Part shown: in pieces, positions 1 to 64,000 of the stretch
Layout of the letters: every line of letters begins with the position of its first letter
Numbering within the stretch: position 1 is the first letter of the stretch
From: Bacteroidia bacterium
GTDB lineage: Bacteria > Bacteroidota > Bacteroidia > NS11-12g > UBA9320
Direction of reading: 5' to 3'
Length of the DNA: 64,000 nt
Assembly: GCA_020053795.1 (NCBI GenBank)
Contig: JAGVMN010000012.1
Span: 11,347 to 75,346, forward strand
Notes under the pieces: generated by a model
The model's input: the letters and a program-made list of their open reading frames with translations, nothing else
What the model was told of the DNA's origin: nothing
Database searches by the model: none
Translations under genes and position numbers: made by a program

Positions 1-1116
1 GACTTTCAGCAACCCGATGATTCTTTCAGCAATGACAATTGCTATAATGTGATAGTTAACGATGTCAGGAATACCCCAGCAGGTGGTTTTAATGCTTTGA
101 TAGATGGATTTACAATATCCAGGTCATTTGGTGGCTCGGGGATGTTGAACATTGGGGCCAACCTTGTTATTCGCGATTGCTTATTTACGAAAAACAAATC
201 TGAATACGGTGGTGGCATGTATAACGAAAATGCAAACCCCACAATCATTGGATGCCACTTTAGAGAAAATATCGGTAACGGTGGAGGAATTTGTTCTCAT
301 CAAGGAAAGCTAAAAATTTACCGGAGTTTATTTATGGATAATAATGGCTTGGGTCTTGGTGGTGGCATATTGAATAAGTCCGGGGCCGTTAGCCAAATCG
401 AAAATTGTTGGTTTTATGCGAACATGGCTTCCTTAGGAGGAGCGATAGCAGACAACGGGTTTGACGGCATTACTCAAACAACAGTGGTGAATTGCACTGT
501 GAATGAGCATATTTTATTTGATGCCAGAGCATTTTATTGCAGCGACCAATCGGTCGTTAAAATAATGAATTGTATTGTGTGGGGAAATGGAAGCACTTCT
601 GGAAACAACATTTTTAAAGCTGTTTCTGGTGCATCTCTAAGCATTAGTTATAGCGATATTCAAGGGGGATACACCGGCACAGGCAATATAAACTCAGATC
701 CAATGTTTGCCCGCAATTCTGATGTCCACCTTAAATCGAACAGCCCATGTATTGACAAGGGAGAAACAACAGGAGCACCGTTGATAGATTTTGATGGAAA
801 CAATAGAGTGGTAAAACCTGATTTGGGTTGTTTTGAAAATGGTACCATTGCTGGCGTAAGGGAGAGTAACACAGAACAGTTTTTAGTATCCCCGAATCCC
901 TTCATAGATCAGGTATTTTTTGAATTCAAGGAACTGAATGTGGACCATGTTAGCGTGACAATATTTAATTCCCAAGGAAAGAAGATTCATACTCTTAATA
1001 TTAAATTAGAAAGAGGTATTGGCGAATTAGGTCATTTAAACCTTGCCAATGGTGTTTATATATTCGAAATTGAAGCGGGTGATAAGACTTATTTCCGGAA
1101 AATGACAGCTCAGTAA
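1..1116 (+). CDS. Right-handed beta-helix (PbH1) repeat protein with T9SS type-A C-terminal sorting domain; 5' end lies outside the window
   Basis: Frame 1 is open from base 1; the track start at 49 is an internal GTG. Repeated glycine-rich beta-helix rungs are present (GGGMYNENANPTIIGCHF, GGGICSHQG, GGGILNKSG, LGGAIADNG). The C-terminal tail FLVSPNPFIDQVFFEF...GVYIFEIEAGDKTYFRKM fits the Por/T9SS sorting pattern. Confidence 0.7.
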   Translation, partial: DFQQPDDSFSNDNCYNVIVNDVRNTPAGGFNALIDGFTISRSFGGSGMLNIGANLVIRDCLFTKNKSEYGGGMYNENANPTIIGCHFRENIGNGGGICSHQGKLKIYRSLFMDNNGLGLGGGILNKSGAVSQIENCWFYANMASLGGAIADNGFDGITQTTVVNCTVNEHILFDARAFYCSDQSVVKIMNCIVWGNGSTSGNNIFKAVSGASLSISYSDIQGGYTGTGNINSDPMFARNSDVHLKSNSPCIDKGETTGAPLIDFDGNNRVVKPDLGCFENGTIAGVRESNTEQFLVSPNPFIDQVFFEFKELNVDHVSVTIFNSQGKKIHTLNIKLERGIGELGHLNLANGVYIFEIEAGDKTYFRKMTAQ

Positions 1117-1223
1117 TTATTTTTACAGTGATTAAATGAACCCCATTCACACAATCAATTTTGATATAACAAACAATTAGTTCGAATCATTTTCAGCTAA
1201 CTTTGCCGTATATCAAAAATGAT

Positions 1224-2303
1224 ATGGCAGTAAAACCAGACGGTCATCCGGCAGTTGAAAAATTCTCCTCTCTTAAAATCCTCCAGATCACCACTTTGCT
1301 TTGCGTGCTGCTTTATTTCGGAAGAGCGGTTTTAATTCCCCTCAGTTTTTCATTGCTCATCAGTTTTATTCTTTATCCGGTGTGCAAATGGCTCGAAAAA
1401 AAGGGAATTCATGAGAAGCTTGCTATTTTTATTTCTATTTCTTTTCTGACCATTCTGATGGGTGCTCTGGTTTATTTGCTGTTCACCATGTTCATGGCCT
1501 TCTCTCATGAGTGGCAGGCATTGAGGATAAAACTACAGGAAACGGTATCGCAGTTGAGTATTTTTCTTGCCGAACAAACAGATTTCAGCAACGAAAGACA
1601 ACTGACCTTTTTCAGGAACGCCATTGACAATTCAGGTTCTCAGTTTGTTTCGTTCATGCAAAGCATCATATATTCTTTTACGGAAACCGCGTTATTCCTT
1701 TTCATCGTACCGGTTTTTGCCGCCCTCATTTTATATGAACGCCGGATGCTGGTGAAGGTCTTATACATGCTTTTGCCTGCAAACAAAAGGGAAACGCTTC
1801 ATGAGATTTTGGTCGAAACCATTCATGCCTATTATAATTTCGTTAAAGGCATGATGCTGGTCTATATTATAGTGGGAATGCTGAACAGCATCGGTCTGGC
1901 CATTCTGGGAATTCCCCATCCGTTCCTGTTCGGGTTTATTGCATCTGTTCTGACCTTCATCCCCTATTTCGGAATTATGATCGCCTCGCTTTTACCTATA
2001 ACGATTGCCTGGATCACCTATAATTCCATTTGGTATCCCTTAGGGGTGGTTTTGGTTTTCGGAATTGTACAGATGCTTGAGGCCAATGTCATTTTCCCAT
2101 TTGCGGTGAGCAGTCGCTTGAAAATAAACACCCTTGTTGTCCTCATTGTCATTATTGCCGGAGGCATACTTTGGGGCGGGGCCGGAATGATATTGTTCAT
2201 TCCTTTTCTGGGCATTCTGAAACTGGTAGCAGACAGAACAGCAAGTCTGAAAGCACTCTCGATGCTTCTTGGTGATGGAAGTTTGAGCAAGGCAAAGAAA
2301 TAG
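1224..2303 (+). CDS. AI-2E family transporter (PerM/UPF0118-like permease)
   Basis: Polytopic membrane protein. The conserved C-terminal core is MLEANVIFPFAVSSRLKINTLVVLIVIIAGGILWGGAGMILFIPFLGILK. The track ORF opens at TTG 1203; the first ATG is at 1224. Confidence 0.75.
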   Translation: MAVKPDGHPAVEKFSSLKILQITTLLCVLLYFGRAVLIPLSFSLLISFILYPVCKWLEKKGIHEKLAIFISISFLTILMGALVYLLFTMFMAFSHEWQALRIKLQETVSQLSIFLAEQTDFSNERQLTFFRNAIDNSGSQFVSFMQSIIYSFTETALFLFIVPVFAALILYERRMLVKVLYMLLPANKRETLHEILVETIHAYYNFVKGMMLVYIIVGMLNSIGLAILGIPHPFLFGFIASVLTFIPYFGIMIASLLPITIAWITYNSIWYPLGVVLVFGIVQMLEANVIFPFAVSSRLKINTLVVLIVIIAGGILWGGAGMILFIPFLGILKLVADRTASLKALSMLLGDGSLSKAKK

Positions 2304-2424
2304 TCAGGCAAATCAAATGTCTTTTCTATTCTCTATCCCAACTACCGGGCATCGGCAGTGATCGGCCACTTCGTGAGAATTTTAATGGTCATAGCGATTT
2401 TTCCCTTATTTTTGATCCATACCA

Positions 2425-3138
2425 ATGAACGCCCAAACCTTTCAAATGACTTGTAACAGAACCATCGCTGTGGTTTTGATTTTGATATTCGTTCCTTTGC
2501 TTGTTATGGGCATCGTTGTTCCAATCACGCTGATTTACGGAACAGAATGGTCCGATGCCGTTTTACTTACCGTGATTTTTGCGGCCATGGCTGTTGCCAT
2601 CCTTCTCACTCTTTGGGCAGTAAAGAATATTGGATCAGTTCCATGCACGGTTACGATTGATGAAGCAGGAATTGAAATCTTGTTGGGAAGAAGCACCCTG
2701 ATCTTCCCGCATAAAATTTTGCTTTCCAGGTGGTCGTCGTTGGCGGCGGTGAGTTCAGACTTTGAACCAAAGAATGACAAGAGATTCTACAAGGTACAAT
2801 TCAGAGAACCGAGGTTCACCCTATATCTTACCCCATCTGAAAAAGTCAGCGGGCCCGATGAAGAAACAGCATTCGGGGCGTTGATGATGGGTTATGTTGA
2901 AGAAACAAACAGAACGGCAGGTGATCGGAGTGAGGAACCCATTGAAACCAAAGGCTTCTATCAGGGGAAATGGGCCAGAATTATTGCCTGGATGATGTGG
3001 ATTTTCACAGGGGTCATCTTTATCGGACTATTGGTTTTCCCTGAAAAAATGGATTACCGGAAAGTGGCACAATTCAGTATTGCCGCCGGGGCATATCTGA
3101 CAGCTTATTATATTGGAATCAGAAGGAAAAAAAGATGA
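2425..3138 (+). CDS. Hypothetical membrane protein (2 N-terminal and 2 C-terminal TM helices)
   Basis: 237-aa ORF with clear hydrophobic helices (IAVVLILIFVPLLVMGIVVPITLIY; AVLLTVIFAAMAVAILLTLWAV; IIAWMMWIFTGVIFIGLLVF). No family was recognised. Confidence 0.45.
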   Translation: MNAQTFQMTCNRTIAVVLILIFVPLLVMGIVVPITLIYGTEWSDAVLLTVIFAAMAVAILLTLWAVKNIGSVPCTVTIDEAGIEILLGRSTLIFPHKILLSRWSSLAAVSSDFEPKNDKRFYKVQFREPRFTLYLTPSEKVSGPDEETAFGALMMGYVEETNRTAGDRSEEPIETKGFYQGKWARIIAWMMWIFTGVIFIGLLVFPEKMDYRKVAQFSIAAGAYLTAYYIGIRRKKR

Positions 3139-3158
3139 GGCCATATCGTCGGCCACAA

Positions 3159-3431
3159 TAACTCACAAAGTCTGAGTCTTATCAAACACCAATACATCCT
3201 CCACAGGTTTTCTCAAAGATTTGGTCATTTCCTCTGACTCGTGCAACCGGAACAAAAAGATTTCTCCCGGGTACTTGTTAATCCCAAAGACTTCTTCATG
3301 CAGCACCCTTATTTCCGATAAGACTTTGATCATGTCGACACTCAGTCCTTCGTTGTTGCCTTTGACCAAACGGGCAAAAAGAAAGATGGCGGCAGACATA
3401 GGCTGTATGGCAAATTCAAGTTCGGCACATT
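3159..3431 (-). pseudogene. Orphan duplicated 3' fragment of the ThiF/nitroreductase gene (copy of 7268-7540)
   Basis: Aligns without gaps to 7268-7540 (offset 4109), with about 17 mismatches in 273 nt by my count. The 78-aa ORF at 3163-3399 differs from the last 78 aa of the 782-aa protein at 3 residues. No upstream part of the gene is present. Confidence 0.85.
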
Positions 3432-3664
3432 ATGCCTTTGGTTTGAGTTTTTCTCAAACCAATACAAAGACAACAACTCGTTATTTTTGTTCAAATAGCA
3501 GATGTTTTTGAAAAACAATAACATTTGGTAAATACTTCCTTTATAGAAAAATCAAATGTTTTAATAAGATGTACAATCATTAAAGCAGATTTGTAAAAGA
3601 GAAGAAATTCACAAATTATACAAATGTTGCATAAAGTTGAATCCAACAAAAGTAATTTCGAAAC

Positions 3665-5128
3665 CTAAAACCTATACCCCAAATACCAACCAATACCAAG
3701 TTGAGAGAAACGGCTGACGTACTTTGCAAAGTTCGACCCCAATTGTTTGCTACCAAAGAAGTTGGCTCCAAATTGCAAATGTGGCGACAATTGATAGCCG
3801 GCATTGAATTGGGTTAATGGATTGACTGTAAATCGCTTTAGTTTTTGCTCGCTATCCCCGATTGCAGTTAGTCCGTCAAGTTTCGAATTGATCAAAAATT
3901 CCTCTGCCTTGTAAAGCCACTGAAATTCCGCTCCTACTCTTACGGAAAACCGAAGCCTCTTATAGGGATATTCAAAACGGGCCTGTATTGGAATTTGAAA
4001 CCAACGAAAAGTATTCTTGTCTGCCTGCCCTTTAATAAAAGACTCCTCCGAGTGTATGGCTGTCGTGTCTTGGTATTCTTTTATCAAAGAAACCGAAGTT
4101 CCATTAGGCCGGATATCAAAATTGGGTTCTATCATTGAGTAACGAGTTTCTGTTTCATATCGCACATCCGGAGCCATGTAACCAGTTTTAAGCGAAGCCT
4201 GACTGTAACCTATTCCAGTTAGTAATCCAAAATCTCCTTTATGAATAATAACATTCACAACATAACTGCTTGCTTCATTCTCCTTTTCATATTGTCTTCG
4301 GAATTTTAATTCTGAGGCAGATAATCCTGAAATGTCGTTTTTTAATTTCATGGAGTACTTTCCATCCAATTCAATGCTAATATTAAATTTCCTTTTGTTA
4401 TTAGGTTTGAAGGTTTGAAACTGATTTGATGAAATTACATGATGATTCATAACTTTGAAAAAAGAATGAATACCTTTTGGGAAAAGTTTTATCAAGGTGA
4501 ATTCACCTTCAATATCTGCCCGCGTAGGTTCTTTTGCCCTAAATTTCGAATAATTTGGTTGATCTACCGATGGCGATACTTCTGTTTTTAACAGACCCTT
4601 GCTTACTTTTGGTACCTGAACAGACTTCTCTTTGTTTTGATTTAGATCTAAAAATGAATTTCTCCTTTTGTGTCTATCAGTTGATTCAGTTTTGTCCACG
4701 TTGCTTTGACCTGTCCGATACTTAATTCCATGTTTGTTTAAATTCATTTTTGAGTGGTCTTTCACTTCGTTATTATTCCTTTCAGAGTTAATACCCGTTG
4801 CAATGGTTCCTGCTTCTTTATTTAGGCGTGTTTCATCCTTAGCAAGGATTTGGGTCTTATAGGACAATACCGAAACCGGTTCGTTTGTTGAATCTGAACC
4901 CGAATGAAGGTATAAGGCAATGGCACCAGTGGCTACAAATCCTATGATGGCTGATATTATCAGCATGTTCTTTTGAAACGGAATGATTGCAATATCCTTT
5001 TCGACCGATGCCCACAAGGTGGGATCGTACTCAAAGTGTTCCTCGGTTTTTTCCATGAACAGCTTGTCTATGGGATGTTCATCTTGATTTTTCAAAGCGA
5101 ATCGAATTAGTTCTATTGTGCTCTTCAT
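3665..5128 (-). CDS. Putative anti-sigma factor: short cytoplasmic N-terminus, one TM helix, C-terminal outer-membrane beta-barrel-like domain
   Basis: Sits immediately downstream of, and overlapping, the ECF sigma gene. TM helix MLIISAIIGFVATGAIALYL. The C-terminus shows alternating beta-strand patterns and ends in ...GIGWYLGYRF, an aromatic terminal residue typical of OM barrels. An alternative start is the Met at 5056. Confidence 0.5.
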   Translation of the reverse strand: MKSTIELIRFALKNQDEHPIDKLFMEKTEEHFEYDPTLWASVEKDIAIIPFQKNMLIISAIIGFVATGAIALYLHSGSDSTNEPVSVLSYKTQILAKDETRLNKEAGTIATGINSERNNNEVKDHSKMNLNKHGIKYRTGQSNVDKTESTDRHKRRNSFLDLNQNKEKSVQVPKVSKGLLKTEVSPSVDQPNYSKFRAKEPTRADIEGEFTLIKLFPKGIHSFFKVMNHHVISSNQFQTFKPNNKRKFNISIELDGKYSMKLKNDISGLSASELKFRRQYEKENEASSYVVNVIIHKGDFGLLTGIGYSQASLKTGYMAPDVRYETETRYSMIEPNFDIRPNGTSVSLIKEYQDTTAIHSEESFIKGQADKNTFRWFQIPIQARFEYPYKRLRFSVRVGAEFQWLYKAEEFLINSKLDGLTAIGDSEQKLKRFTVNPLTQFNAGYQLSPHLQFGANFFGSKQLGSNFAKYVSRFSQLGIGWYLGYRF

Positions 5129-5654
5129 CTAACATTTGTTGTAACCTGACCCTTGCCTCATGCAGATACCATTTCGAGGTTCCTTCACTCATGTCCAGCA
5201 TCTCACCAATTTCGCGGTGGTTAAAACCATCAATGGCATATAAATTAAAGACCTTTTGACTCACCTGTGGCAGTGCTTGTAACATCTTGTGCAAGTCCTT
5301 TGCTGCTAAAGAAGTTTGAGAATCCAAAGCAGTTCTTACATTTTCGAATTTGTTCAGGTCGCCATTAAAAGAAATTATACTGTGGAGGCTTTTTGATTTT
5401 CTGAACTCATCGGTCAAATGGTTCAAGGCAATCGTTTTTACCCAAGGCAACAATGGTTTATCCAAATCGTATGTGATTAGGTTGCTGATTATTTTAAGGA
5501 AGATGGCATTCACGGCACCTCCCGCCTCATCATAATTGCGGTTGTATCGGATGCAAATATTCATGAGATAGCTAAACAACAGTTTGTACAATTGATTGCA
5601 GGCACGGCGATTCCCATTGGTACAATTTCTGATGAGTATAGCATCTATCTGCAT
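5079..5654 (-). CDS. RNA polymerase ECF-type sigma-70 family factor
   Basis: Region 2-like segment (CNQLYKLLFSYLMNICIRYNRNYDEAGGAVNAIFLKI...LLPWVKTIALNHLTDEFRK). Region 4 HTH segment (QKVFNLYAIDGFNHREIGEMLDMSEGTSKWYLHEARVRLQ). Confidence 0.85.
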   Translation of the reverse strand: MQIDAILIRNCTNGNRRACNQLYKLLFSYLMNICIRYNRNYDEAGGAVNAIFLKIISNLITYDLDKPLLPWVKTIALNHLTDEFRKSKSLHSIISFNGDLNKFENVRTALDSQTSLAAKDLHKMLQALPQVSQKVFNLYAIDGFNHREIGEMLDMSEGTSKWYLHEARVRLQQMLDEEHNRTNSIRFEKSR

Positions 5655-5722
5655 TTATTTATTGCCCTAATGCATAAAAACCCGATATTTTAAATACCGG
5701 GTTTTGCAAATCTTAGCAGAAA

Positions 5723-7093
5723 TTATCGTCTCACAAATTTGATATAATCAATACCAGTTTTGCCGGTTAACTTCAGGAAATACAATCCCGGTTGCAAGGT
5801 GCCGGTCCTAATAACTGATGTAAACATTGCCGTATTAATTATTTCATCGGAACGAAACACAATTTGTCCACTTGAATTAATGACTTCTATTTTAATGAAG
5901 TTTGGTTCTGAGTTCTCAAATGAAATAAACAATTCATCTGTCACTGGATTTGGATATATCTTCAATTTCAAACTGCTTATAACATCAATACCGACCTTAT
6001 CTTCATCTATGACAATTATTTCAAACCCTCCTGTTTTCATCAACTTGCCCGATGAATCCAACCCGAGTGAATCGCAATAAGTTGCAGTACAAGTACGACC
6101 TAAGTAACTGTCTGTAATGGTTAGGCAAACCAAATACCTACCAAAAGTTTTGTAACTGTGCGTTGGATTTCTCTGAGCAGAGGATGTACCATCTCCGAAA
6201 TCCCAGTAATAAGTTGTCAAGGGATTTTTGTTGGATTTATTGATCAGAAAAAGTTTGAATTTCTTGGACGTGTCAATGGCTACTGTAAAATAAGCTTTGC
6301 AAGTCGAATTGGATCCAACGTAAACTTGCCTACAGGTAGTAGAGGAATCTGTTGATGAACAATATACTGTAAGGCAAACATTATAATTCGTATTTACGTT
6401 GGTATAAACATGTACACCATTAGCAGATGTGCTTCCACTGCTGTCCCCAAAATCCCATTTCACGTTTAGTGGATAGTACGAAGATTGAAATACCATTGAA
6501 TCGCCTTTAACCGAATAGGTAAAAGTCGAGTAACAAGGTTTGGTTACTACAACAGCATGACAGGTGGAATCTGTACAATTGTTGACGGTATCTGTAATTT
6601 TCAGACAAGCAGTATAAGTACCTGTAGATGGGAAAGTGTATGTCACAATATTTGCCCCGGAACTGAGTTTATTGCCCGCAATGGTCCACTCGTGGATGAT
6701 GCCAAAAAAACCCGAATTGCTCTGAAAAGAATATTTGAGATAATTGGTATCAGGCCATTCCGTAAACCCTGCTCTGCATCCGGAACTCGTAAGCGAGATT
6801 ATCATGCAAACGGTATCGCCGCATCGGGTAACCGAATCAAAAATAGATAGACAAACCGTGTAAGGCCCTACTCCGTTATATTTATGAATTGGGTTTTGTT
6901 TGTTGCTGGAAGTTCCATCTCCGAAAATCCATGTCCAGTCCGTAACCCTGCTACCGGAAGTAGAACTATCATAGAAATCAACAGTCATAGTTGACGGATC
7001 AACATAATAAGAAAAGTTCGCCTTGCATTGAGCTTTTGCGAATTGGCTGCCGAAAACAGCCATCAGAAGAATGAGTACGTTTTTTGTTTTCAT
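5723..7093 (-). CDS. PKD-repeat surface protein with T9SS type-A C-terminal sorting domain
   Basis: Signal peptide MKTKNVLILLMAVFGSQFAKA. Repeated PKD signatures (WIFGDGTSSNKQNPIHKYNGVGPYTVCL; WDFGDSSGSTSANGVHVY; WDFGDGTSSAQRNPTHSYKTFGRYLVCL). C-terminal tail KIYPNPVTDELFISF...GLYFLKLTGKTGIDYIKFVRR. Confidence 0.85.
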   Translation of the reverse strand: MKTKNVLILLMAVFGSQFAKAQCKANFSYYVDPSTMTVDFYDSSTSGSRVTDWTWIFGDGTSSNKQNPIHKYNGVGPYTVCLSIFDSVTRCGDTVCMIISLTSSGCRAGFTEWPDTNYLKYSFQSNSGFFGIIHEWTIAGNKLSSGANIVTYTFPSTGTYTACLKITDTVNNCTDSTCHAVVVTKPCYSTFTYSVKGDSMVFQSSYYPLNVKWDFGDSSGSTSANGVHVYTNVNTNYNVCLTVYCSSTDSSTTCRQVYVGSNSTCKAYFTVAIDTSKKFKLFLINKSNKNPLTTYYWDFGDGTSSAQRNPTHSYKTFGRYLVCLTITDSYLGRTCTATYCDSLGLDSSGKLMKTGGFEIIVIDEDKVGIDVISSLKLKIYPNPVTDELFISFENSEPNFIKIEVINSSGQIVFRSDEIINTAMFTSVIRTGTLQPGLYFLKLTGKTGIDYIKFVRR

Positions 7094-7271
7094 AATATAA
7101 GTTATTTACCCTCGATACGAAGATAAAACGAAAAGAGTTGGTTGACCTTCTAAATTTTATCGTCAGCCGTTAAAAAAAATACTTACGCCATACTGGGTTT
7201 CATATAAAGAATAAGAATTGCTTCTCAGGTCAACTGAGATTTAGTCAAGTTGTCAAAAAAACAAATTTAAC

Positions 7272-9620
7272 TCACGAAGTCTGAGTCTTATCAAACACCA
7301 ATACATCCTCCACAGGTTTTCTCAAAGATTTGGTCATTTCCTCCGACTCGTGCAACCGGAACAAAAAGATTTCTCCCGGGTCTTTATTAATGCCAAAAAC
7401 TTCTTCATGGAGAACCCTTATTTCTGATAAGACCTTTATCATGTCGTCACTCAGTCCTTCGTTGTTGCCTTTGACCAAACGGGCAAAAAGAAAGATAGCG
7501 GCAGACATAGGCTGTATGGCAATGTCAAGTTCAGCACATTTGATCCAGATGCGTTGCATGGCTTTTCCGCCGTTCAAAAAATCGAGGCGACTGTAAGATG
7601 GCATGGTGAGCAATCCCACCGCCGATGAGTGGTCAATGCATTTTTTGCCCAGCTTTTCGAATGCCCCGCCGCCACCCCAGCGAATGAGATTTTTGACCAC
7701 GGACCATTTGCGGGCCAGATTGAAACCCGCTAATTCAGTGTTTGTAACGTCAACCGTTCGCATGTCAATACCCGTTCTCGAACGAATGGCATCTTCGGTT
7801 TTCCATTTTATTTCGTTGTAAAACTCGCGGTGGCTGGTTTCATTGGTCAATAAGGTTCTTTCGGATTTGCCGATGATTTTGGCAATGGTCTCCAGTTCCT
7901 CATCGGAACTTTTGATGATGAGTTTGGCTCCGGGAATTTCCGAAGCAACTTTTTTCAGGGCATCATATTTCCATTCAGGAATTTTAACCCTTTTGCTCAC
8001 TCTTCTGTTGGTGGCCCTTTGATCAAGGAACGGGTAATATTGCTGATGCCAGGTTTTTTTAGCCCCGCGGATATCATCCGATAATTTTCTGAAGAATATT
8101 TTGGCGATGAGTAATTGGTCTTCTTCCGGATACAGTTTAACTTCTGTTTCCAAACCAAGAGTATAGGCCTCCAATTCGAGATTTTCAATAGCGGCTCCCA
8201 ATCCGATATAGGCCCCCCGGTGGCGAAAATCGAGGTATTGGGTAGATGCATCCACTTCATGAACGAGGTATAGAATTCCCGATCGGTAAATCCATTTCCA
8301 GGGTTGGTTGTTTCCGCCGGACGGTGCTTTAATAGCTGTTGAAACAAGGGATGTAATTTCGGTTTCGGAAGGTATGTGAAATCCATCCGGCAATTTTTCA
8401 GATGAACCTATAATAGCATGGTAATTTCTGGTAGCGGCAAGTTCGACCGGGGACTGTTCGGCAGAAGTGTTTTCTTCTAATGAAGTATCTATTTTAGAGC
8501 TGCCATCTGCAACCAGATCAGCAATATCGACAATGTATCTGCCAGATTCCCTGTATTGATCGAGCAACATTCTTCGGCAAATGTCAGCAGTCATGCCACC
8601 ACCATAAGTTACCGCAGAAGCCAATTGTGGCCAGGTATTCACCGTCTGGGTTATTTCAAGCAAAGACGAACGCATCCGGTCAGATAAGTTTCCCAGACCA
8701 ACAATCTGCATCATAAAAGGCATTTTCTCTTCATTGGTTCTGGCGGCTTTGGCTTTTTGAGGATCCATATCATGCAACAGCCCGTGTAAAATTGGTCTCT
8801 CCGGTTCCAGATCAAACCGCTCCACATCTATAGTGCCCCGCTCGCTGGCCTCCATCAAAACTGGTACGCGATGAAATTTAGCCCTTTCGCGACAGGCAAT
8901 TTTGATGTCTAATCCATCACATTCGTCTATCAGAACATCCAGTTTCCCGCCATCAAGAATAAAGGAATCGAGGTTAGCTTCAGTAATGCCCTCATGAAAA
9001 CAAACGACTGTTAAGAATGGATCAATCTCGGCAATTTCCCGGGCCACAGCCACGACCTTTGTAATTCCCAGATTATGTAACCCGGTTCTTATCCTGTTCA
9101 GGTTGGTGAGTTCCAAAATGTCGTTATCTGCAATCCTCAGTTCCCCGACGATCCGTTCGAGGGCTAAAGTGGTAGAGACCGAACTGCCTACCGACAGGCC
9201 AATGACGCCCACTTTTTTTGTTGCCAGTAGTTTTTGCTCATCGGTGGTTATCTTGTTCTTGTTGCGGTTGGTTCTGGCTTCAATGAATTCCCTTTCATCA
9301 AGTATGTGAATGAGTTTATTTGACCAAGGATAGAAAACCCAAACGCCGTATTCTTCAATGGGGGTGTCCTTTAGATGAATCTTTACAGCATCATCAAGAA
9401 TCTGCTTTGGAAATGGCCTGTCAGGGTTCAGAGATTTAACCAATTCCTCTAACTGACCAATCATTTCATCATGAACACACAGGTGCTTATTATCTTGAAT
9501 TAATCGCAGTAACTTTTCTTTTTCCGACGGGTTCGACAGTTTGAAAAATTCCGGAACATGAACCTGTTTTATTTTGTCAGATTCGCTCCTTAACGCATTT
9601 AGACCATGTATTTTTTCCAT
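7272..9620 (-). CDS. ThiF/E1-like adenylyltransferase domain fused to a nitroreductase-fold domain (Rv1355c/MoeY-like architecture)
   Basis: The N-terminal half has a ThiF/MoeB-type dinucleotide loop and following strand (KKVGVIGLSVGSSVSTTLALERIVGELRIADNDILELTNLNRI). The C-terminal third has the nitroreductase-type signature APSGGNNQPWKW. Confidence 0.7.
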   Translation of the reverse strand: MEKIHGLNALRSESDKIKQVHVPEFFKLSNPSEKEKLLRLIQDNKHLCVHDEMIGQLEELVKSLNPDRPFPKQILDDAVKIHLKDTPIEEYGVWVFYPWSNKLIHILDEREFIEARTNRNKNKITTDEQKLLATKKVGVIGLSVGSSVSTTLALERIVGELRIADNDILELTNLNRIRTGLHNLGITKVVAVAREIAEIDPFLTVVCFHEGITEANLDSFILDGGKLDVLIDECDGLDIKIACRERAKFHRVPVLMEASERGTIDVERFDLEPERPILHGLLHDMDPQKAKAARTNEEKMPFMMQIVGLGNLSDRMRSSLLEITQTVNTWPQLASAVTYGGGMTADICRRMLLDQYRESGRYIVDIADLVADGSSKIDTSLEENTSAEQSPVELAATRNYHAIIGSSEKLPDGFHIPSETEITSLVSTAIKAPSGGNNQPWKWIYRSGILYLVHEVDASTQYLDFRHRGAYIGLGAAIENLELEAYTLGLETEVKLYPEEDQLLIAKIFFRKLSDDIRGAKKTWHQQYYPFLDQRATNRRVSKRVKIPEWKYDALKKVASEIPGAKLIIKSSDEELETIAKIIGKSERTLLTNETSHREFYNEIKWKTEDAIRSRTGIDMRTVDVTNTELAGFNLARKWSVVKNLIRWGGGGAFEKLGKKCIDHSSAVGLLTMPSYSRLDFLNGGKAMQRIWIKCAELDIAIQPMSAAIFLFARLVKGNNEGLSDDMIKVLSEIRVLHEEVFGINKDPGEIFLFRLHESEEMTKSLRKPVEDVLVFDKTQTS

Positions 9621-9938
9621 GCAAAATCATTTTTTCTTTTTCAGCGGAACTATAACTGGGAGTATGGTCATTCGGGGTGCAAACATACTGCTGTATGGTC
9701 AGGCCGTAAGAATCCTCACCGGAAAGATATTCACAAGTGATGGAAGAAAGTGAACAGAAACGGAGACCAGCTTAGTCCCTTAAAAGTAAAATTTAACCAT
9801 TTCAGCAGTAAATAAATTTAACCCGATTATTTTGGTATGATAACCGTTTTTCTTACATTTAGAGAACTGGTAATTATCACTTCACCAAATACGGTCAACC
9901 GACATTTCCGGATATGGCCTGTCTGGCATGGTGCAATG

Positions 9939-11324
9939 CTATACTTCAGAATCAGAAATATTTGTCGTAACCGTCCGGAAATTGTTCAGATATTCTTCAT
10001 GAGCCTTTTTAAAAATCTGAAGTAACGACTCGCGTTCATCATAAACTTTCTTAGCTAACCCTTGTTTTCGTTTTCCAATTGATTGCAAACGAAGATCATA
10101 TCTGAGCCTTTGTAAGCCGCTAAAATATTGAAAGGCGAATATTCCTGATGTCGGGAGAAGAAAAAAGAAAATACCGGCAAACAGCCCATTTCCGGTGTAA
10201 TGAAAAATAAGCCAGGTCAAAGTAAAGCCGTTGATGGTAAAAAGTATCAACCCGAGTATGAGCAAAACCGACCCCGTGAAATCCGGGCGTTGAACAATTT
10301 TCTTAGCAAGTGCCGTACTCAGTAAAAAAGGCAACAAATGAAGCAATGCCCCGGCAACAAAAAGGGGTAAGCCAAAAAGAAAATATAAAACCAATAGAAC
10401 GGGATTCACCGTTTTTATCTGCTTTTTGTACAAAGGATTCAAAATCCCCTGTGTAAGTTTCAGACGGTCAGTTAGAGCCAAATATTGCTGTACTCTGAGT
10501 TCCAGACTTTGCAACAAGTCCGGCTTTTTTACCTTAAAGTATTCCACCGATGCAAGAATATCCTTTCGGGCCATAAACCATCCCACATGGGCTTCATTAT
10601 CCCCAATCCCAAATCTTTTTGGATCGCTTTGCACTATTTTTTCGGTCATTTCAACCAACTCCGCCCAACGGTTATCATTCATCAGCGTCGTTCGTCGTTT
10701 AAGCTCGGATTCTACCTGATTCGTCAGGTCCTGGACTGCCTTAAACGGGTCGTTTCGGTATGCTTCCATATAATCGGAAGCCGCAATAGGCCTTCCGAAA
10801 TTCAGAAATAGTTTTCCCTGAAAATGATGCGGATTGGTGTAGTTTATCCCTACCGGAACAAGTGTCACACCGAGTTTAAAATCATTCTTTTCTTCGGCAC
10901 CCAGTGCTATTCGGGCCGACCCGGTCTTCAAAGGCATCAGCATTGGTTTGGTTTGGCTTACACCTTCCGGAAAAATAACCAAAGCCCCGTTTTCTTCAAG
11001 CAGTTTGAAACAATATTGAAAGACCTCTTCATTCTTGTGCATCTCATTGGGAGAAAATGCTTTTCGATAGATGGGAATAACGCTTAATACATTCAAAATT
11101 TTAGCGACAACCGGGTTTTTGAAGGACTCGCCCCTTGCAAGAAAATGAACCCTTCTTTTCAGATATGCGGCTACTACAATCGGGTCCATAAAAGCACTGC
11201 GGTGATTGGGAAGAAAAATCACCGGACCAACCAAAGGAATGCGGTCTTCATTGCGAAGCTGTATTTCCCTGAAGTAATTCTTTATGGCATAGCCCAAAGC
11301 GAATTTGAGAAAACTATACAGCAT
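9939..11324 (-). CDS. Lysophospholipid/glycerol-phosphate acyltransferase (PlsC family) with C-terminal membrane domain
   Basis: Acyltransferase motif I, H(X4)D, in FLPNHRSAFMDPIV. Motif III in LVIFPEGVSQT. Several C-terminal TM helices (VLLVLYFLFGLPLFVAGALLHLLPFLL...). Confidence 0.8.
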   Translation of the reverse strand: MLYSFLKFALGYAIKNYFREIQLRNEDRIPLVGPVIFLPNHRSAFMDPIVVAAYLKRRVHFLARGESFKNPVVAKILNVLSVIPIYRKAFSPNEMHKNEEVFQYCFKLLEENGALVIFPEGVSQTKPMLMPLKTGSARIALGAEEKNDFKLGVTLVPVGINYTNPHHFQGKLFLNFGRPIAASDYMEAYRNDPFKAVQDLTNQVESELKRRTTLMNDNRWAELVEMTEKIVQSDPKRFGIGDNEAHVGWFMARKDILASVEYFKVKKPDLLQSLELRVQQYLALTDRLKLTQGILNPLYKKQIKTVNPVLLVLYFLFGLPLFVAGALLHLLPFLLSTALAKKIVQRPDFTGSVLLILGLILFTINGFTLTWLIFHYTGNGLFAGIFFFLLPTSGIFAFQYFSGLQRLRYDLRLQSIGKRKQGLAKKVYDERESLLQIFKKAHEEYLNNFRTVTTNISDSEV

Positions 11325-11356
11325 AATACATTAGTTTATAAGTGATGGTTCGGATA

Positions 11357-12229
11357 TTACTCGCTCAGGTATTGTTTCAACAATAATATATTATCTGTTT
11401 GAATAAAGTCGGGATTTATTTGAATTGCCTGTTTTATTTCTCTTCGCAATTTAACATTGTACAAGGCCACTTTGAGTTTTTTGCTGTGGGCCATTGCTAT
11501 CATTTCTTTGGATGCATCTTCAAGTGGAGAAACCAATCCCTTCCAATTGTTTTTTAAACACTGTTCCAATGCAGAATTGGTAACCGCGGCATCGTAGAAC
11601 AATTGCAAATTGGGGTTTATTCCGGCAAACAATTTTAGAAAATCCTGATTTTCAGATTCAATATAAGCCCATTCATGAGCATTGGTTTTCGTGATTACTT
11701 TTTCCAGACTATTGGCAAAAGTTTTGAAATATGGCATTAATTCATCGAAGCTGAGACAATCGTACTTTAAGTGGACCTGAATTGAAACCAGCGGAATCTT
11801 TTGATATTTGCTGAAACGATATAAGATATCAGCCAAAAGAGCAATGCCTTCCGCTTGAGGTTGATACTGATAAAATCCTCTGTAGTGGCAGCCGGATAGA
11901 TAAGAAAATTCCGTATTGGAGATACACCCTACGCACTGTGTTTGAGTGATTAAATCCTGATCGTGATATAAAACTATCACGCTGTCTTTACTCATTTGCA
12001 CATCTATTTCAACGCCATCTGCACCAAGAAAATCAATGGCCCTGAAAACACTTGATGCTGAATTTGGCGGATACGGGTTCTTTTCGGTTGGAAAACCCGA
12101 CCCACCATGACCGAATACCAGAATACGCCCGGCCTCCAGCAATTTGGTTGCCGACAAGTCAACCTTTTTGCAGGTTGCCGAAAGCATTAGAACTAAAACA
12201 AGCGATATGAGACCGAAATTCTTGCCCAT
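11357..12229 (-). CDS. Glycerophosphodiester phosphodiesterase (GDPD) family lipoprotein
   Basis: Lipoprotein-type signal (LVLMLSATC). GDPD-like block GADGVEIDVQMSKDSVIVLYHD preceded by VFGHGGSG. Confidence 0.65.
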   Translation of the reverse strand: MGKNFGLISLVLVLMLSATCKKVDLSATKLLEAGRILVFGHGGSGFPTEKNPYPPNSASSVFRAIDFLGADGVEIDVQMSKDSVIVLYHDQDLITQTQCVGCISNTEFSYLSGCHYRGFYQYQPQAEGIALLADILYRFSKYQKIPLVSIQVHLKYDCLSFDELMPYFKTFANSLEKVITKTNAHEWAYIESENQDFLKLFAGINPNLQLFYDAAVTNSALEQCLKNNWKGLVSPLEDASKEMIAMAHSKKLKVALYNVKLRREIKQAIQINPDFIQTDNILLLKQYLSE

Positions 12230-12726
12230 CCGCCCATTATGTTAGTTGGAGCCTTTTTACCCGAAGTCGGATCGATGAATGACTCAACAATGACCCCAGA
12301 ACCCAATGCTCCAAAAAAATTGAGTTTGTCATCTTTCGAAGATTTGCCTGCCCCAATAGCCCCGTAAAATTCATGAATAAAAGCCTCCGGCCCTGCATTT
12401 TTGAGATTGAGGTTTTCGTAAACTAACCAGAACATTCCATAAACTTTATCCTTCTCAGCGAACTTGTAGCGATAACCGGTACTCATCCCAAAAGGCATTT
12501 TAGCCGGTAGATAAGTATTGGTCAGGTTTAACCTCATACCCCCGTATATCTCGTGTTTCCCTTTGGTTACATGAAGCTCTGCAAAGGTATTGACACCGCT
12601 ATAAGATGCCGATGTTCCTGTTTCTACTGCTAAATGAAATGGGATTTGTCCGCGGCCTGATTCCCATAAGAGGCAAAGTGCCGAGATGCAGGTTATTGAA
12701 AATAGTCTGAATTGCATGGGCCTCAA
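12193..12726 (-). CDS. Hypothetical small outer-membrane beta-barrel-like protein
   Basis: Signal peptide, alternating hydrophobic beta-strand pattern, and C-terminal ...ISVSYRLF. No family was recognised. Overlaps the downstream GDPD start by 37 nt. Confidence 0.4.
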   Translation of the reverse strand: MRPMQFRLFSITCISALCLLWESGRGQIPFHLAVETGTSASYSGVNTFAELHVTKGKHEIYGGMRLNLTNTYLPAKMPFGMSTGYRYKFAEKDKVYGMFWLVYENLNLKNAGPEAFIHEFYGAIGAGKSSKDDKLNFFGALGSGVIVESFIDPTSGKKAPTNIMGGWARISVSYRLF

Positions 12727-12946
12727 AATTATTGATTCTTATCAAGCTTAAACGGAGGAATGTGTAAAAGATTTTATCCATTGTTTTTTCAAAGCCTCTT
12801 TCAGTGGATTAAACTTTTTGACTGATTTTGCATCCACCGTTTATTGAAGATTGATTTTATCAGGTGTTGAGAAGAAACCAAGCACTGACTTTGTTTTAAG
12901 CTAACCTAAGCTTTATCCCATCTGACCATTGTTCTTTAATAAAAAG

Positions 12947-13760
12947 TCAGGTCTTTGGTGATTGCTTTTGGTGTAGCTTAAGTTCGCGACAGACAAGTCT
13001 GTGATCCACTTCAGTTCGTCCGTTAGTATTTTTCACCAAAATATGCAGTGCCTTGAAAATATCCGGTGACATGGGCGTTTCCTCATGAGTCCACACATAT
13101 AGCACCTGCTTCATCAATTGCATTTCCACCGAATTTTTTGCCCACACAAAACTTCCTTTTCCATTTAATTTTAGAACGAAAATTTCTGTAATCATACCGG
13201 AAGCAATCCTATAAAAGGTGCCAAGTCCCGGATTATAATCTACACTTCCATAGAAAAAGCCTAAGATAAATGGTCAGGCCAACTCATCTAAGGCGATGCC
13301 CCCGCCAATCTCCGTTGCCGATCCACCAATCTTTTTGCCCAAACAAATTTTCCATTTGGATTCGGTTTTGAAATGAATACCTCTTGGGTTTTTGAAGCTG
13401 TCGCAAGAAAATGAGTCATCACCTCAGTATGGAAATCAATGGTATCGCTATAATATCCGGTCGTATTGACATTACTTTTAAGATCAACCGTTATTGAGTA
13501 ACCGCTCACGCTGAAGTTTCCTCCCACCGTTCTGGTCCAGATTTGGTTTCCTTCGGAGTCCATTTTAATTCATTAATTTACATCTCACCATCTGAAGATA
13601 ATTCTAAGCTACCCAATTCCAGCATCAAAATCTATTGTGCCGGAAAAATATCCGGTCATTTAAATGTTGCCTTTAGAATTGGCTAAAATAGCATTGCCGA
13701 TCTCATCATGGCTTCCGCCAATACTCATAGCCCAGCCAATTTGTGAGTCCGGGTCAAAGA
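12947..13760 (-). pseudogene. Decayed SBBP (beta-propeller) repeat protein gene
   Basis: Several frames on the minus strand carry SBBP-repeat text broken by stops and frameshifts: WAMSIGGSHDEIGNAILANSKGNI*MTGYFSGTIDFDAGIG*; TTGYYSDTIDFHTEV...EVFISKPNPNGKFVWAKRL; EIFVLKLNGKGSFVWAKN. Confidence 0.65.
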
Positions 13761-13997
13761 CAAAAAAGGCTTAGAATGGCGGCATAAAGGCAGAACTTGT
13801 CGTTTGATGGTTTCAATCTTAGAATCAAGGCAACTGAAAGAATAACTAAACCTCATTTGATGTCACAGAAAAATCATTTATTTCACTAACCCCTTCTACA
13901 ACTGTTGTGCATTCTTTATAAAATTGAATGCCGGAAGTGCCTTTTTTCGTCATCGTTATATTATACGCCAAAAAGAAATCAAATGCTTTTCTTGTCT

Positions 13998-15329
13998 TTA
14001 TCTCTGAAACTTCAGCCGCTGTCCGGCTTTGTCATTCTGAAAAGCTCCTTTATAATAGGCCAGATTCCCTGACACAATGGTTCCGACAACTTCAGCATTA
14101 AAAGTCTTGCCCTGAAGAGGTGACCAGCCACATTTATATAGAATGTTATCGCCAGATACGGTCGTTTTCGCGTTTGGATTTACCAATACCAAATCAGCCC
14201 AATAGCCTTCTGTGATAAAACCCCTTTTTTCTATTTGAAAACAGATGGCCGGGGCATGACTCATTTTGTGAACCATTCGCTCAAGAGATATTTTGCCGTT
14301 GTTCACGTGTTCCAGCATCAGCAATAAACTGTGTTGAACAAGCGGCAAACCAGAAGGGGCTTGCAGATAATCTCTTTGCTTTTCTTCCCAGGTATGGGGT
14401 GCATGGTCTGTGGCTATAATATCTAAATGATCAGCGTTCAACGCGGCCCACAATGCCTCCTGATCGCTGGCTGTTTTAATGGCAGGATTGCATTTGATCA
14501 GGTTTCCAAGCCTTTCATAATCGCCGTCATTAAAACTAAGATGGTGCACACAGACTTCGGAAGTAATCCGCTTTTGTGCCAGCGGAATATCATTCCGAAA
14601 TAAAGGTATTTCCTTAGCGGTGCTGATGTGCAGAATATGCAATCGTGTATTGTATTCCTTTGCCAGCGACATGGCATGAGACGATGATTTGTAGCAAGCC
14701 TCAGATGTCCTGATCTTTGGGTGATCAGATGCCGCCAATCTTTTGTCTTGTTGCTGTTCCAAATTTCTTTTGATGACACCCTCGTCTTCACAATGCGTGG
14801 CAATCAGCAAGGGACTTTCTTTGAAAATGGTCCTCAGGGTCGTTTCATCATCAACCAGCATATTACCTGTGGAAGAACCCATAAAGATTTTGATACCGCA
14901 AACTGTTTTTGGGTCTGTCATTAGAACTTCGGCTGCATTGTCATTGCTCACACCCATGAAAAAGGAGTAGTTGGCAAGGGAATTCTTGGCAGCGATCCGG
15001 TATTTATCTTCCAGCAATTCCTGTGTCAAAGCGGGTGGTTTGGTATTGGGCATCTCCATAAAGGTGGTCGTGCCTCCGGCAACTGCGGCCCTTGATTCGG
15101 TAAAAATATTGGCCTTTTCGGTGAGTCCCGGTTCCCTGAAATGTACCTGATCGTCAATGACTCCCGGTAAAATCAATAAGCCCTTGCAATCAAAAACATG
15201 AGTGACATCCCTGTATATTTCCCTCCCCTTTGATATTTCAACAATAAATCCATCTTCAATCAGTATTTCTCCTTCGTACTTTTGACCTTCGTTTACGATG
15301 GTGGCATTTTTCAATAATATGGAAGTCAT
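13998..15329 (-). CDS. pyrC: Dihydroorotase (cyclic amidohydrolase, multifunctional-complex type)
   Basis: LLKNATIVNEG...PGVIDDQVHFREPGLTEKANIFTESRAAVAGGTTTFMEMPNTKP...ATDHAPH. Metal-ligand HxH-type and D-H motifs are present. The likely start is the Met at 15329; the track ORF extends to 15413. Confidence 0.85.
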   Translation of the reverse strand: MTSILLKNATIVNEGQKYEGEILIEDGFIVEISKGREIYRDVTHVFDCKGLLILPGVIDDQVHFREPGLTEKANIFTESRAAVAGGTTTFMEMPNTKPPALTQELLEDKYRIAAKNSLANYSFFMGVSNDNAAEVLMTDPKTVCGIKIFMGSSTGNMLVDDETTLRTIFKESPLLIATHCEDEGVIKRNLEQQQDKRLAASDHPKIRTSEACYKSSSHAMSLAKEYNTRLHILHISTAKEIPLFRNDIPLAQKRITSEVCVHHLSFNDGDYERLGNLIKCNPAIKTASDQEALWAALNADHLDIIATDHAPHTWEEKQRDYLQAPSGLPLVQHSLLLMLEHVNNGKISLERMVHKMSHAPAICFQIEKRGFITEGYWADLVLVNPNAKTTVSGDNILYKCGWSPLQGKTFNAEVVGTIVSGNLAYYKGAFQNDKAGQRLKFQR

Positions 15330-15341
15330 AATTTCAGATTG

Positions 15342-15764
15342 ATGAAGGTTGACAAATTTACTATAAGGGTTTATGGCATTGTATTGTTTGAGCAAAAACT
15401 TTTGACGGTACACGAAAATTTGAATGGAATTTCGTTTGTTAAATTTCCGGGTGGCGGTGTTGAACCCGGGGAAGGATTGCTCGATGCCCTGAAAAGAGAA
15501 ATCAGGGAGGAACTGAATACCGAGGTTTTAGTTTGTGAACATTTTTACACAACCGATTTTTTTCAACGCAGTGCCTTCAGGGAAGACGAGCAGGTGGTTG
15601 CCGTTTATTACCGAATTCAATTGGCTGATCACCCCAAGGATGGTTTCATGGTTTCAGAACCCCATCAGACTTTGACATTTTTCTGGAAACCGATCACAGG
15701 AATATCGGCTGAAGATTTCACCTTAACCATTGACAAACATGTGGCCACCATGCTCATTTCATGA
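15342..15764 (+). CDS. NUDIX hydrolase
   Basis: Nudix box GGGVEPGEGLLDALKREIREELN (GX5EX7REUXEEXGU pattern). Confidence 0.8.
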   Translation: MKVDKFTIRVYGIVLFEQKLLTVHENLNGISFVKFPGGGVEPGEGLLDALKREIREELNTEVLVCEHFYTTDFFQRSAFREDEQVVAVYYRIQLADHPKDGFMVSEPHQTLTFFWKPITGISAEDFTLTIDKHVATMLIS

Positions 15765-16296
15765 ATGACGGAATTTCGTCCGGAAATTTGAGGGTTAGTT
15801 CATCGGCAATGTACCAATGATTTAGAACTTTTATAGCAACAAAAGAGATCACAAACTTGTTGCTGTTTTTGCTGCAATTCATACTCACCATAGCAAACGG
15901 ATATCCCTCTTTGTGAAAACCATACCTAATGTTAGTTTTTTCTAATTCTATGTATTTAAGATTGATTCTATGCAATTTGGCCTTCTTCTGCAAAATCTTG
16001 TTTTGTTTCCAAAGGTTATAAACAATATATTGCTGTTTTACCATCACAAATCTTTCTTCTCGTTCAAAGTCAAGAGTGTCAAAAGCCGCTTTTATGGCCC
16101 AATATGACGGGGTATAAACTTCTATTGAATCAAACACCCGTGTTTTGATGGCCGAAAATATAGAATCGGCCAGTTGAGGCACGGTATCGCACCTGATGTG
16201 TCGTTCTTTCATTGCCCGGATCTCAGGCAATGACCTTTGTCCCTGCGACTCACAAGCAAGGAACAACAAAACAAAATGGATCACGAATTTATTCAT
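15754..16296 (-). CDS. Hypothetical secreted protein
   Basis: 180-aa ORF with N-terminal signal peptide (MNKFVIHFVLLFLACESQG). No family was recognised. Confidence 0.4.
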   Translation of the reverse strand: MNKFVIHFVLLFLACESQGQRSLPEIRAMKERHIRCDTVPQLADSIFSAIKTRVFDSIEVYTPSYWAIKAAFDTLDFEREERFVMVKQQYIVYNLWKQNKILQKKAKLHRINLKYIELEKTNIRYGFHKEGYPFAMVSMNCSKNSNKFVISFVAIKVLNHWYIADELTLKFPDEIPSFMK

Positions 16297-16486
16297 TGAT
16301 TTTCTTGAACAAAGCTACTGCTAAATTGCGACAATCAAAAAATTATTCTCTTTGATTATCAGCTATTTGAGTGAGTTTGAAGAAAAAGATTCAGAAATAT
16401 TGCAACCATTCAGACTTTTCGGGGTCTATAAACTTGAGAAGCCGAAATTCTCAAAATTTGAGTTCGAGAAAAATTATTGGTAAGGT

Positions 16487-16515
16487 GCCGCCTTCGTAGA
16501 AGGCGGCTTTTTTTT
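16487..16515 (+). terminator. Rho-independent terminator with no annotated upstream gene on its strand
   Basis: 9-bp GC-rich stem GCCGCCTTC/GAAGGCGGC (16487-16495 / 16499-16507) with a 3-nt loop, followed by T8 (16508-16515). There is no comparable T-run on the other strand. Confidence 0.7.
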
Positions 16516-16586
16516 GTTCTTCTTTTTATCGATGCTTCGGTCGGGCTGTATCGTCCAGATCGCATTATTCTCTTAAATTTGCCAAA

Positions 16587-17498
16587 ATGAGATTCTCCAG
16601 AGTATTCATTCAGGCGGTGTTGATAATTCTATCTGCAGGATGTCAGCCCCCCGATGGTCCGAAAAAATTCACCATTGTTTGTACCACAGGCATAATCAAT
16701 GACGCCGTTCATCAGATATTTGGCGATATGGCAACCGTGGAAAGCATTATGGGCACAGGTGTTGACCCACATCTTTACAAGGCCTCACACGGTGACATAA
16801 ATAAACTCTCAAATGCTGACATCGTCATTCATAACGGATTGCATCTTGAGGGGAAAATGTCCGACTTGCTACATAAGCTATCTGAGACCAAAAATGTCTT
16901 TGCGATGAGTGATGGGGCAGATGTTAAAAATTTCAGAAAACTAGATGCCTCTGGAACGCTGTATGATCCGCATATTTGGTTTGATGTGCCTTTGTGGCGA
17001 CAATGTGTTGGCCATATAGGAAGACAGATTATTGATAAATTGCCAAAGGGGAAAGATCAGGCAGAAATTAAATTATTGAAATACCTTTCTGACCTTGATT
17101 CTTTGGACCATTGGGTGAGAAATGAGATGATAAGGATTCCTCCTGAGAAACGTGTTTTGATAACTTCGCACGATGCTTTTGAATATTTTGGCAAAGCTTA
17201 TGGCATTAAGGTAAAAGGCCTGCAGGGGATTTCTACATTGTCTGAATTTGGTTTAAGAGATGTCACCGAACTGGTAGATTTTGTCATTGAAAATAATGTT
17301 AAAACCCTGTTCATTGAAACGTCTGTTTCGCCGAGGTCTATCGAGTCGGTAATCAATGGTTGCCATTCAAAGAATTTTGAAGTGAAAATCGGGGGCAGTC
17401 TGTTTTCCGATGCCCTTGGTTCGGAAGGGACCACAGAAGGAACTTATGTCGGGATGATTAAGCACAATGTAAACCTTATGACCAAGGGATGGCAATAA
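16587..17498 (+). CDS. Metal (Mn/Zn/Fe) ABC transporter substrate-binding protein, cluster A-I (TroA/ZnuA/PsaA family)
   Basis: Lipoprotein signal (LSAGC). Conserved metal-ligand regions GVDPHLYKASHGD and YDPHIWFD. The operon continues with matching ATPase and permease genes. Confidence 0.85.
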   Translation: MRFSRVFIQAVLIILSAGCQPPDGPKKFTIVCTTGIINDAVHQIFGDMATVESIMGTGVDPHLYKASHGDINKLSNADIVIHNGLHLEGKMSDLLHKLSETKNVFAMSDGADVKNFRKLDASGTLYDPHIWFDVPLWRQCVGHIGRQIIDKLPKGKDQAEIKLLKYLSDLDSLDHWVRNEMIRIPPEKRVLITSHDAFEYFGKAYGIKVKGLQGISTLSEFGLRDVTELVDFVIENNVKTLFIETSVSPRSIESVINGCHSKNFEVKIGGSLFSDALGSEGTTEGTYVGMIKHNVNLMTKGWQ

Positions 17499-18283
17499 TC
17501 GAAGAAGTAAAAAATCCGGTGCTGGAAGTGCACAGCCTGACTGTTGTTTACAACAAGCAGCCGGCTATTTGGAATGTAGATTTTACTTTGCCTAAAGGAC
17601 AGATTATCGGCATCATGGGTCCGAATGGTTCCGGGAAAAGCACCTTACTGAAAGCCATCATGGGTGTGGTGGATGCCAACATCGGATATGTTAAAGTTTT
17701 TGATCAGGAAATTGAAGAGGTCAGAAGAAAAGTAAGTTATGTACCGCAGCGGCAATCGGTAGATTGGGATTTTCCGGCTCAGGTGAAGGATGTTGTGGCC
17801 ATGGGTCGTTTTGCAACGAGAGGGATCTTAAGCCGATTGAATGCCGAAGACAAGGAAATTGTGCAAGAAAGTTTAAAGAAGGTCGGTATGGAAGCCTTTG
17901 CCAATAGGCAGATAGCCCAGCTGAGTGGTGGTCAGCAACAGCGTGTTTTCATTGCCAGAGCACTGGCACAAAGGGCCGAATTATACCTGATGGATGAACC
18001 CTTTGCAGGGGTAGATGCTTCTACTGAAGAATCCATCATTGAACTATTGAACGAAATGAGAAATCACGGAAAAACCCTGATTGTGGTGCATCACGATTTA
18101 TATACGGCCAGCGATTATTTCGACTGGGTGGTGCTTCTAAATACAAGATTGGTTGCCAGTGGTCCGGTGGCTAAGGTTTTCACCCCTGAAATTTTGGCAG
18201 AGGCCTATGGAAGCCGACTCACAACTCTGAGTAAAGTTGCAGATCTGTTGGCCGAAAGGCGTTTCCCCATGAGACATAAATAA
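17489..18283 (+). CDS. Metal ABC transporter ATP-binding protein
   Basis: Walker A GPNGSGKST, ABC signature LSGGQQQRV, Walker B LYLMDEP. Overlaps the upstream gene by 10 nt. Confidence 0.9.
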   Translation: MAIIEEVKNPVLEVHSLTVVYNKQPAIWNVDFTLPKGQIIGIMGPNGSGKSTLLKAIMGVVDANIGYVKVFDQEIEEVRRKVSYVPQRQSVDWDFPAQVKDVVAMGRFATRGILSRLNAEDKEIVQESLKKVGMEAFANRQIAQLSGGQQQRVFIARALAQRAELYLMDEPFAGVDASTEESIIELLNEMRNHGKTLIVVHHDLYTASDYFDWVVLLNTRLVASGPVAKVFTPEILAEAYGSRLTTLSKVADLLAERRFPMRHK

Positions 18284-19578
18284 TGAACTTACCCTTTAAA
18301 GAACTTTTGGAATTTTTCACCTTTTCCGAACCAAATGTTCAGGTTGTTTTTTGGGGCGTCCTCGTTTTGTCTTCGGTGTCAGCATTGGTTGGATGCTTCA
18401 CCTATCTCAGAAAAAGATCTTTGATCGGAGACGTGATTGCTCATTCAGTGCTTCCCGGAATTGCCCTTGCCTTTTTATTGTCAAGGGAAAAGGATCCTTT
18501 TCAACTTTTGATTGGAGCCGGCATTACCGGATGGCTTTCGGTCTATTTGGTAGATTTTATTACCCATCATTCAAAAATAAAAAATGACACGGCAATTGCC
18601 CTCATCCTGAGTGTATTTTTTGGTGCAGGGGTGTTGTTGCTCACTCATATTCAGCATACGGGCCTGGCTTCTCAAAGTGGTCTGGACAGTTTTATTTTTG
18701 GCAAAGCAGCAGCCATGCGGCCACAGGAAGTCAAGCTTTTCCTCATCATTGGAATCATAGTAACTATCGCAACAATCGTTTTTCTCCGGGGATTCTATGT
18801 AATGGCATTCGATGAAGACTTCGCCATTGCCATTGGTTTTCCTGTACCCTGGCTTCGGGTTATTCTGTCAATCATCACCGTTTTAATCGTTGCAAGTGGC
18901 GTTCAGGCAGTTGGCGTGGTTTTAATGTCGGCTTTGCTGATAACACCTGCTGCTGCTGCACGGTTTTGGACTAATAAGCTGAAATTCTTAATATGGATTG
19001 CCGTATGTTTCGGTGCTGTAAGCGGTGTTTTGGGAGCGGCAATTTCTTATAGCTATAATGGAATGCCCACTGGTCCATGGATAGTGATTGTATTGAGTTT
19101 ACTGGCATTTTTTTCGGCTTTATTCGCTCCGCAAAAAGGCATTTATGCCCGCTGGTCTCACAACAGGTTTAACAGCAGGAAAATCCTTTGCGAAAATATC
19201 CTCAAAAGATTCTTCCACCTTGAACAGCATCATCCGGAAAAGCGAGATTATAGCCTTGTCGAAATATTAAGCAAATTGAATTTGAAAGAAGCAGAATTGA
19301 AAAGTGGCTTGCGTTTATTGGTTCGCAACGATAAACTTACAAGAACCGGAATGAATTGGACTTTGGAAGAAGTCGGCAGAACTGAGGCCAGAGAGATCGT
19401 GAGAAAACACCGCCTTTGGGAATTGTATTTGTCGAAATACCTGAACATAAAAGAAGACCATGTGCATGACGACGCCGAAGGAATTGAGCATGTCATCACC
19501 CCTGAAATATTGAAGGAACTGGAAGTTCTTTTAAAACATCCCGAAACAGACCCGCATAATCGCGAAATACCTTATTAA
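18283..19578 (+). CDS. Metal ABC transporter permease (ABC-3 family) fused to a C-terminal DtxR/MntR-like winged-helix plus dimerisation module
   Basis: The first ~290 aa are a polytopic ABC-3-type permease, paralogous to the next gene. The last ~140 aa read SLVEILSKLNLKEAELKSGLRLLVRNDKLTRTG...GRTEAREIVRKHRLWELYLSKYLNIKEDHVHDDAEGIEHVITPEILKELEVLL, which is the DtxR-family HTH and RxHRLxExaL...VHxxAExxEH pattern. Confidence 0.8.
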   Translation: MNLPFKELLEFFTFSEPNVQVVFWGVLVLSSVSALVGCFTYLRKRSLIGDVIAHSVLPGIALAFLLSREKDPFQLLIGAGITGWLSVYLVDFITHHSKIKNDTAIALILSVFFGAGVLLLTHIQHTGLASQSGLDSFIFGKAAAMRPQEVKLFLIIGIIVTIATIVFLRGFYVMAFDEDFAIAIGFPVPWLRVILSIITVLIVASGVQAVGVVLMSALLITPAAAARFWTNKLKFLIWIAVCFGAVSGVLGAAISYSYNGMPTGPWIVIVLSLLAFFSALFAPQKGIYARWSHNRFNSRKILCENILKRFFHLEQHHPEKRDYSLVEILSKLNLKEAELKSGLRLLVRNDKLTRTGMNWTLEEVGRTEAREIVRKHRLWELYLSKYLNIKEDHVHDDAEGIEHVITPEILKELEVLLKHPETDPHNREIPY

Positions 19579-19579
19579 C

Positions 19580-20476
19580 ATGGACACTGGAGCAATTTGG
19601 ATCATAGCGACTGCATCATTGGTTGCCGCAAATGCAGCCATTTTAGGTTCATTCCTTATTATGCGAAAAATGACCATGTTGGCCGATGCCATTTCTCACG
19701 CGGTTTTGCCGGGTATCGTTATTGCCTATTTCATTTCGGGCTCACGAGCATCACTACCTGTGTCAGCAGGGGCGGCCGTTTCCGGCATTTTGGCGACTTT
19801 TCTGATTCAAACCCTGACCAAAAAAATGAAGATGCAGGAAGATGCCTCAATAGGGTTATCATTCACTTTTTTGTTTGCCATCGGGGTGGTGCTCATCTCT
19901 TATTTCGGAAAGGACATTGATCTGGATCAGGATTGCGTTTTGTATGGCGAAATTGCCTATGTGGCTTTAGATGTTTGGAAGATAAACGATGTGAGTATTG
20001 GCCCCAGACAATTTTGGATATTGGTCATCAACCTGATCATTGTGGTTGGTTTTGTTTATCTGTTCTATCAGCGATTGGTGTTAACGACCTTCGATCCGGC
20101 ATATGCGGCCTCATTGGGTATCAGCATAGTCTTTTGGCTTTATGCTTTGATGGGCGGTGTTTCTCTGACAACCGTTTTGTCCTTCGAGGCAGTTGGTGCT
20201 ATATTAGTCGTTGGTTTTTTTGCGGGATTGCCTGCCACTGCTTATTTGCTTTCGAATAATTTCAAACAAATGATTTTCATTGCTGTTGGTCTTGGCGTTG
20301 TTGCATCAATTCTCGGGTATTTTTTGGCTGCATGGGTCAATGGATCTGTTGCAGGGGCCATGAGTGTGATTGTTGGAATTGAGTTCTTCGTTGCTTTGGC
20401 CGTAAGCAAATTGGGCAAATTCAGGATACAGCCAAATCACGAAAAAGTCATAAAACCGACATTGGGTAAAACTTGA
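19580..20476 (+). CDS. Metal ABC transporter permease (ABC-3 family), second subunit
   Basis: 298-aa polytopic protein with LADAISHAVLPGIV (paralogous to LIGDVIAHSVLPGIA in the previous gene). Starts 2 nt after the upstream stop. Confidence 0.85.
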   Translation: MDTGAIWIIATASLVAANAAILGSFLIMRKMTMLADAISHAVLPGIVIAYFISGSRASLPVSAGAAVSGILATFLIQTLTKKMKMQEDASIGLSFTFLFAIGVVLISYFGKDIDLDQDCVLYGEIAYVALDVWKINDVSIGPRQFWILVINLIIVVGFVYLFYQRLVLTTFDPAYAASLGISIVFWLYALMGGVSLTTVLSFEAVGAILVVGFFAGLPATAYLLSNNFKQMIFIAVGLGVVASILGYFLAAWVNGSVAGAMSVIVGIEFFVALAVSKLGKFRIQPNHEKVIKPTLGKT

Positions 20477-20775
20477 ATACTTGTTTCTGTAAGCTTTGCC
20501 TATTTTTGAGTTTATCTTTATGCGAAGCAAAATAATTGCAAGTTGTTCGTCACCCTAAAAGACGACACTACCGACAATAAACGAACAGAAAAAAGACAGA
20601 CTAAATGCCAACGCTTCGCAAAATAATAAGAGCTGCAACCACCAGTATAAGCCGACCGAATTTGCAGCACATTTTTATTTTGCCCAACCGCACCCGAGTC
20701 CAAGCACCACCCTGACAAATGGAAAGTTATTTGGGGGCAAAGGGGCACTAAAATATTAACTTTGAGACTTTAAAT

Positions 20776-23700
20776 ATGGGACGTTCGACTGTACATTACG
20801 CAGACAATAAAACAAACAATGCTTTAAAAAAGCTACACAACAAGTTAAGACCTGCTGGTACACCTGTTCAACGAGTGGAGTATATCATTGAATTGCTTTT
20901 ATTGAGAATTTTTGAAACCAAAATAAAACAAGACGAAGAGTTTAAACCGTTACGCAGACTTTTTTCGGCTGACTATGTTTGGAAAAACCCCAAAACGGGT
21001 GTTGAGGAAACAAACGAAAATCGTTTATTCTCTTATTTGCCCACAGTTTCCAACGAGCAGATTTTATCTGAACTCAACGATAACTTTTTTCCATTCTATT
21101 CAAGCATTTTGCACAGTGCAAGACAAGTGTTTGAAGGAAACCTTCCCCAAAAAGTTCAAGACCAATTGGTGTTGATTGAAGAAGTTTTCAGCAACTCAAA
21201 TTTCACGAACAATGTAAATAGCGGAAATCTTGGCGAAGTAATCAGCATTGTTGCCAACGACATTGAAGAAGCAAGGCTATTGAAAACCGACCTTTTAGGT
21301 GATGCCATTGAATCGGCTTTGAGTGAAACAGGCGGAACAAAAGATGTTGGACTATTCCGAACGCCTGACCATATTCGACAATTTATGACGGCTATGATAG
21401 AGCCGACTTTTGACGATATAATTTTTGACCCTGCTTGTGGTACAGGTGGTTTTTTGTTTGATGCTTTTGAATTTGTAATGCGAAGAGTTGACCCCGACCG
21501 TGAATGGCCGGGCGAAAAAGCTCATTCTGAATTATCGGCTTGGTTTGACGAGTATTTTAAGTTCAATCAATTGGACTTTCCGAGCATTGAGCAAACCACA
21601 CAGTTTTACCGAAGTGGCGTAACAGGCATTGAATATTTGGGAATGATTCGCAAAATGGCGGCTATCAACTTTTATGTTCGGGGCTTAAACCCTGCCAACA
21701 TTGAGCAAGGCGATAGTTTAGCAAAATATAGACCCGTAACCGACCACGAAAGCAAATCGGTTATTTTGGCCAATCCACCTTTTGGGGCACAACGTGACCA
21801 GGAAAGTTATCCTGATGTTTGGGGCGAATATTCCAAAGAATCGGAAACCACTATTTTGTTTGTGAAACTGATGTTTGAGCAACTCAAAGCAGGTGGCAGA
21901 TGTGCCGTTGTAGTTTCAGAAGGTTTTCATACCTGGGACCAGTTTAGTGCAAAGGCTTTGCGTAAAATGCTATTGGACGAAGCCCAACTAAAAGCCGTTA
22001 TTTCTTTGCCGCAAGGTTTGTTTGTGAGCAAAAGCGGACAAGGCCCCAAAACGAGTATTCTCATTTTTGAAAAAGGTACTTCGACAGGCTCAGTAACCAC
22101 TTCGACAGGCTCAGTATCTACCGACTGGACTTGGTTTTACAAAATAACCAACGATGGTTACACCATGGGAACCAACCGTAAGGAGCAAAAAGGAAATCAA
22201 CTGATTGAATGCCTTACGCTGTGGCACGAATATGTAAAACATGGTAAGCAACCGCCCGAAACCAAAAACCAATTTTGCATTCCTGCCGAATGGATTAAAA
22301 CACTTGACCCACGGATAAAAGAAAAAATCCGCACAGAAACCCGTGCCGATATGGAAGTGAAAGGCAAAATTGAACGGGAGAAAAAAGAGGCCGACCTTGA
22401 TAAAAAGATAAAAGCAAAAAAAGCTACCGAAGCCGACAAGTCAATGGAACTGAAAACCTTTGACCAAATGCTGGAAAACCGCATACAAAACGAAATTGCC
22501 AAACGTATTGACAAGGCACACAACTATTCTTTCAACTTAGCCAATTATAAAAGCAGTATCAGCGACAGCCAAATTGTAGAATGGACGGAAGCACTTAAAC
22601 ACATTCAGCCAAATGGAGCAACTACGGTAGAAGATGTTTACAAAAAACTGAATAACGGCAAGCCCGAAAACATTTTACCCTATCTGCTAAAACTAAACCC
22701 AACCAATGCACTGGAAGCCGACATTGCCCGGGAATATGTAAGCAATTTGGACAACGACCTTATTGCAAAACATAAGGAGTTGAATGTGATTAAGGAGATT
22801 TTGAAAAGCGGTGCAAAATATCCAATGGTTAAATTGAAAGACTATTTGATATTGAATGAAAACAAAATAAAGCCCAATAAAAACCCTGATGTAAATTACA
22901 AAGTGCTTGGTGTAAGCAATGAAGAAGGCATTTTCTTAAACGAAAAACTACAAGCCGAAGAAACCAACCAAAGCTATTTTGTAGTGGCGAAAAATGAATT
23001 TTGCTACAACCCATACAGAATAAATGTGGGAAGCATTGGCTTAAATACCAACGACTACGACAACCAAATTATTAGCGGTGCGTACATTGTGTTTGCTTGC
23101 AAAGAAGATGAACTCAACCCAAAATATTTAGACACACTTTTTAAGAGCAAAGGTTTTTTGAATTATGTGAACGACAAAGCCAATGGCGGAGTGCGTATGA
23201 ACTTTAAGTTTGAAGATATGGCAGCCTGGGAAATTCCCTTGCCTTCTCTTGACGAACAAAACGCCATTGTTGCCCAAATTGAAAAACAAAAAGCGATTAT
23301 TGAAGGGGCGGAAAAAATCGTTTCTAATTGGAGTGTTGATATTGATTCCTATTTGTCGCATTATTATTTTTCACAAAAGCCAATTTCAGATTTAATAGTT
23401 GATTCGCTCTATGGTTCTTCTGAAAAAGCAGATTATCAAGAAGACGGCTACAATGTTTTAAGAATAGGAAATATCGGTTTTTGTGATTTCAAACTAAGTG
23501 ATATTAAGAAATCAGTATTATCAGAAAAAGACTTTAAAAAATACGAATTAAAGAAAGGAGATTTTTTAATAGTTCGGTCAAATGGCAATCCAAATCTTGT
23601 AGGCAAATGTGCTGTTTGGGATTCTGATTTGCAATTTGTCTATGCTTCCTATTTGATTAGGTTTAGATTCAAATTAGACGAAATAAACCCCAAATATGTA

Positions 23701-23991
23701 ATGTATTTCTTAATGAGCGAAAAAGGTAGAAGTTTATTGAACCCGACTGCTGGCGGTGGAACATACAATATAAGTGCAACAGATTTTCAAAAAGTTCAAA
23801 TTCCTTATCCAAATCCAGAAATTCAAAACAAAATTGTTGCTGAATTAGATGCACAAATGGAAGTTTTGAACGGCTTACGAAAAATAAAAACCGAAGCCCA
23901 AAAGAAAATCAATCAAATCTTAGCAGATGTTTGGGGTGTAGAATTTTCAGAACCTATAAAAATGGAGATAGCGGATGAGCAAGAAAATTAA
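20776..23991 (+). CDS. hsdM: Type I restriction-modification fused methyltransferase-specificity subunit (HsdM-HsdS fusion)
   Basis: HsdM-N-like start (LHNKLRPAGTPVQRVEYIIELLLLRIFE). SAM motif I FDPACGTGGFLFDA and motif IV ILANPPFG. A Lys/Glu-rich coiled-coil linker follows. Then come two target-recognition domains, each followed by the HsdS conserved helix (IPLPSLDEQNAIVAQIEKQKAII; IPYPNPEIQNKIVAELDAQMEVL). Confidence 0.8.
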   Translation: MGRSTVHYADNKTNNALKKLHNKLRPAGTPVQRVEYIIELLLLRIFETKIKQDEEFKPLRRLFSADYVWKNPKTGVEETNENRLFSYLPTVSNEQILSELNDNFFPFYSSILHSARQVFEGNLPQKVQDQLVLIEEVFSNSNFTNNVNSGNLGEVISIVANDIEEARLLKTDLLGDAIESALSETGGTKDVGLFRTPDHIRQFMTAMIEPTFDDIIFDPACGTGGFLFDAFEFVMRRVDPDREWPGEKAHSELSAWFDEYFKFNQLDFPSIEQTTQFYRSGVTGIEYLGMIRKMAAINFYVRGLNPANIEQGDSLAKYRPVTDHESKSVILANPPFGAQRDQESYPDVWGEYSKESETTILFVKLMFEQLKAGGRCAVVVSEGFHTWDQFSAKALRKMLLDEAQLKAVISLPQGLFVSKSGQGPKTSILIFEKGTSTGSVTTSTGSVSTDWTWFYKITNDGYTMGTNRKEQKGNQLIECLTLWHEYVKHGKQPPETKNQFCIPAEWIKTLDPRIKEKIRTETRADMEVKGKIEREKKEADLDKKIKAKKATEADKSMELKTFDQMLENRIQNEIAKRIDKAHNYSFNLANYKSSISDSQIVEWTEALKHIQPNGATTVEDVYKKLNNGKPENILPYLLKLNPTNALEADIAREYVSNLDNDLIAKHKELNVIKEILKSGAKYPMVKLKDYLILNENKIKPNKNPDVNYKVLGVSNEEGIFLNEKLQAEETNQSYFVVAKNEFCYNPYRINVGSIGLNTNDYDNQIISGAYIVFACKEDELNPKYLDTLFKSKGFLNYVNDKANGGVRMNFKFEDMAAWEIPLPSLDEQNAIVAQIEKQKAIIEGAEKIVSNWSVDIDSYLSHYYFSQKPISDLIVDSLYGSSEKADYQEDGYNVLRIGNIGFCDFKLSDIKKSVLSEKDFKKYELKKGDFLIVRSNGNPNLVGKCAVWDSDLQFVYASYLIRFRFKLDEINPKYVMYFLMSEKGRSLLNPTAGGGTYNISATDFQKVQIPYPNPEIQNKIVAELDAQMEVLNGLRKIKTEAQKKINQILADVWGVEFSEPIKMEIADEQEN

Positions 23992-24015
23992 AAGGGGGTC
24001 GAATTCCATCCATTT

Positions 24016-24039
24016 AAACCCCTCGAATTCGAGGGGTTT
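24016..24039. repeat. 24-bp perfect palindrome AAACCCCTCGAATTCGAGGGGTTT between hsdMS and the KilA-N gene (possible terminator/operator)
   Basis: Read directly from the sequence. The arms are 24016-24027 and 24028-24039, centred on GAATTC. Flanking A3/T3 make it symmetric. It lies 25 nt after the hsdMS stop. Confidence 0.8.
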
Positions 24040-24060
24040 GAAAATTAAAATTTTAGAACA

Positions 24061-24879
24061 ATGGCAAAGAGCAATAAAATAAATGTAAAAAACACCGAAA
24101 TTCTCATATATACCGAGAAAGCAAATGAGTTTATTAGCCTAACTGATATTGCCCGATACAGAGACGCAGAACGAAGCGATTATATTTTGCAAAACTGGAT
24201 GCGTAACAGAAGTACTATTGAATTTATGGGGCTTTGGGAAGCTTTCAACAATCCTGATTTTAATTCCATCGAATTCGATGGAATTAAAAATTTATCTGGT
24301 TCCAACAGTTTCGCCTTGACACCGAAAAGATGGATTGAAGCTACCAATGCCAAAGGGATTGTTTCAAAAACAGGGCGTTACGGTGGTACATTTGCCCACA
24401 AGGATATTGCATTTGAATTTGCTTCGTGGTTAAGTGCCGAATTTAAGTTTTATCTAATCAAAGAATTTCAACGCCTCAAAGAAGAAGAGCAAAAACAAAT
24501 AGGCTGGAGTGCTAAACGAGAGTTGGCAAAACTCAATTATCATATCCATACCGATGCCATTAAACAAAACCTTATACCCAAAGAACTAACAGCTTCGCAA
24601 ACTTCCATTATTTATGCCAATGAGGCTGATGTTCTCAATATGGCGTTGTTTGGCATAACAGCAAAACAGTGGAGAGATGCAAATCCTGATTTGAAAGGAA
24701 ATATCAGAGATTATGCAGGCATTAATGAACTAATTTGCCTTAGCAATATGGAGAATATAAATGCGGTATTTATCAACGAGGGATTGTCACAGAACGAGCG
24801 ATTAGTTAAACTCAATGCGATTGCCATTCAGCAGATGAAAATATTAACCGAAGTAGAAAACCGAAAATTGTTGAAATAA
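24061..24879 (+). CDS. KilA-N domain-containing DNA-binding protein embedded in the R-M operon
   Basis: The N-terminal block FISLTDIARYRDAERSDYILQNWMRNRSTIEFMGLWE...TGRYGGTFAHKDIAFEFASWLSAEFKFYLIKEF matches the KilA-N pattern. The gene ends 1 nt before the hsdR ATG. Confidence 0.7.
   Translation: MAKSNKINVKNTEILIYTEKANEFISLTDIARYRDAERSDYILQNWMRNRSTIEFMGLWEAFNNPDFNSIEFDGIKNLSGSNSFALTPKRWIEATNAKGIVSKTGRYGGTFAHKDIAFEFASWLSAEFKFYLIKEFQRLKEEEQKQIGWSAKRELAKLNYHIHTDAIKQNLIPKELTASQTSIIYANEADVLNMALFGITAKQWRDANPDLKGNIRDYAGINELICLSNMENINAVFINEGLSQNERLVKLNAIAIQQMKILTEVENRKLLK
24258..24289. repeat. 32-bp perfect palindrome TTTTAATTCCATCGAATTCGATGGAATTAAAA inside the KilA-N coding sequence
   Basis: Read directly from the sequence. 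The arms are 24258-24273 and 24274-24289. It encodes DFNSIEFDGIKN. It shares the TCGAATTCGA core with the palindrome at 24016-24039. Confidence 0.9.
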
Positions 24880-24880
24880 T

Positions 24881-27262
24881 ATGGCAACGAAAATTAACGA
24901 GGCTACTTCTACCGATTTGCCAATCATACAACGATTAGTAAATGATTACGGCTGGAAAGTTGGCGATACTTTATTGTATCAGCAAATTTATGATCTTTCA
25001 GAAAACCTAAAAAAAGATTACGCTAACCTTAAAAATATTCGTCCCGATATCGTTTTACAAGATTTAAATGGTGAAGTTTTAGCCGTTATTGAAAACAACC
25101 TCGACAAAGAAAATAAAGACTTGTTGAAATTGCGTACTGTGGTAACGCATTTGCTAAAACCCCGATTTTTGTATGCTTGTAGTGCCGAGCGTATTTTGTT
25201 TTACGACAACACTTGGAAAGGTTTAGAGGCAGGAGAATTTAAGCAAGTAACTTCCTTTATGAGTTTGGAAGATATGAAGCTCAAAATTGAGCAGCAGAAA
25301 AAAATTGCTTCCAACAAAGAAATTACTATTGACACCACCATTGCCGGCGGTTTAGACCCAGGCATTGGCAAAGAAAGATATTACCAACTGCAATGTATCC
25401 GCACAATAATTGAAAACTACAAAGCAGGAAAACAAAAAATGCTAATCCATATGGCAACAGGTCTGGGCAAAACCCGAACAGCCGTAGCCTTTGTAAAAGC
25501 ATTATTGGGAAGCGGTTTAGCCAAACGAGTTTTGTTTGTGGTTGATAGAAGAATGTTGGCCAAACAATCGGTTGATGATGGCTTTGCACTCATCAGACGT
25601 GAACATACAAGCAGTTGGATAACTACTTCCAATTTCAGAGCAAGAAAACACGCCAGTATTCACATCGTTGTTATTGATACATTGGAATTAATTCACAGCG
25701 ATTTGCCTTCCAACTATTACGATTTAATTATTGTGGACGAGTGCCACCGAAGTATAAACGTAAGCAGGAAACTAATCTTCGACCATTTTCTTTGCCCGAG
25801 AGTTGGCTTAACCGCCACGCCAAGAATAGCAACACCCAAAGAAGGAACAGAGGTCGATGATGAAGATTTGGCAATCATTGACACATACAAATTGTTTGGT
25901 TGCGAAACAGGCGAACCCGACTTTCAATTTGATATGGACAGAGGAATTAGCGAAGGTTTTCTTGCACCCTACAAACCCATTGAATTGCTTTCTTCACTGA
26001 TACAAGAAGCCGAAGAAAACGGAATATCATTTGATCACGTTTTAGACCCCGGAGAAAAATATGTTATTGCTCTCGGTGCAGAAAAGAAACTGAAATTAGA
26101 ACAGCTCAACCGCAAATTCATTTCAGAAGAAAACTGTTTACGCATAGCAGAAGAACTTAAAAAGAATACGCAATACGGAGAGAAAATAATTCTCTTTGGC
26201 GTTAGTCAGGCACATTGTATGGAGTTAGCAAAGGCAGTTAACACCGTTTTTGAAAAAGACCTTTCAGAAAAGCCTTATTACGCTGAAGCAGTAATTTCAG
26301 AAAACAACGAACTGAATGAAACGCTAAAAGCATGGTTTAAAAAGCCCTATCAAAAACCCTATGTCGTCACTTCGGTGGACATTTTAAGCACAGGAGTTGA
26401 CATTCCTTGTGTTCGTTACATTGCTTTTGCGGGGCTTACAAAATCGGTAGGCAAATACATTCAAATGGTTGGGCGTGGCACACGACTTGACCCGAAAACG
26501 GGCAAGTTTAGTTTCACTGTTTTAGACTTTGTTGGCTTGTGCAGACGAATGGAAGACAACGGAAAAGGAACGCTAAAAGAAAACAATATAGTTGTAAAAC
26601 CTGGCGACCAAAAACCAAAAGTAACTGGAACACCACAACTGAAAGGCAACTACTTTTTAATTGACAACCCCGACCCTGCTCATTTGATTCAACGTGTAGA
26701 AATTCATGGAGATTCAATCATTGTTAAAGACAATATTCCCATTGAAGAAGCCAAGAGAATTTTTGAAGAAGAATTAAAGAAAACACAAGAGCCGGTAATG
26801 GCAGACTTGAAAGAAAAAGCCAAACAAGACAACTATCAGCCAACAGAAGAAGAAATGGCTAAACTGCTTGACTGGTTAAGCAAACCAAACACATTTTTGG
26901 ACGAAGGACATTTGCAAAAAATGTACGACTTCCCCGAAGGTTCGGCTTGGGACTTCTTGCTTCACGCTTTAGGTAAAAAGAAAATTCCGACACCGAAAGA
27001 ACGCATTGAGAAAAACTATCTTTCATATATACACACTTACAACTTTACAGACGAGCAAATAATTGTGCTGAAAAAGATTAAAGATGTATTTGCTTCCAAC
27101 TTTGCTTCTAAACGTAGCATAGACGAGAAAGAAATTTTTGGAAACCCTATTTACGAAAGGCTTATTGGTTCGTATGACGACATAAACAAAAAGTTTGATG
27201 GTAAATTCAATTTGGTAATTAATGACTTAAAACAAACATTTGGAAATAGAATAAACGCATAG
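24881..27262 (+). CDS. hsdR: Type I restriction enzyme R subunit (short, EcoAI/EcoEI-like type IB architecture)
   Basis: N-terminal HsdR_N-like region (IRPDIVLQDLNGEVLAVIENNLDK). SF2 helicase motifs I MATGLGKT, II VDECHRS, III LTATP and VI QMVGRGTR. A C-terminal helical domain resembles the EcoEI R C-terminal domain. Confidence 0.8.
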   Translation: MATKINEATSTDLPIIQRLVNDYGWKVGDTLLYQQIYDLSENLKKDYANLKNIRPDIVLQDLNGEVLAVIENNLDKENKDLLKLRTVVTHLLKPRFLYACSAERILFYDNTWKGLEAGEFKQVTSFMSLEDMKLKIEQQKKIASNKEITIDTTIAGGLDPGIGKERYYQLQCIRTIIENYKAGKQKMLIHMATGLGKTRTAVAFVKALLGSGLAKRVLFVVDRRMLAKQSVDDGFALIRREHTSSWITTSNFRARKHASIHIVVIDTLELIHSDLPSNYYDLIIVDECHRSINVSRKLIFDHFLCPRVGLTATPRIATPKEGTEVDDEDLAIIDTYKLFGCETGEPDFQFDMDRGISEGFLAPYKPIELLSSLIQEAEENGISFDHVLDPGEKYVIALGAEKKLKLEQLNRKFISEENCLRIAEELKKNTQYGEKIILFGVSQAHCMELAKAVNTVFEKDLSEKPYYAEAVISENNELNETLKAWFKKPYQKPYVVTSVDILSTGVDIPCVRYIAFAGLTKSVGKYIQMVGRGTRLDPKTGKFSFTVLDFVGLCRRMEDNGKGTLKENNIVVKPGDQKPKVTGTPQLKGNYFLIDNPDPAHLIQRVEIHGDSIIVKDNIPIEEAKRIFEEELKKTQEPVMADLKEKAKQDNYQPTEEEMAKLLDWLSKPNTFLDEGHLQKMYDFPEGSAWDFLLHALGKKKIPTPKERIEKNYLSYIHTYNFTDEQIIVLKKIKDVFASNFASKRSIDEKEIFGNPIYERLIGSYDDINKKFDGKFNLVINDLKQTFGNRINA

Positions 27263-27288
27263 CCAACGCATCAAGACAGCAGTAAACA

Positions 27289-29412
27289 ATGGACGCAACA
27301 ACAACGACAGACAGGAGGCCAGCATGTAACGGCAGTTTTGCAAAAAAGCGGGTTAAGTGCTTCTATGGCACCTTAGTGCTTTGTTCAAGTTTAGTGCTTC
27401 TATTGAACATTTGTGCTGAAAATTCGCCATTTCGCCAAGCCCGAAACTGTTATCTATTGTTATCCGTTCTGGTATTTTCCATCAGTGCTAAGGGAGATAC
27501 CATTCCCGGAAACATTGAAACCAGAAAGGTGATTACGGGGCAGTTCTCGGAACAGGGAGTCAATAATATTTACGAAATCGTCAGGGTTATCAGTCGCTAT
27601 GAAATTGATGCTCTGAACGCTTTTACCCTTCGCGATGTATTGGTGAATGAACTTAATGCTTTTGTGGTTTATAACAGCAGAGAAGGGAGTTTGTTAAACT
27701 TTCAGGGAACGGGATTGCGAAACATTAAAATTTTACTGAACGGGGTGCCCATGCTTCCGCATTCTATGGATATACAGGATGTCAGCCAGTTTCCCTTGAA
27801 CAACATCGAACGAATAGAAATATTGGAAGGACCTGCATCTGTAATGTATGGAACCCATGCCGTTTCAACAGTCATTAATCTGATCCCCTTTCAATTTCAA
27901 AGCAGAACGACAGAGGTGTTTGCAAAAGGAACTGATGTTTCATTGGGTGATTACAATATAGAAGCCGGATTGGGTTACCGATCAGGGAAAAATGACTTTC
28001 AGATTTACGCCGGTCGTTATTTATTCACTGGATTACAAGGCATCGATTCCGGCAGGGTATTGCAGTGGAAGCCTAAAAATCAGACTTTTTTCAATGCCCA
28101 ATACCGTTACAGATTCTATAAAGGTTTGGAAGCGTATGCCTTTTCAAATCTGTACTTCGATCAGGTGGAAGACAAAGGTTATCCTGTGAACCAAAGTATC
28201 AGGGCTTATGACCACAACTATAAAACCAGCCGCATTAACTTCGGAGGAGGAATTTCAGGAAAACTGACGAAATATCATACCCTCGATGCCCTATTCAATT
28301 TCAACCGCTACAATTGGTACGATGAATATTTCCTTAGAGATTTATCCACCCTTGAGTCTTACCCATTAAACAACAATCAGGTAAGGGATACCTTTCAATA
28401 TTCTTATTTTTTTGGCAGGGCAGTACTTTCACGCCACAGCGATCAAAATCCCGTCAATTATCAGTTAGGCGTTGAGTTAAATTACCAACGCGATAATTTC
28501 GACAAGGTAAAAAAAGGTATTTATCCTGATATCACCGAGATGGCAGTTTTCGCATTAATCAGTTGGCAACCCACCGAACAATTTGGAATAAAAGGTGGAT
28601 TACGTGCCACCAACAGTTCTAAGTTTAAAACCCCGGTCACTCCGGAACTTAGATTGAAATACCATATAAACAAAAACGTTAAAGTGCTGGGAACTTATGC
28701 CAACGCTTTCAGGGTACCGACTTTCAACGAGCTTTTTGCCAACGGCCCCGATTTAGGTTACACACTCAAAGGCAATCTCAATCTCAAGGCCGAGGTATCT
28801 AATAACTTTTATGCCTCGTTGATGTGGCACTCACAGAAACTGAGATTGTACAGCACGTTCTTCGTCAATAACCGAAAAAACGGAATTGAGCTTGTGAGCA
28901 GAGAAAATGCTGTTTACGTTTACCGAAATGAAGGAAAACTTCGGAATCTGGGAACCAGAATAAGTTTTGAATCCATTGGAAAAAATTTATGGTTAAAGAT
29001 TGGTTTTGCAACCACCGGAGTAAACAGTTTACCGGGTGAAGTAGGTGCTTATTACTTCTCTCAGGAATTGATTGCCCAATTTCATATAAAATTACCGGGC
29101 CATTGGGCGATTGCGTCATACAGCAAAATACAGGGAAAACGGAGAGATGAACGGAGAAATATCAAACAGGAACTAGAGTTTTCCGTACTGACCGGCTTTG
29201 CTTTGAGCGATCTTTCCTTGCGGAAAGAACTGCCTGCTATTGGCCTGACCGTGATGGGGGGTCTCAAGAACATATTTTCTAATACCACTATTTTTGAAAG
29301 CATTTCTTTGATTGATGAAAACGACCTTGAAATTTTTGACAGAAAAATTCCACAATCCATAGACTATGGCAGACGCTTTTTTGTTACACTTACCTATCGT
29401 TTGAAAAAATGA
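27289..29412 (+). CDS. TonB-dependent outer-membrane receptor (true start probably downstream of 27289)
   Basis: Plug-domain block NIERIEILEGPASVMYGTHAVSTVINLI, followed by a long beta-barrel region with alternating strands. The first ~50 codons (to ~27440) are poorly signal-peptide-like and contain DNA direct repeats. Confidence 0.75.
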   Translation: MDATTTTDRRPACNGSFAKKRVKCFYGTLVLCSSLVLLLNICAENSPFRQARNCYLLLSVLVFSISAKGDTIPGNIETRKVITGQFSEQGVNNIYEIVRVISRYEIDALNAFTLRDVLVNELNAFVVYNSREGSLLNFQGTGLRNIKILLNGVPMLPHSMDIQDVSQFPLNNIERIEILEGPASVMYGTHAVSTVINLIPFQFQSRTTEVFAKGTDVSLGDYNIEAGLGYRSGKNDFQIYAGRYLFTGLQGIDSGRVLQWKPKNQTFFNAQYRYRFYKGLEAYAFSNLYFDQVEDKGYPVNQSIRAYDHNYKTSRINFGGGISGKLTKYHTLDALFNFNRYNWYDEYFLRDLSTLESYPLNNNQVRDTFQYSYFFGRAVLSRHSDQNPVNYQLGVELNYQRDNFDKVKKGIYPDITEMAVFALISWQPTEQFGIKGGLRATNSSKFKTPVTPELRLKYHINKNVKVLGTYANAFRVPTFNELFANGPDLGYTLKGNLNLKAEVSNNFYASLMWHSQKLRLYSTFFVNNRKNGIELVSRENAVYVYRNEGKLRNLGTRISFESIGKNLWLKIGFATTGVNSLPGEVGAYYFSQELIAQFHIKLPGHWAIASYSKIQGKRRDERRNIKQELEFSVLTGFALSDLSLRKELPAIGLTVMGGLKNIFSNTTIFESISLIDENDLEIFDRKIPQSIDYGRRFFVTLTYRLKK
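27353..27428 (+). repeat. Four degenerate ~19-bp direct repeats (TTA-AGTGCTT-CTAT type)
   Basis: AGTGCTT occurs at 27356, 27375 and 27393, and TGTGCTG at 27412, giving spacings of 19, 18 and 19 nt. The repeats lie in the doubtful N-terminal extension of the TonB-receptor ORF. Confidence 0.6.
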
Positions 29413-30416
29413 GTGTTGTCCGTTCATTATTTATACTGTACATATACTTTCTTGCAGGTTGCATAGGTCAGGAACAACCTATACTTGACAAGAAACCCGA
29501 TCTCATGCAAATTATGGATACGGCCACCGGTCCAAGGCACTACTATGTGAATCTTAGAACCCGCGAGGTTGTATCTTCGGTTAGCATTTATGATTGGGAC
29601 CTGGCCTTTGATTGTCGAAAAAATGGCTTCGAGATTTTTGTGAACTCAGCAAAAGGAATGGGAGTTTATAATTCGGAAACCACATTTTTCGAAACACTTT
29701 TCGAATCAATTAATTACAATTGGGCATTTGATAATATCAAAGAAGATTTCTCAAAAACAGCTATTGGTGCCTGGGGAGATTTTTCTTTCTTAAACCCGCA
29801 ATCTTTTAAATTCGTTTATCTCGTCAACAGGGGACAGGATTTCCATCAACAATCACTTGGTTTCAAGAAACTGATGATTCAAGGCAGCAAAAATGGCATC
29901 TATTCTATTCGTTATGCAAATTATGACAATACCGATGAACATATATTTTCCGTACAAAAAAGATCCGATGTCAGCTTTGTGTACTTTTCCTTTGAAGGTG
30001 GAGGTCAATTAAAAGAAGTAGAACCAAGAGGAAAAGACTGGGATTTTCTGTTAACCCCATACATAGACAGTACATATAGCGGCAACCGGGAACAATTTAT
30101 ATTGAACAACCAATTATCAGTGTATGATGGCATTCTGATTAACCCTGAGAATAGATGGGTGACATCCGATACAACACATTCTTTTGAAGAAATAGATTTC
30201 AGAAAATTTAATAGCTATATTTATTCGCGACAACAGAATTTAATTGGTTGCCAATTTTACCGGTGGGACTGGTCCACTAAGAAATTTCAAACCCGAAAAA
30301 ACAGGACATATCTGATAAAAGATCATAGAGACTATGTATATAAACTTCGCTTTCTTGAGTTTAATCGCAATGATTTTAATGCTGTTTCGTTGAGCTTCGA
30401 GGTTAAAAATTTGTAA
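29409..30416 (+). CDS. HmuY-like lipoprotein (putative haem/metal-associated partner of the receptor)
   Basis: Lipoprotein signal (YFLAGC). The YDWDLAF motif resembles the WD(I/L)AF block I associate with HmuY-family proteins. Overlaps the receptor stop by 4 nt. Confidence 0.45.
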   Translation: MSVVRSLFILYIYFLAGCIGQEQPILDKKPDLMQIMDTATGPRHYYVNLRTREVVSSVSIYDWDLAFDCRKNGFEIFVNSAKGMGVYNSETTFFETLFESINYNWAFDNIKEDFSKTAIGAWGDFSFLNPQSFKFVYLVNRGQDFHQQSLGFKKLMIQGSKNGIYSIRYANYDNTDEHIFSVQKRSDVSFVYFSFEGGGQLKEVEPRGKDWDFLLTPYIDSTYSGNREQFILNNQLSVYDGILINPENRWVTSDTTHSFEEIDFRKFNSYIYSRQQNLIGCQFYRWDWSTKKFQTRKNRTYLIKDHRDYVYKLRFLEFNRNDFNAVSLSFEVKNL

Positions 30417-30458
30417 GTACAAAGGCTTATTTCTAAGTTTGCCGCCTAATCAAATCTG

Positions 30459-31535
30459 ATGACTAACACCAATAAACTTCTTCTTCTGATCACATTTTTT
30501 TTTCTTGCCTGCAAACTACCAAAATTGATAAGGCAGCCCCTGTCATCAAATGAAAAACATTTGAAAAATATCACCCAACTGACTTTCGGTGGCGACAATG
30601 CCGAGGCCTATTTTAGTTTTGACAATAAGAATCTGATTTTCCAGTCTAATTATAAGGCATGGGGGGTTGAATGTGATCAGATATTCAACATGAATATTCA
30701 CGCCGCCCTGAGAGATACCCTCAGACCACCTATGCTCAGTACAGGCAAAGGCCGAACAACTTGCTCTTATTTTATGCCGGGCAATCAAAGTATTCTTTAC
30801 GCTTCCACTCATCTTGGTGGCGATGCATGTCCGCCGAATCCCGATATGGGTAAATTGAAAAAATATCTCTGGCCTGTTTACAATACTTTCGACATTTTCG
30901 TGAGTGATTTGAACGGAACCATCACCAAACAACTGACCAAGGAACCCGGGTATGATGCTGAAGCAACGGTTTCACCAAAAGGTGATAAAATTGTTTTTAC
31001 TTCAGATCGCTCCGGCGATCTGGAACTTTATGTAATGGACATTGATGGCAGCAATGTGAAACAGGTAACAAACCGCCTGGGGTATGATGGCGGGGCATTT
31101 TTTTCACCGGACGGTTCCATGCTCGTTTTTCGGGCATCCAGACCTACGTCAGAGGCCGAAATAAGGGAGTACGGCGATTTACTGGCTCGGGGATTGGTGG
31201 CACCTACCAACATGGAAATCTATGTTTGTAATGTGGACGGAAGCAATCTGCGTCAGATAACCAAATTGGGCAAAGCCAATTGGGCACCGTTTTTTCACCC
31301 TTCGGGAAAAAAGATCATCTTTTCTTCCAATCACCAGTCAGATGCCCGTGGGTTTGACTTTCATTTATACATGATCAATCTCGATGGAACAGGGCTTGAA
31401 AAAATTACCAATGAGAGCCATTTCAATGCTTTTCCCATGTTTTCACACAATGGTAAAAAACTGGTGTTTTCTTCCAACCGAAACAACGGCGGAACGCGTG
31501 ATACTAATTTGTTTATAGCCGACTGGGCGGATTGA
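30459..31535 (+). CDS. PD40/TolB-like beta-propeller repeat protein
   Basis: Repeated PD40 units (SPKGDKIVFTSDRSGDLELYVMDIDGSNVKQVT; FSPDGSMLVFRASR; FHPSGKKIIFSSNHQS...LYMINLDGTGLEKIT; FSHNGKKLVFSSNRN). Confidence 0.75.
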   Translation: MTNTNKLLLLITFFFLACKLPKLIRQPLSSNEKHLKNITQLTFGGDNAEAYFSFDNKNLIFQSNYKAWGVECDQIFNMNIHAALRDTLRPPMLSTGKGRTTCSYFMPGNQSILYASTHLGGDACPPNPDMGKLKKYLWPVYNTFDIFVSDLNGTITKQLTKEPGYDAEATVSPKGDKIVFTSDRSGDLELYVMDIDGSNVKQVTNRLGYDGGAFFSPDGSMLVFRASRPTSEAEIREYGDLLARGLVAPTNMEIYVCNVDGSNLRQITKLGKANWAPFFHPSGKKIIFSSNHQSDARGFDFHLYMINLDGTGLEKITNESHFNAFPMFSHNGKKLVFSSNRNNGGTRDTNLFIADWAD

Positions 31536-32167
31536 AATTCGATTTGAAGATGAGAAACACAAATCCGGCTATAGATGCCTACATTCTTAAGTCAGCAGAC
31601 TTCGCACAGCCCATTATGATTCATCTTCGCGAACTTGTGCATGCCACATGCCCCGATGTAGAAGAGAAGATGAAATGGAGTTTTCCGCATTTCGATTATA
31701 AGGGAGAAATGATGTGTAGCATGGCTGCCTTCAAACAGCACTGCGTCTTTGGCTTTTGGAAAGCCAGCATCATACCCGATCCTCAAAAGATTCTAACCCC
31801 TGTGGGCGAAACTGCTATGGGCAACTTCGGGAAAATTACCCGGCTGGAAGATTTGCCGGCTGATGATATTTTGATAGCATACATCAAAGAAGCAAAGCGG
31901 TTGAATGATGAGGGAGTAAAAGTGAAACCGAATACCAAAGCTAAAGCGGAACTCCCAGTACCGGATTACATGATGGACGCTATTCGAAAAGATGCAAAGG
32001 CACTGGAAACCTTTGTGAATTTCAGCGTCAGTTGCAAGCGTGAATATGTGGAGTGGGTGACTGAAGCCAAAAGTGAAGAAACCCGTTTAAAAAGACTGGA
32101 TCAGGCCATAGAATGGATGGCAGAAGGCAAAATACGGAACTGGAAATATGTGAAGAAGTATTTTTAG
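31532..32167 (+). CDS. DUF1801 (YdhG-like) plus YdeI/OmpD-associated domain protein
   Basis: N-terminal KWSFPHFDYKGEMMCSMAAFKQHCVFGFW (DUF1801 pattern). C-terminal FVNFSVSCKREYVEWVTEAKSEETRLKRLDQAIEWMAEGK (YdeI pattern). Confidence 0.7.
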   Translation: MKFDLKMRNTNPAIDAYILKSADFAQPIMIHLRELVHATCPDVEEKMKWSFPHFDYKGEMMCSMAAFKQHCVFGFWKASIIPDPQKILTPVGETAMGNFGKITRLEDLPADDILIAYIKEAKRLNDEGVKVKPNTKAKAELPVPDYMMDAIRKDAKALETFVNFSVSCKREYVEWVTEAKSEETRLKRLDQAIEWMAEGKIRNWKYVKKYF

Positions 32168-32297
32168 AATTAAACCCATCAACTATTAAGGTGAGCCAAT
32201 TGTAGGGATATATTGGTTTCATAAAGTTAGAAAAAAATATGGGTTTAACTCTTGATTCGAATTATTGCCACAGTTGGATAAAAGCATTTTCGAGATT

Positions 32298-34601
32298 CTA
32301 ACGAAAGACTTTAACAGTTCCAGATTTATAAAGCCTTTCGTTATTGTTGAGTTGCACAGATATCAGGTAGAAATAAATGCCGTTTGGAGCAATGCGGTCT
32401 AGGTAAGTTCCGTCCCATTGAGTTATGTCTTCTTTTGAAACAAATATCTTTTCGCCCCACCGATTATAAATATCAAAATGAATGCTCGCTATTTCGCAAT
32501 CAGTAAATGGTCTAAATGTGTCATTCAAATTATCGCCATTCGGACTGAAAGCATCTGGCATAAAAAAATAACACTCACAATTTTCCAACTCAACGTTAAC
32601 AGTGTCATGAGATACGCAATTACCTTTTTGAATAGATAAGATATAGGTGCCTGTCTTGTCAACTGTTATTGCTTCGCCGTTTGAGCCTGTGTTCCATGAG
32701 AATAATAATCCGGAAGATGTTATATCTGGACTTAAAGTTATTTGGCCACATAGGGCAGTATCTTCTGGCAAATAATCTTCAGGAACCTTTATGACTTGAA
32801 AGTTTTTGCCTATTTTCCTACTCAAATTTTGCCTGAATATTTTGGCTGAAACAGAATAACCCGAAGCATTAAAATATTGATGATTAATTTGATTTTTAGT
32901 TGATGTTAAAGTACTAAGATCACCGAAATTCCAAATTACCGAATCAAATGCAGTTTCATCAAGGGTAAATACTGTAGAGGCTCCAAGGCAAAGCGAGTCC
33001 ACTCTTAATTCACAGTTAATAAAGTCAATCAAAATGGTGTCTGCCGTTTTACAATAGTCATTACTAATCGCTACCCAAACTAACTCTTGGGAGGAAATCG
33101 TTTTAGTAAAGGCGTTATCACCATTTCTCCAAATGATTTTGTTTTTTTCTGCGGTATCTAAACGTAAAGTCAAGCTTTCTCCATTGCAAAGCAATGTGTC
33201 ATTTCCTAAATTTGGGTTTGGCAATTCATAAATACGAATTGTATCTGAAAGTGTCTCAATAGCGTTTGGATAGAACAACGTGGCTTTTATTTCGAATCTG
33301 CCGCTGGAAATATAGCTGTAAAATACTGAATCAGATTTGACTGTTTGGTTGTTGCCATCTCCAAAATCCCATATCACAGAATCTGCACTCCATCTATTAA
33401 TTTTAAAATATACAGAATCGCCAATACAGGAATTTGAAAATTCAAGATATGGGCGGTACAAATTTGTTTGTACCGCGTTTGGCAAACCAAAGTGTACAAT
33501 TTCAGAAGGGAATTTCATTGATCTATATTGAAATCCACAAGATAACCCAATTTTATCAGGATTTTTTATTTCCGAAAGATATTGGTGTGTCCCTGTTCCG
33601 TTCAAATAAATTATGTTGTTTGGACCTCTCTGAAGTGAACCAAAACCAAATGACGTATTGATCTCTTCAAATAATTTCGTGTAATTTGTTCCTTGTAACG
33701 AATCATTACCTATATCGCTAGTTTTACATTGGTATAAGGCAAAGTATTTCCCTTTAATATCTGTAAAATACAGAAGCTCAGAATTGTTTGAAAATTCCAT
33801 GCTATATGACCTGACATTTGCAATAAATCTCTGATTCGATAATTTTCCTGTAGAATTATCAAAATCGAATAAGTATATTTTCGGGTTTTTAATGTTGTCG
33901 TTCGTAATTACCAAATTCTTGCTGTCTGGCGAAAACTTCAATTGAGACCGCCTTCTTTGACTATCCAATTGGTATTGATCCGATGAATGCAATTGAATTC
34001 CGTTTCTGGTTAAAAGATAGATGTAAATTCTATTCGTCTCAGCTTGAACAGTTACTATCCAGATATCTATTTTATTTTTATGGTAAATTGCAGAGATGCT
34101 TTCGGTTGAAGAGTCCATAAGTGGTACATTTTTCACAACGATTTCGCCAAGCCCGTTTTCCTTCCCTAAATCAACAATTGAATAATAAACACCTGTTGCC
34201 AGGTCAGGTAGCCAATATTTCAATTTGTAATAGGATTCGACCGCAGTCGAGAATATATAATATTGGTTAGAAGAATTAGGCTGGCGAACAATTAATGCTG
34301 ATTGTGCACTAGTTGAATGCCCATTTAGACCAAAACCATATTTTAGGGTGTCGTGGTTTTTATTCCAAACAGTTACCCCATCAGTGTAGAAAAGCAGGCT
34401 TCCGTTTGAGTCAGCTATGCTCGCACTTCCTTCGTCAGTATTGATACTGCCGTTGGTAAGCATTTGTGCCGGTGTTGCATTAAAATCGAGCCCGGCCCCA
34501 TCGCCAAAATACCAGATGTTTGCTTCTTTCTGTGCGAACAATGATGCACAAAATGCTAACGAACTCAAGAAAAACAGTATTTCACCTTTAAAGGTATTCA
34601 T
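32298..34601 (-). CDS. Surface protein with PKD-like repeats and T9SS type-B (gliding-motility-associated) C-terminal domain
   Basis: Signal peptide. Repeat blocks WDFGDGNNQTV and WNFGDLSTLT. C-terminus CYFFMPDAFSPNGDNLNDTFRP...YNRWGEKIF...WDGTY...NGIYFYLISV. Confidence 0.8.
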   Translation of the reverse strand: MNTFKGEILFFLSSLAFCASLFAQKEANIWYFGDGAGLDFNATPAQMLTNGSINTDEGSASIADSNGSLLFYTDGVTVWNKNHDTLKYGFGLNGHSTSAQSALIVRQPNSSNQYYIFSTAVESYYKLKYWLPDLATGVYYSIVDLGKENGLGEIVVKNVPLMDSSTESISAIYHKNKIDIWIVTVQAETNRIYIYLLTRNGIQLHSSDQYQLDSQRRRSQLKFSPDSKNLVITNDNIKNPKIYLFDFDNSTGKLSNQRFIANVRSYSMEFSNNSELLYFTDIKGKYFALYQCKTSDIGNDSLQGTNYTKLFEEINTSFGFGSLQRGPNNIIYLNGTGTHQYLSEIKNPDKIGLSCGFQYRSMKFPSEIVHFGLPNAVQTNLYRPYLEFSNSCIGDSVYFKINRWSADSVIWDFGDGNNQTVKSDSVFYSYISSGRFEIKATLFYPNAIETLSDTIRIYELPNPNLGNDTLLCNGESLTLRLDTAEKNKIIWRNGDNAFTKTISSQELVWVAISNDYCKTADTILIDFINCELRVDSLCLGASTVFTLDETAFDSVIWNFGDLSTLTSTKNQINHQYFNASGYSVSAKIFRQNLSRKIGKNFQVIKVPEDYLPEDTALCGQITLSPDITSSGLLFSWNTGSNGEAITVDKTGTYILSIQKGNCVSHDTVNVELENCECYFFMPDAFSPNGDNLNDTFRPFTDCEIASIHFDIYNRWGEKIFVSKEDITQWDGTYLDRIAPNGIYFYLISVQLNNNERLYKSGTVKVFR

Positions 34602-34659
34602 TCTAAAGCAAATATAAGAGACGTATTTATTAATACGGCTCTTTAAAGTCCAAATTTAA

Positions 34660-35295
34660 TTAATAGAAATGAAAGGTTGCACTATTTGGGCCGGTGACCG
34701 TCACATGAATTGCGATAAACTGAGAGCCACATGGAATTTGAGTAATATATGTTGTTGTGGGTAAGTAAGGAAATGCTGTCAGCATTGGCCAAGGTTCAGG
34801 AACAAATGGTGCGAGAGGGTATGGATTAATTCGGAATTTAAAGTGCGTCGGGCAAGCACAATTGTTAGGATTCTCTGAACAATTGGGCCACTTCAACTCA
34901 TAAGCAAACAATGTCTTAATGCTACCAGGTCCCGGAGGGACTAGATTATTCTGAGGTCCACCACTTTTATCATCAGCGGGAACAATATCACCGCAAGGAT
35001 TGGAAAGCGTGTAATTCCAAAAGAAATCGAGAGCACATGGCAAATCATTAATAATTGTCATTTCCCAACATTCATTGGGTTTTTGCCACCAATAACCTCC
35101 ACGCGTAGGGCAAGATGGACATTGCCCTACATCAGGCACCCAGGCTCCATTGTAATAAACCTCTGGTGGTACCCAGGTATTCGTTGTACAAACTACCCAT
35201 GTTTGACCACCCTGGCCAAACGAAGTCATCGCAAAAAATGCAAGAATTAAAAATAGCGAGAATTTTTTTACGTCGTGCAGTGTTGTGTTTTTCAT
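34660..35295 (-). CDS. Hypothetical secreted Cys/Trp/Pro-rich protein
   Basis: Signal peptide (FSLFLILAFFAMTSFGQ). About 12 Cys and many Trp/Pro (CPSCPTRGGYWWQKPNECWE; NCSENPNNCACPTHF). Lies 58 nt upstream of, and co-oriented with, the T9SS type-B gene. No family was recognised. Confidence 0.5.
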   Translation of the reverse strand: MKNTTLHDVKKFSLFLILAFFAMTSFGQGGQTWVVCTTNTWVPPEVYYNGAWVPDVGQCPSCPTRGGYWWQKPNECWEMTIINDLPCALDFFWNYTLSNPCGDIVPADDKSGGPQNNLVPPGPGSIKTLFAYELKWPNCSENPNNCACPTHFKFRINPYPLAPFVPEPWPMLTAFPYLPTTTYITQIPCGSQFIAIHVTVTGPNSATFHFY

Positions 35296-35508
35296 AATAC
35301 GAAGAATTTAAGTTAAACAAAATTGAAAATCTTAACAAAGTAAAATAATGGCATCCAATAAAACAAGACAATATTGTCATTTTATTGACAACGAGTTCTA
35401 AAACGACGATTTCTTGCAACTGACACAAAAGCCTTATATCGTCTGACTTCCATGTATAAGAAATCGCTGCTCTACTCATCGGATTCGGGCTTGAAGTTGT
35501 AGGCCTTT

Positions 35509-35568
35509 CGAAACTGTTTCAGGCCATTAAACAGATGTCATAAGGGAAAATCCGGAACTGGAAATATG
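35509..35568 (+). pseudogene. Orphan copy of the 3' end of the DUF1801/YdeI gene (copy of 32101-32160)
   Basis: The 60-nt ungapped alignment has 51 identities by my count. It includes an identical run GGAACTGGAAATATGTGA. The copy's translation is interrupted by a stop (FQAIKQMS*GKIRNWKYVRK*). Confidence 0.75.
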
Positions 35569-35602
35569 TGAGGAAGTAGCACTTTAACTGAATATTTTAA
35601 AA

Positions 35603-35809
35603 TCACGTTCTTCTGGCAAAAGCAATGATATGTCCATCGGGGTCTGAAACATACCCAACCGTGTCACCCCAATCCCTGTCCTGAATTTCGCTTATTTGAA
35701 TGGCTCCGGCCTCGATCGCCCTTTTATAGGCTGCCTCCAAATCCTCAGAAAGTACATAAAGCTCACATCTCGGAATTCCATTCCCGGAATTAAGAATAAC
35801 TTCTGTCAT
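35603..35809 (-). pseudogene. N-terminally truncated glyoxalase/VOC-family gene remnant
   Basis: The C-terminal VOC-like text is AIEAGAIQISEIQDRDWGDTVGYVSDPDGHIIAFA. The frame is open only back to 35884, with no plausible full-length (~120 aa) N-terminus. Confidence 0.5.
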
Positions 35810-36046
35810 CGCCGGAACAACTAAAACCGGTTCATTTTGAAGAATAATTGAATAAAAACTTCCGCTTTTCTGCTGATCAGCTACTTATAGAATTACTTCG
35901 AATTGTAATATTTTAAATGGGAAAGGAACTTAAATGACCAAGGTTAATTTATACTATCTGTCATGGCTATAATACCTCAATTTGCTGATTTCTGAATCGT
36001 ACAAAAAATATGGCAGAATCTGAGTGAAATGATGATTAACAGGTCG

Positions 36047-36712
36047 CTAAATTGTGGTTGTAATTTCGCCCTCAGTATGCTCGATTTTGTAAATGAATTC
36101 TGTGAGTTCAGTGGTAAAAGAATCAAGGGACTGGGCTGATTCGTTTAATAAACGCAACATGTTAAGTTGCTCTTCCGGCGAATGGGCATATTTCAGGAGC
36201 ATATCTGACAGTCCTAGAATATTGGCCACAGGTTGTCTAACCTTGTGTGAAATCATAAAAAGCATTTCTTCCAGAGATTTCATGTGTTGCTTTCGTTCTT
36301 CTTCTGCCTTTATCTTTTCGTCAATTGGAAATCTCAACGAGAAGTACTGTATGATATCATCCTTATCATTCCTTACCGGCAGAATGACACTGTGTTGCCA
36401 AAAGAACGACCCATCTTTTGCCTTACTTTTAACTTCGCCCTGCCAGATTTTGCCTTGTGTTATGGTATCCCAAAGCCTTTTAAAAAACTTTTTATCATGG
36501 TGACCGGATTTGACAATGCGATGATTTTGCCCGAGCAATTCAACCTCCGAATATTGGCTTATTTCACAAAATTTTCTGTTAACATAAATGATGTTCCCAA
36601 GAGTATCAGTGATCGAACAAATAATGTTAAGATCAATGGCTTGCTGATAGACGCGTAAAAGCCGCAGTAATTCATTTTTTGAAATTCCGCTAATATTTTG
36701 TGCATCCTTCAT
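36047..36712 (-). CDS. PAS domain protein with HisKA-like dimerisation/phosphoacceptor helix but no ATPase domain
   Basis: PAS block (IICSITDTLGNIIYVNRKFCEISQYSEVELLGQNHRIVKSGHH...GKIWQGEVKSKAKDGSFFWQHSVILP). H-box-like FMISHKVRQPVANILGLSDML. The protein ends ~60 aa later without N/G1/G2 boxes. Confidence 0.65.
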   Translation of the reverse strand: MKDAQNISGISKNELLRLLRVYQQAIDLNIICSITDTLGNIIYVNRKFCEISQYSEVELLGQNHRIVKSGHHDKKFFKRLWDTITQGKIWQGEVKSKAKDGSFFWQHSVILPVRNDKDDIIQYFSLRFPIDEKIKAEEERKQHMKSLEEMLFMISHKVRQPVANILGLSDMLLKYAHSPEEQLNMLRLLNESAQSLDSFTTELTEFIYKIEHTEGEITTTI

Positions 36713-37102
36713 TTTTCACCATTTATTACAGCACTCGTTAAATCTTCTTTGGGGTATTTCTCTGATTTATTTTTATTTTTTAGCAGACAACCTGTTCCAA
36801 TTTGCAGCCGTTATATGAGCTATTGGGTCAGAAAGTACGGGAATTGGAGTTGCCCTTTCAATATGTGTTTCTGTATCCAATTCAATCAAGAAGTTATATT
36901 TTGTCATTTTATTTCCGCATTTACAGGCGGTAAGAAAATGAAAAATTCATCAGTCAAATGTAGATTGGGAAGAAATGCTCAGAAATGACTTTGCTCATTT
37001 TGCTCTCATGAATTTCCTCATTTAAACGAAGATATTGGCTAAAATATAACCGGCGATTTCGAAACCCACGAAAGGTTAATTTCCCGGTGAAAAAATAATT
37101 GG

Positions 37103-37396
37103 CTATTGTTCATATAACCGCAAACGGTTTTTTACTGATCTCAGTTCTTCCTGCAAGTCCTCAATTTTTTGCAAGAGATTAAATACAACGTCAATTCCTT
37201 CAGGATTCAACTCGAGTTCATGGTAAATCCTGATAATTTTCTCAATATGGTCTAAACTTTCCTGATGGATGTATTCCATTTGATCAATCTTTCTGATTTC
37301 AATCAGGCCTGTTTCGTTCAGATTACTGAAGAACGACATTTCAACACTGTAGTTGCTGCAGAGCTGATCCAATGGTATGAGAGTTTCTTTTTTCAT
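37103..37396 (-). CDS. cbpM: Chaperone modulator CbpM (MerR-like)
   Basis: 97-aa protein overlapping the cbpA stop by 4 nt. Its pattern and length resemble CbpM ([27 protein letters not shown]...[28 protein letters not shown]). Confidence 0.65.
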
Positions 37397-38286
37397 GACT
37401 TTCGTAATTGGCTTAGTTCCTTAAAAAGTGCTTTTTCCTTTTCGGTCAGGTTTTTGGGCAGGGTGACTTGAAAGGTAATGTACAAATCGCCAAAAACACC
37501 ATCCTTTTTGTAAACAGGGAAGCCCTTTCCCTTTAATTTCACTCTGGTACCGCTTTGGGTTTCCGCTTGTATTTTCAGTCTTACTTTTCCGTCAAAAGTG
37601 TCAACGGTCATTTCTCCGCCAAGCAAGGCTGTGTATAAATCGAGATCCGCCATTGAAAAGAGATTATCCCCATCCCGCTTGAATTTCGTATGGTTTTCAA
37701 TAGAGAACCTGATTTGCAAATCACCATTTGGGCCACCATTTATTCCTTCCCCGCCATGGCCCTTAATCTTTATCACCTGGCCATTTTGCACCCCTGCCGG
37801 TATGGTGAGGCGGATGTTTTTGCCGTTAATCATTAAGGTTCTTTTGTGAGTCGCATAAACCTCTTTTAGGTCAAGGTGCAGCTCGGCATTAAAATCCTGC
37901 CCTTTGAATCTGACGTTTCCGCTTCCTCGTCCTGATTTTCTCCCTCCGAAAAGTGATTCAAAAAAGTCGGAATAATCACTACCCGAAAAATCACCTGATG
38001 ATCCCTGATATTGATTTCTTTGCGACTGATGCCCCTGCCTGGCATTTTCCATTTCATCCGCATGTTTCCAGTCTTTGCCGTACTGATCATATTTCTTACG
38101 ATTCTCCGGATTGCTCAACACCTCGTTGGCTTCATTGATTTCCTTGAACTTTCTCTCCGCTTCCTTGTCGTTGGGATTGAGATCGGGGTGGTACTTTCGG
38201 GCGTACTTGCGGTAGGCCTTTTTTATATCCGCTTCGGTCGCCTTTTTGTCGAGTCCCAATACACCGTAGTAGTCTATGAATGCCAT
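37393..38286 (-). CDS. cbpA: Curved-DNA-binding protein CbpA (DnaJ-class co-chaperone without zinc-finger domain)
   Basis: J domain [67 protein letters not shown], then a G/F-like linker and DnaJ C-terminal domains. No CxxCxGxG repeats. The start is taken at Met 38286. Confidence 0.85.
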
Positions 38287-38428
38287 TTGGATTTGTTGTA
38301 GAAAGTAACTTAATCCAGCAAAGGTCACTCAAATTTTGCAATTGTATTTCAGCAGTGATTCAAAAAAAGAGTTTAGTGCTCATCAAATGATTTTTTCAAT
38401 GATGTACACGGCAATCAATCCAACTGTT

Positions 38429-39427
38429 TCACAATCCAAAATGCGGACATTTCCCCGATTCCCAAACCGCGGTAATAGCATCTTTCACTCCTGACATTTG
38501 TTGCCAAAAGGTTTCCGGAAGATCGGGTCCAGGTGCATTGAAACAAACTTCCAGTTCCTTAAGAAAATCACTGAATACCAGATCGAGTTCCTTCTGCTGT
38601 TCGATTTTTTCATTGGTATGTTCACCGCTGTAAACAGCTGGCAGTTTGTGATACGAGTGCAACATGATCCTGAATTTTTGATAATGGCTCAAATGTCCTT
38701 TGAACCAGGAGGAATCATATTCCTTACCCGCCTCGGGCTTAGGCGGTCTGAAATCGGCAGCAACCAATTTTGAATTGGCACCCTCACCTTGTTCTATGAT
38801 GGCTTCGATGGCCAGCATAGCTGTTTCGGGTGAATCTACTTTCTGACTAAAACCATGGCTTCTGCCATCCTTGTTGTGATACTCGTGAAAACAGTTTTTC
38901 TGTTTGATATTTTTCGAGTGCCCGACGTAACACTGGTCCCATAAGGAAATGATGCCGATCTTTAGGGCATCATACACTTCGGCGATGGAGCCACAAGCCT
39001 TTTGCTTGCTCCATTCAATTTCCTTTTTGGGCAAGGGAAGTTCTATGGCACAAAACAATTTGAGCGTTCCTTCAGACAAGGCATTCGGCAAAACGGGGTA
39101 CCCTTTTATATTATCGGGAAGCAAATCTTTGTGCGGATGAAAAAAGGGGATCGCATTCATGTCGTGATAGGACGGTGTTTTGAATTTCACGGAATATCCA
39201 AGGGCATTCGAAATATTGCAAACCAACTCTATATGCAACATCTCCTGCACAGCGACAGAAAACAACAGTTTTGCTGCATCAGGATAATCGGATGTCTTTA
39301 GCTTTTTCAGGTCTTTGATGCTGTACAAAGCCGTTAAGTACAAAGGGATTGTCCAGACCTCAAGATCAAGGGCCTGTTGCAGGTGTTTGTGCAGGTCGGT
39401 TTTGCTCCACAGGGCGGGGTGTTTCAT
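38429..39427 (-). CDS. Ferritin-like domain-containing protein
   Basis: The N-terminal four-helix pattern is LQQALDLEVWTIPLYLTALYSIKD...AVQEMLHIELVCNI, as in the Ferritin-like (di-iron-like) family. Confidence 0.6.
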   Translation of the reverse strand: MKHPALWSKTDLHKHLQQALDLEVWTIPLYLTALYSIKDLKKLKTSDYPDAAKLLFSVAVQEMLHIELVCNISNALGYSVKFKTPSYHDMNAIPFFHPHKDLLPDNIKGYPVLPNALSEGTLKLFCAIELPLPKKEIEWSKQKACGSIAEVYDALKIGIISLWDQCYVGHSKNIKQKNCFHEYHNKDGRSHGFSQKVDSPETAMLAIEAIIEQGEGANSKLVAADFRPPKPEAGKEYDSSWFKGHLSHYQKFRIMLHSYHKLPAVYSGEHTNEKIEQQKELDLVFSDFLKELEVCFNAPGPDLPETFWQQMSGVKDAITAVWESGKCPHFGL

Positions 39428-39483
39428 TTGCTCTTGGTTTTTAAATACGAATTATTCTGAGACTCATTGATCTCAAAAGTGCA

Positions 39484-39720
39484 TCAAACATGATTTCTCA
39501 AAAATTCCGGGCAAAAATCAAAGCCATTTGGCCAGGTGATATAGCCGTTTTCTGCCTTAACCTGCTTAAAGTACGTTTCATCATTTAATAAGGATGAAAC
39601 ACCTTGTTTAATAAAAGGCCTGATATTTATTTCTTTGGACACACCATCTTCAAATTGCACTCTTATTTTATGGTTTTCAAGAGCAATAACAGATAGAATA
39701 TTTGGTATGCTTTCCATCAT
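39484..39720 (-). CDS. DUF2442 domain protein
   Basis: 78 aa with text HKIRVQFEDGVSKEINIRPFI...ITWPNGFDFCPEFL, typical of DUF2442. The start overlaps the DUF4160 stop by 1 nt (TAATG). Confidence 0.7.
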   Translation of the reverse strand: MMESIPNILSVIALENHKIRVQFEDGVSKEINIRPFIKQGVSSLLNDETYFKQVKAENGYITWPNGFDFCPEFLRNHV

Positions 39721-39980
39721 TATACAAGAGGTTTAATAGGTTTTGGCTGTAAATCATTCCGCATCAGATCCCAATCTTCAATTAATTCGCTTCTGTTTTC
39801 TGAGGCCCATTCAATTGTAAGAGCAAATATTCTTTTAGGTAAATTGCCCTTTATTATAGCTAAAGTTTGAATATCAATTTCTGCCATAAACTCATTGTAA
39901 TAGGCATGAAAATGAGGCGGATTATGTTCATTATAAAACATACGAATTATTATTCCAAGAAATCTCGATATTTCGGGCAT
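39720..39980 (-). CDS. DUF4160 domain protein
   Basis: MPEISRFLGIIIRMFYNEHNPPHFHAYYNEFMAEIDIQTL matches the DUF4160 signature. The start is taken at Met 39980; the track ORF extends to 40127. Confidence 0.75.
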   Translation of the reverse strand: MPEISRFLGIIIRMFYNEHNPPHFHAYYNEFMAEIDIQTLAIIKGNLPKRIFALTIEWASENRSELIEDWDLMRNDLQPKPIKPLV

Positions 39981-40184
39981 CCCTATAATTGATTGCTGCT
40001 GCGAAGTTAGCGAAGTTCTCCAAAAATTTATCAACTCTCTCGCTTTGGTTAAACGCTTTAGAGCTTTAAGGAACAAAGATTCGGAGTCATTGATAATAGA
40101 CCATTTGTTTATCTCATATACTGCCAACTCACCAGCAAAAGTTGTTGATTTATCAGAACTAATGTTAGCGTTGATCTTGCCAAA

Positions 40185-43100
40185 TCACTTCACCTTATCC
40201 TTCAAAAGGCCGGTTTTGTTGATGATTCCTTTCATAGAGGAATAAGGAATGCTCAATGTAATTGGTTCTTCATAGGCAAAGGAATTATCCGGAATCAGAA
40301 AAAAATCAATTCCTTCTTCGGTGATAGCGAACTTATTTTCCACCATCTCGAAATATTGACTGATGTCTGAACAAGGGATGTCCATATCTTCCAGATTTTT
40401 TATTGCAAGCTGCAACAGTCCATTTAGCTGGACCTGATAATTTTTTGAAGTATCAAACAGATCAGCTAATGTTACTTCAAGTAGTTCATTTTTTTCGGAA
40501 ATTGTGTAGTTATAAAAATCGTAAGATGAATGAGCTCCCCCTTTGTAACTTACAGTGAGAGTAATGGAATAGGAAATAGTATTGTGCGTAATTCCAGCAA
40601 ACCTATAAGTGTAATCAGTACATTCGTAACCGGGTGTCCCGGAGGGATAAAAGCCATCATCCAACTTTGGATAAATCATTTCCACGTCGGATTCGTAACG
40701 TAAATTGTTGGCCAGTTGTAAAGACCCGATAGACAGATTTCTCAGAGCTATTGAAGTTAGATAATTGCGGACTAAGGTTTCTCGGGTCTTATTTGGATTA
40801 GAAGAAAAATAATCGGATATCATTTCACTCCACTCGATTAAACCAAGTAGGGGAATATCCTTGTATTTATATTCATTATAGTCATAAGACCATTCTCTGT
40901 GGTGAAACAGGTTTTCTATGAGGTATGGTACATTCATATAACCATCATTCCTGGCTTCGAGAAAAATTGTTCCGGTAGAGTCTATTACGCCAATGCTGTC
41001 CCCTGACCAAAAGGCAGCATAACCACCCATGAAGTCCGTTATCTCAGTCCACATCGGTGGAATTATTATCCGACCGAATATATCGGAAATACCCCAGCCA
41101 TCTTTCTTTATCAGGTACAAACCGTTGTCCTGCCTTATTATTTCTTCATAAATACAAGGCAATATGAAGGTCCCGTCCGATCTGACCAAACCATTTCCAT
41201 TTCCATCTTTGTAAACTATAGCAATCGAATCCCTGAATGGCACAGCTTTGAGATATTCAGGGGGCAATATGTATTTCCCATTTCTGTTCATAAGTCCCCA
41301 GCCACCATAAAGAAAGTCTGACTCAGAATAATAATAATATTGCCCTTCGTCTTCCTCTGACGACTCGAAGATGTCCAATTTGGGTTTGACCCAACAAACA
41401 CCATGCTCTTGATCGAAAAGACCGGTAGCAGCATAGACTGTATCTATGACAAATTTCTTTTGTTTCAAATCCAGAATTCCAACCTTCCTGTTCAGGTTAA
41501 CGACACAGACAAGACCACCCTCCAAATGACTCAAAGACTCACAATACTGCGGCTCCAGAATAATTTCTCCCTTCTGATTCAGAATACCCGTTTTGCCATT
41601 TTTATCAGCATAAACAATATATTCATCATCATAAATGCTCACACTGTACTTTGGAGGTAAGATGACTTTTCTATCGTTGTTAAAAACCCCGCAGGTATAA
41701 TTTTTTGAATCACTGTCTTTAATCAGACAGAATTGGGTGACAGCCGATTCTCCTTGGATAAAGTTGCTCACATCCAATGGTTGAGACAAATCCCAACCGG
41801 AGTAAAAGGAAATGATACCGTCTTTAATCAACCCAATCTTTCCAGCATGTTCTGCGAATCCAAAATCATATTCAAAAGGAATTACCACTGAGTCATTGGC
41901 GTCAATTATTCCGAACTTGCCGTTTCTACGTACCAAAAAGAAGGCGGCAAAGTCTTGGTTTACATCTTCAGTATAATTATATTTTGAGGTCACAATGGGC
42001 GTCATTTCCTCATAAGGTTTGCTGAGAATGCTCCCATTCCTATCAAATGCCATCCAATGTTTATTCTTCAAAAGACATCCGACCGGAACGTTGGTTATAT
42101 TTGGATAATCGCCTTCAACCCAACGTACACTATCATACTCGAAAGGAGCTATTATTTTCCCGTCAGTTGTCAACACGCCACACTTCCCTTGTTTGTACAA
42201 CATCATCATTCCGTTCCTAATTTTGTTATCAAAATAGTATCGATCATCTTCCGGCTTATATATGCGATTAGGGGTGTATTCGGTGTCTAACATTTTTTTG
42301 CCGTGAGTGTTGAAAAGACCGAATTTATTCCCGCTCTGAACCCATATCAGGTCATTTTTGTTTGAAGGCGAAATCCAGTCATAAATGCACGGTATAATGA
42401 TTACTCCATTCTTATTTATCACTCCATACTTCACAGGAATCCTTCCCGGGGATGGGTATGCATTAGCAAACAACAAGAACGACTTGTCATTCAAATCTAT
42501 AAGGTATTTGAAACGGGGAGCAAAAAAATAACCTGTTGTATCCACAAACCCGTAAAGGTTACCTGATGTTATAATAAATCTTCCGTTCATCAAATCTCCG
42601 GGTCTGTCATATTGTATCGGGAGAATCAACTTATTGTTCTGGTCAATTATGCCCCATCTGTTGTTTTGCGAAACTTTGAAATAACCAGCCTTTGAGTGGT
42701 AATATTCTTCATTGTTTCGTTCAAGGTAATTGTTCGGCTCGTAAGAAAATTCAATTTTATTGTAGTTCAGCGGTATGACGATCTTGCCTTCGTAATTGAG
42801 GACACCGTATTTTTCGTTTTGTGTTACGATGTAAAAACCACCCTGAACCTTGTAGTTGCTGAATCGGGGCTGAATGACCCATTCGTTTTTATAATTCTTA
42901 AAACCGTATTCACAGGTTAAATTCTCTTTTGAAACATGCAATCTCAGGTTGTCAGGGATCTTCATGGTCATTGAAACTAAGGTACCAGACGTGTCATAAG
43001 CCAAAGTGCTATACACAGTTCCATTTATGTGCTTGTTTTCCTGAGCCAACATTCCATTCTCGAACCATTCCTTCGAGATATTCGTAGAATCGTTGAGTTT

Positions 43101-44117
43101 TCGCAATTCTCTTCTTTTTGATCCGTCAGGGTAATAAACTACCTCAGAGATTGTTTGAGAACCCTCATAAATATGGAACCGTTTAGGAACACCATTAGGG
43201 TAGTATGATTTAAATTCACCTTTCATTTTGCCGTTTTCATATAACCCTGTGCTTTTTACTTTTCCGCTTGGGTAATAACCGACAGTTTCTCCATCCAACT
43301 CGCCGTCTTTAAAGAAACCACGACTTTTCAAATTTCCGTTGTCGAAGTATGTTGTTGATTCCCCGTTAGCTTTGTCATTGGTATAGAATTTCCGGCTTAT
43401 GATATTTCCGCTGTCGCTGTATTCTACAAATTCCCCATCTCGCTGGCCCATTAAGTAATTCTCACTACTTTTTATTTTTCCTGCTTCGTTAAAAGTAATT
43501 TTCTTTCCATGGATCATTCCGTTTTTGTGCGTTACCTTATATTTCAATTGTCCGTTTGCATGCCATTCGGTTTCCTCACCTTCCTTTTTTCCATTTACCA
43601 ATAATGATTTTATCATCAATTGGCCGTTCTTATGATAGCTTCTAATGGGTCCATCTAAGGTATCATGAACAAAGTGTGAAATGGAACTAACCTTTCCATT
43701 GCTGTGGTAATAATTTGACTCACCCTCCTTTAATCCGTTTACATAGTTGGCCTTTTCATGCAGATTGCCATTTTTATAATAAGACCGGAATTCTCCATTT
43801 AGTTGCCCATTGATAAAGAAACCCTCCTGTTGAATCCTCCCGTTTTTGAGATACCAGACACACCAACCTTCATTTACCTCAGGGTTTTCAGATGAAAGTC
43901 GCCCTTTCCATTGCAACTGTCCGGTAATAAAATAATCTCTCACAGTGTCGGTCAGGTGGCCGGAAGAATCGTATCTGATAACGCGATAATAAGAGGCCTC
44001 ACTCTTTGGACACTGGGTCCATTTCTCGCTAAAATATTTGGTGACCTTCCGGGTCTGACCTTGCCCTGTTGTTATCAGGCAAAAAAGAATAAAAAAGAGA
44101 AAGCAGAGATGTTTCAT
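40185..44117 (-). CDS. Giant secreted protein: MORN-variant (YwqK-like) repeats, ~13 WG repeats, C-terminal DUF3298-like domain
   Basis: Signal peptide MKHLCFLFFILFCLITTGQG. MORN-variant units (NGQLNGEFRSYYKNGNLHEKANYVNGLKEGESNYYHSNGKV...). WG units (NEKYGVLNYEGKIVIPLNYN; NNRWGIIDQNNKLILPIQYD; NGKFGIIDANDSVVIPFEYD; GGWGLMNRNGKYILPPEY...). C-terminal TLTVSYKGGAHSSYDFYNYTI. Confidence 0.7.
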   Translation of the reverse strand: MKHLCFLFFILFCLITTGQGQTRKVTKYFSEKWTQCPKSEASYYRVIRYDSSGHLTDTVRDYFITGQLQWKGRLSSENPEVNEGWCVWYLKNGRIQQEGFFINGQLNGEFRSYYKNGNLHEKANYVNGLKEGESNYYHSNGKVSSISHFVHDTLDGPIRSYHKNGQLMIKSLLVNGKKEGEETEWHANGQLKYKVTHKNGMIHGKKITFNEAGKIKSSENYLMGQRDGEFVEYSDSGNIISRKFYTNDKANGESTTYFDNGNLKSRGFFKDGELDGETVGYYPSGKVKSTGLYENGKMKGEFKSYYPNGVPKRFHIYEGSQTISEVVYYPDGSKRRELRKLNDSTNISKEWFENGMLAQENKHINGTVYSTLAYDTSGTLVSMTMKIPDNLRLHVSKENLTCEYGFKNYKNEWVIQPRFSNYKVQGGFYIVTQNEKYGVLNYEGKIVIPLNYNKIEFSYEPNNYLERNNEEYYHSKAGYFKVSQNNRWGIIDQNNKLILPIQYDRPGDLMNGRFIITSGNLYGFVDTTGYFFAPRFKYLIDLNDKSFLLFANAYPSPGRIPVKYGVINKNGVIIIPCIYDWISPSNKNDLIWVQSGNKFGLFNTHGKKMLDTEYTPNRIYKPEDDRYYFDNKIRNGMMMLYKQGKCGVLTTDGKIIAPFEYDSVRWVEGDYPNITNVPVGCLLKNKHWMAFDRNGSILSKPYEEMTPIVTSKYNYTEDVNQDFAAFFLVRRNGKFGIIDANDSVVIPFEYDFGFAEHAGKIGLIKDGIISFYSGWDLSQPLDVSNFIQGESAVTQFCLIKDSDSKNYTCGVFNNDRKVILPPKYSVSIYDDEYIVYADKNGKTGILNQKGEIILEPQYCESLSHLEGGLVCVVNLNRKVGILDLKQKKFVIDTVYAATGLFDQEHGVCWVKPKLDIFESSEEDEGQYYYYSESDFLYGGWGLMNRNGKYILPPEYLKAVPFRDSIAIVYKDGNGNGLVRSDGTFILPCIYEEIIRQDNGLYLIKKDGWGISDIFGRIIIPPMWTEITDFMGGYAAFWSGDSIGVIDSTGTIFLEARNDGYMNVPYLIENLFHHREWSYDYNEYKYKDIPLLGLIEWSEMISDYFSSNPNKTRETLVRNYLTSIALRNLSIGSLQLANNLRYESDVEMIYPKLDDGFYPSGTPGYECTDYTYRFAGITHNTISYSITLTVSYKGGAHSSYDFYNYTISEKNELLEVTLADLFDTSKNYQVQLNGLLQLAIKNLEDMDIPCSDISQYFEMVENKFAITEEGIDFFLIPDNSFAYEEPITLSIPYSSMKGIINKTGLLKDKVK

Positions 44118-44471
44118 TTCAAAATTGTTTGAGAAAAAGGAATGGTCTCTACAAATATCATATTATTTAACAATGATGAATCAAGCCAGTTGTTTTCATG
44201 GTCTGAAATTGATTTTTTATTTTGATGAAAACGAAGGCAACATTTACACTCAATTGAGAAACGATGGCAAAAAGAAGGAAAATCGCCCTCGTTCTAATTG
44301 TGAGGGTGAATTTTACGGTTGTTTTAAGAAGTCCCTATTTTAAAAACTCTTACCTGAGTTTTACAATTTGAGTTTTGGTAGTTTAGATTGTGGGTTGGTG
44401 ATATCCGATGCAGTTGTACTAGCTAACGATTGTGCTCTTAGGTGAGGATATAAGGTGATTGGTTCTTATTG

Positions 44472-44824
44472 TCAATACTTCCTTTGTCTGATTCCGTTCC
44501 TATCTACAACTGTAAGGTAATTATCTAACGCAATTTCTTTTTTGCTAATCAAGTCTTCTATTATTTGTCCCGGTTCTTCTGGTTTATATTCGTCAAGCCT
44601 TAAATAGATAACTCCTTTTGCGGGTTTGTGGTTGTGTTTAAAAATTAGTTCCCCATAGTCACGGTCAAAAGTCAGGATGGTGCGGTTCTCGTTAATTGCA
44701 ATACTCATCACGCACTGTCCTGAATACTTGGATAATCAGTCCCGATGAAACTAATATCGAAACCGTTTCTTCTCAGATAAAGAATGCTCTTTAAAGGAAA
44801 ATTCTCGTTGGCTAAAAGTTTCAT
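44472..44824 (-). pseudogene. DUF5615 (PIN-like, Mut7-C type) gene interrupted by a frameshift
   Basis: The N-terminal 38 codons (MKLLANENFPLKSILYLRRNGFDISFIGTDYPSIQDSA) stop at TGA 44710-44708. The rest (VMSIAINENRTILTFDRDYGELIF...GVIYLRL) continues in another frame from 44711. A one-base shift would restore a single ~117-aa protein. Confidence 0.65.
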
Positions 44825-44831
44825 GAATCAA

Positions 44832-45071
44832 TCAGGCTATCTTTCTTGGCGGCGTAAACAGCAGGCCATCATTCAGGCAATCCTGAATATAAGTAAATAC
44901 TGCCTGGAGCGATTCCTTTGTCAGTCGAGGAAAGTTCTCCAGGATTTCTTTTTCGGTCCATCCTTGTGCCAAAAGTCCAACAATATGTTCAACAGAAATT
45001 CTTGTTCCCTTAATTGTTGGTTTACCCAATAGAACTTCTTCGTCCGATACGATATAGTCATGCCAATTCAT
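44832..45071 (-). CDS. DUF433 domain protein (antitoxin-like partner of DUF5615)
   Basis: ILLGKPTIKGTRISVEHIVGLLAQGWTEKEILENFPRLTKESLQAVFTY is the DUF433 signature. Lies 7 nt upstream of the DUF5615 start. Confidence 0.8.
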   Translation of the reverse strand: MNWHDYIVSDEEVLLGKPTIKGTRISVEHIVGLLAQGWTEKEILENFPRLTKESLQAVFTYIQDCLNDGLLFTPPRKIA

Positions 45072-45221
45072 AGTTCAAATTTATGAGTTTTCATCAAATT
45101 GCCATACACTCTATTTTATCTTTTCGATTGCATTACATCCCCCACACCCCCATCGTATCATTAGTATTTTCTCAGAATGCTCAAATTGTCAGTTTAATTA
45201 AGACGGTTTTCATACTTTTGA

Positions 45222-45809
45222 ATGATGTTTGTGAAGTATCTTTGGCTCACCTTACTAGCAATTACCGTCTGTAATTTAGGCTACGGTCAAACCGAAATAA
45301 ATAAGACTTTATCAAAGAGATTGGACTCCCTGAGGGTTGAGGATCAGAAATGGAGAAAAATGTTTGCCCAAGACAGTTCTCAAAAGGCGTATGCCAAAAG
45401 AATGTTTAACTTGACAGATAGTTTGAACCTGATTGAGGCCAAAAGTATATTCAAAGAATTCGGACTCCCAACTATAAGCATGGTGGGTGAAATCAGCTGC
45501 CATAATTTCTATCTATTGGTTCTTCATGCTGATGAGGAGCCTGAGTTTCAAAGGCAGGTATTGAAGCAAATGAAAAGTAGTATTAAGTCTAATGACTGTG
45601 CAAGGAAAGACTATGCCTATTTGACTGACAGATACAGGCTCAATAATGGAAGAAAACAAATTTACGGAACCCAAATTGAACTGAACGAAAGCAAAACGGC
45701 ATATCAACCCAAGCGTTTGAAGAATCCAAAGAGAGTCAATAAGAGAAGACAAGCCATGGAAGTAACGCCTTTCGAACTGGAAAAATACTATAGTACCCCC
45801 CAAAATTAG
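45222..45809 (+). CDS. Hypothetical secreted protein whose last 5 codons and stop lie inside the IS left end
   Basis: Signal peptide MMFVKYLWLTLLAITVCNLGYGQ. No family was confidently recognised. The ORF runs into the IS inverted repeat (…EKYY|STPQN*). Confidence 0.5.
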   Translation: MMFVKYLWLTLLAITVCNLGYGQTEINKTLSKRLDSLRVEDQKWRKMFAQDSSQKAYAKRMFNLTDSLNLIEAKSIFKEFGLPTISMVGEISCHNFYLLVLHADEEPEFQRQVLKQMKSSIKSNDCARKDYAYLTDRYRLNNGRKQIYGTQIELNESKTAYQPKRLKNPKRVNKRRQAMEVTPFELEKYYSTPQN

Positions 45810-45845
45810 GACAACTGATTAAGTTGTAAATTTAACAGTTGAAAA

Positions 45846-46124
45846 ATGAAAAGAACACGCAGAAAATTCAGTTCGAGTTTCAAGGCAAAAGTTGCCATTG
45901 AAGCTCTAAAAGAGCAAATGACGTTGCAAGAATTGTCATCCAAGTTTGAGGTCCACCCAAATCAGATATCGGCCTGGAAGCAAGAATTTCTAAGCAATGC
46001 ATCAACAGTTTTTGAGTCTAAATCGGTTAAGGGCGATTCAGAGTTGGACAAGGAAAAATTGTACAAGGTCATTGGTGAGCAAAAGGTGGAAATTGATTTT
46101 TTAAAACATGTCTTGGGAAAATGA
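45846..46124 (+). CDS. IS3-family transposase OrfA (HTH)
   Basis: [49 protein letters not shown] plus a leucine-zipper-like tail. Candidate -1 slippery heptamers in frame are T TTT TTA (46097-46103) and G GGA AAA (46115-46121). Confidence 0.85.
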
Positions 46125-46969
46125 GCACGACCGAAAAGAGACAACAGGTAGTGGCATCTCATCCAAGTCTAAGTCTCAAGAAACAATGTGAAGCTTTGGG
46201 GGTACATCGTTCTGGGATGTACTACAAACCACGTGGTCAGAGTGCTTTGAATGAACGGTTGATGAAAGATATAGACCGTTGTTTTCTGGTTCATCCTTAC
46301 TATGGAGTGGCACGAATGACCGATTACCTGAATAGGGACCTGGGTTATAGGGTCAATGAAAAGCGGATAGCCCGATTGTATAGGATCATGAATCTAAATA
46401 CCATTTATGCCCATCCTAAAACTACCCGGAGAGACCCCGATAAATATGTTTATCCCTATCTGCTTAGAAATCTTACTATAGACCACCCAAATCAGGTATG
46501 GCAAACAGACATTACCTATATCCCCATGTTCAGAGGCTTCATGTATCTGGCTGCTATCATAGACGTATATAGTAGAAAGGTACTGGGATGGAGTCTTTCA
46601 AATTCCATGACCACAAAATGGTGTGTAGTACTGCTTAACGACACAATAAACGAACATGGCAAACCCGAAATACATAACTCAGATCAGGGTTCTCAGTACA
46701 CCAGTTCTGACTATATTGAAGTTCTTAAAAAGCATGAAATAAGAATTTCAATGGATGGTAAAGGCAGAGCACTTGACAATGTATATATCGAAAGGTTCTG
46801 GCGTTCTCTCAAACAAGAGAAAATTTATCTCAATCCTCCAAATGGAGGTGTAGATTTGCATCAGAAGGTGAAAGAGTATATTCACTTTTACAATACAGAA
46901 AGACGACACACAGAGATTGGCAAAGTACCACCAGATGAAAAATTTGATGCCAAAAAAATGACAGGATAA
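46121..46969 (+). CDS. IS3-family transposase OrfB (DDE/rve integrase core)
   Basis: DDE triad contexts are [20 protein letters not shown] and [10 protein letters not shown]. OrfB is in the -1 frame relative to orfA. That frame is open upstream to at least 46097, so an OrfAB fusion is possible. Confidence 0.9.
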
Positions 46970-47139
46970 TCAATTAAGAAATCAAAAATGTTGTCCTAAC
47001 AATGGGGGGTACCTTATACATCGAATGGGTAAATCGGGATTTATTGGGAACCGGGTCACAAAAGCACCCCTAAAATCATTTAATCAGGAATGAGATTTGA
47101 TTCCCCTGTTTTACGGTCGTATCATTGTATTTTCTCAGT

Positions 47140-48150
47140 ATGACAGAAGAATCTACACCCTTTACCCTCTTTACTTTTACTGCCGACAAGGGGCAGGAAC
47201 CTTTTCGCATTGATAAATTCCTCACGGACCGGATACAGAATGTCACCCGCAACCGCGTGCAGCAGGCCATAGAAGATCAAAAGGTTTTGGTGAACGAACT
47301 TCCAGTGAAATCGAACTACAAAGTAAGACCTGGAGACAAAGTAACGGTTATCAGCTTTGAGGAACCCCGATCTCTGGAAGTGCTGCCCGAAGACATTCCT
47401 TTGGACATTGTCTTTGAGGACGAACATCTTATCATCCTTAACAAACAGGCCGACTTTGTGGTGCATCCCGGTCATGGCAACTATACCGGAACCCTTGTGA
47501 ACGCCCTCGCTCATTATATGGGGGTGGAACCCGAAGGCAGCATCCGTCCATGGCTGGTGCACCGCATAGACAAAGACACCACAGGCCTTATGGTTGTGGC
47601 GAAAAATGAACCCGCCATGGCCAAACTGGCGGTTCAGTTCAAGAACCACAGCATAGAAAGAACTTACAACGCCCTTGTCTGGGGACTTTTCAAAGAGAAG
47701 GAGGGCACCATAGAAGGCAACATCGCCCGAAGCAACCGCGACCGCAAACTTTTTATGGTTTACGACGACGAGGAAATCGGCAAGACAGCCGTGACCCATT
47801 ACAAGGTACTGGAAGAATTCAACTATGTATCGCTGATTGAATGCAAACTCGAAACCGGCAGAACACACCAGATAAGGGTACACATGAAACATGCCGGACA
47901 TACCCTTTTTAATGATGCCTACTACGGCGGTAACAAGATATTGAAGGGAGTGGTTTTCAGCAAGTACAAACAGTTTGTAGAGAATTGTTTTCAGATCATG
48001 CCGCGTCAGGCTTTGCACGCCAAGTCATTGGGATTTGTTCACCCGCACTCAGGCCAATGGGTGCAGTTCGACAGCGAGTTGCCGGAAGATTTTCTTCAGG
48101 TGTTGGAAAAGTGGCGGGCCATCAGCAAGGTATATAATTTTGAAGGGTGA
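47140..48150 (+). CDS. rluD: 23S rRNA pseudouridine synthase, RluA family (RluD-like, with S4 domain)
   Basis: S4-like N-terminus (FRIDKFLTDRIQNVTRNRVQQAIEDQKVLVN). Catalytic motif HRIDKDTTGLMVVAKN. C-terminal GRTHQIRVH. The first ATG is at 47140. Confidence 0.85.
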   Translation: MTEESTPFTLFTFTADKGQEPFRIDKFLTDRIQNVTRNRVQQAIEDQKVLVNELPVKSNYKVRPGDKVTVISFEEPRSLEVLPEDIPLDIVFEDEHLIILNKQADFVVHPGHGNYTGTLVNALAHYMGVEPEGSIRPWLVHRIDKDTTGLMVVAKNEPAMAKLAVQFKNHSIERTYNALVWGLFKEKEGTIEGNIARSNRDRKLFMVYDDEEIGKTAVTHYKVLEEFNYVSLIECKLETGRTHQIRVHMKHAGHTLFNDAYYGGNKILKGVVFSKYKQFVENCFQIMPRQALHAKSLGFVHPHSGQWVQFDSELPEDFLQVLEKWRAISKVYNFEG

Positions 48151-48253
48151 TGGCTGCGGCTTGTTGTCAACGGACTAAAGTCAGCAGTAATAAAACAGAT
48201 TGTAAAAAGTTGTTTCATCCCTATGTGACTTCATTTTTCCCAATCTTTTTTTT

Positions 48254-48304
48254 TACCAATATTTTGTCCCTGCGGGACAGCCTTTTACCAGCAAAATATT
48301 GGTA
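48254..48304. repeat. Composite hairpin element: 13-bp inverted repeat TACCAATATTTTG/CAAAATATTGGTA enclosing GTCCCTGCGGGAC
   Basis: Read directly from the sequence. The outer arms are 48254-48266 and 48292-48304. The inner 5-bp stem GTCCC/GGGAC is at 48266-48278. Confidence 0.85.
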
Positions 48305-48423
48305 TTTGAATTAACGGGTTATGACAAGATCCGGAAAGAACGAATTTTGGTAACAAGGTCAATACAATTTATATGCAAGCCTTGTAATGACGAAATAAGG
48401 GTAGGCGAATTAGCAGATTACCA

Positions 48424-48503
48424 CAAAGTCCCGTAGGGATGAAATATTGTTGGAAAGTTATAATCAGTCACACGAAAGTCCCGTAGGGACGACATATATT
48501 TTA
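48424..48503. repeat. Two direct copies (~50 bp apart) of the same hairpin family in opposite orientation to 48254-48304
   Basis: CACAAAGTCCCGTAGGGATGAAATATTGTTGG starts at ~48422 and CACGAAAGTCCCGTAGGGACGACATATATTTT at ~48471. Their reverse complements match the AATATTT-(G/A)TCCCT(G/A)CGGGAC layout of the first copy. Confidence 0.8.
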
Positions 48504-48576
48504 TTTCCAGTAATTATTATTTGAAATACAACTAAACGCACGATCTGAATAGGTAAAGTTTGGTTATGGTCCATCC

Positions 48577-51500
48577 TCAACGCAGCAACAATACCGTTCC
48601 CTTATCTAATTTTGTAACCGTTTTCCGTCCTTTGAAACTAATGAGGTAAAGATATACCCCGTTTGGACATGGCTTGCCCAGATAGCTGCCATCCCAACCC
48701 TCATCTGGATTTGTGGTATTAAAAACATTTTCGCCCCATCGGTTATAGATCAGCAGTTCATATTGCCTTGCCCCTGCCACCACCGGTTTGAAAATCTCAT
48801 TTCTGTTATTACCATCAGGCGTAAAAGCAGTTGGAACCAGCACAAAGACGGAATCGTTGAGGCAAATTTCTCCTTCCATGGAGTCTATGCAACCCCCAGC
48901 ATTGGAAACCACCAATTTGATACGGTAGCGATTGGTGTCGGCAGCATATCTGTGAGAAGGGTTGGTTAAAGGTTCGTACAGTGCTTTGCTGCCATCACCG
49001 AAATACCATGTTCCGGTGTCAGCACCCTGAGAATAATTGATGATGTTCACTACCGGATCAAAAGGACTCAAACAAATTTCACCATTTGGCACCGTCACAA
49101 AATACGCCTGAATCTTTTCATAACCTGGTATTACGGCAAAGGTATCTAAGCGACAACCTGTGGTAAGATTCAGGATATTTACGAAATATTTGTTTGCTAC
49201 CGGGGCGTTAAGCCTAAAACTGCTGACAGGTGGCGAGGTGTTCCAGATAGCCTGGTATGCATCGCCTATACCGGGAATTACTTCGGCAAACCCCATTTGC
49301 CCGTAACAGGCAATCGGGCTTGTTTGAATTTGGGCAACAACTTTCGGGTTCACCAAAATGTACACCGAGTCGGTGACATCATCCGAACACCCATCACTGA
49401 TGGTTACCCAATAATTTCCGGATGCAGCCGGACTCTGAAATACAATTTTGTTCCTTTGCCCGTCGGACCACAAAAAGGTGTAGTCAAAAACCTGTCCGCC
49501 GCTTCCGGTGGCACTCAGTTGAATATCTTCGCCCAAACAAATGGTATCACGATCGGAAAAAGCATTGACTCTTAACGTATCCCCAACTAAGGTTGAAACA
49601 GAGTCTATTCTGTAACATGTGGGCGTGCCGAACTGGTAATAGGCTTTGTGTGTTCCGGAGCCTGCATTTTTGGGGTTAAAAGTACTTCCGCTGATGCCTT
49701 TTCCCCAATAATTACCACCCGCAGGGGAACCAGTCAAACCATCAAAAGTGTCTTTCAGACAATAGAAAGGGTTTAACCCGGACAAATTCACCACAGGAAG
49801 AGCGGTAACGGTAATTCTGAGAGAGTCTTTGCAACCATTGGCAGAGAAGTAGCTGATCAGATGATTTCCGACCCCTGCGGTAAAAGGCCGGAAAATACCT
49901 TTGGCGGTATCTATGATCCCCTTTCCTTTGAAATAGCCGCCCGCTTGTCCGTTGTAAAACGTGAACTGCGGATCGGTTTGGCAAAAGGTGGTGTCCTTTT
50001 GGATCATGCTTTTTGGATAAACAGTAAAGAAAGTACTGTCGGTACACCCGTTGAAATTATAGATGAGTTTATGCGTACCATAGCCCGCGACACTTGCAGT
50101 AAAAAATCCTCCGGACACACCCGGCCCGCTCCATATTCCGCCGTTCGGTGAATTTTGGACCGTAGCGTTATTCAGAATCAGTGCCGGTTGCTCTATGCAA
50201 AGCCCCATCGTTTTTTTCAATACAACCACTGTTCTCACAAACATGACTTTCTTGGCAGAGCAGCCATTGCTGAAATAAGTAAGGGTATCGTTGGCCACCT
50301 TTCCAAAAAGAGCCGGGTCGTATAACCCAATGGCGGTATCTGCTATGCCTTTACCTTTCCAATAGCCTCCGACCGGTGAACCGGCAGGCAACACAAAAGC
50401 AGCCTGACTGAGACAAATAGTCTGACTGACCCCGGCATTGATATTTTCAACCCGCATAACTACTGTATCTCTGCAGCCATTCATGTTATATACCACTGTT
50501 TTGTTGCCGATTCCCGCCGTAGAAGTTCTAAAAATACCCAGTACGTTGTTGACGATACCTGTGCCGGACCAAATACCGCCGATAGGAGAAAAGCCCAATG
50601 TTATGTCGCCCGCCGAAAGACAAACGGTGTCATCGGCCTGGGTAGAGATAGGTTTGATATTGACTGTTTTATTGGCAACACAGCCATTCCAGCTATATTT
50701 AACAATAAACACCCCGGAAGTATCCGGTGTAAAGCGGCCTAAAGAATCTGTATGTGGGCCGGTCCAAAAGCCGCCTGCAGGCGTATAACCTGTCATCAAA
50801 AAGGAGGCACCTCCCGGACAAGCTGCCGTGGTTCCGCCGGCACTTATACCTCTCACGTTGATGTTCATGGAATCAGAACAACCATTTGAGAAATAAACAA
50901 CTACGTCGTTTCCGGCACCTGCCGTTTGCGGGTTGTAATTTCCGGTGGCCGGATTGGTTATGCCTTTTCCTTTCCAGATTCCTCCGGGTGGGGTTGCCGA
51001 CAAAGTGAATGCCCCCGACGACTGGCAAACCGTGGTGTCATTCGGTGCCTGTGGTTTAGGCAGAACATAGACAGTTATTGAATCAGAACCCGGCACCGCC
51101 ACACCATCGCTAACCGTTAAAATATATTTTGTGGCAACCAGTGGACAAACTTTTTGAGGGCCTTTAACCGGGGGTAAACCATTATTCCATGTGTATACAT
51201 ATTTTGTTGAATCACCGCCCGTAACTATAGCTGTAATGAAAGAACAACCACCAATACAAATCGTATCGGGGTTGGCATCCAGATCAACATATATGGGACA
51301 GTCGGTGACACTGAATGAAACTACTGCAGTCAATATCCACGCAGAATCACAGATATCATATTTCACCGCTCTGAAGTTGATCGTATAAGTACCGCCCCGA
51401 TTAATGCCACCTGATAATTGTAATTCAAAGGAATCAGTCATCCCGGATGGTGCACATCCTATAGGAATGACCTTCGTTACAGAAGGTGCAAATTGGCCGC

Positions 51501-52041
51501 TCAGTCTGAAGGTGGAATCGTTGATCGAGTCACAAAGAAATTTCTGATCAAGTTTGACCCTGAGTACTGATGTACTGCAACTCACCTGCGGTTTGGCTAC
51601 AAATTTCGGATTAGGCAGCGGAAGCACTTTGGTCGTCCAGTTTGCTTCCCACCCGGTGCAGGCTACACTCTTATCAGATTTGAAATAAATGGTGAGACAT
51701 GAGTCGGTAGAGCTAATGGTACCCGGATTGACGGTGCCCGAATATCGTGAACCAATCTTGGAGGCGTTGGTGTCCCGCCCGTCGTAGAATTGCAGATAGT
51801 CAAGATCCTTTTCTGTACAAAATTGCGAAAAGGAAAGGATCACATAATCTCCTCCCGGAACGCAAATCGTGAATATAAAATTTTCGTTGTGATCATAATC
51901 TCCAGTCTTCAATCCTGCATCACTGTCTGTAAAATTCCCTTTGCAGTCATACACCTTATAATTCCCGATCTTGTAGGTATTCTGTCCGAAAACCGTATTA
52001 AACAGGAACAATGTGACAACTAAAAAAAGAATCCTCTTCAT
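48577..52041 (-). CDS. Large adhesin-like protein: N-terminal CUB-like domain, ~8 tandem Ig-like repeats, T9SS type-B C-terminal domain
   Basis: Signal peptide. CUB-like text (NFTDSDAGLKTGDYDHNENFIFTICVPGGDYVILSFSQFCTEKDLDYLQFYDGRD). A repeated ~80-aa unit (...PPGGIWKGKGITNPATGNYNPQTAGAGNDVVVYFSNGCSDS...). C-terminus VPTAFTPDGNNRNEIFKP...YNRWGENVF...WDGSY...NGVYLYLISF. Confidence 0.8.
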   Translation of the reverse strand: MKRILFLVVTLFLFNTVFGQNTYKIGNYKVYDCKGNFTDSDAGLKTGDYDHNENFIFTICVPGGDYVILSFSQFCTEKDLDYLQFYDGRDTNASKIGSRYSGTVNPGTISSTDSCLTIYFKSDKSVACTGWEANWTTKVLPLPNPKFVAKPQVSCSTSVLRVKLDQKFLCDSINDSTFRLSGQFAPSVTKVIPIGCAPSGMTDSFELQLSGGINRGGTYTINFRAVKYDICDSAWILTAVVSFSVTDCPIYVDLDANPDTICIGGCSFITAIVTGGDSTKYVYTWNNGLPPVKGPQKVCPLVATKYILTVSDGVAVPGSDSITVYVLPKPQAPNDTTVCQSSGAFTLSATPPGGIWKGKGITNPATGNYNPQTAGAGNDVVVYFSNGCSDSMNINVRGISAGGTTAACPGGASFLMTGYTPAGGFWTGPHTDSLGRFTPDTSGVFIVKYSWNGCVANKTVNIKPISTQADDTVCLSAGDITLGFSPIGGIWSGTGIVNNVLGIFRTSTAGIGNKTVVYNMNGCRDTVVMRVENINAGVSQTICLSQAAFVLPAGSPVGGYWKGKGIADTAIGLYDPALFGKVANDTLTYFSNGCSAKKVMFVRTVVVLKKTMGLCIEQPALILNNATVQNSPNGGIWSGPGVSGGFFTASVAGYGTHKLIYNFNGCTDSTFFTVYPKSMIQKDTTFCQTDPQFTFYNGQAGGYFKGKGIIDTAKGIFRPFTAGVGNHLISYFSANGCKDSLRITVTALPVVNLSGLNPFYCLKDTFDGLTGSPAGGNYWGKGISGSTFNPKNAGSGTHKAYYQFGTPTCYRIDSVSTLVGDTLRVNAFSDRDTICLGEDIQLSATGSGGQVFDYTFLWSDGQRNKIVFQSPAASGNYWVTISDGCSDDVTDSVYILVNPKVVAQIQTSPIACYGQMGFAEVIPGIGDAYQAIWNTSPPVSSFRLNAPVANKYFVNILNLTTGCRLDTFAVIPGYEKIQAYFVTVPNGEICLSPFDPVVNIINYSQGADTGTWYFGDGSKALYEPLTNPSHRYAADTNRYRIKLVVSNAGGCIDSMEGEICLNDSVFVLVPTAFTPDGNNRNEIFKPVVAGARQYELLIYNRWGENVFNTTNPDEGWDGSYLGKPCPNGVYLYLISFKGRKTVTKLDKGTVLLLR

Positions 52042-52044
52042 AGA

Positions 52045-52491
52045 CTATCTTCTGGTTATTGTTATCGGATCCGTGACAAATGAATTACTCCAGTTTCCGG
52101 CCCTGTCCTGCATTTTTACGGTAAAATTTGTAGTCTCATCGGCACCACTTCCCAGAAGCCAGGTATTTCGCAGTTGAATGCTGAGTATGCCGTCAATTGG
52201 AATGTTTTTGCCGATTGGGGCTAGTGGCGGTATATAATAAGCATCGGCATTTTTCAAACGGGCATCGTGAACAGAAAGTAAATTGATATCAGGGTTCTTA
52301 TGTCCAAGATCTCCGTCACCATCGCTATAAGTAAACTGAATGATAACAGAATCGGTAAATTCATTCACGATCTTTGGTGAAATGCTTTTGAAAACAATTA
52401 TAGGTACCGGATCAATGTTGATGGGCTCCGGTTCTTTACACGCAGAAATGAAAATAATAAATATCAATGCTCCTTGTAAAATTTCTCTCAT
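52045..52491 (-). CDS. Small lipoprotein (Ig-like, DGDGD calcium-type loop), hypothetical
   Basis: Lipobox FIIFISAC. FTYSDGDGDLG. Lies 3 nt upstream of the adhesin gene and overlaps the upstream gene by 4 nt. Confidence 0.5.
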   Translation of the reverse strand: MREILQGALIFIIFISACKEPEPINIDPVPIIVFKSISPKIVNEFTDSVIIQFTYSDGDGDLGHKNPDINLLSVHDARLKNADAYYIPPLAPIGKNIPIDGILSIQLRNTWLLGSGADETTNFTVKMQDRAGNWSNSFVTDPITITRR

Positions 52492-53444
52492 GGCATTATT
52501 TTTATCGTGTAGTAGCTCTTGGCATTAAACAGGGAGTTATCACTGGGCAATTCAATTACCGGATTCACCCCGTCGCTGATTTTGGTTCTTATCCAAATGA
52601 CATCACCGGGCTTACCGTATGTATTGGGATTGATGGTTACCTTGTGATAGAAGTCAACAAACTCTTTATAAAACCCTTTTTCATTTTTCGGGCTGCCGGC
52701 CAACTGAATCGCAATTTCATTTGCCGGATCAAAAGTATTGGCCAGCAAAGAAAAATTCACTTTCAATGTTCCGATGGAAGTGTTGGGCGTTTTATCATCT
52801 AAAAAGGCAAAATACAAATCGAGATTACTGACCGATGAAGATACATAAACGGGGCTAAAACCTTGGTGAGGAAGCAGGTTTGCCCCGTCATAGGCAAGCA
52901 TGCCATGAAGTTGTGGTGGGAAATCCACGGCAGGCGGGGCATTGCCTTTTATATCTCTGGCTCCGTTATTGATCCAGGTTTTGATGTTCTGAATGTATTC
53001 TTCCTTTTTCGTTGGCCAGTCCGATCCGGGTTCAGTTATCAAAGGCATGATCCCTGAATTGGCATTCAGGTCAATGGTGAGTCTTCTTATGAGCATAGAG
53101 GTGGCCTCATTATCAGGCGTAACCCGGGCAGTAAGCGGGTTGAGTATGTCGTTCTTTATGATGGCCTGATTCACCAAGGTGTTGTAAGAGCTTTCTATAG
53201 TCCTGAAATCCGGTTCAAAATTCCCGTCATGGCAACCACTATTGGCACAAGTCGGTTTGAAAATGTATTTGTGCAATCCGGCAATGGTGTTCGGATCGGG
53301 GCTCTTTATTGTATCGAACACGCCGTTGTATCTATCGTTGTCAGGGTTGTCATAAGGATTTTCAGGTTCATTGTATTTATCGCTCCTGCATGAACCAAAG
53401 AAGATAAGACCGACGGTCGTTAATATGTTTAGTATCTGTTTCAT
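52488..53444 (-). CDS. Lipoprotein with PSCyt (planctomycete cytochrome-c-like) type N-terminal domain, CX4CH variant
   Basis: Lipobox LIFFGSC. IFKPTCANSGCHDG...SYNTLVNQ...VTPDNEATSMLIRRL...GIMPL...IQNIKTWINNGA follows the PSCyt layout (C..CH, vpG..e.S.l, MP, WI..GA). Confidence 0.5.
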   Translation of the reverse strand: MKQILNILTTVGLIFFGSCRSDKYNEPENPYDNPDNDRYNGVFDTIKSPDPNTIAGLHKYIFKPTCANSGCHDGNFEPDFRTIESSYNTLVNQAIIKNDILNPLTARVTPDNEATSMLIRRLTIDLNANSGIMPLITEPGSDWPTKKEEYIQNIKTWINNGARDIKGNAPPAVDFPPQLHGMLAYDGANLLPHQGFSPVYVSSSVSNLDLYFAFLDDKTPNTSIGTLKVNFSLLANTFDPANEIAIQLAGSPKNEKGFYKEFVDFYHKVTINPNTYGKPGDVIWIRTKISDGVNPVIELPSDNSLFNAKSYYTIKIMP

Positions 53445-54791
53445 TTACATTCTGTCAAATAAAGAACGACTGTTGGCATCAACGAATCCATAATTCAAAA
53501 TATCATCTTTAATCCCGAATATTTCACCTATGGTCAGCACATTATCCGTGGCCAGTCCGACCGTGTCGGTATCAGATCCTACTTTGAGATTGACCGGAAT
53601 ATTTGGTCCAACCATAGCGGTAAAAATTCTTTGTGTATTCAAATCACCGCTATGATCAAACGACAACCAGTCGTTTTGATCCTTTATTGGATTTGGGTTC
53701 AGATTTCGGCCACATTCTGGAGTAGCAATCATAATTGTCTTCCCTGACATTTCAGGAATTTGTGTCTGTATATAATTCCAGAGAAAACCTGTAGCATGAT
53801 CCGCCCTGTGCAACGAACGCAGATAGCCGGTGAAATTTGAATGGCAACCATCAACACTACTCATGTTGACAACCAAAACCTTTGGTTTAAACCATTTGAG
53901 AACCTCTGCCGCATAAGCCACTGTGTTCAAATCGCCGTTGTCGTTGACAGGCGGAGATGCAATTTGTCCTGTTTTTTGTCGTTGAAAAATGCTTCTTACA
54001 AATTCTTTGAGGTTGTTTTTCTCTTCCTCTGTGTTCTTGATATTGGGGATCTCCCCATTCTTCACCCTGAATACATTGTCAAGAAATTCTTTCATCCGGT
54101 ACATGGGTTCCAATTCTTCCTGAGGGTGGTAAACTTTGGCATTCGACAACACATCACGCCCCGTACTTCCGAAGGTGATACCCGGTGCAAAGAAATTGGC
54201 TCCATAATCCAAACCGTAAGCCGAATGGTTACTTGAGTTCAGAAGTGGCGTTGAATTGCCGATACCATTGCCAATAAACCAGACATCTGTGGCTTTGAAA
54301 CCGCGATGGCGACGAATGTATTCAAATATCGTCGGGTACTGGGGTCTCACCTTCAGGCCTTGTGTAGCAGCTCTTTGTCCCGTAAGCAAGGAAGTCAAGC
54401 CGCCATAGTGGCCTCCATTCACAGCTCGCACCTCCGGAAACAGTGTTCCCTGTCGTTCCAGTGTGTTGCCCAGTATTTTCGGAATAGGCTGTATGCCATC
54501 CGGTTGTCCGGCCAGATTGGTTCCATAAACTATTTTTCCTGCCGGAGGCGTTCCTTCCAACATGTTATACATGATGTTACCGTTAAAGGTCGCCTTTTGG
54601 CTATCATCAAGATATCGTTGAAGAATACTCTCCTGCTGCCTGACTCCTCCGGCGAACAGTACATAAACGACGTGGTCGGCTAATGGTGTTCCGGTCTTGG
54701 CAAATAATCTGCCCGATGGCAATAAATATGGGAAGGTAAATGTACCTGCTGCAATCGTAGCTGTTTTTTGAATAAATTCTCTTCTCTTCAT
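53445..54791 (-). CDS. Tat-signal DUF1501-like protein (alkaline-phosphatase/sulfatase superfamily)
   Basis: Twin-arginine motif MKRREFIQKTATIAAGTF. C-terminal PECGRNLNPN...FDHSGD resembles the DUF1501 EFGR...N...DH block. The start is taken at Met 54791; the track ORF extends to 54836. Confidence 0.6.
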   Translation of the reverse strand: MKRREFIQKTATIAAGTFTFPYLLPSGRLFAKTGTPLADHVVYVLFAGGVRQQESILQRYLDDSQKATFNGNIMYNMLEGTPPAGKIVYGTNLAGQPDGIQPIPKILGNTLERQGTLFPEVRAVNGGHYGGLTSLLTGQRAATQGLKVRPQYPTIFEYIRRHRGFKATDVWFIGNGIGNSTPLLNSSNHSAYGLDYGANFFAPGITFGSTGRDVLSNAKVYHPQEELEPMYRMKEFLDNVFRVKNGEIPNIKNTEEEKNNLKEFVRSIFQRQKTGQIASPPVNDNGDLNTVAYAAEVLKWFKPKVLVVNMSSVDGCHSNFTGYLRSLHRADHATGFLWNYIQTQIPEMSGKTIMIATPECGRNLNPNPIKDQNDWLSFDHSGDLNTQRIFTAMVGPNIPVNLKVGSDTDTVGLATDNVLTIGEIFGIKDDILNYGFVDANSRSLFDRM

Positions 54792-54804
54792 AACGTGCCT
54801 TGTT

Positions 54805-55377
54805 TTAATAAAACCTGTACTCCTCCGAGGCGGCAAATGCTGTATAAATCAATTCAACGGTGATGTTTGGGTGGGCGTCCAGAAAATTCCTGAAGAAAGT
54901 AAGTTCCAACTCTGATGGATCTCTGACATAAAATCTTCGGTAAGTGTCTTTCATAAAGGCATCCACATCGGCCCGCATCAGCGAGTCGGACGGAAGCTTT
55001 TTGTCCGGAGAATTCATGTAATTGCTGATGATGATTTCATAGGCCAATGACCTGTCGCCAATAGAATAAATGACGTTTTCTGTTTTCACCAGTTCATTCA
55101 CAGAAATGGGCTTCTGTATAATGTTGGTTGAAAGTATGGAAATATACTGGGCATCGTTTTTCTGCTTTCCTTTTTTGATGTATTGGCTGTTTACAGGTTC
55201 ATCAAGCACTCCGTAGTTTGTAACATAGTCCTTCTTACAGGCGTCCAGTCCGATAAGCAATGTCGCAATAAGTAAGAATCCTGTTTTACTCTTAAACGAG
55301 TATTGATTTTTTTGGATCCGTCCCGATGGATATCGGGAGTTATGGGATTCGTGAATTTTCGATTTCATAACCTTCAT
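54805..55377 (-). CDS. Lipoprotein, hypothetical (DUF1549/DUF1553-like helical motif)
   Basis: Lipobox LLIGLDAC. C-terminal YRRFYVRDPSELELTFFRNFLD...AFAASEEYRFY. The start abuts the stop of the upstream gene. Confidence 0.45.
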   Translation of the reverse strand: MKVMKSKIHESHNSRYPSGRIQKNQYSFKSKTGFLLIATLLIGLDACKKDYVTNYGVLDEPVNSQYIKKGKQKNDAQYISILSTNIIQKPISVNELVKTENVIYSIGDRSLAYEIIISNYMNSPDKKLPSDSLMRADVDAFMKDTYRRFYVRDPSELELTFFRNFLDAHPNITVELIYTAFAASEEYRFY

Positions 55378-56313
55378 TTAAAAATTGGCATACTCATCTA
55401 AGACCGCAATTTTTCTTTGTAAATATTGCAGGTCATTTGTGGCGTAATAATGTTCGAAATGGGTATAAGTTTCTTCCGTAGTGGGTTCTCTTCCGATGAG
55501 GTTCAGATAAGTCCATTTGATAATGCCTTCATAAAATTCCCTTGAAGAAGTTAAAGTAACACAGTATTCTCTTTTGTTAGAGGCATAACCGCCGAGTATT
55601 TTTCCCATTTTATTGGTTTCAATGATGCCGAAAGCACTCTCGAACTCCGCTTGTGTTGGGAAACGATAGAACAAATCATCAAAACTGGCCCTCACAAAAT
55701 TAAAAGTGTTCATATTGATGATATCGTAAACACTATTGTCGAGCATTCGTGAAAACATTTCGTTGATGCCGATGGTACCATCGCGGTAATGAATTCTCGA
55801 TTCAACCACTTTTAAATGTCTTTCTATTTGTTCCAATGCCTGAAAGACCCCTATGGAGTCACCGTTGAGCCGGGCTACATTAAGTGAAAACTGGGCAAGT
55901 CCTGCGTATCTGGTAAACTCTCCATCGGCAGCTCCTTCACAAAGTCTGGCCTTCACCATGTCATAAATTCTTTGGTAATAGGCTTGCTTATACGAACCTT
56001 CTCCTGGAACGGGAGTGGTATCATTTTGTAACCGAAAAATCAAATCCTCTCGTGCCGCTCTAGAAAGTTTTTTCGATTTCATCAGGCTAACCTCTGTGTT
56101 CATTTCTACTATGGTTGGAACCCTGCCCAAAAAATCTATGTATAGTCTGTTTACATAATTCTCTATTTTCACCGTGGGAACACTTCCCGGATCCAAAGCC
56201 GAATTATCCGGAAACCGCTTTTCTTCCTGCTTGGTGCAGGCGGGAAAAATTACTGCACAGCTAAGGAACAACATGGCCCCAAACAAATTTTTGGTACACA
56301 ATTTTGCAATCAT
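55378..56313 (-). CDS. Lipoprotein, hypothetical (two LGR-x-PT-x-x-E helical motifs, DUF1549/DUF1553-like)
   Basis: Lipobox AVIFPAC. YIDFLGRVPTIVEMNTEV and YLNLIGREPTTEETYTHFEHYY...LDEYANF. The start is taken at Met 56313. Confidence 0.45.
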   Translation of the reverse strand: MIAKLCTKNLFGAMLFLSCAVIFPACTKQEEKRFPDNSALDPGSVPTVKIENYVNRLYIDFLGRVPTIVEMNTEVSLMKSKKLSRAAREDLIFRLQNDTTPVPGEGSYKQAYYQRIYDMVKARLCEGAADGEFTRYAGLAQFSLNVARLNGDSIGVFQALEQIERHLKVVESRIHYRDGTIGINEMFSRMLDNSVYDIINMNTFNFVRASFDDLFYRFPTQAEFESAFGIIETNKMGKILGGYASNKREYCVTLTSSREFYEGIIKWTYLNLIGREPTTEETYTHFEHYYATNDLQYLQRKIAVLDEYANF

Positions 56314-56529
56314 AAGAAAGTATAAATATAGCAGTTTAAAATTCAAATGTAGGAAATTAAAATGATAATACAAATCTGACTAATATTGATATGGTCTAAT
56401 TTCCAATAAATTGGTTGCATTGTTCGCGTTTTTCACTTTTAGAAAAGACAAATGACAAAAGGGGTTTTATTTTCTAATGATTTGAGAATGTGCTTGAAAA
56501 GATCACACCCAAAGAAATTGTAACTGAAA

Positions 56530-56898
56530 TTATTTTCTGAAAATAAAATAGACAGCCAGAATCAGGCATACAAAACCGGCAAAGTGATTCCACCTGAGGG
56601 TCTCGTTTTTGAAAAAGAGGAGGGTGAACAAAACAAAAACTACCAATGTTATGATCTCCTGTATCACTTTGAGTTCCACCAAACTAAAGGGACCGCCATT
56701 CTCTTTAAATCCGATTCTATTGGCCGGAACCTGAAAACAATACTCGAACAAGGCAATTCCCCAACTGATCAGCACAATTGAAATGAGCCCGAGATTCTCA
56801 AACCATTTCAAATCCTTAAACCGAAGATGGCCATACCAGGCCAGGGTCATAAATGTATTGGAAAGAACGAGCAGGCCTATGGTGTAGAAAGCTTTCAT
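56530..56898 (-). CDS. DMT-superfamily small membrane protein (DUF486)
   Basis: 122 aa with 4 TM helices. The N-terminus LSNTFMTLAWYGHLRFK is the DUF486 signature. Confidence 0.75.
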   Translation of the reverse strand: MKAFYTIGLLVLSNTFMTLAWYGHLRFKDLKWFENLGLISIVLISWGIALFEYCFQVPANRIGFKENGGPFSLVELKVIQEIITLVVFVLFTLLFFKNETLRWNHFAGFVCLILAVYFIFRK

Positions 56899-57080
56899 AA
56901 TATTTTCCTTCGTGTTGTAAAGGATTCGAAATTACTTTTTTGGATGAAATAATGCCTGAATAGACTGCGACTTATTGATTGACCACTTGGATTGACATGA
57001 AAAAAACTATTTTCGTCCTGTACGGTTAATTTGCTGAAATATCAGAAATCCAAATGGAGGTCTATCACGTATATGGCGAT

Positions 57081-57653
57081 ATGAAACAAGTAATAACAAT
57101 CGTATCAACCAGTTTTTTGATGATCCTCAGTGCCTGCGGTCAGGGGAATTATAGCAGCCAAAAGGCAACAACAACAGATTCGATCACCCAAAAACCAAAC
57201 CTTATGAAATCAAAAACCAAACCCGATTCGGCGGAAATGAACAAACTACGGAGTGAAGTAAAAGACGGAAAAACGAAAACCTTCAATCAACTGACAGAAT
57301 TTGAAAAATCAGTCATAGAGCAGAAAGGTACAGAAAGAGCCTATACCGGAGAGTATTATGACCACAAAGGAACAGGGGTGTATGTTTGTCGTAAGTGTGA
57401 TGCTCCGCTCTATTATTCTTCCGACAAGTTCGATTCGCATTGCGGATGGCCGAGTTTCGATGATGAAATAAAAGGGGCCGTAAGAAGGCAAACGGATATT
57501 GACGGTCATCGGATAGAGATTATCTGCAACAATTGTCAGGGTCATTTGGGACATGTTTTTTCAGGTGAGGGCTTTACACCGAAAGACACCCGCCATTGTG
57601 TGAACAGCGTTTCCATCAAATTCATACCTTATGAAAAATCCGATGGCCAATAA
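57081..57653 (+). CDS. msrB: Peptide-methionine (R)-S-oxide reductase MsrB, exported lipoprotein form
   Basis: Lipobox MILSAC. Zinc CxxC pairs (CRKCDAPL, CNNCQGHLGHVF). Catalytic RHCVNS. Confidence 0.9.
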   Translation: MKQVITIVSTSFLMILSACGQGNYSSQKATTTDSITQKPNLMKSKTKPDSAEMNKLRSEVKDGKTKTFNQLTEFEKSVIEQKGTERAYTGEYYDHKGTGVYVCRKCDAPLYYSSDKFDSHCGWPSFDDEIKGAVRRQTDIDGHRIEIICNNCQGHLGHVFSGEGFTPKDTRHCVNSVSIKFIPYEKSDGQ

Positions 57654-58299
57654 ATTCTTTTTTACCCTACTTTTGGGTCTTGGAGTTTTGTCTTCCTGTC
57701 CCCAGAACAAAAGTCAAAACCAGAACGTGAATAATGAAACGAACAACATGACAGATACAACAATTCGGACAGATACTGCCACCTTCGGAGCCGGATGCTT
57801 CTGGTGCGTTGAGGCTATTTATCAGGGCATTAAAGGGGTTCTAAAAGTAGAATCTGGATATGCTGGAGGGCACGTTAAAAAACCGACTTACAACGAAGTT
57901 TGTTCCGGCAAAACCGGGCATGCCGAGGTAGCAAGAATTGTTTTCGATCCGGCGGTCATCTCATACGACTTGCTTTTGGAAGTTTTCTGGCACAGCCACG
58001 ACCCGACAACCCTGAACAGGCAGGGAGCTGATGTGGGTGATCAATACCGTTCGGTAATCTTTTATCACAGCGATGCTCAGAAAAAAACCGCCGAAGCCTC
58101 CTTAAAGAAAACCGATGCCGGACATCTCTGGGCCGACCCGATTGTGACAAGCATAGTGCCTTTGAACAACTATTACCCCGCCGAAGACTACCACCAAAAC
58201 TACTTTGCCCAAAACCCGGACAAAGGGTATTGCTCTGCGGTGATAGCTCCCAAAGTTGCCAAGTTCAGGAAGGAGTTTAAGCATCTGCTGAAGGATTGA
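57631..58299 (+). CDS. msrA: Peptide-methionine (S)-S-oxide reductase MsrA, exported lipoprotein form
   Basis: Lipobox VLSSC. Catalytic GAGCFWCVEA. GYAGG...PTYNEVCSGKTGHAEV. Overlaps msrB by 23 nt. Confidence 0.9.
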   Translation: MKNPMANKFFFTLLLGLGVLSSCPQNKSQNQNVNNETNNMTDTTIRTDTATFGAGCFWCVEAIYQGIKGVLKVESGYAGGHVKKPTYNEVCSGKTGHAEVARIVFDPAVISYDLLLEVFWHSHDPTTLNRQGADVGDQYRSVIFYHSDAQKKTAEASLKKTDAGHLWADPIVTSIVPLNNYYPAEDYHQNYFAQNPDKGYCSAVIAPKVAKFRKEFKHLLKD

Positions 58300-58416
58300 A
58301 AATTGTACAAAGTGGTTGGAGGTAATAAACTCCGACCAGCCGAGAATATTACTGGCCAAAACCTGCATTGCCGATATTTCCAGATGTCTCGCCCTGAGTT
58401 TATCGCAGGGTCAATT

Positions 58417-58983
58417 TCACTCTGTCCTCCAACAATCCTTCATGTGCTCATCAATCATCCCAACCGCCTGCATAAAAGCATAACAACCCGTTGGCCCAAC
58501 AAATGAGAAACCGCGTTTCTTCATGTCTTTGCTCATAGCCAGGCTTTCTGTACTTGTTGGTTCATAGTCTTTCATGTTGGCTGGTCTTTTCACAATTGGT
58601 TTGTTCCCTACAAATTGCCAGACATATTTATCAAAACTCCCGAACTCCTTTTGCACTTCCAGAAAGCGTTTGGCGTTGTTGATGGTCGCATTTATTTTGG
58701 CTTTATTGCGAATGATGCCCTCGTTGTTCATCAGTTCCTGAAATTTCAAATCGCCATAACCCGATATCTTTTGCGGATCGAAACCCTCAAAGGCCGCATG
58801 GAAATGATGACGGCGTTTCAGGATGGTATGCCAGCTCAATCCGGCCTGAAAGGTCTCTAACACCAGATGCTCAAAAAGGTGCAGATCGTCATGAGACGGC
58901 TGCCCCCATTCGTTGTCGTGATAGTACATGTACAAATCGTCTTTCAGGCACCAGCCACAGCGAACTTTTTCTTTTTTTTCCAT
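58417..58983 (-). CDS. tag: DNA-3-methyladenine glycosylase I
   Basis: RCGWCLKDDLYMYYHDNEWGQPSHDDLHLFEHLVLETFQAGLSWHTILKRR plus C-terminal zinc-ligand residues. The start is taken at Met 58983. Confidence 0.9.
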   Translation of the reverse strand: MEKKEKVRCGWCLKDDLYMYYHDNEWGQPSHDDLHLFEHLVLETFQAGLSWHTILKRRHHFHAAFEGFDPQKISGYGDLKFQELMNNEGIIRNKAKINATINNAKRFLEVQKEFGSFDKYVWQFVGNKPIVKRPANMKDYEPTSTESLAMSKDMKKRGFSFVGPTGCYAFMQAVGMIDEHMKDCWRTE

Positions 58984-58994
58984 AATTTTACCCA

Positions 58995-59357
58995 ATGACC
59001 AACAAAGTAATGTCTTTTCAGAACCTTCCGCAAGGTTATACCAAACAACAATTGTTTGACCTCGTGCTTGATCAGATCAGAAAAGACTTCGACGCATTCA
59101 GTCTTGAATTTTCTTTTTCGGGCAATGCTGATGAACCATTGGATAAACTGACCGATGCCCTCATCCGCATACTTGAAAAAGTACATTACCAAAACACCAG
59201 TGTTTTTATGAGCCTGATGTACCGCATAGACCTCAGAGAAAGCAAGGTAAAAGAAGCCCTGATGTTGCCCTCCGAAGCCTGCTACCCCGCTTTGGCTGCT
59301 CTGGTCTTAGACCGCGAGTTGCAAAGGGTTTTGACGCGGATAGTGGTGAAATCGTAG
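58995..59357 (+). CDS. Hypothetical protein
   Basis: 120-aa ORF divergent from tag with almost no intergenic space. No family was recognised. An alternative start is the Met at 59010. Confidence 0.4.
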   Translation: MTNKVMSFQNLPQGYTKQQLFDLVLDQIRKDFDAFSLEFSFSGNADEPLDKLTDALIRILEKVHYQNTSVFMSLMYRIDLRESKVKEALMLPSEACYPALAALVLDRELQRVLTRIVVKS

Positions 59358-59501
59358 TTACAAGGACTCATGAGCTAATGCCGTTGGTGGATAAGTAACA
59401 TAGAAATGGGATAAAAAAGATATTTCAAGTTTGACACCTCATAACGGATTAACTAACCTTGCATTATTGAATTAAATATTATCTTCAGGCACCATTTTTA
59501 C

Positions 59502-62500
59502 ATGACAAAACATCGGGACGATCTTATCAGGAATTACCTCCAAAAGGTTAAAGCGGCGAACAAGGAGCTAACCAAGAAGGAGGCATTCAAAGATTTGTTG
59601 AATCGCTTGTACTCCGGTGAAAAGGAAATTGAAAAAATAATTGATGCCATTAGTGCCGGAGCCGAAAAAACCATCATCAACATTCCAAGGAGAGATAAGC
59701 TTCATAAAGGAAGTGCAGATACACTTTACAACAAGATCATTATTGAATTTGAGAATGACCTTAAGGTTACTCTTAAACATGCCAAAGAACAATTGGCGGG
59801 GTATCTTCTTGGCGAATTCAATTCTGGTGAAGGATATAACTTCACACTCATTGTTTCAGATTTTATCACCTGGAAGGTATTTGCACCAGAGGTGTCCCAA
59901 CTCGAAAATTTGAAAAATCTGAAAGAAGATGAATTGATATTGAATGAAGTCAAGGGTTCATCAATGGTTCTTAACGAGCATAACTCCGAAAACTTTTACT
60001 ATTGGATAGACCGCTACCTTTTCAAAGAACAAAAGCAAAGGGCTACACTCAAAAGAATTGAAGAATCTTTTGGATACCAGAGTCCGGTTTTCATAGAGTC
60101 TTTTTTGGAATTGACGAAGCATTTCAATGAGGTTAAGAAGTTTGGCGAAGTGCAGGTTTCCTATGAGCAATGGAAAAAATTCCTTTCCATCGCTTATGGT
60201 TCTTTTGATGCCGGAGAAAACAACTTTCTCATTCATACCTATCTCAGTGTTTTTTCTAAAATTCTGGCTTACGCCGTTGTCAGCAATGACGATTATATTG
60301 ACGATGACGAACTAAAAGGCATCATTAGCGGCAGCATCTTCCACAAATACAATATCCAGAATTTCGTTGACAACGATTTCTTTCACTGGATTGGCAGTGA
60401 GAGAAATTTCAGGGGATTGAAAAAGGTTTTTCGCCTCATTGCACAGGAAATTTCGGCATACGATTTCGAAAATGTTGATGAAGATATTTTGAAAGGAGTC
60501 TATCAGGAATTGATAGACCTTGACACAAGGCATACTTTAGGTGAATATTATACCCCCGACTGGCTTTGTGAACGAATTGTAAACGCGTTCCAGTTTAAGG
60601 CAACAGACAAATTCTTAGACCCTTCCTGCGGTAGTGGCTCGATTCTTAGGGCTATCATACACCGAACCAAACAGCTAAATCCAAATATTTCTGCGGCGGA
60701 ATTGTGCAACAACATTTACGGAATTGACATTCACCCTTTGAGTGTTCAGATTGCAAAAACAACGATCCTTCTTACTTTGGGAAAAGAGATAACTCAGGCA
60801 AAAAAACCGATCCACATTAACATCATTTTGGCCAACACGCTGCTTGCCCCCGATGGTGTCAAAAATCTGTTCGGAGGTGAGTTCACCATCCATATTGACA
60901 AAGAAAAACTCTTTCTCAATACACAGGTGTTTGAAGATGTACAATTGTTTGACGAGGCCATTGAAGTGTGTGAAGATTTGGCCGAACAGACCATGCACAA
61001 GAAAAAGGAAAGCAGGCAAACCTTTGAAAACAATCTGCGGTGTCGCTATAAGAACGGGGGATTGAATCCGCAGGTGATGGACAGTTTCTATAAAATCTAT
61101 GAATCCCTCAAATCAGTGAAGGAAAAAGGGCGGGACAGTATTTGGAAGTTCATCGTCCAGAACCTTTACAAGCCCTATTTCTTAAATAAGAAGTTTGACT
61201 ATGTGGTTGGTAATCCGCCCTGGTTCACTTTCAGCTCAATCAGAAATGAAGAGTATCAAAACCTTCTCAATGGCCTGGCAGAGAAATATGATGTGAAGCC
61301 GGACAGGGTGGCCAATTTTCCCCACCTTGAAATTGCAGCCATTTTCATGAGTTATTGCAGCAGCTATTTCTTAAAGGAGAATGGAAGGTTAGCGTTTGTT
61401 TTACCAAGGAGCTTCTTCAGTGCCGACCACCATGAAAACACCCGGAGTGGGAAAGCAAAAGGTTTTCGCCTCACTGAAATTTGGGATTTGATGGACGTAT
61501 CGCCTTTGTTTAGAGTGCCGAGTTGCGTGTTGTTTGCCGAAAAAGCAGAAAATAAAAGAGCCATGCCCCTAACTGGAATTGAAGGAATTTCTTTTACCGG
61601 AAATTTGCCTGCACACAACTGCAATCTGCAGGCGGCTACACCCAAACTTACCGAAGATTCGCATAAATGGTATTACATCAGGCAAGGCAAATCCTCGGCA
61701 TTCTCTATGCGTAAGGACAAAGCACTGAAAGGAGTCAATCCATACAGAAAACTTTTCAAACAGGGGGCAACCATAGTTCCCCGTGCTTTTTATTTTGTTG
61801 AACTCAATCAGGAAACTCCACCTGATTTTGAAGAAAGGATCATAAACGTCAAAACATCTTTAGAACTTAACGGAGATGCTAAAGCTCCCTGGAAAGGACT
61901 TGACTTTGAAGCGAGGATAGAAAGCAATTTTATTTTTCGGACATTACTTGCAAAGAGCATTCTGCCTTTTGCATTGTACAAACCCAGTTTAGTTGTGCTC
62001 CCAATAACGATTGAGACAAGTAAGGAAAAAGGGAAAGAAATAAAACTTCACTCACCAGATGAACTTAGAGGTAAAGGATACGGGTTTGCTTCAAAGTGGT
62101 TTGCAGATAAAGAAAATATTTGGACGTACAATAGAACTGCAAAGAACAAAAATATTTCTTCTGAAAATTATTTGAACTGGCATAACAAATTAACCGACCA
62201 AAATTTAAATGCACAATATCTTGTACTTTACAACTCATCAGCAAAAGATGCTAACGCAGTTGTAGTTGATAGAAGATTCATTGATTTTGAAAAAGAATAT
62301 TCGAAGTTAGAATTTATGGTTGAAAGTGTAACTTACGTTTTTTATACTTACGATGCAAGAGAAGCTCACTACTTAACAGCAATTCTTAATTCAACAACTC
62401 CAAACCTAATGATGAAAGATTTTCAGGCGAAAGGTTTGTTCGGAGCAAGACATGTTCACAAAAAAATTCTTGACATTTATTTTCCAAAGTTTGACGAGTA

Positions 62501-62693
62501 CGATAAAGTTCACCGCGAGTTGTCATTACAAAGCACATTGGCACATATAAAAAGTAGAGATTTCTTAGAAACCCTTGACACAACAAAGAAAGTCGAGGGA
62601 TTACAATTAGGGAAAATTCGACTGGAAATCAAAAGACATCTGAGCAAAGAGATGGAGGCGATTGACAAATTGGTGAAACAAATTATTGGTTAG
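59502..62693 (+). CDS. Stand-alone large N6-adenine DNA methyltransferase fusion with MmeI-like (type IIG/IIL) architecture
   Basis: N-terminal PD-(D/E)xK-like block (GSADTLYNKIIIEFENDLKVTLKHAKEQLAGYL). Helical spacer. GEYYTPDWLCERIV. SAM motif I LDPSCGSGSIL. Motif IV VVGNPPWFTFS. A ~440-aa C-terminal region is long enough for a target-recognition domain. Confidence 0.7.
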   Translation: MTKHRDDLIRNYLQKVKAANKELTKKEAFKDLLNRLYSGEKEIEKIIDAISAGAEKTIINIPRRDKLHKGSADTLYNKIIIEFENDLKVTLKHAKEQLAGYLLGEFNSGEGYNFTLIVSDFITWKVFAPEVSQLENLKNLKEDELILNEVKGSSMVLNEHNSENFYYWIDRYLFKEQKQRATLKRIEESFGYQSPVFIESFLELTKHFNEVKKFGEVQVSYEQWKKFLSIAYGSFDAGENNFLIHTYLSVFSKILAYAVVSNDDYIDDDELKGIISGSIFHKYNIQNFVDNDFFHWIGSERNFRGLKKVFRLIAQEISAYDFENVDEDILKGVYQELIDLDTRHTLGEYYTPDWLCERIVNAFQFKATDKFLDPSCGSGSILRAIIHRTKQLNPNISAAELCNNIYGIDIHPLSVQIAKTTILLTLGKEITQAKKPIHINIILANTLLAPDGVKNLFGGEFTIHIDKEKLFLNTQVFEDVQLFDEAIEVCEDLAEQTMHKKKESRQTFENNLRCRYKNGGLNPQVMDSFYKIYESLKSVKEKGRDSIWKFIVQNLYKPYFLNKKFDYVVGNPPWFTFSSIRNEEYQNLLNGLAEKYDVKPDRVANFPHLEIAAIFMSYCSSYFLKENGRLAFVLPRSFFSADHHENTRSGKAKGFRLTEIWDLMDVSPLFRVPSCVLFAEKAENKRAMPLTGIEGISFTGNLPAHNCNLQAATPKLTEDSHKWYYIRQGKSSAFSMRKDKALKGVNPYRKLFKQGATIVPRAFYFVELNQETPPDFEERIINVKTSLELNGDAKAPWKGLDFEARIESNFIFRTLLAKSILPFALYKPSLVVLPITIETSKEKGKEIKLHSPDELRGKGYGFASKWFADKENIWTYNRTAKNKNISSENYLNWHNKLTDQNLNAQYLVLYNSSAKDANAVVVDRRFIDFEKEYSKLEFMVESVTYVFYTYDAREAHYLTAILNSTTPNLMMKDFQAKGLFGARHVHKKILDIYFPKFDEYDKVHRELSLQSTLAHIKSRDFLETLDTTKKVEGLQLGKIRLEIKRHLSKEMEAIDKLVKQIIG

Positions 62694-62713
62694 CGGGTTT
62701 GAAAAGAAATTAG

Positions 62714-63334
62714 TTGAGTATGGAAACAAGAAAAGAGCATTGGGAACAGGTGTATGCCACCAAACAACCGCATGAAGTAAGCTGGACACAAAACCTGCCA
62801 AAAACCTCGCTCGACTTCATTCACAGTTTCAAACTGACAAGGGCCTCTAAGATTATTGACATAGGCGGAGGAGACAGCAAACTGGTAGATTACCTGCTCG
62901 ACGAGGGCTACCAAAATATTACGGTGCTTGACATTTCTGAGAAAGCCATCGAAAAGGCCAAACAAAGACTTGGCAAAAGAGCAGCAAAGGTGAATTGGAT
63001 TGTCAGCGACGTCACGGCATTTCGCCCAGCTACGACTTACGACTGCTGGCACGACAGGGCAACGTTTCACTTTCTGACAAAACATGACGAGATTACAACC
63101 TATCTGGAAATAGCCAGGAAAGCGGTGAAAAGATTCATGGCTATAGGAACATTTTCAGACCGGGGCCCCATCAAATGCAGCGGACTTGAGGTGCACCAAT
63201 ATACGGAGGAAGAACTTGAACAGCAGTTGGCCAATGGTTTTGAAAAACTGAAGTGCATTACCGAAGATCATACAACGCCCTTCGATACCACCCAGAACTT
63301 TTTGTTCTGTAGTTTCAAACGAAATTCTCTTTAA
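62714..63334 (+). CDS. Class I SAM-dependent methyltransferase (small-molecule type)
   Basis: Motif I IIDIGGGDSKLVDYLLDEG, post-I VLDISEKAIEKAKQR, then DVTAF...YDCWHDRATFHFL. Confidence 0.75.
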   Translation: MSMETRKEHWEQVYATKQPHEVSWTQNLPKTSLDFIHSFKLTRASKIIDIGGGDSKLVDYLLDEGYQNITVLDISEKAIEKAKQRLGKRAAKVNWIVSDVTAFRPATTYDCWHDRATFHFLTKHDEITTYLEIARKAVKRFMAIGTFSDRGPIKCSGLEVHQYTEEELEQQLANGFEKLKCITEDHTTPFDTTQNFLFCSFKRNSL

Positions 63335-63421
63335 GCATTATCTCTTTAAACGGGCTTTTTTCCGAAGGATGTTGGTTTTCTCCCTTTTGTTTCATAGGAT
63401 TGTTTTACTTTTACTCTGAAA

Positions 63422-64000
63422 ATGAGCAAGCTCTTGAAACAAAATATTGCAAAGATGGCCCGCATCGGTGCCGACCCGAATGACGACGATGACGTCAAAC
63501 TTCAGAAATCTCTCCTTGTGCTCTGCTCTTTTCCGTTCGCCTTTGCCGGGATATTATGGGGATTGATGTATATCCTTTTCGGGGAAAAACTGGCAGGCAT
63601 GATTCCATTGTCATATTCTGTGGTTTCATTGATCAGCATTATATACTTTGGCCTGACGCGAAGGTTTCAGATTTTCAGGTTCAGCCAGTTATTATTAATT
63701 CTATTGCTTCCGTTTGCGTTGATGCTGGCTTTGGGTGGTTTTGTCGGCGGCAGTTCAGTTATCCTTTGGGCTCTTATTTCACCCCTCGGTGCCATGCTTT
63801 TCGACAAACCCGGTCATGCTCCGCGTTGGTTTATGGCCTTTGTTTTTCTGGTGGTTTTGTCTGGCATTTTGCAGCCATATCTCAACTGGACGAATCAACT
63901 TTCACCTGAACAGGTGACGCTGTTTTTTGTCATCAACCTGGCGGGTGTCGGAGCTTTGATCTTCTCTATGGTTTTCTATTTCGTGGGTAAGAAGAATGTA
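63422..64000 (+). CDS. Polytopic membrane protein, 3' end outside the window (not in the supplied ORF track)
   Basis: From ATG 63422 the frame is open to base 64000 by my translation: MSKLLKQNIAKMARIGADPNDDDDVKLQKSLLVLCSFPFAFAGILWGLMYILFGEKLAGMIPLSYSVVSLISIIYFGL... At least 5 hydrophobic helices are present. The track ORFs at 63556-63909 and 63735-63917 are in other frames. Confidence 0.5.
   Translation, partial: MSKLLKQNIAKMARIGADPNDDDDVKLQKSLLVLCSFPFAFAGILWGLMYILFGEKLAGMIPLSYSVVSLISIIYFGLTRRFQIFRFSQLLLILLLPFALMLALGGFVGGSSVILWALISPLGAMLFDKPGHAPRWFMAFVFLVVLSGILQPYLNWTNQLSPEQVTLFFVINLAGVGALIFSMVFYFVGKKNV

Follow-up and report, generated by a model that had tools for sequence, protein, structure and literature searches.

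How did three genes come to lie between an intact gene and a second copy of that gene's own 3' end? The question is raised by the first part of the window, i.e., a stretch of 64,000 nucleotides of contig JAGVMN010000012.1 from a Bacteroidia bacterium (assembly GCA_020053795.1), in which the last 273 bases of an Rv1355c-family gene occur twice in the same orientation (Table 1). The original prediction had read this layout as the attL/attR-like footprint of an element that integrates into a gene end and supplies a replacement. The repeat itself is real: its two copies align without gaps at an offset of 4109 nt and differ at 17 of 273 positions (93.8% identity). They are the only copies in the whole 2.3-Mb assembly, the second being recovered with an E-value of 3.7e-117.

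The proximal copy is the working end of the intact gene, as proposed. The distal copy had been described as an orphan fragment, and it indeed holds a 78-aa open reading frame (3163-3399, minus strand) with three substitutions relative to the last 78 residues of the gene; two further substitutions lie upstream of its methionine. Over 89 codons, the orphan thus differs by five amino acids and retains the reading frame; the first 693 codons are missing. It is situated downstream of the intact gene and lacks a promoter, and an in-frame TAA precedes it right at the junction 3431/3432. At this junction, the unique spacer meets the middle of the old gene, with seven shared bases before the first mismatch. 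At the other end, the homology between the copies stops 4 nt past the stop codon, and the sequences beyond are unrelated. The junctions of the repeat contain no Ns. The terminator-like hairpin that separates the orphan from the convergent membrane-protein gene probably served as the terminator of the old gene.

Table 1 Features of the main locus and of the two further repeats in the window
Feature	Position	Strand	Remarks
Convergent 237-aa membrane-protein gene, flank of the orphan copy	2425..3138	+	ORF and Pfam scan
Terminator-like hairpin GGCCGACGATATGGCC, then T-run	3139..3154	-	starts 9 nt past the orphan's stop codon
Distal orphan copy of the gene end	3159..3431	-	gap-free alignment
AT-rich spacer, 233 nt, 26% GC	3432..3664	.	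novel junction 3431/3432 at its end; Rfam and tRNA searches without a match
487-aa (or 463-aa) ORFan membrane protein	3665..5128	-	start overlaps the sigma gene; topology read from sequence
191-aa ECF-type sigma-70 factor	5079..5654	-	Pfam Sigma70_r2, r4_2, ECF; TIGR02937
456-aa secreted protein, four PKD domains and type A T9SS C-terminal sorting domain	5723..7093	-	Pfam PKD_4 (4 stretches), Por_Secre_tail; TIGR04183
AT-rich spacer, 178 nt, 31% GC, from the gene's stop codon to the first inserted gene	7094..7271	.	orphan-copy homology ends 4 nt into the spacer
Proximal repeat copy: last 89 sense codons, TGA stop and 4 nt downstream	7268..7540	-	gap-free alignment
Intact 782-aa Rv1355c-family gene, ThiF/E1-like and nitroreductase-like domains	7272..9620	-	NCBIfam NF005901, 762 bits (cut-off 476); Pfam ThiF, Nitroreductase
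Second scar, proximal copy: last 22 codons of a 211-aa DUF1801/YdeI-OmdA gene (31532-32167)	32095..32160	+	
Second scar, orphan copy with internal stop	35513..35578	+	55/66 identical; 3.4 kb away
Third repeat, orphan copy of the rluD-like gene's leader up to the ATG, ~27 nt	45153..45180	+	
Third repeat, functional copy: leader and ATG of the rluD-like pseudouridine synthase gene	47117..47143	+	

Exactly three open reading frames lie between the copies, all on the minus strand and as originally listed, within an insert of 3836 nt. The ECF sigma factor has paralogues in the same genome that are only ~30% identical. The 487-aa protein has no match in Pfam or NCBIfam and matches only itself among 5.8 billion proteins. 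One membrane helix is predicted from its sequence near residue 60, and its C-terminal half ends in ...GWYLGYRF; by position only, it is a putative anti-sigma partner of the ECF sigma factor. The insert has a GC content of 37.5%, compared to 40% for the genome (10th percentile), and its tetranucleotide distance to the genome falls at the 74th percentile, which makes it only mildly unusual. Judging from the ORFan gene, the lack of close paralogues and the low GC content, the three-gene block looks accessory.

Pfam and NCBIfam scans of the three bracketed ORFs returned no recombinase or transposase family, in agreement with the original prediction. The block contains no excisionase, replication or transfer genes, and no tRNA or Rfam RNA lies in or beside the segment. 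Only three tyrosine recombinases (PF00589) exceed the Pfam cut-off in the whole assembly, none of them on this contig. Two further candidates were discarded on other grounds. A diversity-generating retroelement was rejected since only 3 of the 17 mismatches have an A in the orphan copy and the sole RVT_1 match of the genome lies on contig C61; an integron gene cassette was rejected since the boundaries of four scars (see below) have no common G|TTRRRY core, hairpin or terminal inverted repeat. A search for any other junction motif common to these four scars also found none.

The differences between the copies are unevenly distributed. Twelve are synonymous and five non-synonymous (dS 0.25, dN 0.024, omega 0.10); with this excess of synonymous changes, neutral drift of the orphan after an in-place duplication is rejected (p ~0.002). 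Moreover, 11 of the 17 mismatches fall within one stretch of 66 nt (p = 0.007), which is bordered by runs of 67 and 49 identical nt. Because of this share of synonymous changes and the concentration of the mismatches in one block, the copies have not simply drifted apart after a local duplication. Judging from the excess at silent sites, the two ends instead differ like alleles of working genes, as gene-end displacement would have it.

The suggestion that such cassette insertions recur in this genome could be extended by a genome scan. For at least eight genes, a non-coding orphan copy of the 3' end lies downstream on the same strand, compared to none for the mid-gene segments that served as control; the pattern is therefore specific to gene 3' ends. 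In the at least seven scars other than the main one, the repeats measure 49-113 nt and are unrelated, as is the cargo of one gene each. Behind an MFS gene lies the gene of an outer-membrane-barrel-like protein, behind murA that of a CPBP protease, behind a MATE gene an unknown gene and behind an RNase gene a RAYT gene; T9SS cargo occurs as well. At the murA scar, the upstream synteny is kept in all 29 relatives in which murA was recovered, the downstream synteny in none. In the four best-preserved scars, the homology ends 4-5 nt past the stop codon, and the pooled differences comprise 31 synonymous and 6 non-synonymous changes. The chance of the post-stop matches in these four is ~4e-7. A genome-wide post-stop consensus was rejected as the cause of the +4/+5 matches, given a match probability of 0.28 per site. 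Silent differences that avoid the last 20-40 nt before the stop codon would favour the later import of an allele, and a pooled test for them was not significant (p = 0.24-0.84). A 363-bp repeat on contig C1 and repeats on contigs C25, C51, C6 and C61 were discarded as gene-end scars, as they represent paralogue families, Rhs fragments or tandem arrays. The present assembly is a metagenome bin of 76 contigs and 2.3 Mb that is 74% complete. Since no more than one or two scars of this type occur in the 2.0 Mb of a complete genome of the same family, the present genome is unusually rich in them.

Two recurrences had been named within the window itself, and each held in part. A second repeat does exist near 32101, with 55 of 66 positions identical, yet its other copy had been placed 10 nt off: 51 of 60 positions match at 35519 and only 20 of 60 at 35509. 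This scar brackets the gene of a CHU_C/T9SS PKD protein and two unknown ORFs. The pair at 45153/47117 is likewise a true repeat, but of only ~27 nt, and it duplicates the 5' leader and ATG of an rluD-like gene rather than a gene end. Between its copies lie a DUF6624 gene and, at 45793-47012, an IS3-family element that has inverted repeats of its own (45793-45815 and 46990-47012).

Comparison with other genomes covered 41 genomes of the same family and order (among them that of the window itself), 19 loci from metagenomes and the two homologues that came closest in the databases; no synteny was found on either side of the locus. The best homologues from the 41 genomes, JGI metagenome contigs, a collection of 5.8 billion proteins and exact-protein look-ups of four proteins were 56-67% identical, the closest of all 64-67%, and likewise lacked synteny. 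The collections searched contained no close relative of this genome, and neither a donor haplotype (i.e., the gene followed by the cargo) nor an empty site was found in the genomes and protein collections searched. A match to the Rv1355c-family gene was present in 31 of the 41 genomes, none of which had an orphan or a second gene copy.

Taken together, the repeat was probably left by a recombinase-independent insertion, either via homology-facilitated illegitimate recombination (HFIR) or via insertion with long target duplication. The attL/attR reading is not supported: the segment and its immediate neighbourhood lack an integrase or any other recombinase, and each of the other scars brackets a single gene that is unrelated to the rest, at target genes that are unrelated as well; for the latter reason, one site-specific enzyme would not be sufficient. 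A site-specific integrative element could still have acted if its recombinase crossed over inside the gene's 3' end, the block brought the replacement end, and the enzyme has since been lost or acted from elsewhere. The layout is as expected for such an element: direct repeats of the gene end flank the insert, the gene is intact with its end restored, and the old end is displaced. Most of the recoding in the replacement end concerns silent sites, a trait of known gene-end-restoring elements (e14 and phage 21 at icd), and an end of homology just past the stop codon is expected if selection acts on the coding part of the attachment site only. However, no tyrosine or serine recombinase gene lies inside the insert next to one repeat, none was found elsewhere in the 3.8 kb or on the contig, and the accessory mobility genes are missing as well. 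A separate enzyme would be needed for each of the at least seven other scars, and 273 nt at 94% identity is far longer and less exact than typical core sites, which renders this explanation quite unlikely.

An old inherited arrangement, in which two full gene copies (a xenologue or an ancient duplication) flanked the block, one lost its 5' part and gene conversion keeps the remnant partly similar, would fit the mosaic of identical runs beside a block of near-saturated silent-site divergence. We nevertheless regard it as unlikely: none of the 31 genomes with the gene has a second copy, the orphan has accumulated just the five amino-acid changes without a frameshift, and conversion requires homology on both sides of its tract and thus cannot alone yield near-identity up to 4 nt past the stop codon. 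Local tandem duplication of the gene end and the downstream genes, followed by deletion of the second gene set, would leave a direct repeat with a period of 4109 nt without any foreign DNA, in line with a block composition that is not strongly foreign. It is very unlikely, however, as it requires two events with a deletion ending exactly at the repeat, is at odds with the synonymous excess that rejects neutral drift, and would have to place the endpoint 4 nt past the stop codon by chance, likewise at three other loci. The 76-contig, 74%-complete bin and its many more scars than in the complete genome of the family could also point to an assembly artefact, in which two gene-end alleles of a mixed-strain metagenome were placed in succession. 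This is highly improbable, since the junction 3431/3432 joins unique spacer to mid-gene sequence through seven shared bases, so that no shared k-mer path could have created it; moreover, an assembler could not confuse scars of 78-84% identity, and the junctions are free of Ns.

For the recombinase-independent insertion that we favour, we infer a gain rather than a loss and a foreign origin of the block. The 3.8-kb block, with its PKD/T9SS cargo, ECF sigma factor and membrane ORFan, would have been inserted immediately after the Rv1355c-family gene's stop codon. The last 273 bases of the gene would thereby have come to flank the block, one copy completing the working gene and the other becoming a dead remnant that stayed beside the old gene's terminator and former neighbour. 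Via HFIR, incoming DNA from a diverged relative may have paired with the gene and brought its own gene end together with the cargo, its far end finally being joined illegitimately inside the resident gene at 3431/3432. Via insertion with long target duplication, the target stretch may have been copied during insertion, and a diverged allele would later have replaced a portion of the live copy through a short homologous exchange. Both routes would give the observed layout and are not separable here. Neither accounts for the homology ending 4-5 nt past the stop codon in all four well-preserved scars, a regularity that may point to a more specific cause than random illegitimate joining. One novel insertion process, repeatedly active in this lineage and needing no cassette recombinase, might place cassettes 4-5 nt behind a resident stop codon and copy a variable stretch of the gene end, although we deem this rather unlikely.

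Most horizontally acquired bacterial genes carry no mobility gene, and their entry into the chromosome is poorly documented. Such scars record an entry event within a single genome, i.e., the position of the join, the resident gene kept whole, and the history of both gene ends as working alleles. At the locus itself, the consequence is modest: a module of ECF sigma factor and T9SS cargo was apparently added behind an Rv1355c-family gene that remained unharmed. The at least eight scars, four of them ending equally far from the stop codon, form a compact data set for the origin of long-target-duplication insertions. They could be used to test whether such insertions arise as a by-product of one-sided homologous recombination or through a process that follows rules of its own.

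Among known systems, phage 21 and e14 at icd supply slightly recoded last codons, so that the gene keeps working and the old end persists as a pseudo-fragment. Their integrase gene adjoins the attachment site, and their excision is precise. The replacement 3' end is alike at the main locus, which has no recombinase. Fungal mitochondrial mORFs are mobile endonuclease ORFs that bring a replacement C-terminus to the very end of a gene, driven by an insert-encoded homing nuclease; there, too, two versions of the last codons bracket the insert, whereas the block at the main locus contains no nuclease. At Rhs, CDI and T6SS loci, the displaced ends encode different toxins along with immunity genes. 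Both ends at the main locus encode the same sequence, and it therefore diversifies nothing. HFIR, or C-terminal displacement, shares with our locus a one-sided homology anchor, an illegitimate join at the other end, and a resident 3' part pushed downstream as an orphan. It has reportedly also been treated by de Vries and Wackernagel in 2002, Prudhomme and coworkers in 2002, and Jackson and coworkers in 2009. Orphaned 3' regions are left by HFIR-type displacement (Kirchberger et al. 2017, PMC5361080; PMC3240628). Insertion with long target duplication, reportedly also treated by Nobusato and coworkers in 2000, generates duplications of 46-423 bp without mobility genes (Furuta et al. 2010, PMC2853133); most published cases come from naturally competent species, and the mechanism is unexplained (PMC2853133). 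These cases were defined against an empty site and mostly concern restriction-modification genes, whereas the main locus is read without an empty site, carries sigma factor and T9SS cargo, and has repeats that differ mainly at silent sites. Common to both is a block of a few kb without a mobility gene, flanked by unique direct repeats of tens to hundreds of bp that overlap a gene's 3' end. The insert at the main locus is below 20 kb (3836 nt), its repeats are above 30 bp (273 nt) and occur nowhere else in the genome, and no mobility gene lies in it or beside it. The scar is a recombination scar of an already known kind.

The assembly that holds the window comprises 76 contigs (2.3 Mb, 74% complete), with the window on contig C22. 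The 273-bp direct repeat described in the original prediction was confirmed: bases 3159-3431 (copy A, the orphan) and 7268-7540 (copy B, the end of an intact Rv1355c-family gene) align at an offset of 4109 with no gaps and 17 mismatches in 273 positions, and a search of the whole assembly found these two copies only. Copy A lacks any upstream portion of the 782-aa gene, and an in-frame TAA falls exactly at its 5' boundary. As had been claimed, it still encodes a 78-aa ORF with 3 differences from the last 78 residues of the 782-aa gene, and three ORFs, all on the minus strand, lie between the copies. The 487-aa protein encoded by one of them had no homologue besides itself among 5.8 billion proteins, and neither a tRNA nor an Rfam match nor a recombinase was found at the inserted segment. 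At the 5' boundary of copy A (3431/3432), a spacer of 26% GC meets codon 694 of the old gene, and this joint is novel. Both copies share the same 3' boundary, 4 bases beyond the stop codon, with unrelated sequence thereafter. The orphan is followed on its 3' side by a terminator-like hairpin (3139-3154) and the end of a convergent gene for a 237-aa membrane protein, which together look like the original surroundings of the old gene. A sigma-70-like promoter match (TTGAGA-17-CATAAT, 3429-3457, minus strand) spans the junction just upstream of the 78-aa ORF; its consensus is not that of Bacteroidota promoters, and the match is probably fortuitous.

The differences between the two copies comprise 12 synonymous changes at third positions and 5 that alter an amino acid (dS 0.25, dN 0.024, ratio 0.10). 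Free drift of the orphan after a local duplication that began with identical copies would leave about one third of the differences silent; the observed share of 12/17 departs from this expectation with p about 0.002. The mismatches are also clustered, as 11 of the 17 fall inside one 66-nt window (p = 0.007), where 9 of 11 are silent, near saturation for that block, and mismatch-free runs of 67 and 49 nt adjoin it. Judging from these clustered, mostly silent differences and the perfect runs beside them, the pair is a mosaic, in which at least part of one copy derives from a well-diverged allele of a working gene.

In itself, the Rv1355c-family locus is ordinary. The original prediction had proposed that its architecture recurs, and a self-comparison of the genome together with two systematic scans supports this. 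Searching with the last 240 nt of 1075 ORFs with a length of 250 aa or more for a same-strand, downstream, non-coding copy returned 8 ORFs, and none when a mid-gene segment was used. The clear scars, that is, gene-end duplications in which inserted cargo separates an intact gene from an orphan copy of its 3' end, are listed in the table, which also takes in shorter genes; an integrase is absent from every insert of these scars.

Features of the Rv1355c-family locus, clear gene-end scars and the IS3-family element (C3, C33, C36, C41 and C44, contigs of the same assembly)
Feature	Location	Strand	Length, identity	Content or cargo
Copy B	window 7268-7540	minus		last 89 sense codons, TGA and 4 further bases of the 782-aa gene
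782-aa gene	window 7272-9620	minus	782 aa	Rv1355c-family (NCBIfam, 762 bits, cut-off 476); ThiF and nitroreductase domains (Pfam)
PKD/T9SS cargo ORF	between copies	minus	456 aa	four PKD domains, type A T9SS sorting domain
Sigma cargo ORF	between copies	minus	191 aa	ECF sigma factor
Membrane cargo ORF	between copies	minus	487 aa	one membrane helix; no family match
Scar, Rv1355c-family	window 3159 / 7268		273 nt, 94%	PKD/T9SS, ECF sigma, ORFan
Scar, YdeI-like	window 32095 / 35513		66 nt, 83%	CHU_C T9SS protein, two unknown ORFs
Scar, MFS	C3 67371-68093		53 nt, 89%	191-aa barrel-like protein
Scar, MATE	C36 22792-24100		94 nt, 91.5%	349-aa unknown
Scar, murA	C41 33065-34110		113 nt, 92%	CPBP-like protease
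Scar, beta-lactamase-fold RNase	C33 35987-38189		90 nt, 88%	RAYT-type (IS200-like Y1) transposase, opposite strand
Scar, 204-aa membrane protein	C33		74 nt, 84%	1470-aa T9SS protein and another
Scar, antiporter	C44		49 nt, 78%	
IS3-family element, complete	window 45793-47012			orfA 45846-46124, orfB 46121-46969; 23-nt terminal inverted repeats, 87% complementarity

Over the four best-preserved pairs combined, 31 differences are silent and 6 are replacements. Older pairs come near parity and contain stops, as is the expected course of decay. The MFS, MATE and murA scars hold one inserted gene each, with silent/replacement differences of 6/0, 6/1 and 7/0, respectively. Across 29 family genomes, murA keeps its upstream neighbour but the sequence downstream of its stop has nothing in common, so that the murA 3' end is a family-wide synteny break. 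As a control, the same scan was run on the first 2.0 Mb of a complete genome belonging to this family. It returned one clear scar, at an Lrp-type gene (boundary +2; 169 nt, 93%), and a single repeat continuing past the stop. Thus, the window's genome is unusually rich in gene-end scars. The control genome (bases 19800-23850) also carries dense repeats with a period of roughly 160 nt and 90-96% identity over several short ORFs.

Among the four best-preserved scars, homology extends 4, 5, 5 and 5 nt past the stop codon, the MFS, MATE and murA scars stopping at exactly 5 nt. Post-stop positions have no consensus in this genome. For random gene pairs, agreement at four of the first five positions occurs 2.5% of the time, which puts the probability of finding four such matches by chance at about 4e-7. 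No common motif, hairpin, inverted repeat or integron-like core was found at the scar boundaries. A selective reason for the position fails, as extending the duplication further between the genes would do no more harm, and for a later allele import sparing the last bases before the boundary the pooled test was not significant. In the murA scar, the stop of the inserted gene also lies 5 nt ahead of the orphan copy.

The further example proposed at 45153/47117 turned out to have a different architecture, being a 27-nt copy of the leader of an rluD-like gene that ends at the ATG and precedes a DUF6624 gene and, inserted at the 3' end of that gene, a complete IS3-family element. Elsewhere in the assembly, the genome's sole reverse-transcriptase match (in a 760-aa open frame) adjoins a long array with a period of roughly 70 nt (contig C61, 312-2266 and 4566-5192), which may be an RT-associated CRISPR or a repeat array of another kind.

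Neither an empty site nor a donor was found in family/order genomes, the metagenome scan or the protein collection, where all homologues are at most 67% identical. The best match to the Rv1355c-family gene reached 57% among 41 genomes (40 of the family/order and the window's own), and the neighbourhoods examined from this search had no common neighbours on either side. In the metagenome scan the top match was 61% identical, with all neighbours different; in the large protein collection the closest homologues were 64-67% identical, and the surroundings of the two closest differ. Looked up by exact sequence, neither the Rv1355c-family gene nor the flank gene nor the sigma factor had a match. Second gene copies or end orphans occurred in none of the related genomes searched, which speaks against an ancient arrangement whose similarity was maintained by conversion. 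The mosaic pattern of the copies fits such a history, but conversion is unable to carry identity to the very edge of homology, and we consider this history unlikely.

The original prediction had read the repeats as attL/attR-like. This reading is not borne out and seems rather improbable, as the element lacks the recombinase that would define a site-specific element and eight unrelated targets are not covered by it. The divergence pattern rejects a local duplication followed by deletion, which is thus very unlikely, and the unique-sequence junction leaves an assembly artefact highly improbable. The scar is probably best explained by the union of an insertion with long target duplication and homology-facilitated illegitimate recombination (HFIR). 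The excess of silent differences may then reflect incoming DNA from a diverged relative or, fitting equally well, a true duplication after which a short stretch was imported by homologous recombination into the working gene.

Insertions with long target duplication are blocks without mobility genes between unique direct repeats of 46-423 bp, often over a gene end; they occur mostly in naturally transformable species, and their mechanism is unknown (PMC2853133). The layout of the Rv1355c-family scar matches this description, and it is also the leftover layout expected from HFIR, a process put forward to account for orphaned 3' regions at T6SS and Rhs loci (PMC5361080; PMC3240628). Taken together, the Rv1355c-family scar belongs to a known class, and what deserves attention is how densely such scars occur in one genome, their confinement to 3' ends and the constant +4/+5 boundary.

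Follow-up and report, generated by a model that had tools for sequence, protein, structure and literature searches.

A type I restriction-modification (R-M) operon located in the window analysed here (a 64,000-nucleotide stretch of a Bacteroidia bacterium contig) carries a KilA-N domain gene between its fused hsdM-hsdS gene (hsdMS) and hsdR, with one long perfect palindrome inside the KilA-N coding sequence and another in the gap that precedes it. This arrangement raises the question of whether the palindromes are signals of the R-M operon or belong to the KilA-N gene, and of why a palindrome of this length should be found within a sequence that encodes protein.

Two rare palindromes in an inserted cassette

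A preliminary description of the locus had reported both palindromes, the shorter in the 69-nt gap (23992-24060) and the longer within the KilA-N coding sequence, and had held them to be centred on one decamer, all of which was confirmed in the sequence (Table 1). The common centre is TCGAATTCGA, and the spacing between the two sites is 246 bp. The 24-bp palindrome extends to 15-nt arms with a single mismatch (24013-24042). The 32-bp palindrome is in frame, with its centre at the boundary between codons E71 and F72, and its mirror codons are reverse complements of one another (TTT/AAA, AAT/ATT, TCC/GGA, ATC/GAT and GAA/TTC). It is thus symmetric codon by codon, such that the peptide FNSIEFDGIK is encoded on both strands, and an antisense self-match of this peptide was returned by tblastn.

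The decamer TCGAATTCGA occurs twice in the whole assembly (2,319,005 bp), both times in this cassette, and the earlier judgement that the palindromes are non-random was borne out by a genome-wide count: eight zero-spacer palindromes with arms of at least 12 nt were found where approximately 0.2 are expected from base composition, the 32-mer being the second longest of the eight. A chance origin of both palindromes is excluded. No further palindrome of the family type was found elsewhere in the 2.32-Mb genome, which speaks against a generic repeat, and repetitive palindromes of the REP type were ruled out by the presence of only two copies in 2.32 Mb, both of them in the cassette. A sequencing-adaptor or linker artefact was likewise rejected, since the element is found inside contigs, in frame and in isolate genomes.

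Orthologues of HsdR with up to 94% identity were identified in many Bacteroidota and beyond. In approximately 15 orthologous operons there is no insert; hsdMS and hsdR overlap by 17 nt (ATGAGCAAGAAAATTAA), and no palindrome is present. Comparison with nine of these insert-free operons revealed that the 17-mer is duplicated in the window, with a left copy at the end of hsdMS and a diverged right copy that now forms the start of hsdR, the first bases of which resemble the KilA-N start ATGGCAAAG. The presence of the 17-mer on both sides delimits the insert to 23992-24880, and since this insert spans both leader and gene, the leader palindrome arrived with the KilA-N cassette. In three operons the KilA-N gene is fused directly to the old hsdR start without a leader, indicating that the leader copies are not strictly required by either the operon or the KilA-N gene. 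Across other loci, the slot between hsdMS and hsdR is occupied by the KilA-N gene in approximately 10 and by something else in approximately 17, including DUF6932, zeta-toxin-like, YhcG/DUF1016, Bro-N, PDDEXK_3 and PIN genes. These junction comparisons indicate that the palindromes belong to a mobile KilA-N cassette inserted between hsdMS and hsdR and are not signals of the R-M operon; the HsdM-HsdS and HsdR genes are the host operon and lie outside the element.

Table 1. Coordinates of the genes, repeats and palindromes at the locus, numbered from the first nucleotide of the window.
Feature	Position	Strand	Description
Fused HsdM-HsdS gene, type I R-M	20776..23991	+	1071 aa; Pfam N6_Mtase and Methylase_S; PADLOC MTase_I and Specificity_I
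Left copy of duplicated 17-mer ATGAGCAAGAAAATTAA	23975..23991	+	End of hsdMS, which overlaps the hsdR start in empty operons
Inserted cassette	23992..24880	+	889 bp; palindrome-bearing leader (69 nt), KilA-N gene and a single base
Leader unit A AAGGGGGTCGAATTCCATCCATTTAAA	23992..24018	.	Decayed palindrome copy; includes the reported third half-site as its left arm and core
Leader unit B	24013..24042	.	Free-standing palindrome; perfect over 24016-24039
24-bp palindrome AAACCCCTCGAATTCGAGGGGTTT	24016-24039		Zero spacer, perfect; in the 69-nt gap 3' of the fused hsdM-hsdS gene
KilA-N domain gene	24061..24879	+	272 aa; candidate phage-defence family PDC-S22 (PADLOC)
Internal 32-bp palindrome TTTTAATTCCATCGAATTCGATGGAATTAAAA	24258-24289		Zero spacer, perfect; codons 66-77 (DFNSIEFDGIKN) of the KilA-N gene
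Right, diverged 17-mer copy ATGGCAACGAAAATTAA	24881..24897	+	Now the hsdR start
HsdR gene	24881..27262	+	793 aa; Pfam ResIII, Helicase_C and EcoEI_R_C

Two of the roles that had been proposed for the palindromes, namely operators that set the ratio of methylase to nuclease and hairpins that attenuate read-through into hsdR, concern the tuning of hsdMS relative to hsdR expression, and the location of the sites between these two genes, 246 bp from one another, is what commends them. Neither proposal survived the comparison of loci, and such tuning is now considered extremely unlikely: the orthologous operons lack the sites whether their junction is empty or filled with other inserted genes, the three operons with a directly fused KilA-N gene have no leader palindrome, and the element follows the KilA-N gene into contexts other than R-M, in which most members of the family reside. 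The operators of R-M controller (C) proteins are similar in being palindromic sites near the gene of a small DNA-binding protein in an R-M locus, but the protein here has a KilA-N domain rather than the helix-turn-helix of a C protein, and orthologous operons lack the sites, which do occur outside R-M loci. A C-protein operator was ruled out on the basis of the approximately 15 operons without sites and the three KilA-N operons without leader sites.

The KilA-N gene and its internal palindrome across the family

The KilA-N gene is single-copy in the genome. Its product matched the Pfam KilA-N domain (PF04383) over residues 8-141 (1.6e-20; 73.3 bits against a cut-off of 23.8) and, at full length, the PADLOC PDC-S22 model PDLC04962 (E 5.9e-133; residues 1-270 on profile positions 1-272 of 281). 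PDC-S22 was the sole match of the PADLOC scan at E <= 0.001, in a library that may or may not include a BstA model. The protein also matched phrog_2657, and no NCBIfam model was matched. Payne et al. (2024, bioRxiv 10.1101/2024.01.29.577857) describe genes of the PDC-S22 type that reside inside loci for type I R-M, BREX and DISARM. The gene studied here resembles them in two respects: its product matches the model from end to end, and it lies inside a defence system of several genes, where it fills a position between the fused hsdMS and hsdR that is taken by other accessory genes in other genomes. Anti-phage activity of PDC-S22 is predicted.

Members of the KilA-N family with 62-73% identity were identified across Bacteroidota, Proteobacteria, Firmicutes, Verrucomicrobiota and methanogens, a remarkable degree of conservation, and the majority of these members do not adjoin an R-M system related to this one. 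The gene is located between the repressor module and the integrase in Staphylococcus phage EW and in two Streptococcus satellites, Javan279 and Javan97. An AlphaFold (AF2) model of the protein (pLDDT 86.9) placed the palindrome-encoded residues in a loop (64-68) and a short helix (69-78), of which residues 68-70 and 73-75 are highly variable among homologues. A fold search conducted with this model returned only weak matches, to DdrC (probability 0.98 but TM approximately 0.3) and to the Mbp1 DNA-binding domain, which are too weak for a function to be assigned to the C-terminal helical domain.

Every homologue examined has the palindrome at codons 66-77, and the copies from the phage and the satellites are no exception, retaining it at 45-56% protein identity with new codon pairs (R/S and L/Q). 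All of the 136 aligned homologues were palindromic or near-palindromic at this position, save for three rows that were out of register in the protein alignment; the possibility that homologous loci lack the palindromes, raised in the preliminary description, is thereby removed. The consensus of the element is approximately 30 bp in length and consists of TTTTAA, five variable bases, TCGAATTCGA, five complementary bases and TTAAAA. Its arms covary by codon pairs that change the encoded amino acids, including S/G (TCC-GGA), P/G (CCC-GGG), H/V (CAC-GTG), C/T (TGT-ACA), Y/I (TAT-ATA), I/D (ATC-GAT), V/D (GTC-GAC), L/E (CTC-GAG), G/A (GGC-GCC), N/I and K/F. Symmetric covariation is equally compatible with an RNA hairpin.

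Pairing statistics were obtained from 80 homologous loci that had been retrieved with peptides outside the palindrome, and hence chosen without the use of the palindrome itself. The mean number of Watson-Crick pairs across these loci was 14.4 of 16, compared with 9.38 +/- 0.16 when the synonymous codons of each gene were resampled, and perfect palindromes were present at 17 of the 80 loci where resampling predicts none; conservation thus exceeds what the amino acid sequence requires, as the preliminary description had thought an alignment of homologues might reveal. The choice of codon was forced at several residues, with proline encoded by CCC in 34 of 34 cases, Ile70 by ATC in 25 of 25, Arg76 by AGA in 29 of 29 and Phe72 by TTC in 65 of 77. 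In a 79-sequence alignment, 93.9% of cells were paired, against 77.1 +/- 0.7% after shuffling and 29-62% when the partner was slid; double-sided changes numbered 176 against 46 +/- 7, and compensatory change was evident in 9 of 14 pairs. The element is also retained in two decayed pseudogenes.

Taken at the level of sequence, these comparisons indicate that it is as nucleic acid that the internal palindrome has been conserved throughout the family, at the cost of changes in the protein. Since the pairing, the central core and the outer ends are all conserved, we infer that the element operates at the level of nucleic acid, most probably in the form of DNA. The protein motif F-N/K-x-x-E-F-x-x-I/F-K, which is conserved across phyla, is set by the symmetry of the DNA rather than by the needs of the protein, a point of relevance to the annotation and modelling of KilA-N domains. 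No published description of a conserved palindrome in PDC-S22-type genes was found in the literature searched.

Free-standing copies in leaders and viral contigs

The third half-site that had been noted in the leader (GTCGAATTCCATC, 23998-24010) is real, but is the remnant of a further, decayed palindrome unit (unit A). Unit A aligns with a better-preserved unit, AAAGTGGTCGAATT(C/T)GACCCC, in the leaders of loci L264 and L207. The leader of the window could be aligned over both units with those of L264 and L207, and over unit B with the L213 and L221 leaders. Nearly all of the invariant columns were situated in unit B; the genes that follow these leaders share 68-87% amino acid identity with the KilA-N protein of the window. 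Unit B differs between the window and L264 by one compensatory change of C-G to A-T, and its 24-mer recurs unchanged as the in-gene variant 'FKPLEFEGF' in three other family members.

Free-standing copies were identified 20-135 nt upstream of KilA-N genes at roughly ten distinct loci in Bacteroidota and Verrucomicrobiota. At five loci from other contexts and phyla, KilA-N genes are likewise preceded by one to three such units, and orphan palindrome arrays were found at four further loci, including L139. In the free-standing copies the central 4 nt drift while the pairing of the stem is maintained. No leader variant in the R-M slot is the same as the internal variant of the resident gene; the leader variants are instead identical to internal variants of other genes from that slot, so that they resemble either leftovers of genes that previously occupied it or copies that were captured. 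In both cases, what persists after loss of the remainder of a gene is the palindrome. The dissimilarity between leader variants and the variant of the resident gene is awkward for a simple autoregulatory operator.

The same mismatch would be expected if the element were a site of recombination or mobility, where KilA-N cassettes are exchanged or inserted at a hairpin, a cruciform or the conserved core, the leader copies and chimeric units being scars of serial replacement. Such chimeric units, in which the left arm of one variant is joined at the core to the right arm of another, do occur, and half-units lie directly against full units in L139, L264 and the window; nevertheless, the 'chimeric-arm' genes (N...F class) displayed no clearly discordant N- and C-terminal ancestry by nearest-neighbour identity. 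The cassette, which itself encodes no recombinase, is present at many unrelated sites; no associated recombinase was found, and the junctions of the cassette in the window lie at the duplicated 17-mer at gene starts rather than at a palindrome. The element does occur in frame in unrelated viral genes (see below), but among approximately 200 loci no inverted or split arrangement of the N- and C-terminal parts was found. Given this balance, a recombination site appears quite improbable. The absence of inverted arrangements from these loci also led to the rejection of an inversion switch between the leader and internal palindromes.

Hairpin sites whose structure is conserved are known from integron attC sites, REP/RAYT systems, the ends of IS200/IS605 elements and the PeSL stem-loops of T4-type phages. 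The element resembles these in the maintenance of pairing rather than sequence, in its occurrence at intergenic, terminator-like places and in its association with cassette shuffling. It differs from them in having only two copies in the present genome, a conserved core sequence and one copy that is always within coding sequence, and in the absence here of a cognate recombinase or transposase.

Searches of viral contigs with the core of the 32-bp palindrome (pal32; CCATCGAATTCGATGG) retrieved at least 120 loci, compared with 2 and 3 for two composition-matched control palindromes, whilst the core of the 24-bp palindrome (pal24; CCCTCGAATTCGAGGG) retrieved at least 116 loci compared with 27 for its control. 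Among the viral matches listed, 3 (pal32 core) and 13 (pal24 core) were located in KilA-N genes. About half of the 120 listed pal32-core loci were intergenic, many with a terminator-like series of A-tract, stem and T-tract. Approximately 36 of the 120 were read in another frame, in the linker of one viral protein family of 350-430 aa, which limits their independence, and a portal gene (at its 5' end) and the gene of a HATPase-domain protein provided one in-gene case each. In cellular genomes, a control palindrome had 45 matches in the whole collection, compared with at least 120 loci for the family core, and a KilA-N homologue was present at 60 of the 120 cellular loci listed. The control-normalised density of the element was roughly an order of magnitude higher in viral contigs, as judged from small control counts and a redundant viral collection.

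The terminator-like setting of many viral orphans suggests an element that acts in RNA, with the leader hairpins serving as inter-cistronic terminators, insulators or stabilisers and the coding hairpin as a processing, pausing or stability signal that limits a potentially toxic protein. Stable hairpins were predicted on the sense strand for both the leader (-23.7 kcal/mol; z -3.1) and the internal palindrome (-17.7 kcal/mol; z -5.1). The 24-mer hairpin dominates the leader fold, and the alternative pairing of GGGGG with CCCC envisaged earlier is not favoured. Retention of stem pairing in free-standing copies with a drifting centre, and the invariable use of the U:G-compatible codon AGA for Arg76, would also suit RNA. 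Other results fit less well. A search with the covariance models of Rfam 15 gave chance-level matches only (E 0.5-8, far below gathering scores), and scans for sigma-70 promoters and terminators remained at background level: the leader hairpin was not called as a terminator, and the internal hairpin was called by a loose consensus only, with 1 found against 1.1 expected in shuffled sequences. The in-gene hairpin is followed by A-rich sequence and not by a U-tract. In a wobble test aimed at separating RNA from DNA, which gave no decisive separation, the excess of G:T arose from two clade-specific positions, elsewhere G:T being no commoner than A:C, and the occurrence of one sequence across unrelated phages and phyla is atypical of ordinary terminators. 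We therefore regard an element acting at the level of RNA as unlikely, though deserving of consideration.

It might also be argued that the palindrome has no function and is perpetuated by intrastrand template switching, tolerated by the protein, with the leader copies as inert relics of dead genes. Quasi-palindrome correction by template switching is an established mutational bias, unit A of the window is decaying, and the encoded loop and short helix are variable at residues 68-70 and 73-75. However, such a bias would by itself be unlikely to keep an element at a single codon position in every member, across bacterial and archaeal phyla and phages, and it explains neither why viral contigs contain the element at least 40 times as often as control palindromes nor the survival of the palindrome alone after loss of the rest of the gene; the absence of any function is accordingly very doubtful.

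A candidate DNA ligand of the KilA-N domain

A KilA-N protein with a DNA element in its own gene has been described previously. BstA is a KilA-N abortive-infection protein with a cognate DNA element, aba, that overlaps its own gene (Owen et al. 2021, PMC8585504). The aba element comprises 63 bp at the start of the gene and has direct CCCGCC repeats at its termini. It works as DNA and in a variant-specific manner, is transferable to other phages and suppresses BstA on the DNA in which it resides (PMC8585504). The locus studied here is similar in combining a KilA-N protein with a short DNA element that overlaps coding sequence in its own locus, and the gene occupies a comparable position, next to the repressor module, in phage EW and in the satellites. 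It differs in that a palindrome with no spacer, situated at codons 66-77 and accompanied by leader copies, takes the place of a gene-start element with direct repeats.

By analogy with BstA and aba, the element may be the DNA ligand of the KilA-N domain, a reading that we favour tentatively and at somewhat short of even chances. The DNA-binding domain would recognise the palindrome of its own gene, either as a duplex or as an extruded hairpin, with the conserved core and ends providing common contacts and the five covarying pairs a lineage-specific signature. The element might label the DNA in which it resides or shield it, or exert feedback on the protein, whilst orphan copies in phages could act as decoys or targets, and the leader copies could have been kept as sites of KilA-N variants that came earlier or were of another type; the R-M enzymes would not be regulated by the element. 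A DNA ligand of this kind would explain the location within the gene, from which the site is inseparable, as well as the variable signature pairs, the upstream copies and the abundance of orphans in phages.

A broader version of this proposal, which is speculative and on balance unlikely to hold, is that KilA-N superfamily genes, Bro-N among them, harbour the palindromic site recognised by their own product within the sequence that encodes its DNA-binding domain. The five covarying pairs would then constitute a lineage-specific password for distinguishing self from non-self in anti-phage defence, and the phage orphans would be decoys, which would account for the viral excess.

Should the element prove to be a cognate ligand, the principle of BstA and aba, in which a defence protein is switched off by a DNA password in its own gene, would no longer be confined to a few enterobacterial prophages but would apply in many phyla of bacteria and archaea, and phages would be seen to carry an anti-defence element that is simple and portable. 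Sites that act in cis within the genes of the proteins that act on them include the lambda ori iterons (gene O), the phiX174 origin (gene A) and the pT181 origin (repC). These are comparable in that a site inside the coding sequence of a DNA-binding protein constrains the sequence of that protein; the present element differs in being a single palindrome rather than iterons and in having extra upstream copies, and nothing suggests that PDC-S22 is a replication initiator. The 32-bp site can be recoded synonymously, which offers a concrete handle on this uncharacterised candidate system.

Insertion at the hsdMS-hsdR junction

The single-polypeptide HsdM-HsdS fusion of the window is common to the orthologous operons. 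Among these orthologous R-M loci (L201-L265), HsdR identity between distant taxa reaches up to 94%, which points to a recent horizontal spread of the R-M island. The slot between the fused hsdMS and hsdR varies in content: approximately 15 loci contain no insert, while filled slots are occupied by KilA-N, DUF6932, a zeta-toxin-like protein with DUF6932, YhcG/DUF1016, Bro-N, PDDEXK_3 or PIN.

In the window, a 17-mer representing the former overlap of the hsdMS end with the hsdR start is duplicated on both sides of the KilA-N cassette, and thus both hsdMS and hsdR remain intact. Following insertion, the hsdR start reads ATGGCAA..., resembling that of KilA-N (ATGGCAAAG). Unlike the arrangement in the window, the old hsdR start is now used by the KilA-N gene in L203, L254 and L258. 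The likeness of the two starts, together with this takeover, suggests that the cassette was inserted via recombination between similar gene starts.

Hairpins and repeats associated with Bro-N and KilA-N genes

The Bro-N genes of L257 and L258, which occupy the slot filled elsewhere by KilA-N, each harbour their own internal hairpin with a stem of 12-13 bp. These two copies (TGAGTTGTCCGA-aaaaa-TCGGACAACTGA versus TGAACTGTCCGA-aaaat-TCGGACAGTTGA) are separated by compensatory changes, and an in-gene hairpin may therefore be general across the KilA-N/Bro-N superfamily. In other genomes, repeats bracket the KilA-N gene itself (L016 and L034), and these may be target or terminator sequences duplicated upon insertion.

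Palindromes in viral genes and elsewhere in the genome

The same palindrome as in the KilA-N gene is carried by a family of viral proteins that lack annotation and are 350-430 amino acids long (L275, L303, L318, L353 and approximately 30 further viral loci), for which no Pfam match was found and whose N-terminus includes ...NIVFAYHNGDAELA... Here the palindrome is read in a different frame, encoding the peptide TGLNTPSNSMGLE, and lies in a variable linker followed by a basic tail. In a phage portal gene (L290), it is situated upstream of the Pfam portal domain. Other long perfect palindromes were present in the same genome outside the window, two of them spaced 293 bp apart.

Coordinates of the genes, hairpins and repeats described
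Feature	Location	Remark
HsdM-HsdS fusion	window 20776-23991	1071 aa
17-mer, left copy	window 23975-23991	flanks KilA-N cassette
17-mer, right copy	window 24881-24897	flanks KilA-N cassette
Bro-N internal hairpin	L257:4317-4345	~codon 60
Bro-N internal hairpin	L258:4318-4346	~codon 60
20-bp palindrome, two direct copies	L016 (Methanocella):5412-5431 and 7298-7317	either side of KilA-N gene
Two similar GC-rich hairpins	L034:5851-5878 and 6941-6972	either side of KilA-N gene
Phage portal gene	L290:3014-4231	palindrome at codons 13-25
Perfect 36-mer palindrome AAACATAGCCCACGGTTTAAACCGTGGGCTATGTTT	C6:7800-7835	other contig, same genome
Two near-identical perfect 28-mer palindromes, GT(T/A)GAGACAAGGCATGCCTTGTCTC(A/T)AC	C38:8516-8543 and 8809-8836	other contig, same genome

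Follow-up and report, generated by a model that had tools for sequence, protein, structure and literature searches.

The locus consists of six consecutive minus-strand genes, A to F (ORF list), spanning positions 48577-56313 of the window, that is, the whole 64,000-nt stretch of DNA that was analysed. The genes and the features in and around them are as follows.

56344..56374, minus strand: Bacteroidota-type promoter-like site (TTTG, 19 nt, TACATTTG), located 30 nt 5' of the gene A ATG; pattern search
55378..56313, minus strand: gene A (ORF 55378-56373, ATG at 56313), 311-aa helical lipoprotein with DUF4214/phycobilisome-linker-like modules (LGRVPTIVE, FYRFPTQAEF, IGREPTTEE); family profiles
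54805..55377, minus strand: gene B, lipoprotein of 190 aa whose N-region is long and positively charged and which has a single DUF4214-like module (RFYVRDPSELE ... SEEYRFY); family profiles
53445..54791, minus strand: gene C (ORF 53445-54836, ATG at 54791), 448-aa Tat-signal enzyme with an alkaline-phosphatase-superfamily fold; Foldseek, profiles, alignments
54693..54791, minus strand: twin-arginine signal region of C, aa 1-33 (MKRREFIQK and a hydrophobic stretch); family alignment
52488..53444, minus strand: gene D, 318-aa lipoprotein with an N-terminal four-helix PSCyt1-like domain, then a C-terminal beta-sandwich (aa 178-317); profiles, model
53229..53249, minus strand: CX4CH motif of D (C66-A-N-S-G-C71-H72); family alignment
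52045..52491, minus strand: gene E, lipoprotein of 148 aa in which the motifs Y-x-D-x-DGDLG and DRAGNWS are conserved; matches no family
48577..52041, minus strand: gene F, 1154-aa Sec-signal surface protein with CUB, about seven two-Cys repeats, PKD and a T9SS type-B CTD; profiles
51640..51945, minus strand: CUB domain of F (aa 33-134); Pfam CUB E 3.3e-11
49552..51039, minus strand: about seven tandem repeats of F (~70 aa, each with two Cys and GG-x-W-x-G-x-G-I; aa ~335-830); no Pfam match
48613..48837, minus strand: T9SS type-B C-terminal sorting domain of F (aa 1069-1143); CHU_C E 1.3e-14, TIGR04131 E 5.6e-11
48478..48490, minus strand: terminator-like hairpin GTCCCTACGGGAC, then TTTCG, 87 nt past the stop of F

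The genes are packed as tightly as a first-pass annotation of this DNA had described, and all five junctions match it in the ORF list: A abuts B and C abuts D, B and C are separated by 13 nt (54792-54804, given a C start at MKRREF), D and E overlap by 4 nt, and E and F lie 3 nt apart. Because the only in-frame starts of B are ATG 55377 and ATG 55368, the A/B junction is tight either way. Export signals, which had been claimed for every product, were found on all six, and the lipoboxes (FPAC, LDAC, FGSC, ISAC) and other quoted motifs (RREFIQK, CANSGCH, IMPL, WINNGA, LGRVPTIVE, IGREPTTEE) are all present, with the lipobox Cys invariant in the A, B, D and E family alignments. The TTTG/19-nt consensus is a Bacteroidota promoter; its pattern occurs 6 times in the window, where 3.35 occurrences are expected, so that the motif alone is not significant. 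The position of the site favours ATG 56313 over TTG 56373 as the start of A. The small palindrome of the terminator-like hairpin is one of three copies within 48266-48490.

Synteny was assessed by tblastn of the six proteins against 83 loci (80 species genomes and 3 metagenome contigs). Genes A to F occur in identical order wherever the contig is long enough, with two exceptions (L024 and L034) in which the sequence beyond D is unrelated; all six ORFs are complete in 55 of the loci, and the gaps between neighbouring genes have medians of -20 to +9 nt. The A-F arrangement is far beyond chance, and a tight, co-conserved operon of exported proteins, for which a gene-neighbourhood check had been suggested, is what these loci contain. 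Gene families flanking the cluster are not conserved, the most frequent one occurring in 9 of about 80 loci, nor is any transporter, TonB-dependent receptor or regulator conserved beside it. A-B-C-D(-E) cores lacking F were found in a more distant Bacteroidota-like contig (L166), in a high-GC Myxococcales MAG (L168) whose A-like gene has a weak precomputed PSCyt2 hit, and in another high-GC MAG (L171) with the gene order A-C-B-D, and the gene-length pattern of a JGI contig matches the core of the module. Since these more distant versions do without F, F lies outside the core: its proposed coupling to the set holds in the nearest species, where it is co-linear, and not for the module as a whole. 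A literature search found no described function for the six-gene combination, and the first-pass annotation had known of none either.

Matches to curated protein families above threshold were obtained for F only (CUB, PKD and T9SS type-B CTD), and none for A to E. Profile searches for the DUF1501, PSCyt1 and PSCyt2 kinship initially suspected for C, D and B gave no Pfam hit at E<=1 for any family member, so that the three do not belong to those families. In the A family (35 members), DUF4214 matches 25, PBS_linker_poly 20 (best E 1e-8) and PSCyt2 16 at sub-threshold level; the window's own A falls below the DUF4214 cut-off (16.3 bits vs 23.2), and the A profile matches the REP domain(s) of ApcE in the PDB (E 2.9e-4). 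DUF4214 also matches 21 of 35 B family members (best E 3.5e-5). In hhalign, A scores 45.9 against PSCyt2 (decoys 11.6-19.8), in a type of pairwise comparison in which signal peptides, and in one case unrelated regions, also align with E near 1e-4 to 1e-5; A and B have only about 45 residues in common with DUF1549, and the A-PSCyt2 link in particular depends on a stretch of about that length. The reported likeness of the LGR/PT..E helices to DUF1549 is supported for A but not for B, which has no PSCyt2 hit at E<=1, and the term "split DUF1549" is overstated, because A and B, by sequence, do not have the second CxxCH of DUF1549. Both fit DUF4214/phycobilisome linkers (PF00427) better, although, unlike these, they are lipoproteins of a non-photosynthetic lineage, and nothing in the linkers corresponds to the central motif of A (NxVYDxINMNTFNFVNASFDDLF), which is strongly conserved.

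The model of C is of the alkaline-phosphatase-superfamily fold, as a suggested Foldseek search retrieved sulfatases, NPP, alkaline phosphatase and LtaS with probability 1.0. The C family gives a full-length profile match to P0385, a canonical NPP-like enzyme (probability 99.9%, E 7e-37), compared with E 4.5e-9 for DUF1501 (probability 96%; GG, His..TG, E-x-G-R and D-H motifs aligned), the latter with a slight edge over sulfatases (E 4.5e-7). Being far nearer the NPP-like branch, and with no Pfam hit at E<=1, C was rejected as a DUF1501 member; of the earlier label "Tat-DUF1501-like enzyme", the superfamily fold, the Tat motif and the DUF1501-like motifs stand. In the signal, R3 and F6 are invariant and the strict pattern RR.F occurs in 66/81 orthologues, with the Pfam TAT_signal model matching 3 of 29 members. 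NPP/Phosphodiest-type enzymes (PF01663, PF01676, PF00884; P0385) share PTIFEY, D..H, [DE]-H-G-R and D/N-H motifs with C, whereas P0385 retains both TIDGLR and the Thr nucleophile, lacks a Tat signal and lies in another gene context. In the alignment to P0385, G48 of the C family falls on the strand-1 Asp, H128 on the Thr nucleophile (a mapping derived from profile alignment and predicted secondary structure, not coordinates) and E359-C360 on the Asp-His pair. The conserved residues of C are G48-G49-V-R51, H128, D314, H317, E359, C/H360, G361, R362 and H380; position 360 is Cys in 67/81 and His in 14/81 orthologues, both metal-ligating residues, and H128, D314, H317, E359, R362 and H380 vary little or not at all, even where overall identity is down to 25%. 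None of the other five proteins is as well conserved as C (58-79% identity, vs 32-57% full-length for the others). A called protein, P0356, combines LGR helices with a C-like enzyme and multiple CxxCH motifs.

The CX4CH motif of D is invariant in 29/29 aligned members and in 74/74 orthologues from the loci, among which no CXXCH was found, and the full set C..CH, Met-Pro and WI..GA is likewise invariant in 74/74. In hhalign the D domain matches PSCyt1 with probability 95.5%, E 1.4e-8 and a score of 50.5, vs 8.8-14.3 for decoys (one reversed and 20 column-permuted); a 2-residue gap brings CX4CH into register with CxxCH, and all motifs are collinear. The PSCyt-like domain first noticed in D, with CX4CH for CXXCH, is accordingly supported as a remote PSCyt1 relative. 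The N-domain is modelled as four helices with low confidence around CX4CH; it may be class-I-cytochrome-like, the low confidence possibly reflecting a missing cofactor. Foldseek retrieved no cytochrome match for the D model, in a search dominated by the beta-sandwich and with all hits at E above 1e-3. The Cys spacing varies from CXXCH in PSCyt1 to CX4CH in D of the window's clade and CX6CH in both high-GC loci (L168, L171); such variability is unusual for haem c and may point to a disulfide or another metal site.

For F, the predicted CUB domain and T9SS type-B CTD both exceed curated cut-offs (bits: CUB 43.9/21.4, CHU_C 54.5/27, TIGR04131 42.4/35), and the CUB domain matches those of PCPE-1, neuropilin and TSG-6 among PDB sequences (E 3e-8 to 1e-5). 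F resembles the large SprB/CHU proteins in its Sec signal, repeated Ig-like modules, PKD and CHU_C/TIGR04131 C-terminal domain. It differs from them in its N-terminal CUB, its conserved length (about 1150-1200 aa) and its strict one-to-one orthologues in a fixed operon, with no PorP/SprF-like gene adjoining.

Modules of PSCyt1/PSCyt2(DUF1549)/PSD1(DUF1553) with DUF1501 are found in Planctomycetes, Verrucomicrobia and Lentisphaerae (Studholme 2004; Kamneva 2012, PMC3542564; He 2017, PMC5615132). In the PVC clusters of Kamneva et al. (2012, PMC3542564), a DUF1501 protein with a Tat signal is accompanied by a protein of beta-sandwich type, one with PSCyt1/PSCyt2/PSD1 and one of the PSCyt1-X type; these parallel C, E, A/B and D in that order. 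Profile comparison with real PVC sequences, fetched and Pfam-validated, showed in both systems a Tat-signal alkaline-phosphatase-clan enzyme with GG for the strand-1 Asp, His before a ..TG helix, E-x-G-R and D-H, a partner domain with C..CH / vPG..S.L..R / MP / WI..GA, LGR/PT..E helical partners and, in the four-gene PVC clusters, beta-sandwich partners, all exported. However, the six-gene operon has no DUF1501, PSCyt1 or PSD1 Pfam hit at threshold and only a weak PSCyt2 signal in A; its parts are separate lipoproteins rather than one ~1000-aa protein; it has CX4CH or CX6CH for CXXCH; and it lacks nearly everything of PSCyt2 and PSD1, including the CAQCH that is the second haem motif of PSCyt2. 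Moreover, C is nearer the NPP-like branch than to DUF1501, the hosts are Bacteroidota and Myxococcales instead of PVC bacteria, and the operon is tied to the T9SS CUB protein F.

Altogether, the best explanation, held tentatively and at somewhat short of even chances, is that the locus encodes a metalloenzyme complex tethered to the envelope, possibly with a haem lipoprotein at its service, and that this complex is distantly related, in disaggregated form, to the PVC PSCyt/DUF1501 modules. It would be one transcription unit for a cell-envelope protein complex with a core of A, B, C, D and usually E, which F may have joined later in the window's clade. C, exported folded by Tat, would keep one canonical metal site (D314, H317, H380), with the second remodelled (strand-1 Asp to Gly, Thr nucleophile to His128, Asp-His pair to E359 and Cys/His360). 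Such remodelling makes a covalent phospho- or sulfo-enzyme intermediate improbable, and a His/carboxylate-rich metal centre is more likely. D probably binds a putative c-type haem via C-x4-C-H, with Met133-Pro as distal ligand, and probably exchanges electrons, to or from, with C. A and B may be lipid-anchored helical scaffolds keeping C and D close to the membrane, E may be a small beta-sandwich partner of the Ca-binding type, and F, exported by T9SS, may bridge the periplasmic module and the cell surface in the window's clade, for example in substrate capture. Counting against this reading, the characterised enzymes of the alkaline-phosphatase superfamily are, with few exceptions, known as hydrolases, transferases or mutases and not for redox chemistry.

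A purely hydrolytic role in nutrient scavenging is less probable: C would be a Tat-exported metallo-phosphatase, phosphodiesterase or sulfatase-like hydrolase working through a metal-bound hydroxide, while the lipoproteins A, B, D and E would bind substrate or serve as scaffolds and take no part in redox chemistry. The Cys-Cys-His of D would be a structural disulfide or metal clip, and F would capture a polymeric substrate at the surface. The fold of C, its nearest relatives (which score against Phosphodiest, Metalloenzyme and Sulfatase) and its one intact metal site are consistent with this, as is the variable Cys spacing of D, which suits a structural role better than a haem site. Carriers among the fetched loci are nearly all aquatic and soil MAGs, and nutrient scavenging is common in aquatic and soil organisms. 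Against it stand the family-wide loss of the nucleophile and partner Asp of C while the remaining site is strongly constrained, the invariance of the full PSCyt1-like motif set in D, and the absence of a conserved transporter, TonB-dependent receptor or regulator beside the cluster. It is rather unlikely that C, having lost its nucleophile and one metal ligand (D-to-G and T-to-H changes relative to canonical P0385), is a pseudo-enzyme serving as a binding or structural subunit of a non-catalytic envelope complex, since it is the best conserved of the six, its putative site residues persist to 25% overall identity, position 360 is only Cys or His, and the Tat signal is kept. Least probable is that A to E are accessory factors that secrete, anchor or operate F, as sprC, sprD and sprF do for sprB in Flavobacterium gliding: type-B CTD cargo usually has dedicated partners, and F carries such a CTD and, across the 80 nearest species, lies co-linear with A to E, but L166, L168 and L171 have A to E and lack F, no PorP/SprF-like gene lies inside or adjoining the cluster, and C combines an enzyme fold with Tat export.

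The operon is intact in hundreds of Bacteroidota species, five of its six products have no curated family, and its core recurs in a Myxococcales genome and is similar to a planctomycete gene module; it therefore marks a widespread envelope system.

Six genes on the minus strand of the window, A (first) to F (last), occupy positions 48577-56313:

A, 55378-56313, minus strand, 311 aa from the ATG at 56313 (longest ORF from a TTG at 56373)
B, 54805-55377, minus strand, 190 aa
C, 53445-54791, minus strand, 448 aa, starting MKRREF
D, 52488-53444, minus strand, 318 aa
E, 52045-52491, minus strand, 148 aa
F, 48577-52041, minus strand, 1154 aa

In the ORF list, junctions A/B, B/C, C/D, D/E and E/F measure 0, 13, 0, -4 and 3 nt, exactly as stated in the first-pass annotation, which had described a tight operon of exported proteins; the motifs quoted there were also all found in the sequence. 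The only in-frame starts of B are the ATGs at 55377 and 55368. A promoter-like site of the Bacteroidota type (TTTG, 19 nt, TACATTTG) precedes the ATG of A at 56313 by 30 nt, although the pattern alone is not significant (6 matches in the window versus 3.35 expected), and a hairpin followed by a T-rich tail is found 87 nt past the stop of F. A simple terminator scan of 48000-57000 gave 21 hairpin-plus-T sites versus 8.5 +/- 3.0 in shuffles; the majority of the 21 sites are within the F coding sequence. The promoter-like site, the hairpin and the abutting or overlapping ORFs, conserved across species, give indirect support to A-F as a candidate single operon.

The 426-nt spacer between F and a rluD-like gene contains three copies of a small palindrome, GTCCCnnnGGGAC (48266-48490), two of them within a 23-nt direct repeat with a spacing of 50 nt. 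With five copies in the whole window versus 0.67 expected (the others at 34929 and 40636), it resembles an intergenic element of the REP kind. Scanning the window for Rfam families and tRNAs gave no matches. About 1.6 kb from the operon end is an IS3-type transposase pair (45846-46969, plus strand), composed of HTH_Tnp_1 (92 aa) and an rve integrase (282 aa) that share 4 nt at 46121-46124, and farther along is a 1310-aa protein of WG_beta_rep and MORN_2 repeats (40185-44117, minus strand). On the other side, adjacent MsrB (SelR) and MsrA (PMSR) genes (57054-58299, plus strand, opposite to the operon) encode N-termini with signal or lipobox-like sequences (…MILSAC, …GVLSSC), which suggests exported methionine sulfoxide reductases beside an envelope operon; this neighborhood is not kept in other loci. 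A 1063-aa protein of Eco57I/N6_Mtase type (59502-62693, plus strand) is a type IIG-like restriction-modification enzyme.

Homologues of C number at least 1564 at E<=1e-3 in a 90%-clustered collection, all annotated as 'hypothetical' and without a Pfam domain, with identities of 59-100% among the best 120. A scan of one genome per species yielded at least 517 stretches encoding a relative, the best 80 of which all come from MAGs labeled Bacteroidia, Flavobacteriales, Saprospiraceae, Chitinophagales or Vicingaceae. Co-conservation of the six genes, a point on which the earlier reading depended, was borne out by tblastn with all six proteins: order and orientation are constant across 83 loci wherever the contig permits, the exceptions being two loci (L024 and L034) with unrelated sequence past D. 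Full-length identity in these searches is 57-70% for C, 37-57% for A, 39-56% for B, 34-55% for D, 37-54% for E and 32-48% for F. All six genes are complete ORFs in 55 loci, with median intergenic distances of -20 to +9 nt. Insertions of 0.5-1.8 kb between operon genes occur in a few species (E/F in L082 and L066; among C, D and E in L051). Among the flanking gene families, which were checked for PorP/SprF homologues, TonB receptors and regulators, none recurs in over 9 of some 80 loci, and the conserved unit is therefore exactly A-F, inserted among varied housekeeping neighbors.

When the window proteins and every member of the family alignments were scanned singly, A to E gave no Pfam or NCBIfam match above threshold, so that F is the sole member of the set matching curated families. 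Remote relationships were sought by profile comparison. Signal peptides or chance can produce pairwise hhalign E-values of 1e-4 to 1e-5, and lipoprotein signal peptides of unrelated families in the cluster reach E ~1e-5; for this reason, key comparisons were rerun on domains stripped of their signal peptides, with reversed and column-permuted decoys as controls.

Protein C had been presented as a Tat-exported, DUF1501-like enzyme. Its twin-arginine signal and DUF1501-like motifs stand, but membership of DUF1501 is rejected: the Pfam model (PF07394) did not match the window's C, 29 family members or 10 distant relatives at E<=1, versus 494-517 bits for true DUF1501 proteins in the same scan, and C is far closer to P0385, a canonical relative resembling nucleotide pyrophosphatases/phosphodiesterases (NPP-like) that keeps the strand-1 Asp and the Thr nucleophile. 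Distant C relatives showed weak Phosphodiest, Metalloenzyme and Sulfatase matches, never DUF1501, and the only plasmid genes that tblastn matched to C were generic ones of alkaline-phosphatase or sulfatase-like type. No PDB entry matched C by sequence or by profile. The AF2 model of C (pLDDT 75.8, pTM 0.81) produced 317 Foldseek matches in the PDB at E<=1e-3, headed by 3lxq, sulfatases, alkaline phosphatases and LtaS, with NPP-type enzymes also present; the top matches have probability 1.0 and TM-scores of 0.4-0.5. The predicted fold of C is thus the core alpha/beta fold of the alkaline phosphatase superfamily.

Two sets of DUF1501 proteins were used for comparison, both retrieved with query sequences serving only as hooks. 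The first is an orphan subfamily with no PSCyt neighbor and a precomputed PF07394 label on every listed match; the second comprises 31 DUF1501-like ORFs adjoining PSCyt1/PSCyt2/PSD1 genes, with Pfam validation of eight ORFs, drawn from six loci and divided equally between PSCyt proteins (four) and their downstream neighbors (four). In profile-profile comparisons, the C family aligned with PSCyt-associated DUF1501 at a probability of 96% (E 4.5e-9), with orphan DUF1501 at 87% (E 3.8e-6), with three sulfatases at 92.6% (E 4.5e-7) and with NPP-like P0385 at 99.9% (E 7e-37). The score of C against DUF1501 without signal peptides was 50.1 versus 15.8 for the reversed decoy. Profile comparison of DUF1501 with P0385 gave no match. 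These comparisons place C in the alkaline phosphatase clan, nearest to an unnamed NPP-like branch. The likeness to DUF1501 lies in the twin-arginine signal and in a series of motifs, GG / His..TG / D-x(1,2)-H / E-F-G-R / D-H, aligned column by column; for the fourth, the window's clade has E-[CH]-G-R and some of the distant members have E-F-G-R. The DUF1501 columns aligned to the C active site are GG/GA, His, D..H, E-F-G-R and D-H, and C and DUF1501 appear by this alignment to have derived active-site features in common.

The residue mapping of C rests on profile alignment and predicted secondary structure. FAGGVR of C aligns to TIDGLR of P0385, which puts Gly48 at the metal-binding Asp position, and GGH128Y aligns to the first Thr of TTPGHY, taken as the nucleophile from the T-x-P-x-H-Y motif of NPPs. 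In the model, H128 immediately precedes predicted helix 130-137, the place of the nucleophile in this fold. Further along, VD314GCH317 aligns to VDLSGH, PE359C360GR to TDHGR and DH380 to NH. Down to 23% identity there is no variation at D314, H317, G361, R362 and H380 and next to none at H128; position 359 holds Glu in the majority of members, with Asp in a few others, and position 360 is Cys in 67 of 81 orthologues and His in the other 14. By the P0385 alignment, the positions of the Ser/Thr/formylglycine nucleophile and of the strand-1 Asp are taken in C by His128 and Gly48, and the C family conserves no Ser, Thr or Cys there. These substitutions suggest that one metal site would be intact and the other rebuilt with His, Glu and Cys/His, and that the covalent-nucleophile mechanism has probably been lost.

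A PSCyt-like domain had been claimed for D, and here remote homology is retained, with CX4CH in place of CXXCH and no match to the family model. The PSCyt1 Pfam model (PF07635) did not match D or any of 29 members at E<=1, versus 57-70 bits for true PSCyt1 domains, and sequence and profile searches of the PDB with D found no match. When residues 45-170 were compared by hhalign with the PSCyt1 region of 49 validated proteins, the probability was 95.5% (E 1.4e-8) and the score 50.5, versus 12.6 for the reversed decoy and 8.8-14.3 for 20 column-permuted decoys. The relaxed alignment places CANSGCH on CxxCH with a two-residue gap, and vPG..S.L..R, MP and WI..GA are collinear. The AF2 model of D (pLDDT 82.8) contains N-domain helices at 54-62, 83-92, 117-123 and 143-159 and a confident beta-sandwich at 178-317, with low confidence around the Cys motif; Foldseek with the whole model gave only weak Ig-like matches to the C-terminal sandwich. 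D therefore joins a remote PSCyt1-like domain to a beta-sandwich.

Invariant or nearly invariant in 29 diverse D members are P-[TS]-C-[AS]-N-S-G-C-H-D-G-x-F-E-P-D, R-V-x-P-G...S-M, G-x-M-P and W-[IV]-x-x-G-A. Among 74 orthologues from the loci, all have CX4CH, G-x-M-P and W-[IVL]-x-x-G-A, and none has CXXCH. High-GC versions carry CX6CH, as CAGQPGLCH and CASERGGCH (L168 6438-7370, L171 7889-8866), with the downstream H-x-G-x-F-[ES]-P-[DE] kept. D thus differs from PSCyt1, with its C-x-x-C-H, in having CX4CH (Bacteroidota) or CX6CH (L168, L171). Heme binding by D is plausible, with His72 as putative proximal ligand and Met133, followed by Pro, as distal ligand, as in small class I cytochromes.

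A and B had been read as a split DUF1549. In the strict sense this is rejected, because A falls below the PSCyt2 cut-off and neither ORF contains CXXCH, so that the internal C-A-Q-C-H of PSCyt2 is missing; what survives is a shared LGR/PT..E module. The window's A scores 12.6 bits against PSCyt2/DUF1549 (PF07583; cut-off 29.8), covering only profile positions 19-63 of a domain of about 209 residues. By hhalign, about 44 columns of A align with the PSCyt2 region, over the RR..LDL.GLPPT..E module (score 45.9 versus decoys at 11.6-19.8), and B aligns weakly with the equivalent module at the PSD1 end (E 7e-3). Among 35 members of the A family, DUF4214 gave matches in 25, PBS_linker_poly in 20 (best E 1e-8), PSCyt2 in 16 (weak, best E 1.3e-4) and PSD1 in 3. 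For DUF4214 (PF13946), the window's A reaches 16.3 bits (cut-off 23.2) and its B has no match; at E<=1, the best values are 2.2e-5 in the 25 A members and 3.5e-5 in the 21 of 35 B members that match. The A profile matched only phycobilisome linkers in the PDB (ApcE REP domains, E 2.9e-4). A and B are accordingly classed, from sequence, as predicted helical lipoproteins of the widespread LGR/PT..E module. Pfam scans of its members and PDB searches revealed no relatives of E outside its own family; in its Y-x-D-x-DGDLG motif, E resembles proteins with a Ca-binding loop. The lipobox Cys (A, C26; B, C47; D, C19; E, C18) does not vary across the 29-35 orthologues aligned for each protein, and all four are predicted bacterial lipoproteins with a signal peptide ending in a lipobox.

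The description of F as a CUB protein with a T9SS type-B CTD holds. CUB (PF00431) covers aa 33-134 (43.9 bits versus a gathering score of 21.4), has counterparts among the animal CUB domains of the PDB (E 3e-8) and is also recorded in the F orthologue of locus L001. The CTD at aa 1069-1143 of 1154 is recognized by TIGR04131 (42.4 versus 35) and CHU_C (PF13585; 54.5 versus 27). A PKD match at about aa 1010-1054 is below threshold (24.5 bits versus a cut-off of 27), and aa ~335-~830 contain about seven repeats of ~70 aa with two Cys each.

A profile search of 1.84 billion representatives with the C family found 848 proteins at E<=1e-3 (50% clustering), and gene contexts were inspected for several distant full-length relatives. 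P0248 (34% identity to C; locus L166, GC 34%) lies in an A-B-C-D-E series identified by blastp (E 2e-28, 8e-22, 5e-73, 5e-29 and 3e-34); after E comes an unrelated gene on the opposite strand, and F is absent. P0296 (26%; L168, GC 69.5%, 'Myxococcales bacterium' at NCBI) is accompanied by A, B and D by blastp, A being linked via the A gene of L171 and bearing a weak precomputed PSCyt2 match; E of L168 is assigned solely from the place of its gene, its size and a Y-x-D-x-NGDLG motif (blastp E 1.3). P0293 (26%; L171, GC 65%) has the gene order A-C-B-D, and P0275 (25%; a JGI contig) shows the same gene-length pattern. The inspected context of P0385, which keeps Asp and Thr, contains no such module. 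The core is therefore A, B, C and D, usually with E; it is older and wider than the six-gene form, and F is an addition of the window's clade. Rubrerythrin and DUF3501 genes that immediately precede the A-like gene and share its strand (L168 2469-3469; also L169 and an ENA contig, thus three independent contigs) may hint at a link of the Myxococcales module to iron or oxidative chemistry. P0356, a called protein of 997 aa from high-GC DNA, combines LGR-type helices, a C-like enzyme (FAGGVR, NLGHFG..LFTG, ADIAHNSF, LPEFGRD) and four C-terminal CxxCH motifs; stretches between these parts look frameshifted, and it is either a fusion or three merged neighboring genes in the order A/B, C, cytochrome.

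DUF1501 and PSCyt1/PSCyt2/PSD1 modules of PVC bacteria have been described bioinformatically, and a role in electron transport has been suggested (PMC3542564; PMC5615132). The four-gene clusters of Kamneva et al. contain DUF1501, a signal-peptide beta-sandwich protein, a PSCyt1/Big_2/PSCyt2/PSD1 protein and a PSCyt1/WD40 protein (PMC3542564), which parallel C, E, A/B and D, respectively. No functional study of DUF1501, PSCyt, DUF1549 or DUF1553 was found in the literature.

The best-supported reading is that A-F form an envelope-tethered complex around a Tat-exported metalloenzyme of altered alkaline-phosphatase type. C would be the enzyme at its center, A and B lipid-anchored helical scaffolds, D a probable electron-transfer or metal-binding partner, E a small sandwich subunit and, in the window's clade, F a T9SS-exported CUB surface arm. 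Such a complex would work like the PVC PSCyt/DUF1501 module and be distantly related to it, although its proteins fall outside those families by the Pfam models. Rival readings take the complex as a purely hydrolytic scavenging machine, favored by the hydrolases among the fold matches of C and opposed by the replaced nucleophile, or C as a pseudo-enzyme scaffold, favored by that same replacement and opposed by the invariant D314, H317 and H380. A to E as accessory factors for the adhesin F, encoded with it in the six-gene form, is a reading weakened by the versions of the module without F.

Extending the metalloenzyme-complex reading, it can be speculated, as a tentative and rather doubtful proposal, that A to E constitute a new cross-phylum class of envelope redox metalloenzyme complexes (Bacteroidota and Myxococcota so far), sister to the PVC PSCyt/DUF1501 systems. 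In this class, an alkaline-phosphatase-fold enzyme with its nucleophile swapped for a metal-binding His would work with a cytochrome lipoprotein whose heme site, C-x(4,6)-C-H, is non-canonical, and in many Bacteroidota the complex would be wired to a T9SS-exported CUB surface protein.

A to E are five conserved families lacking a Pfam or NCBIfam assignment, kept as a fixed operon in hundreds of environmental Bacteroidota, with a recognizable core that extends to Myxococcales. The altered active site of C, with no nucleophile and a His-rich second metal site, suggests chemistry that would be new for the alkaline phosphatase fold. Remote links tie the operon to the DUF1501/PSCyt modules, which in Planctomycetes and Verrucomicrobia rank with the largest of the unexplained gene families. 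Being small, separate and single-copy, the components should lend themselves to expression, deletion and crystallization far more readily than the PVC versions; if the redox-complex class is real, its solution would provide a first lead on what the hundreds of DUF1501/PSCyt paralogues of Planctomycetes do.
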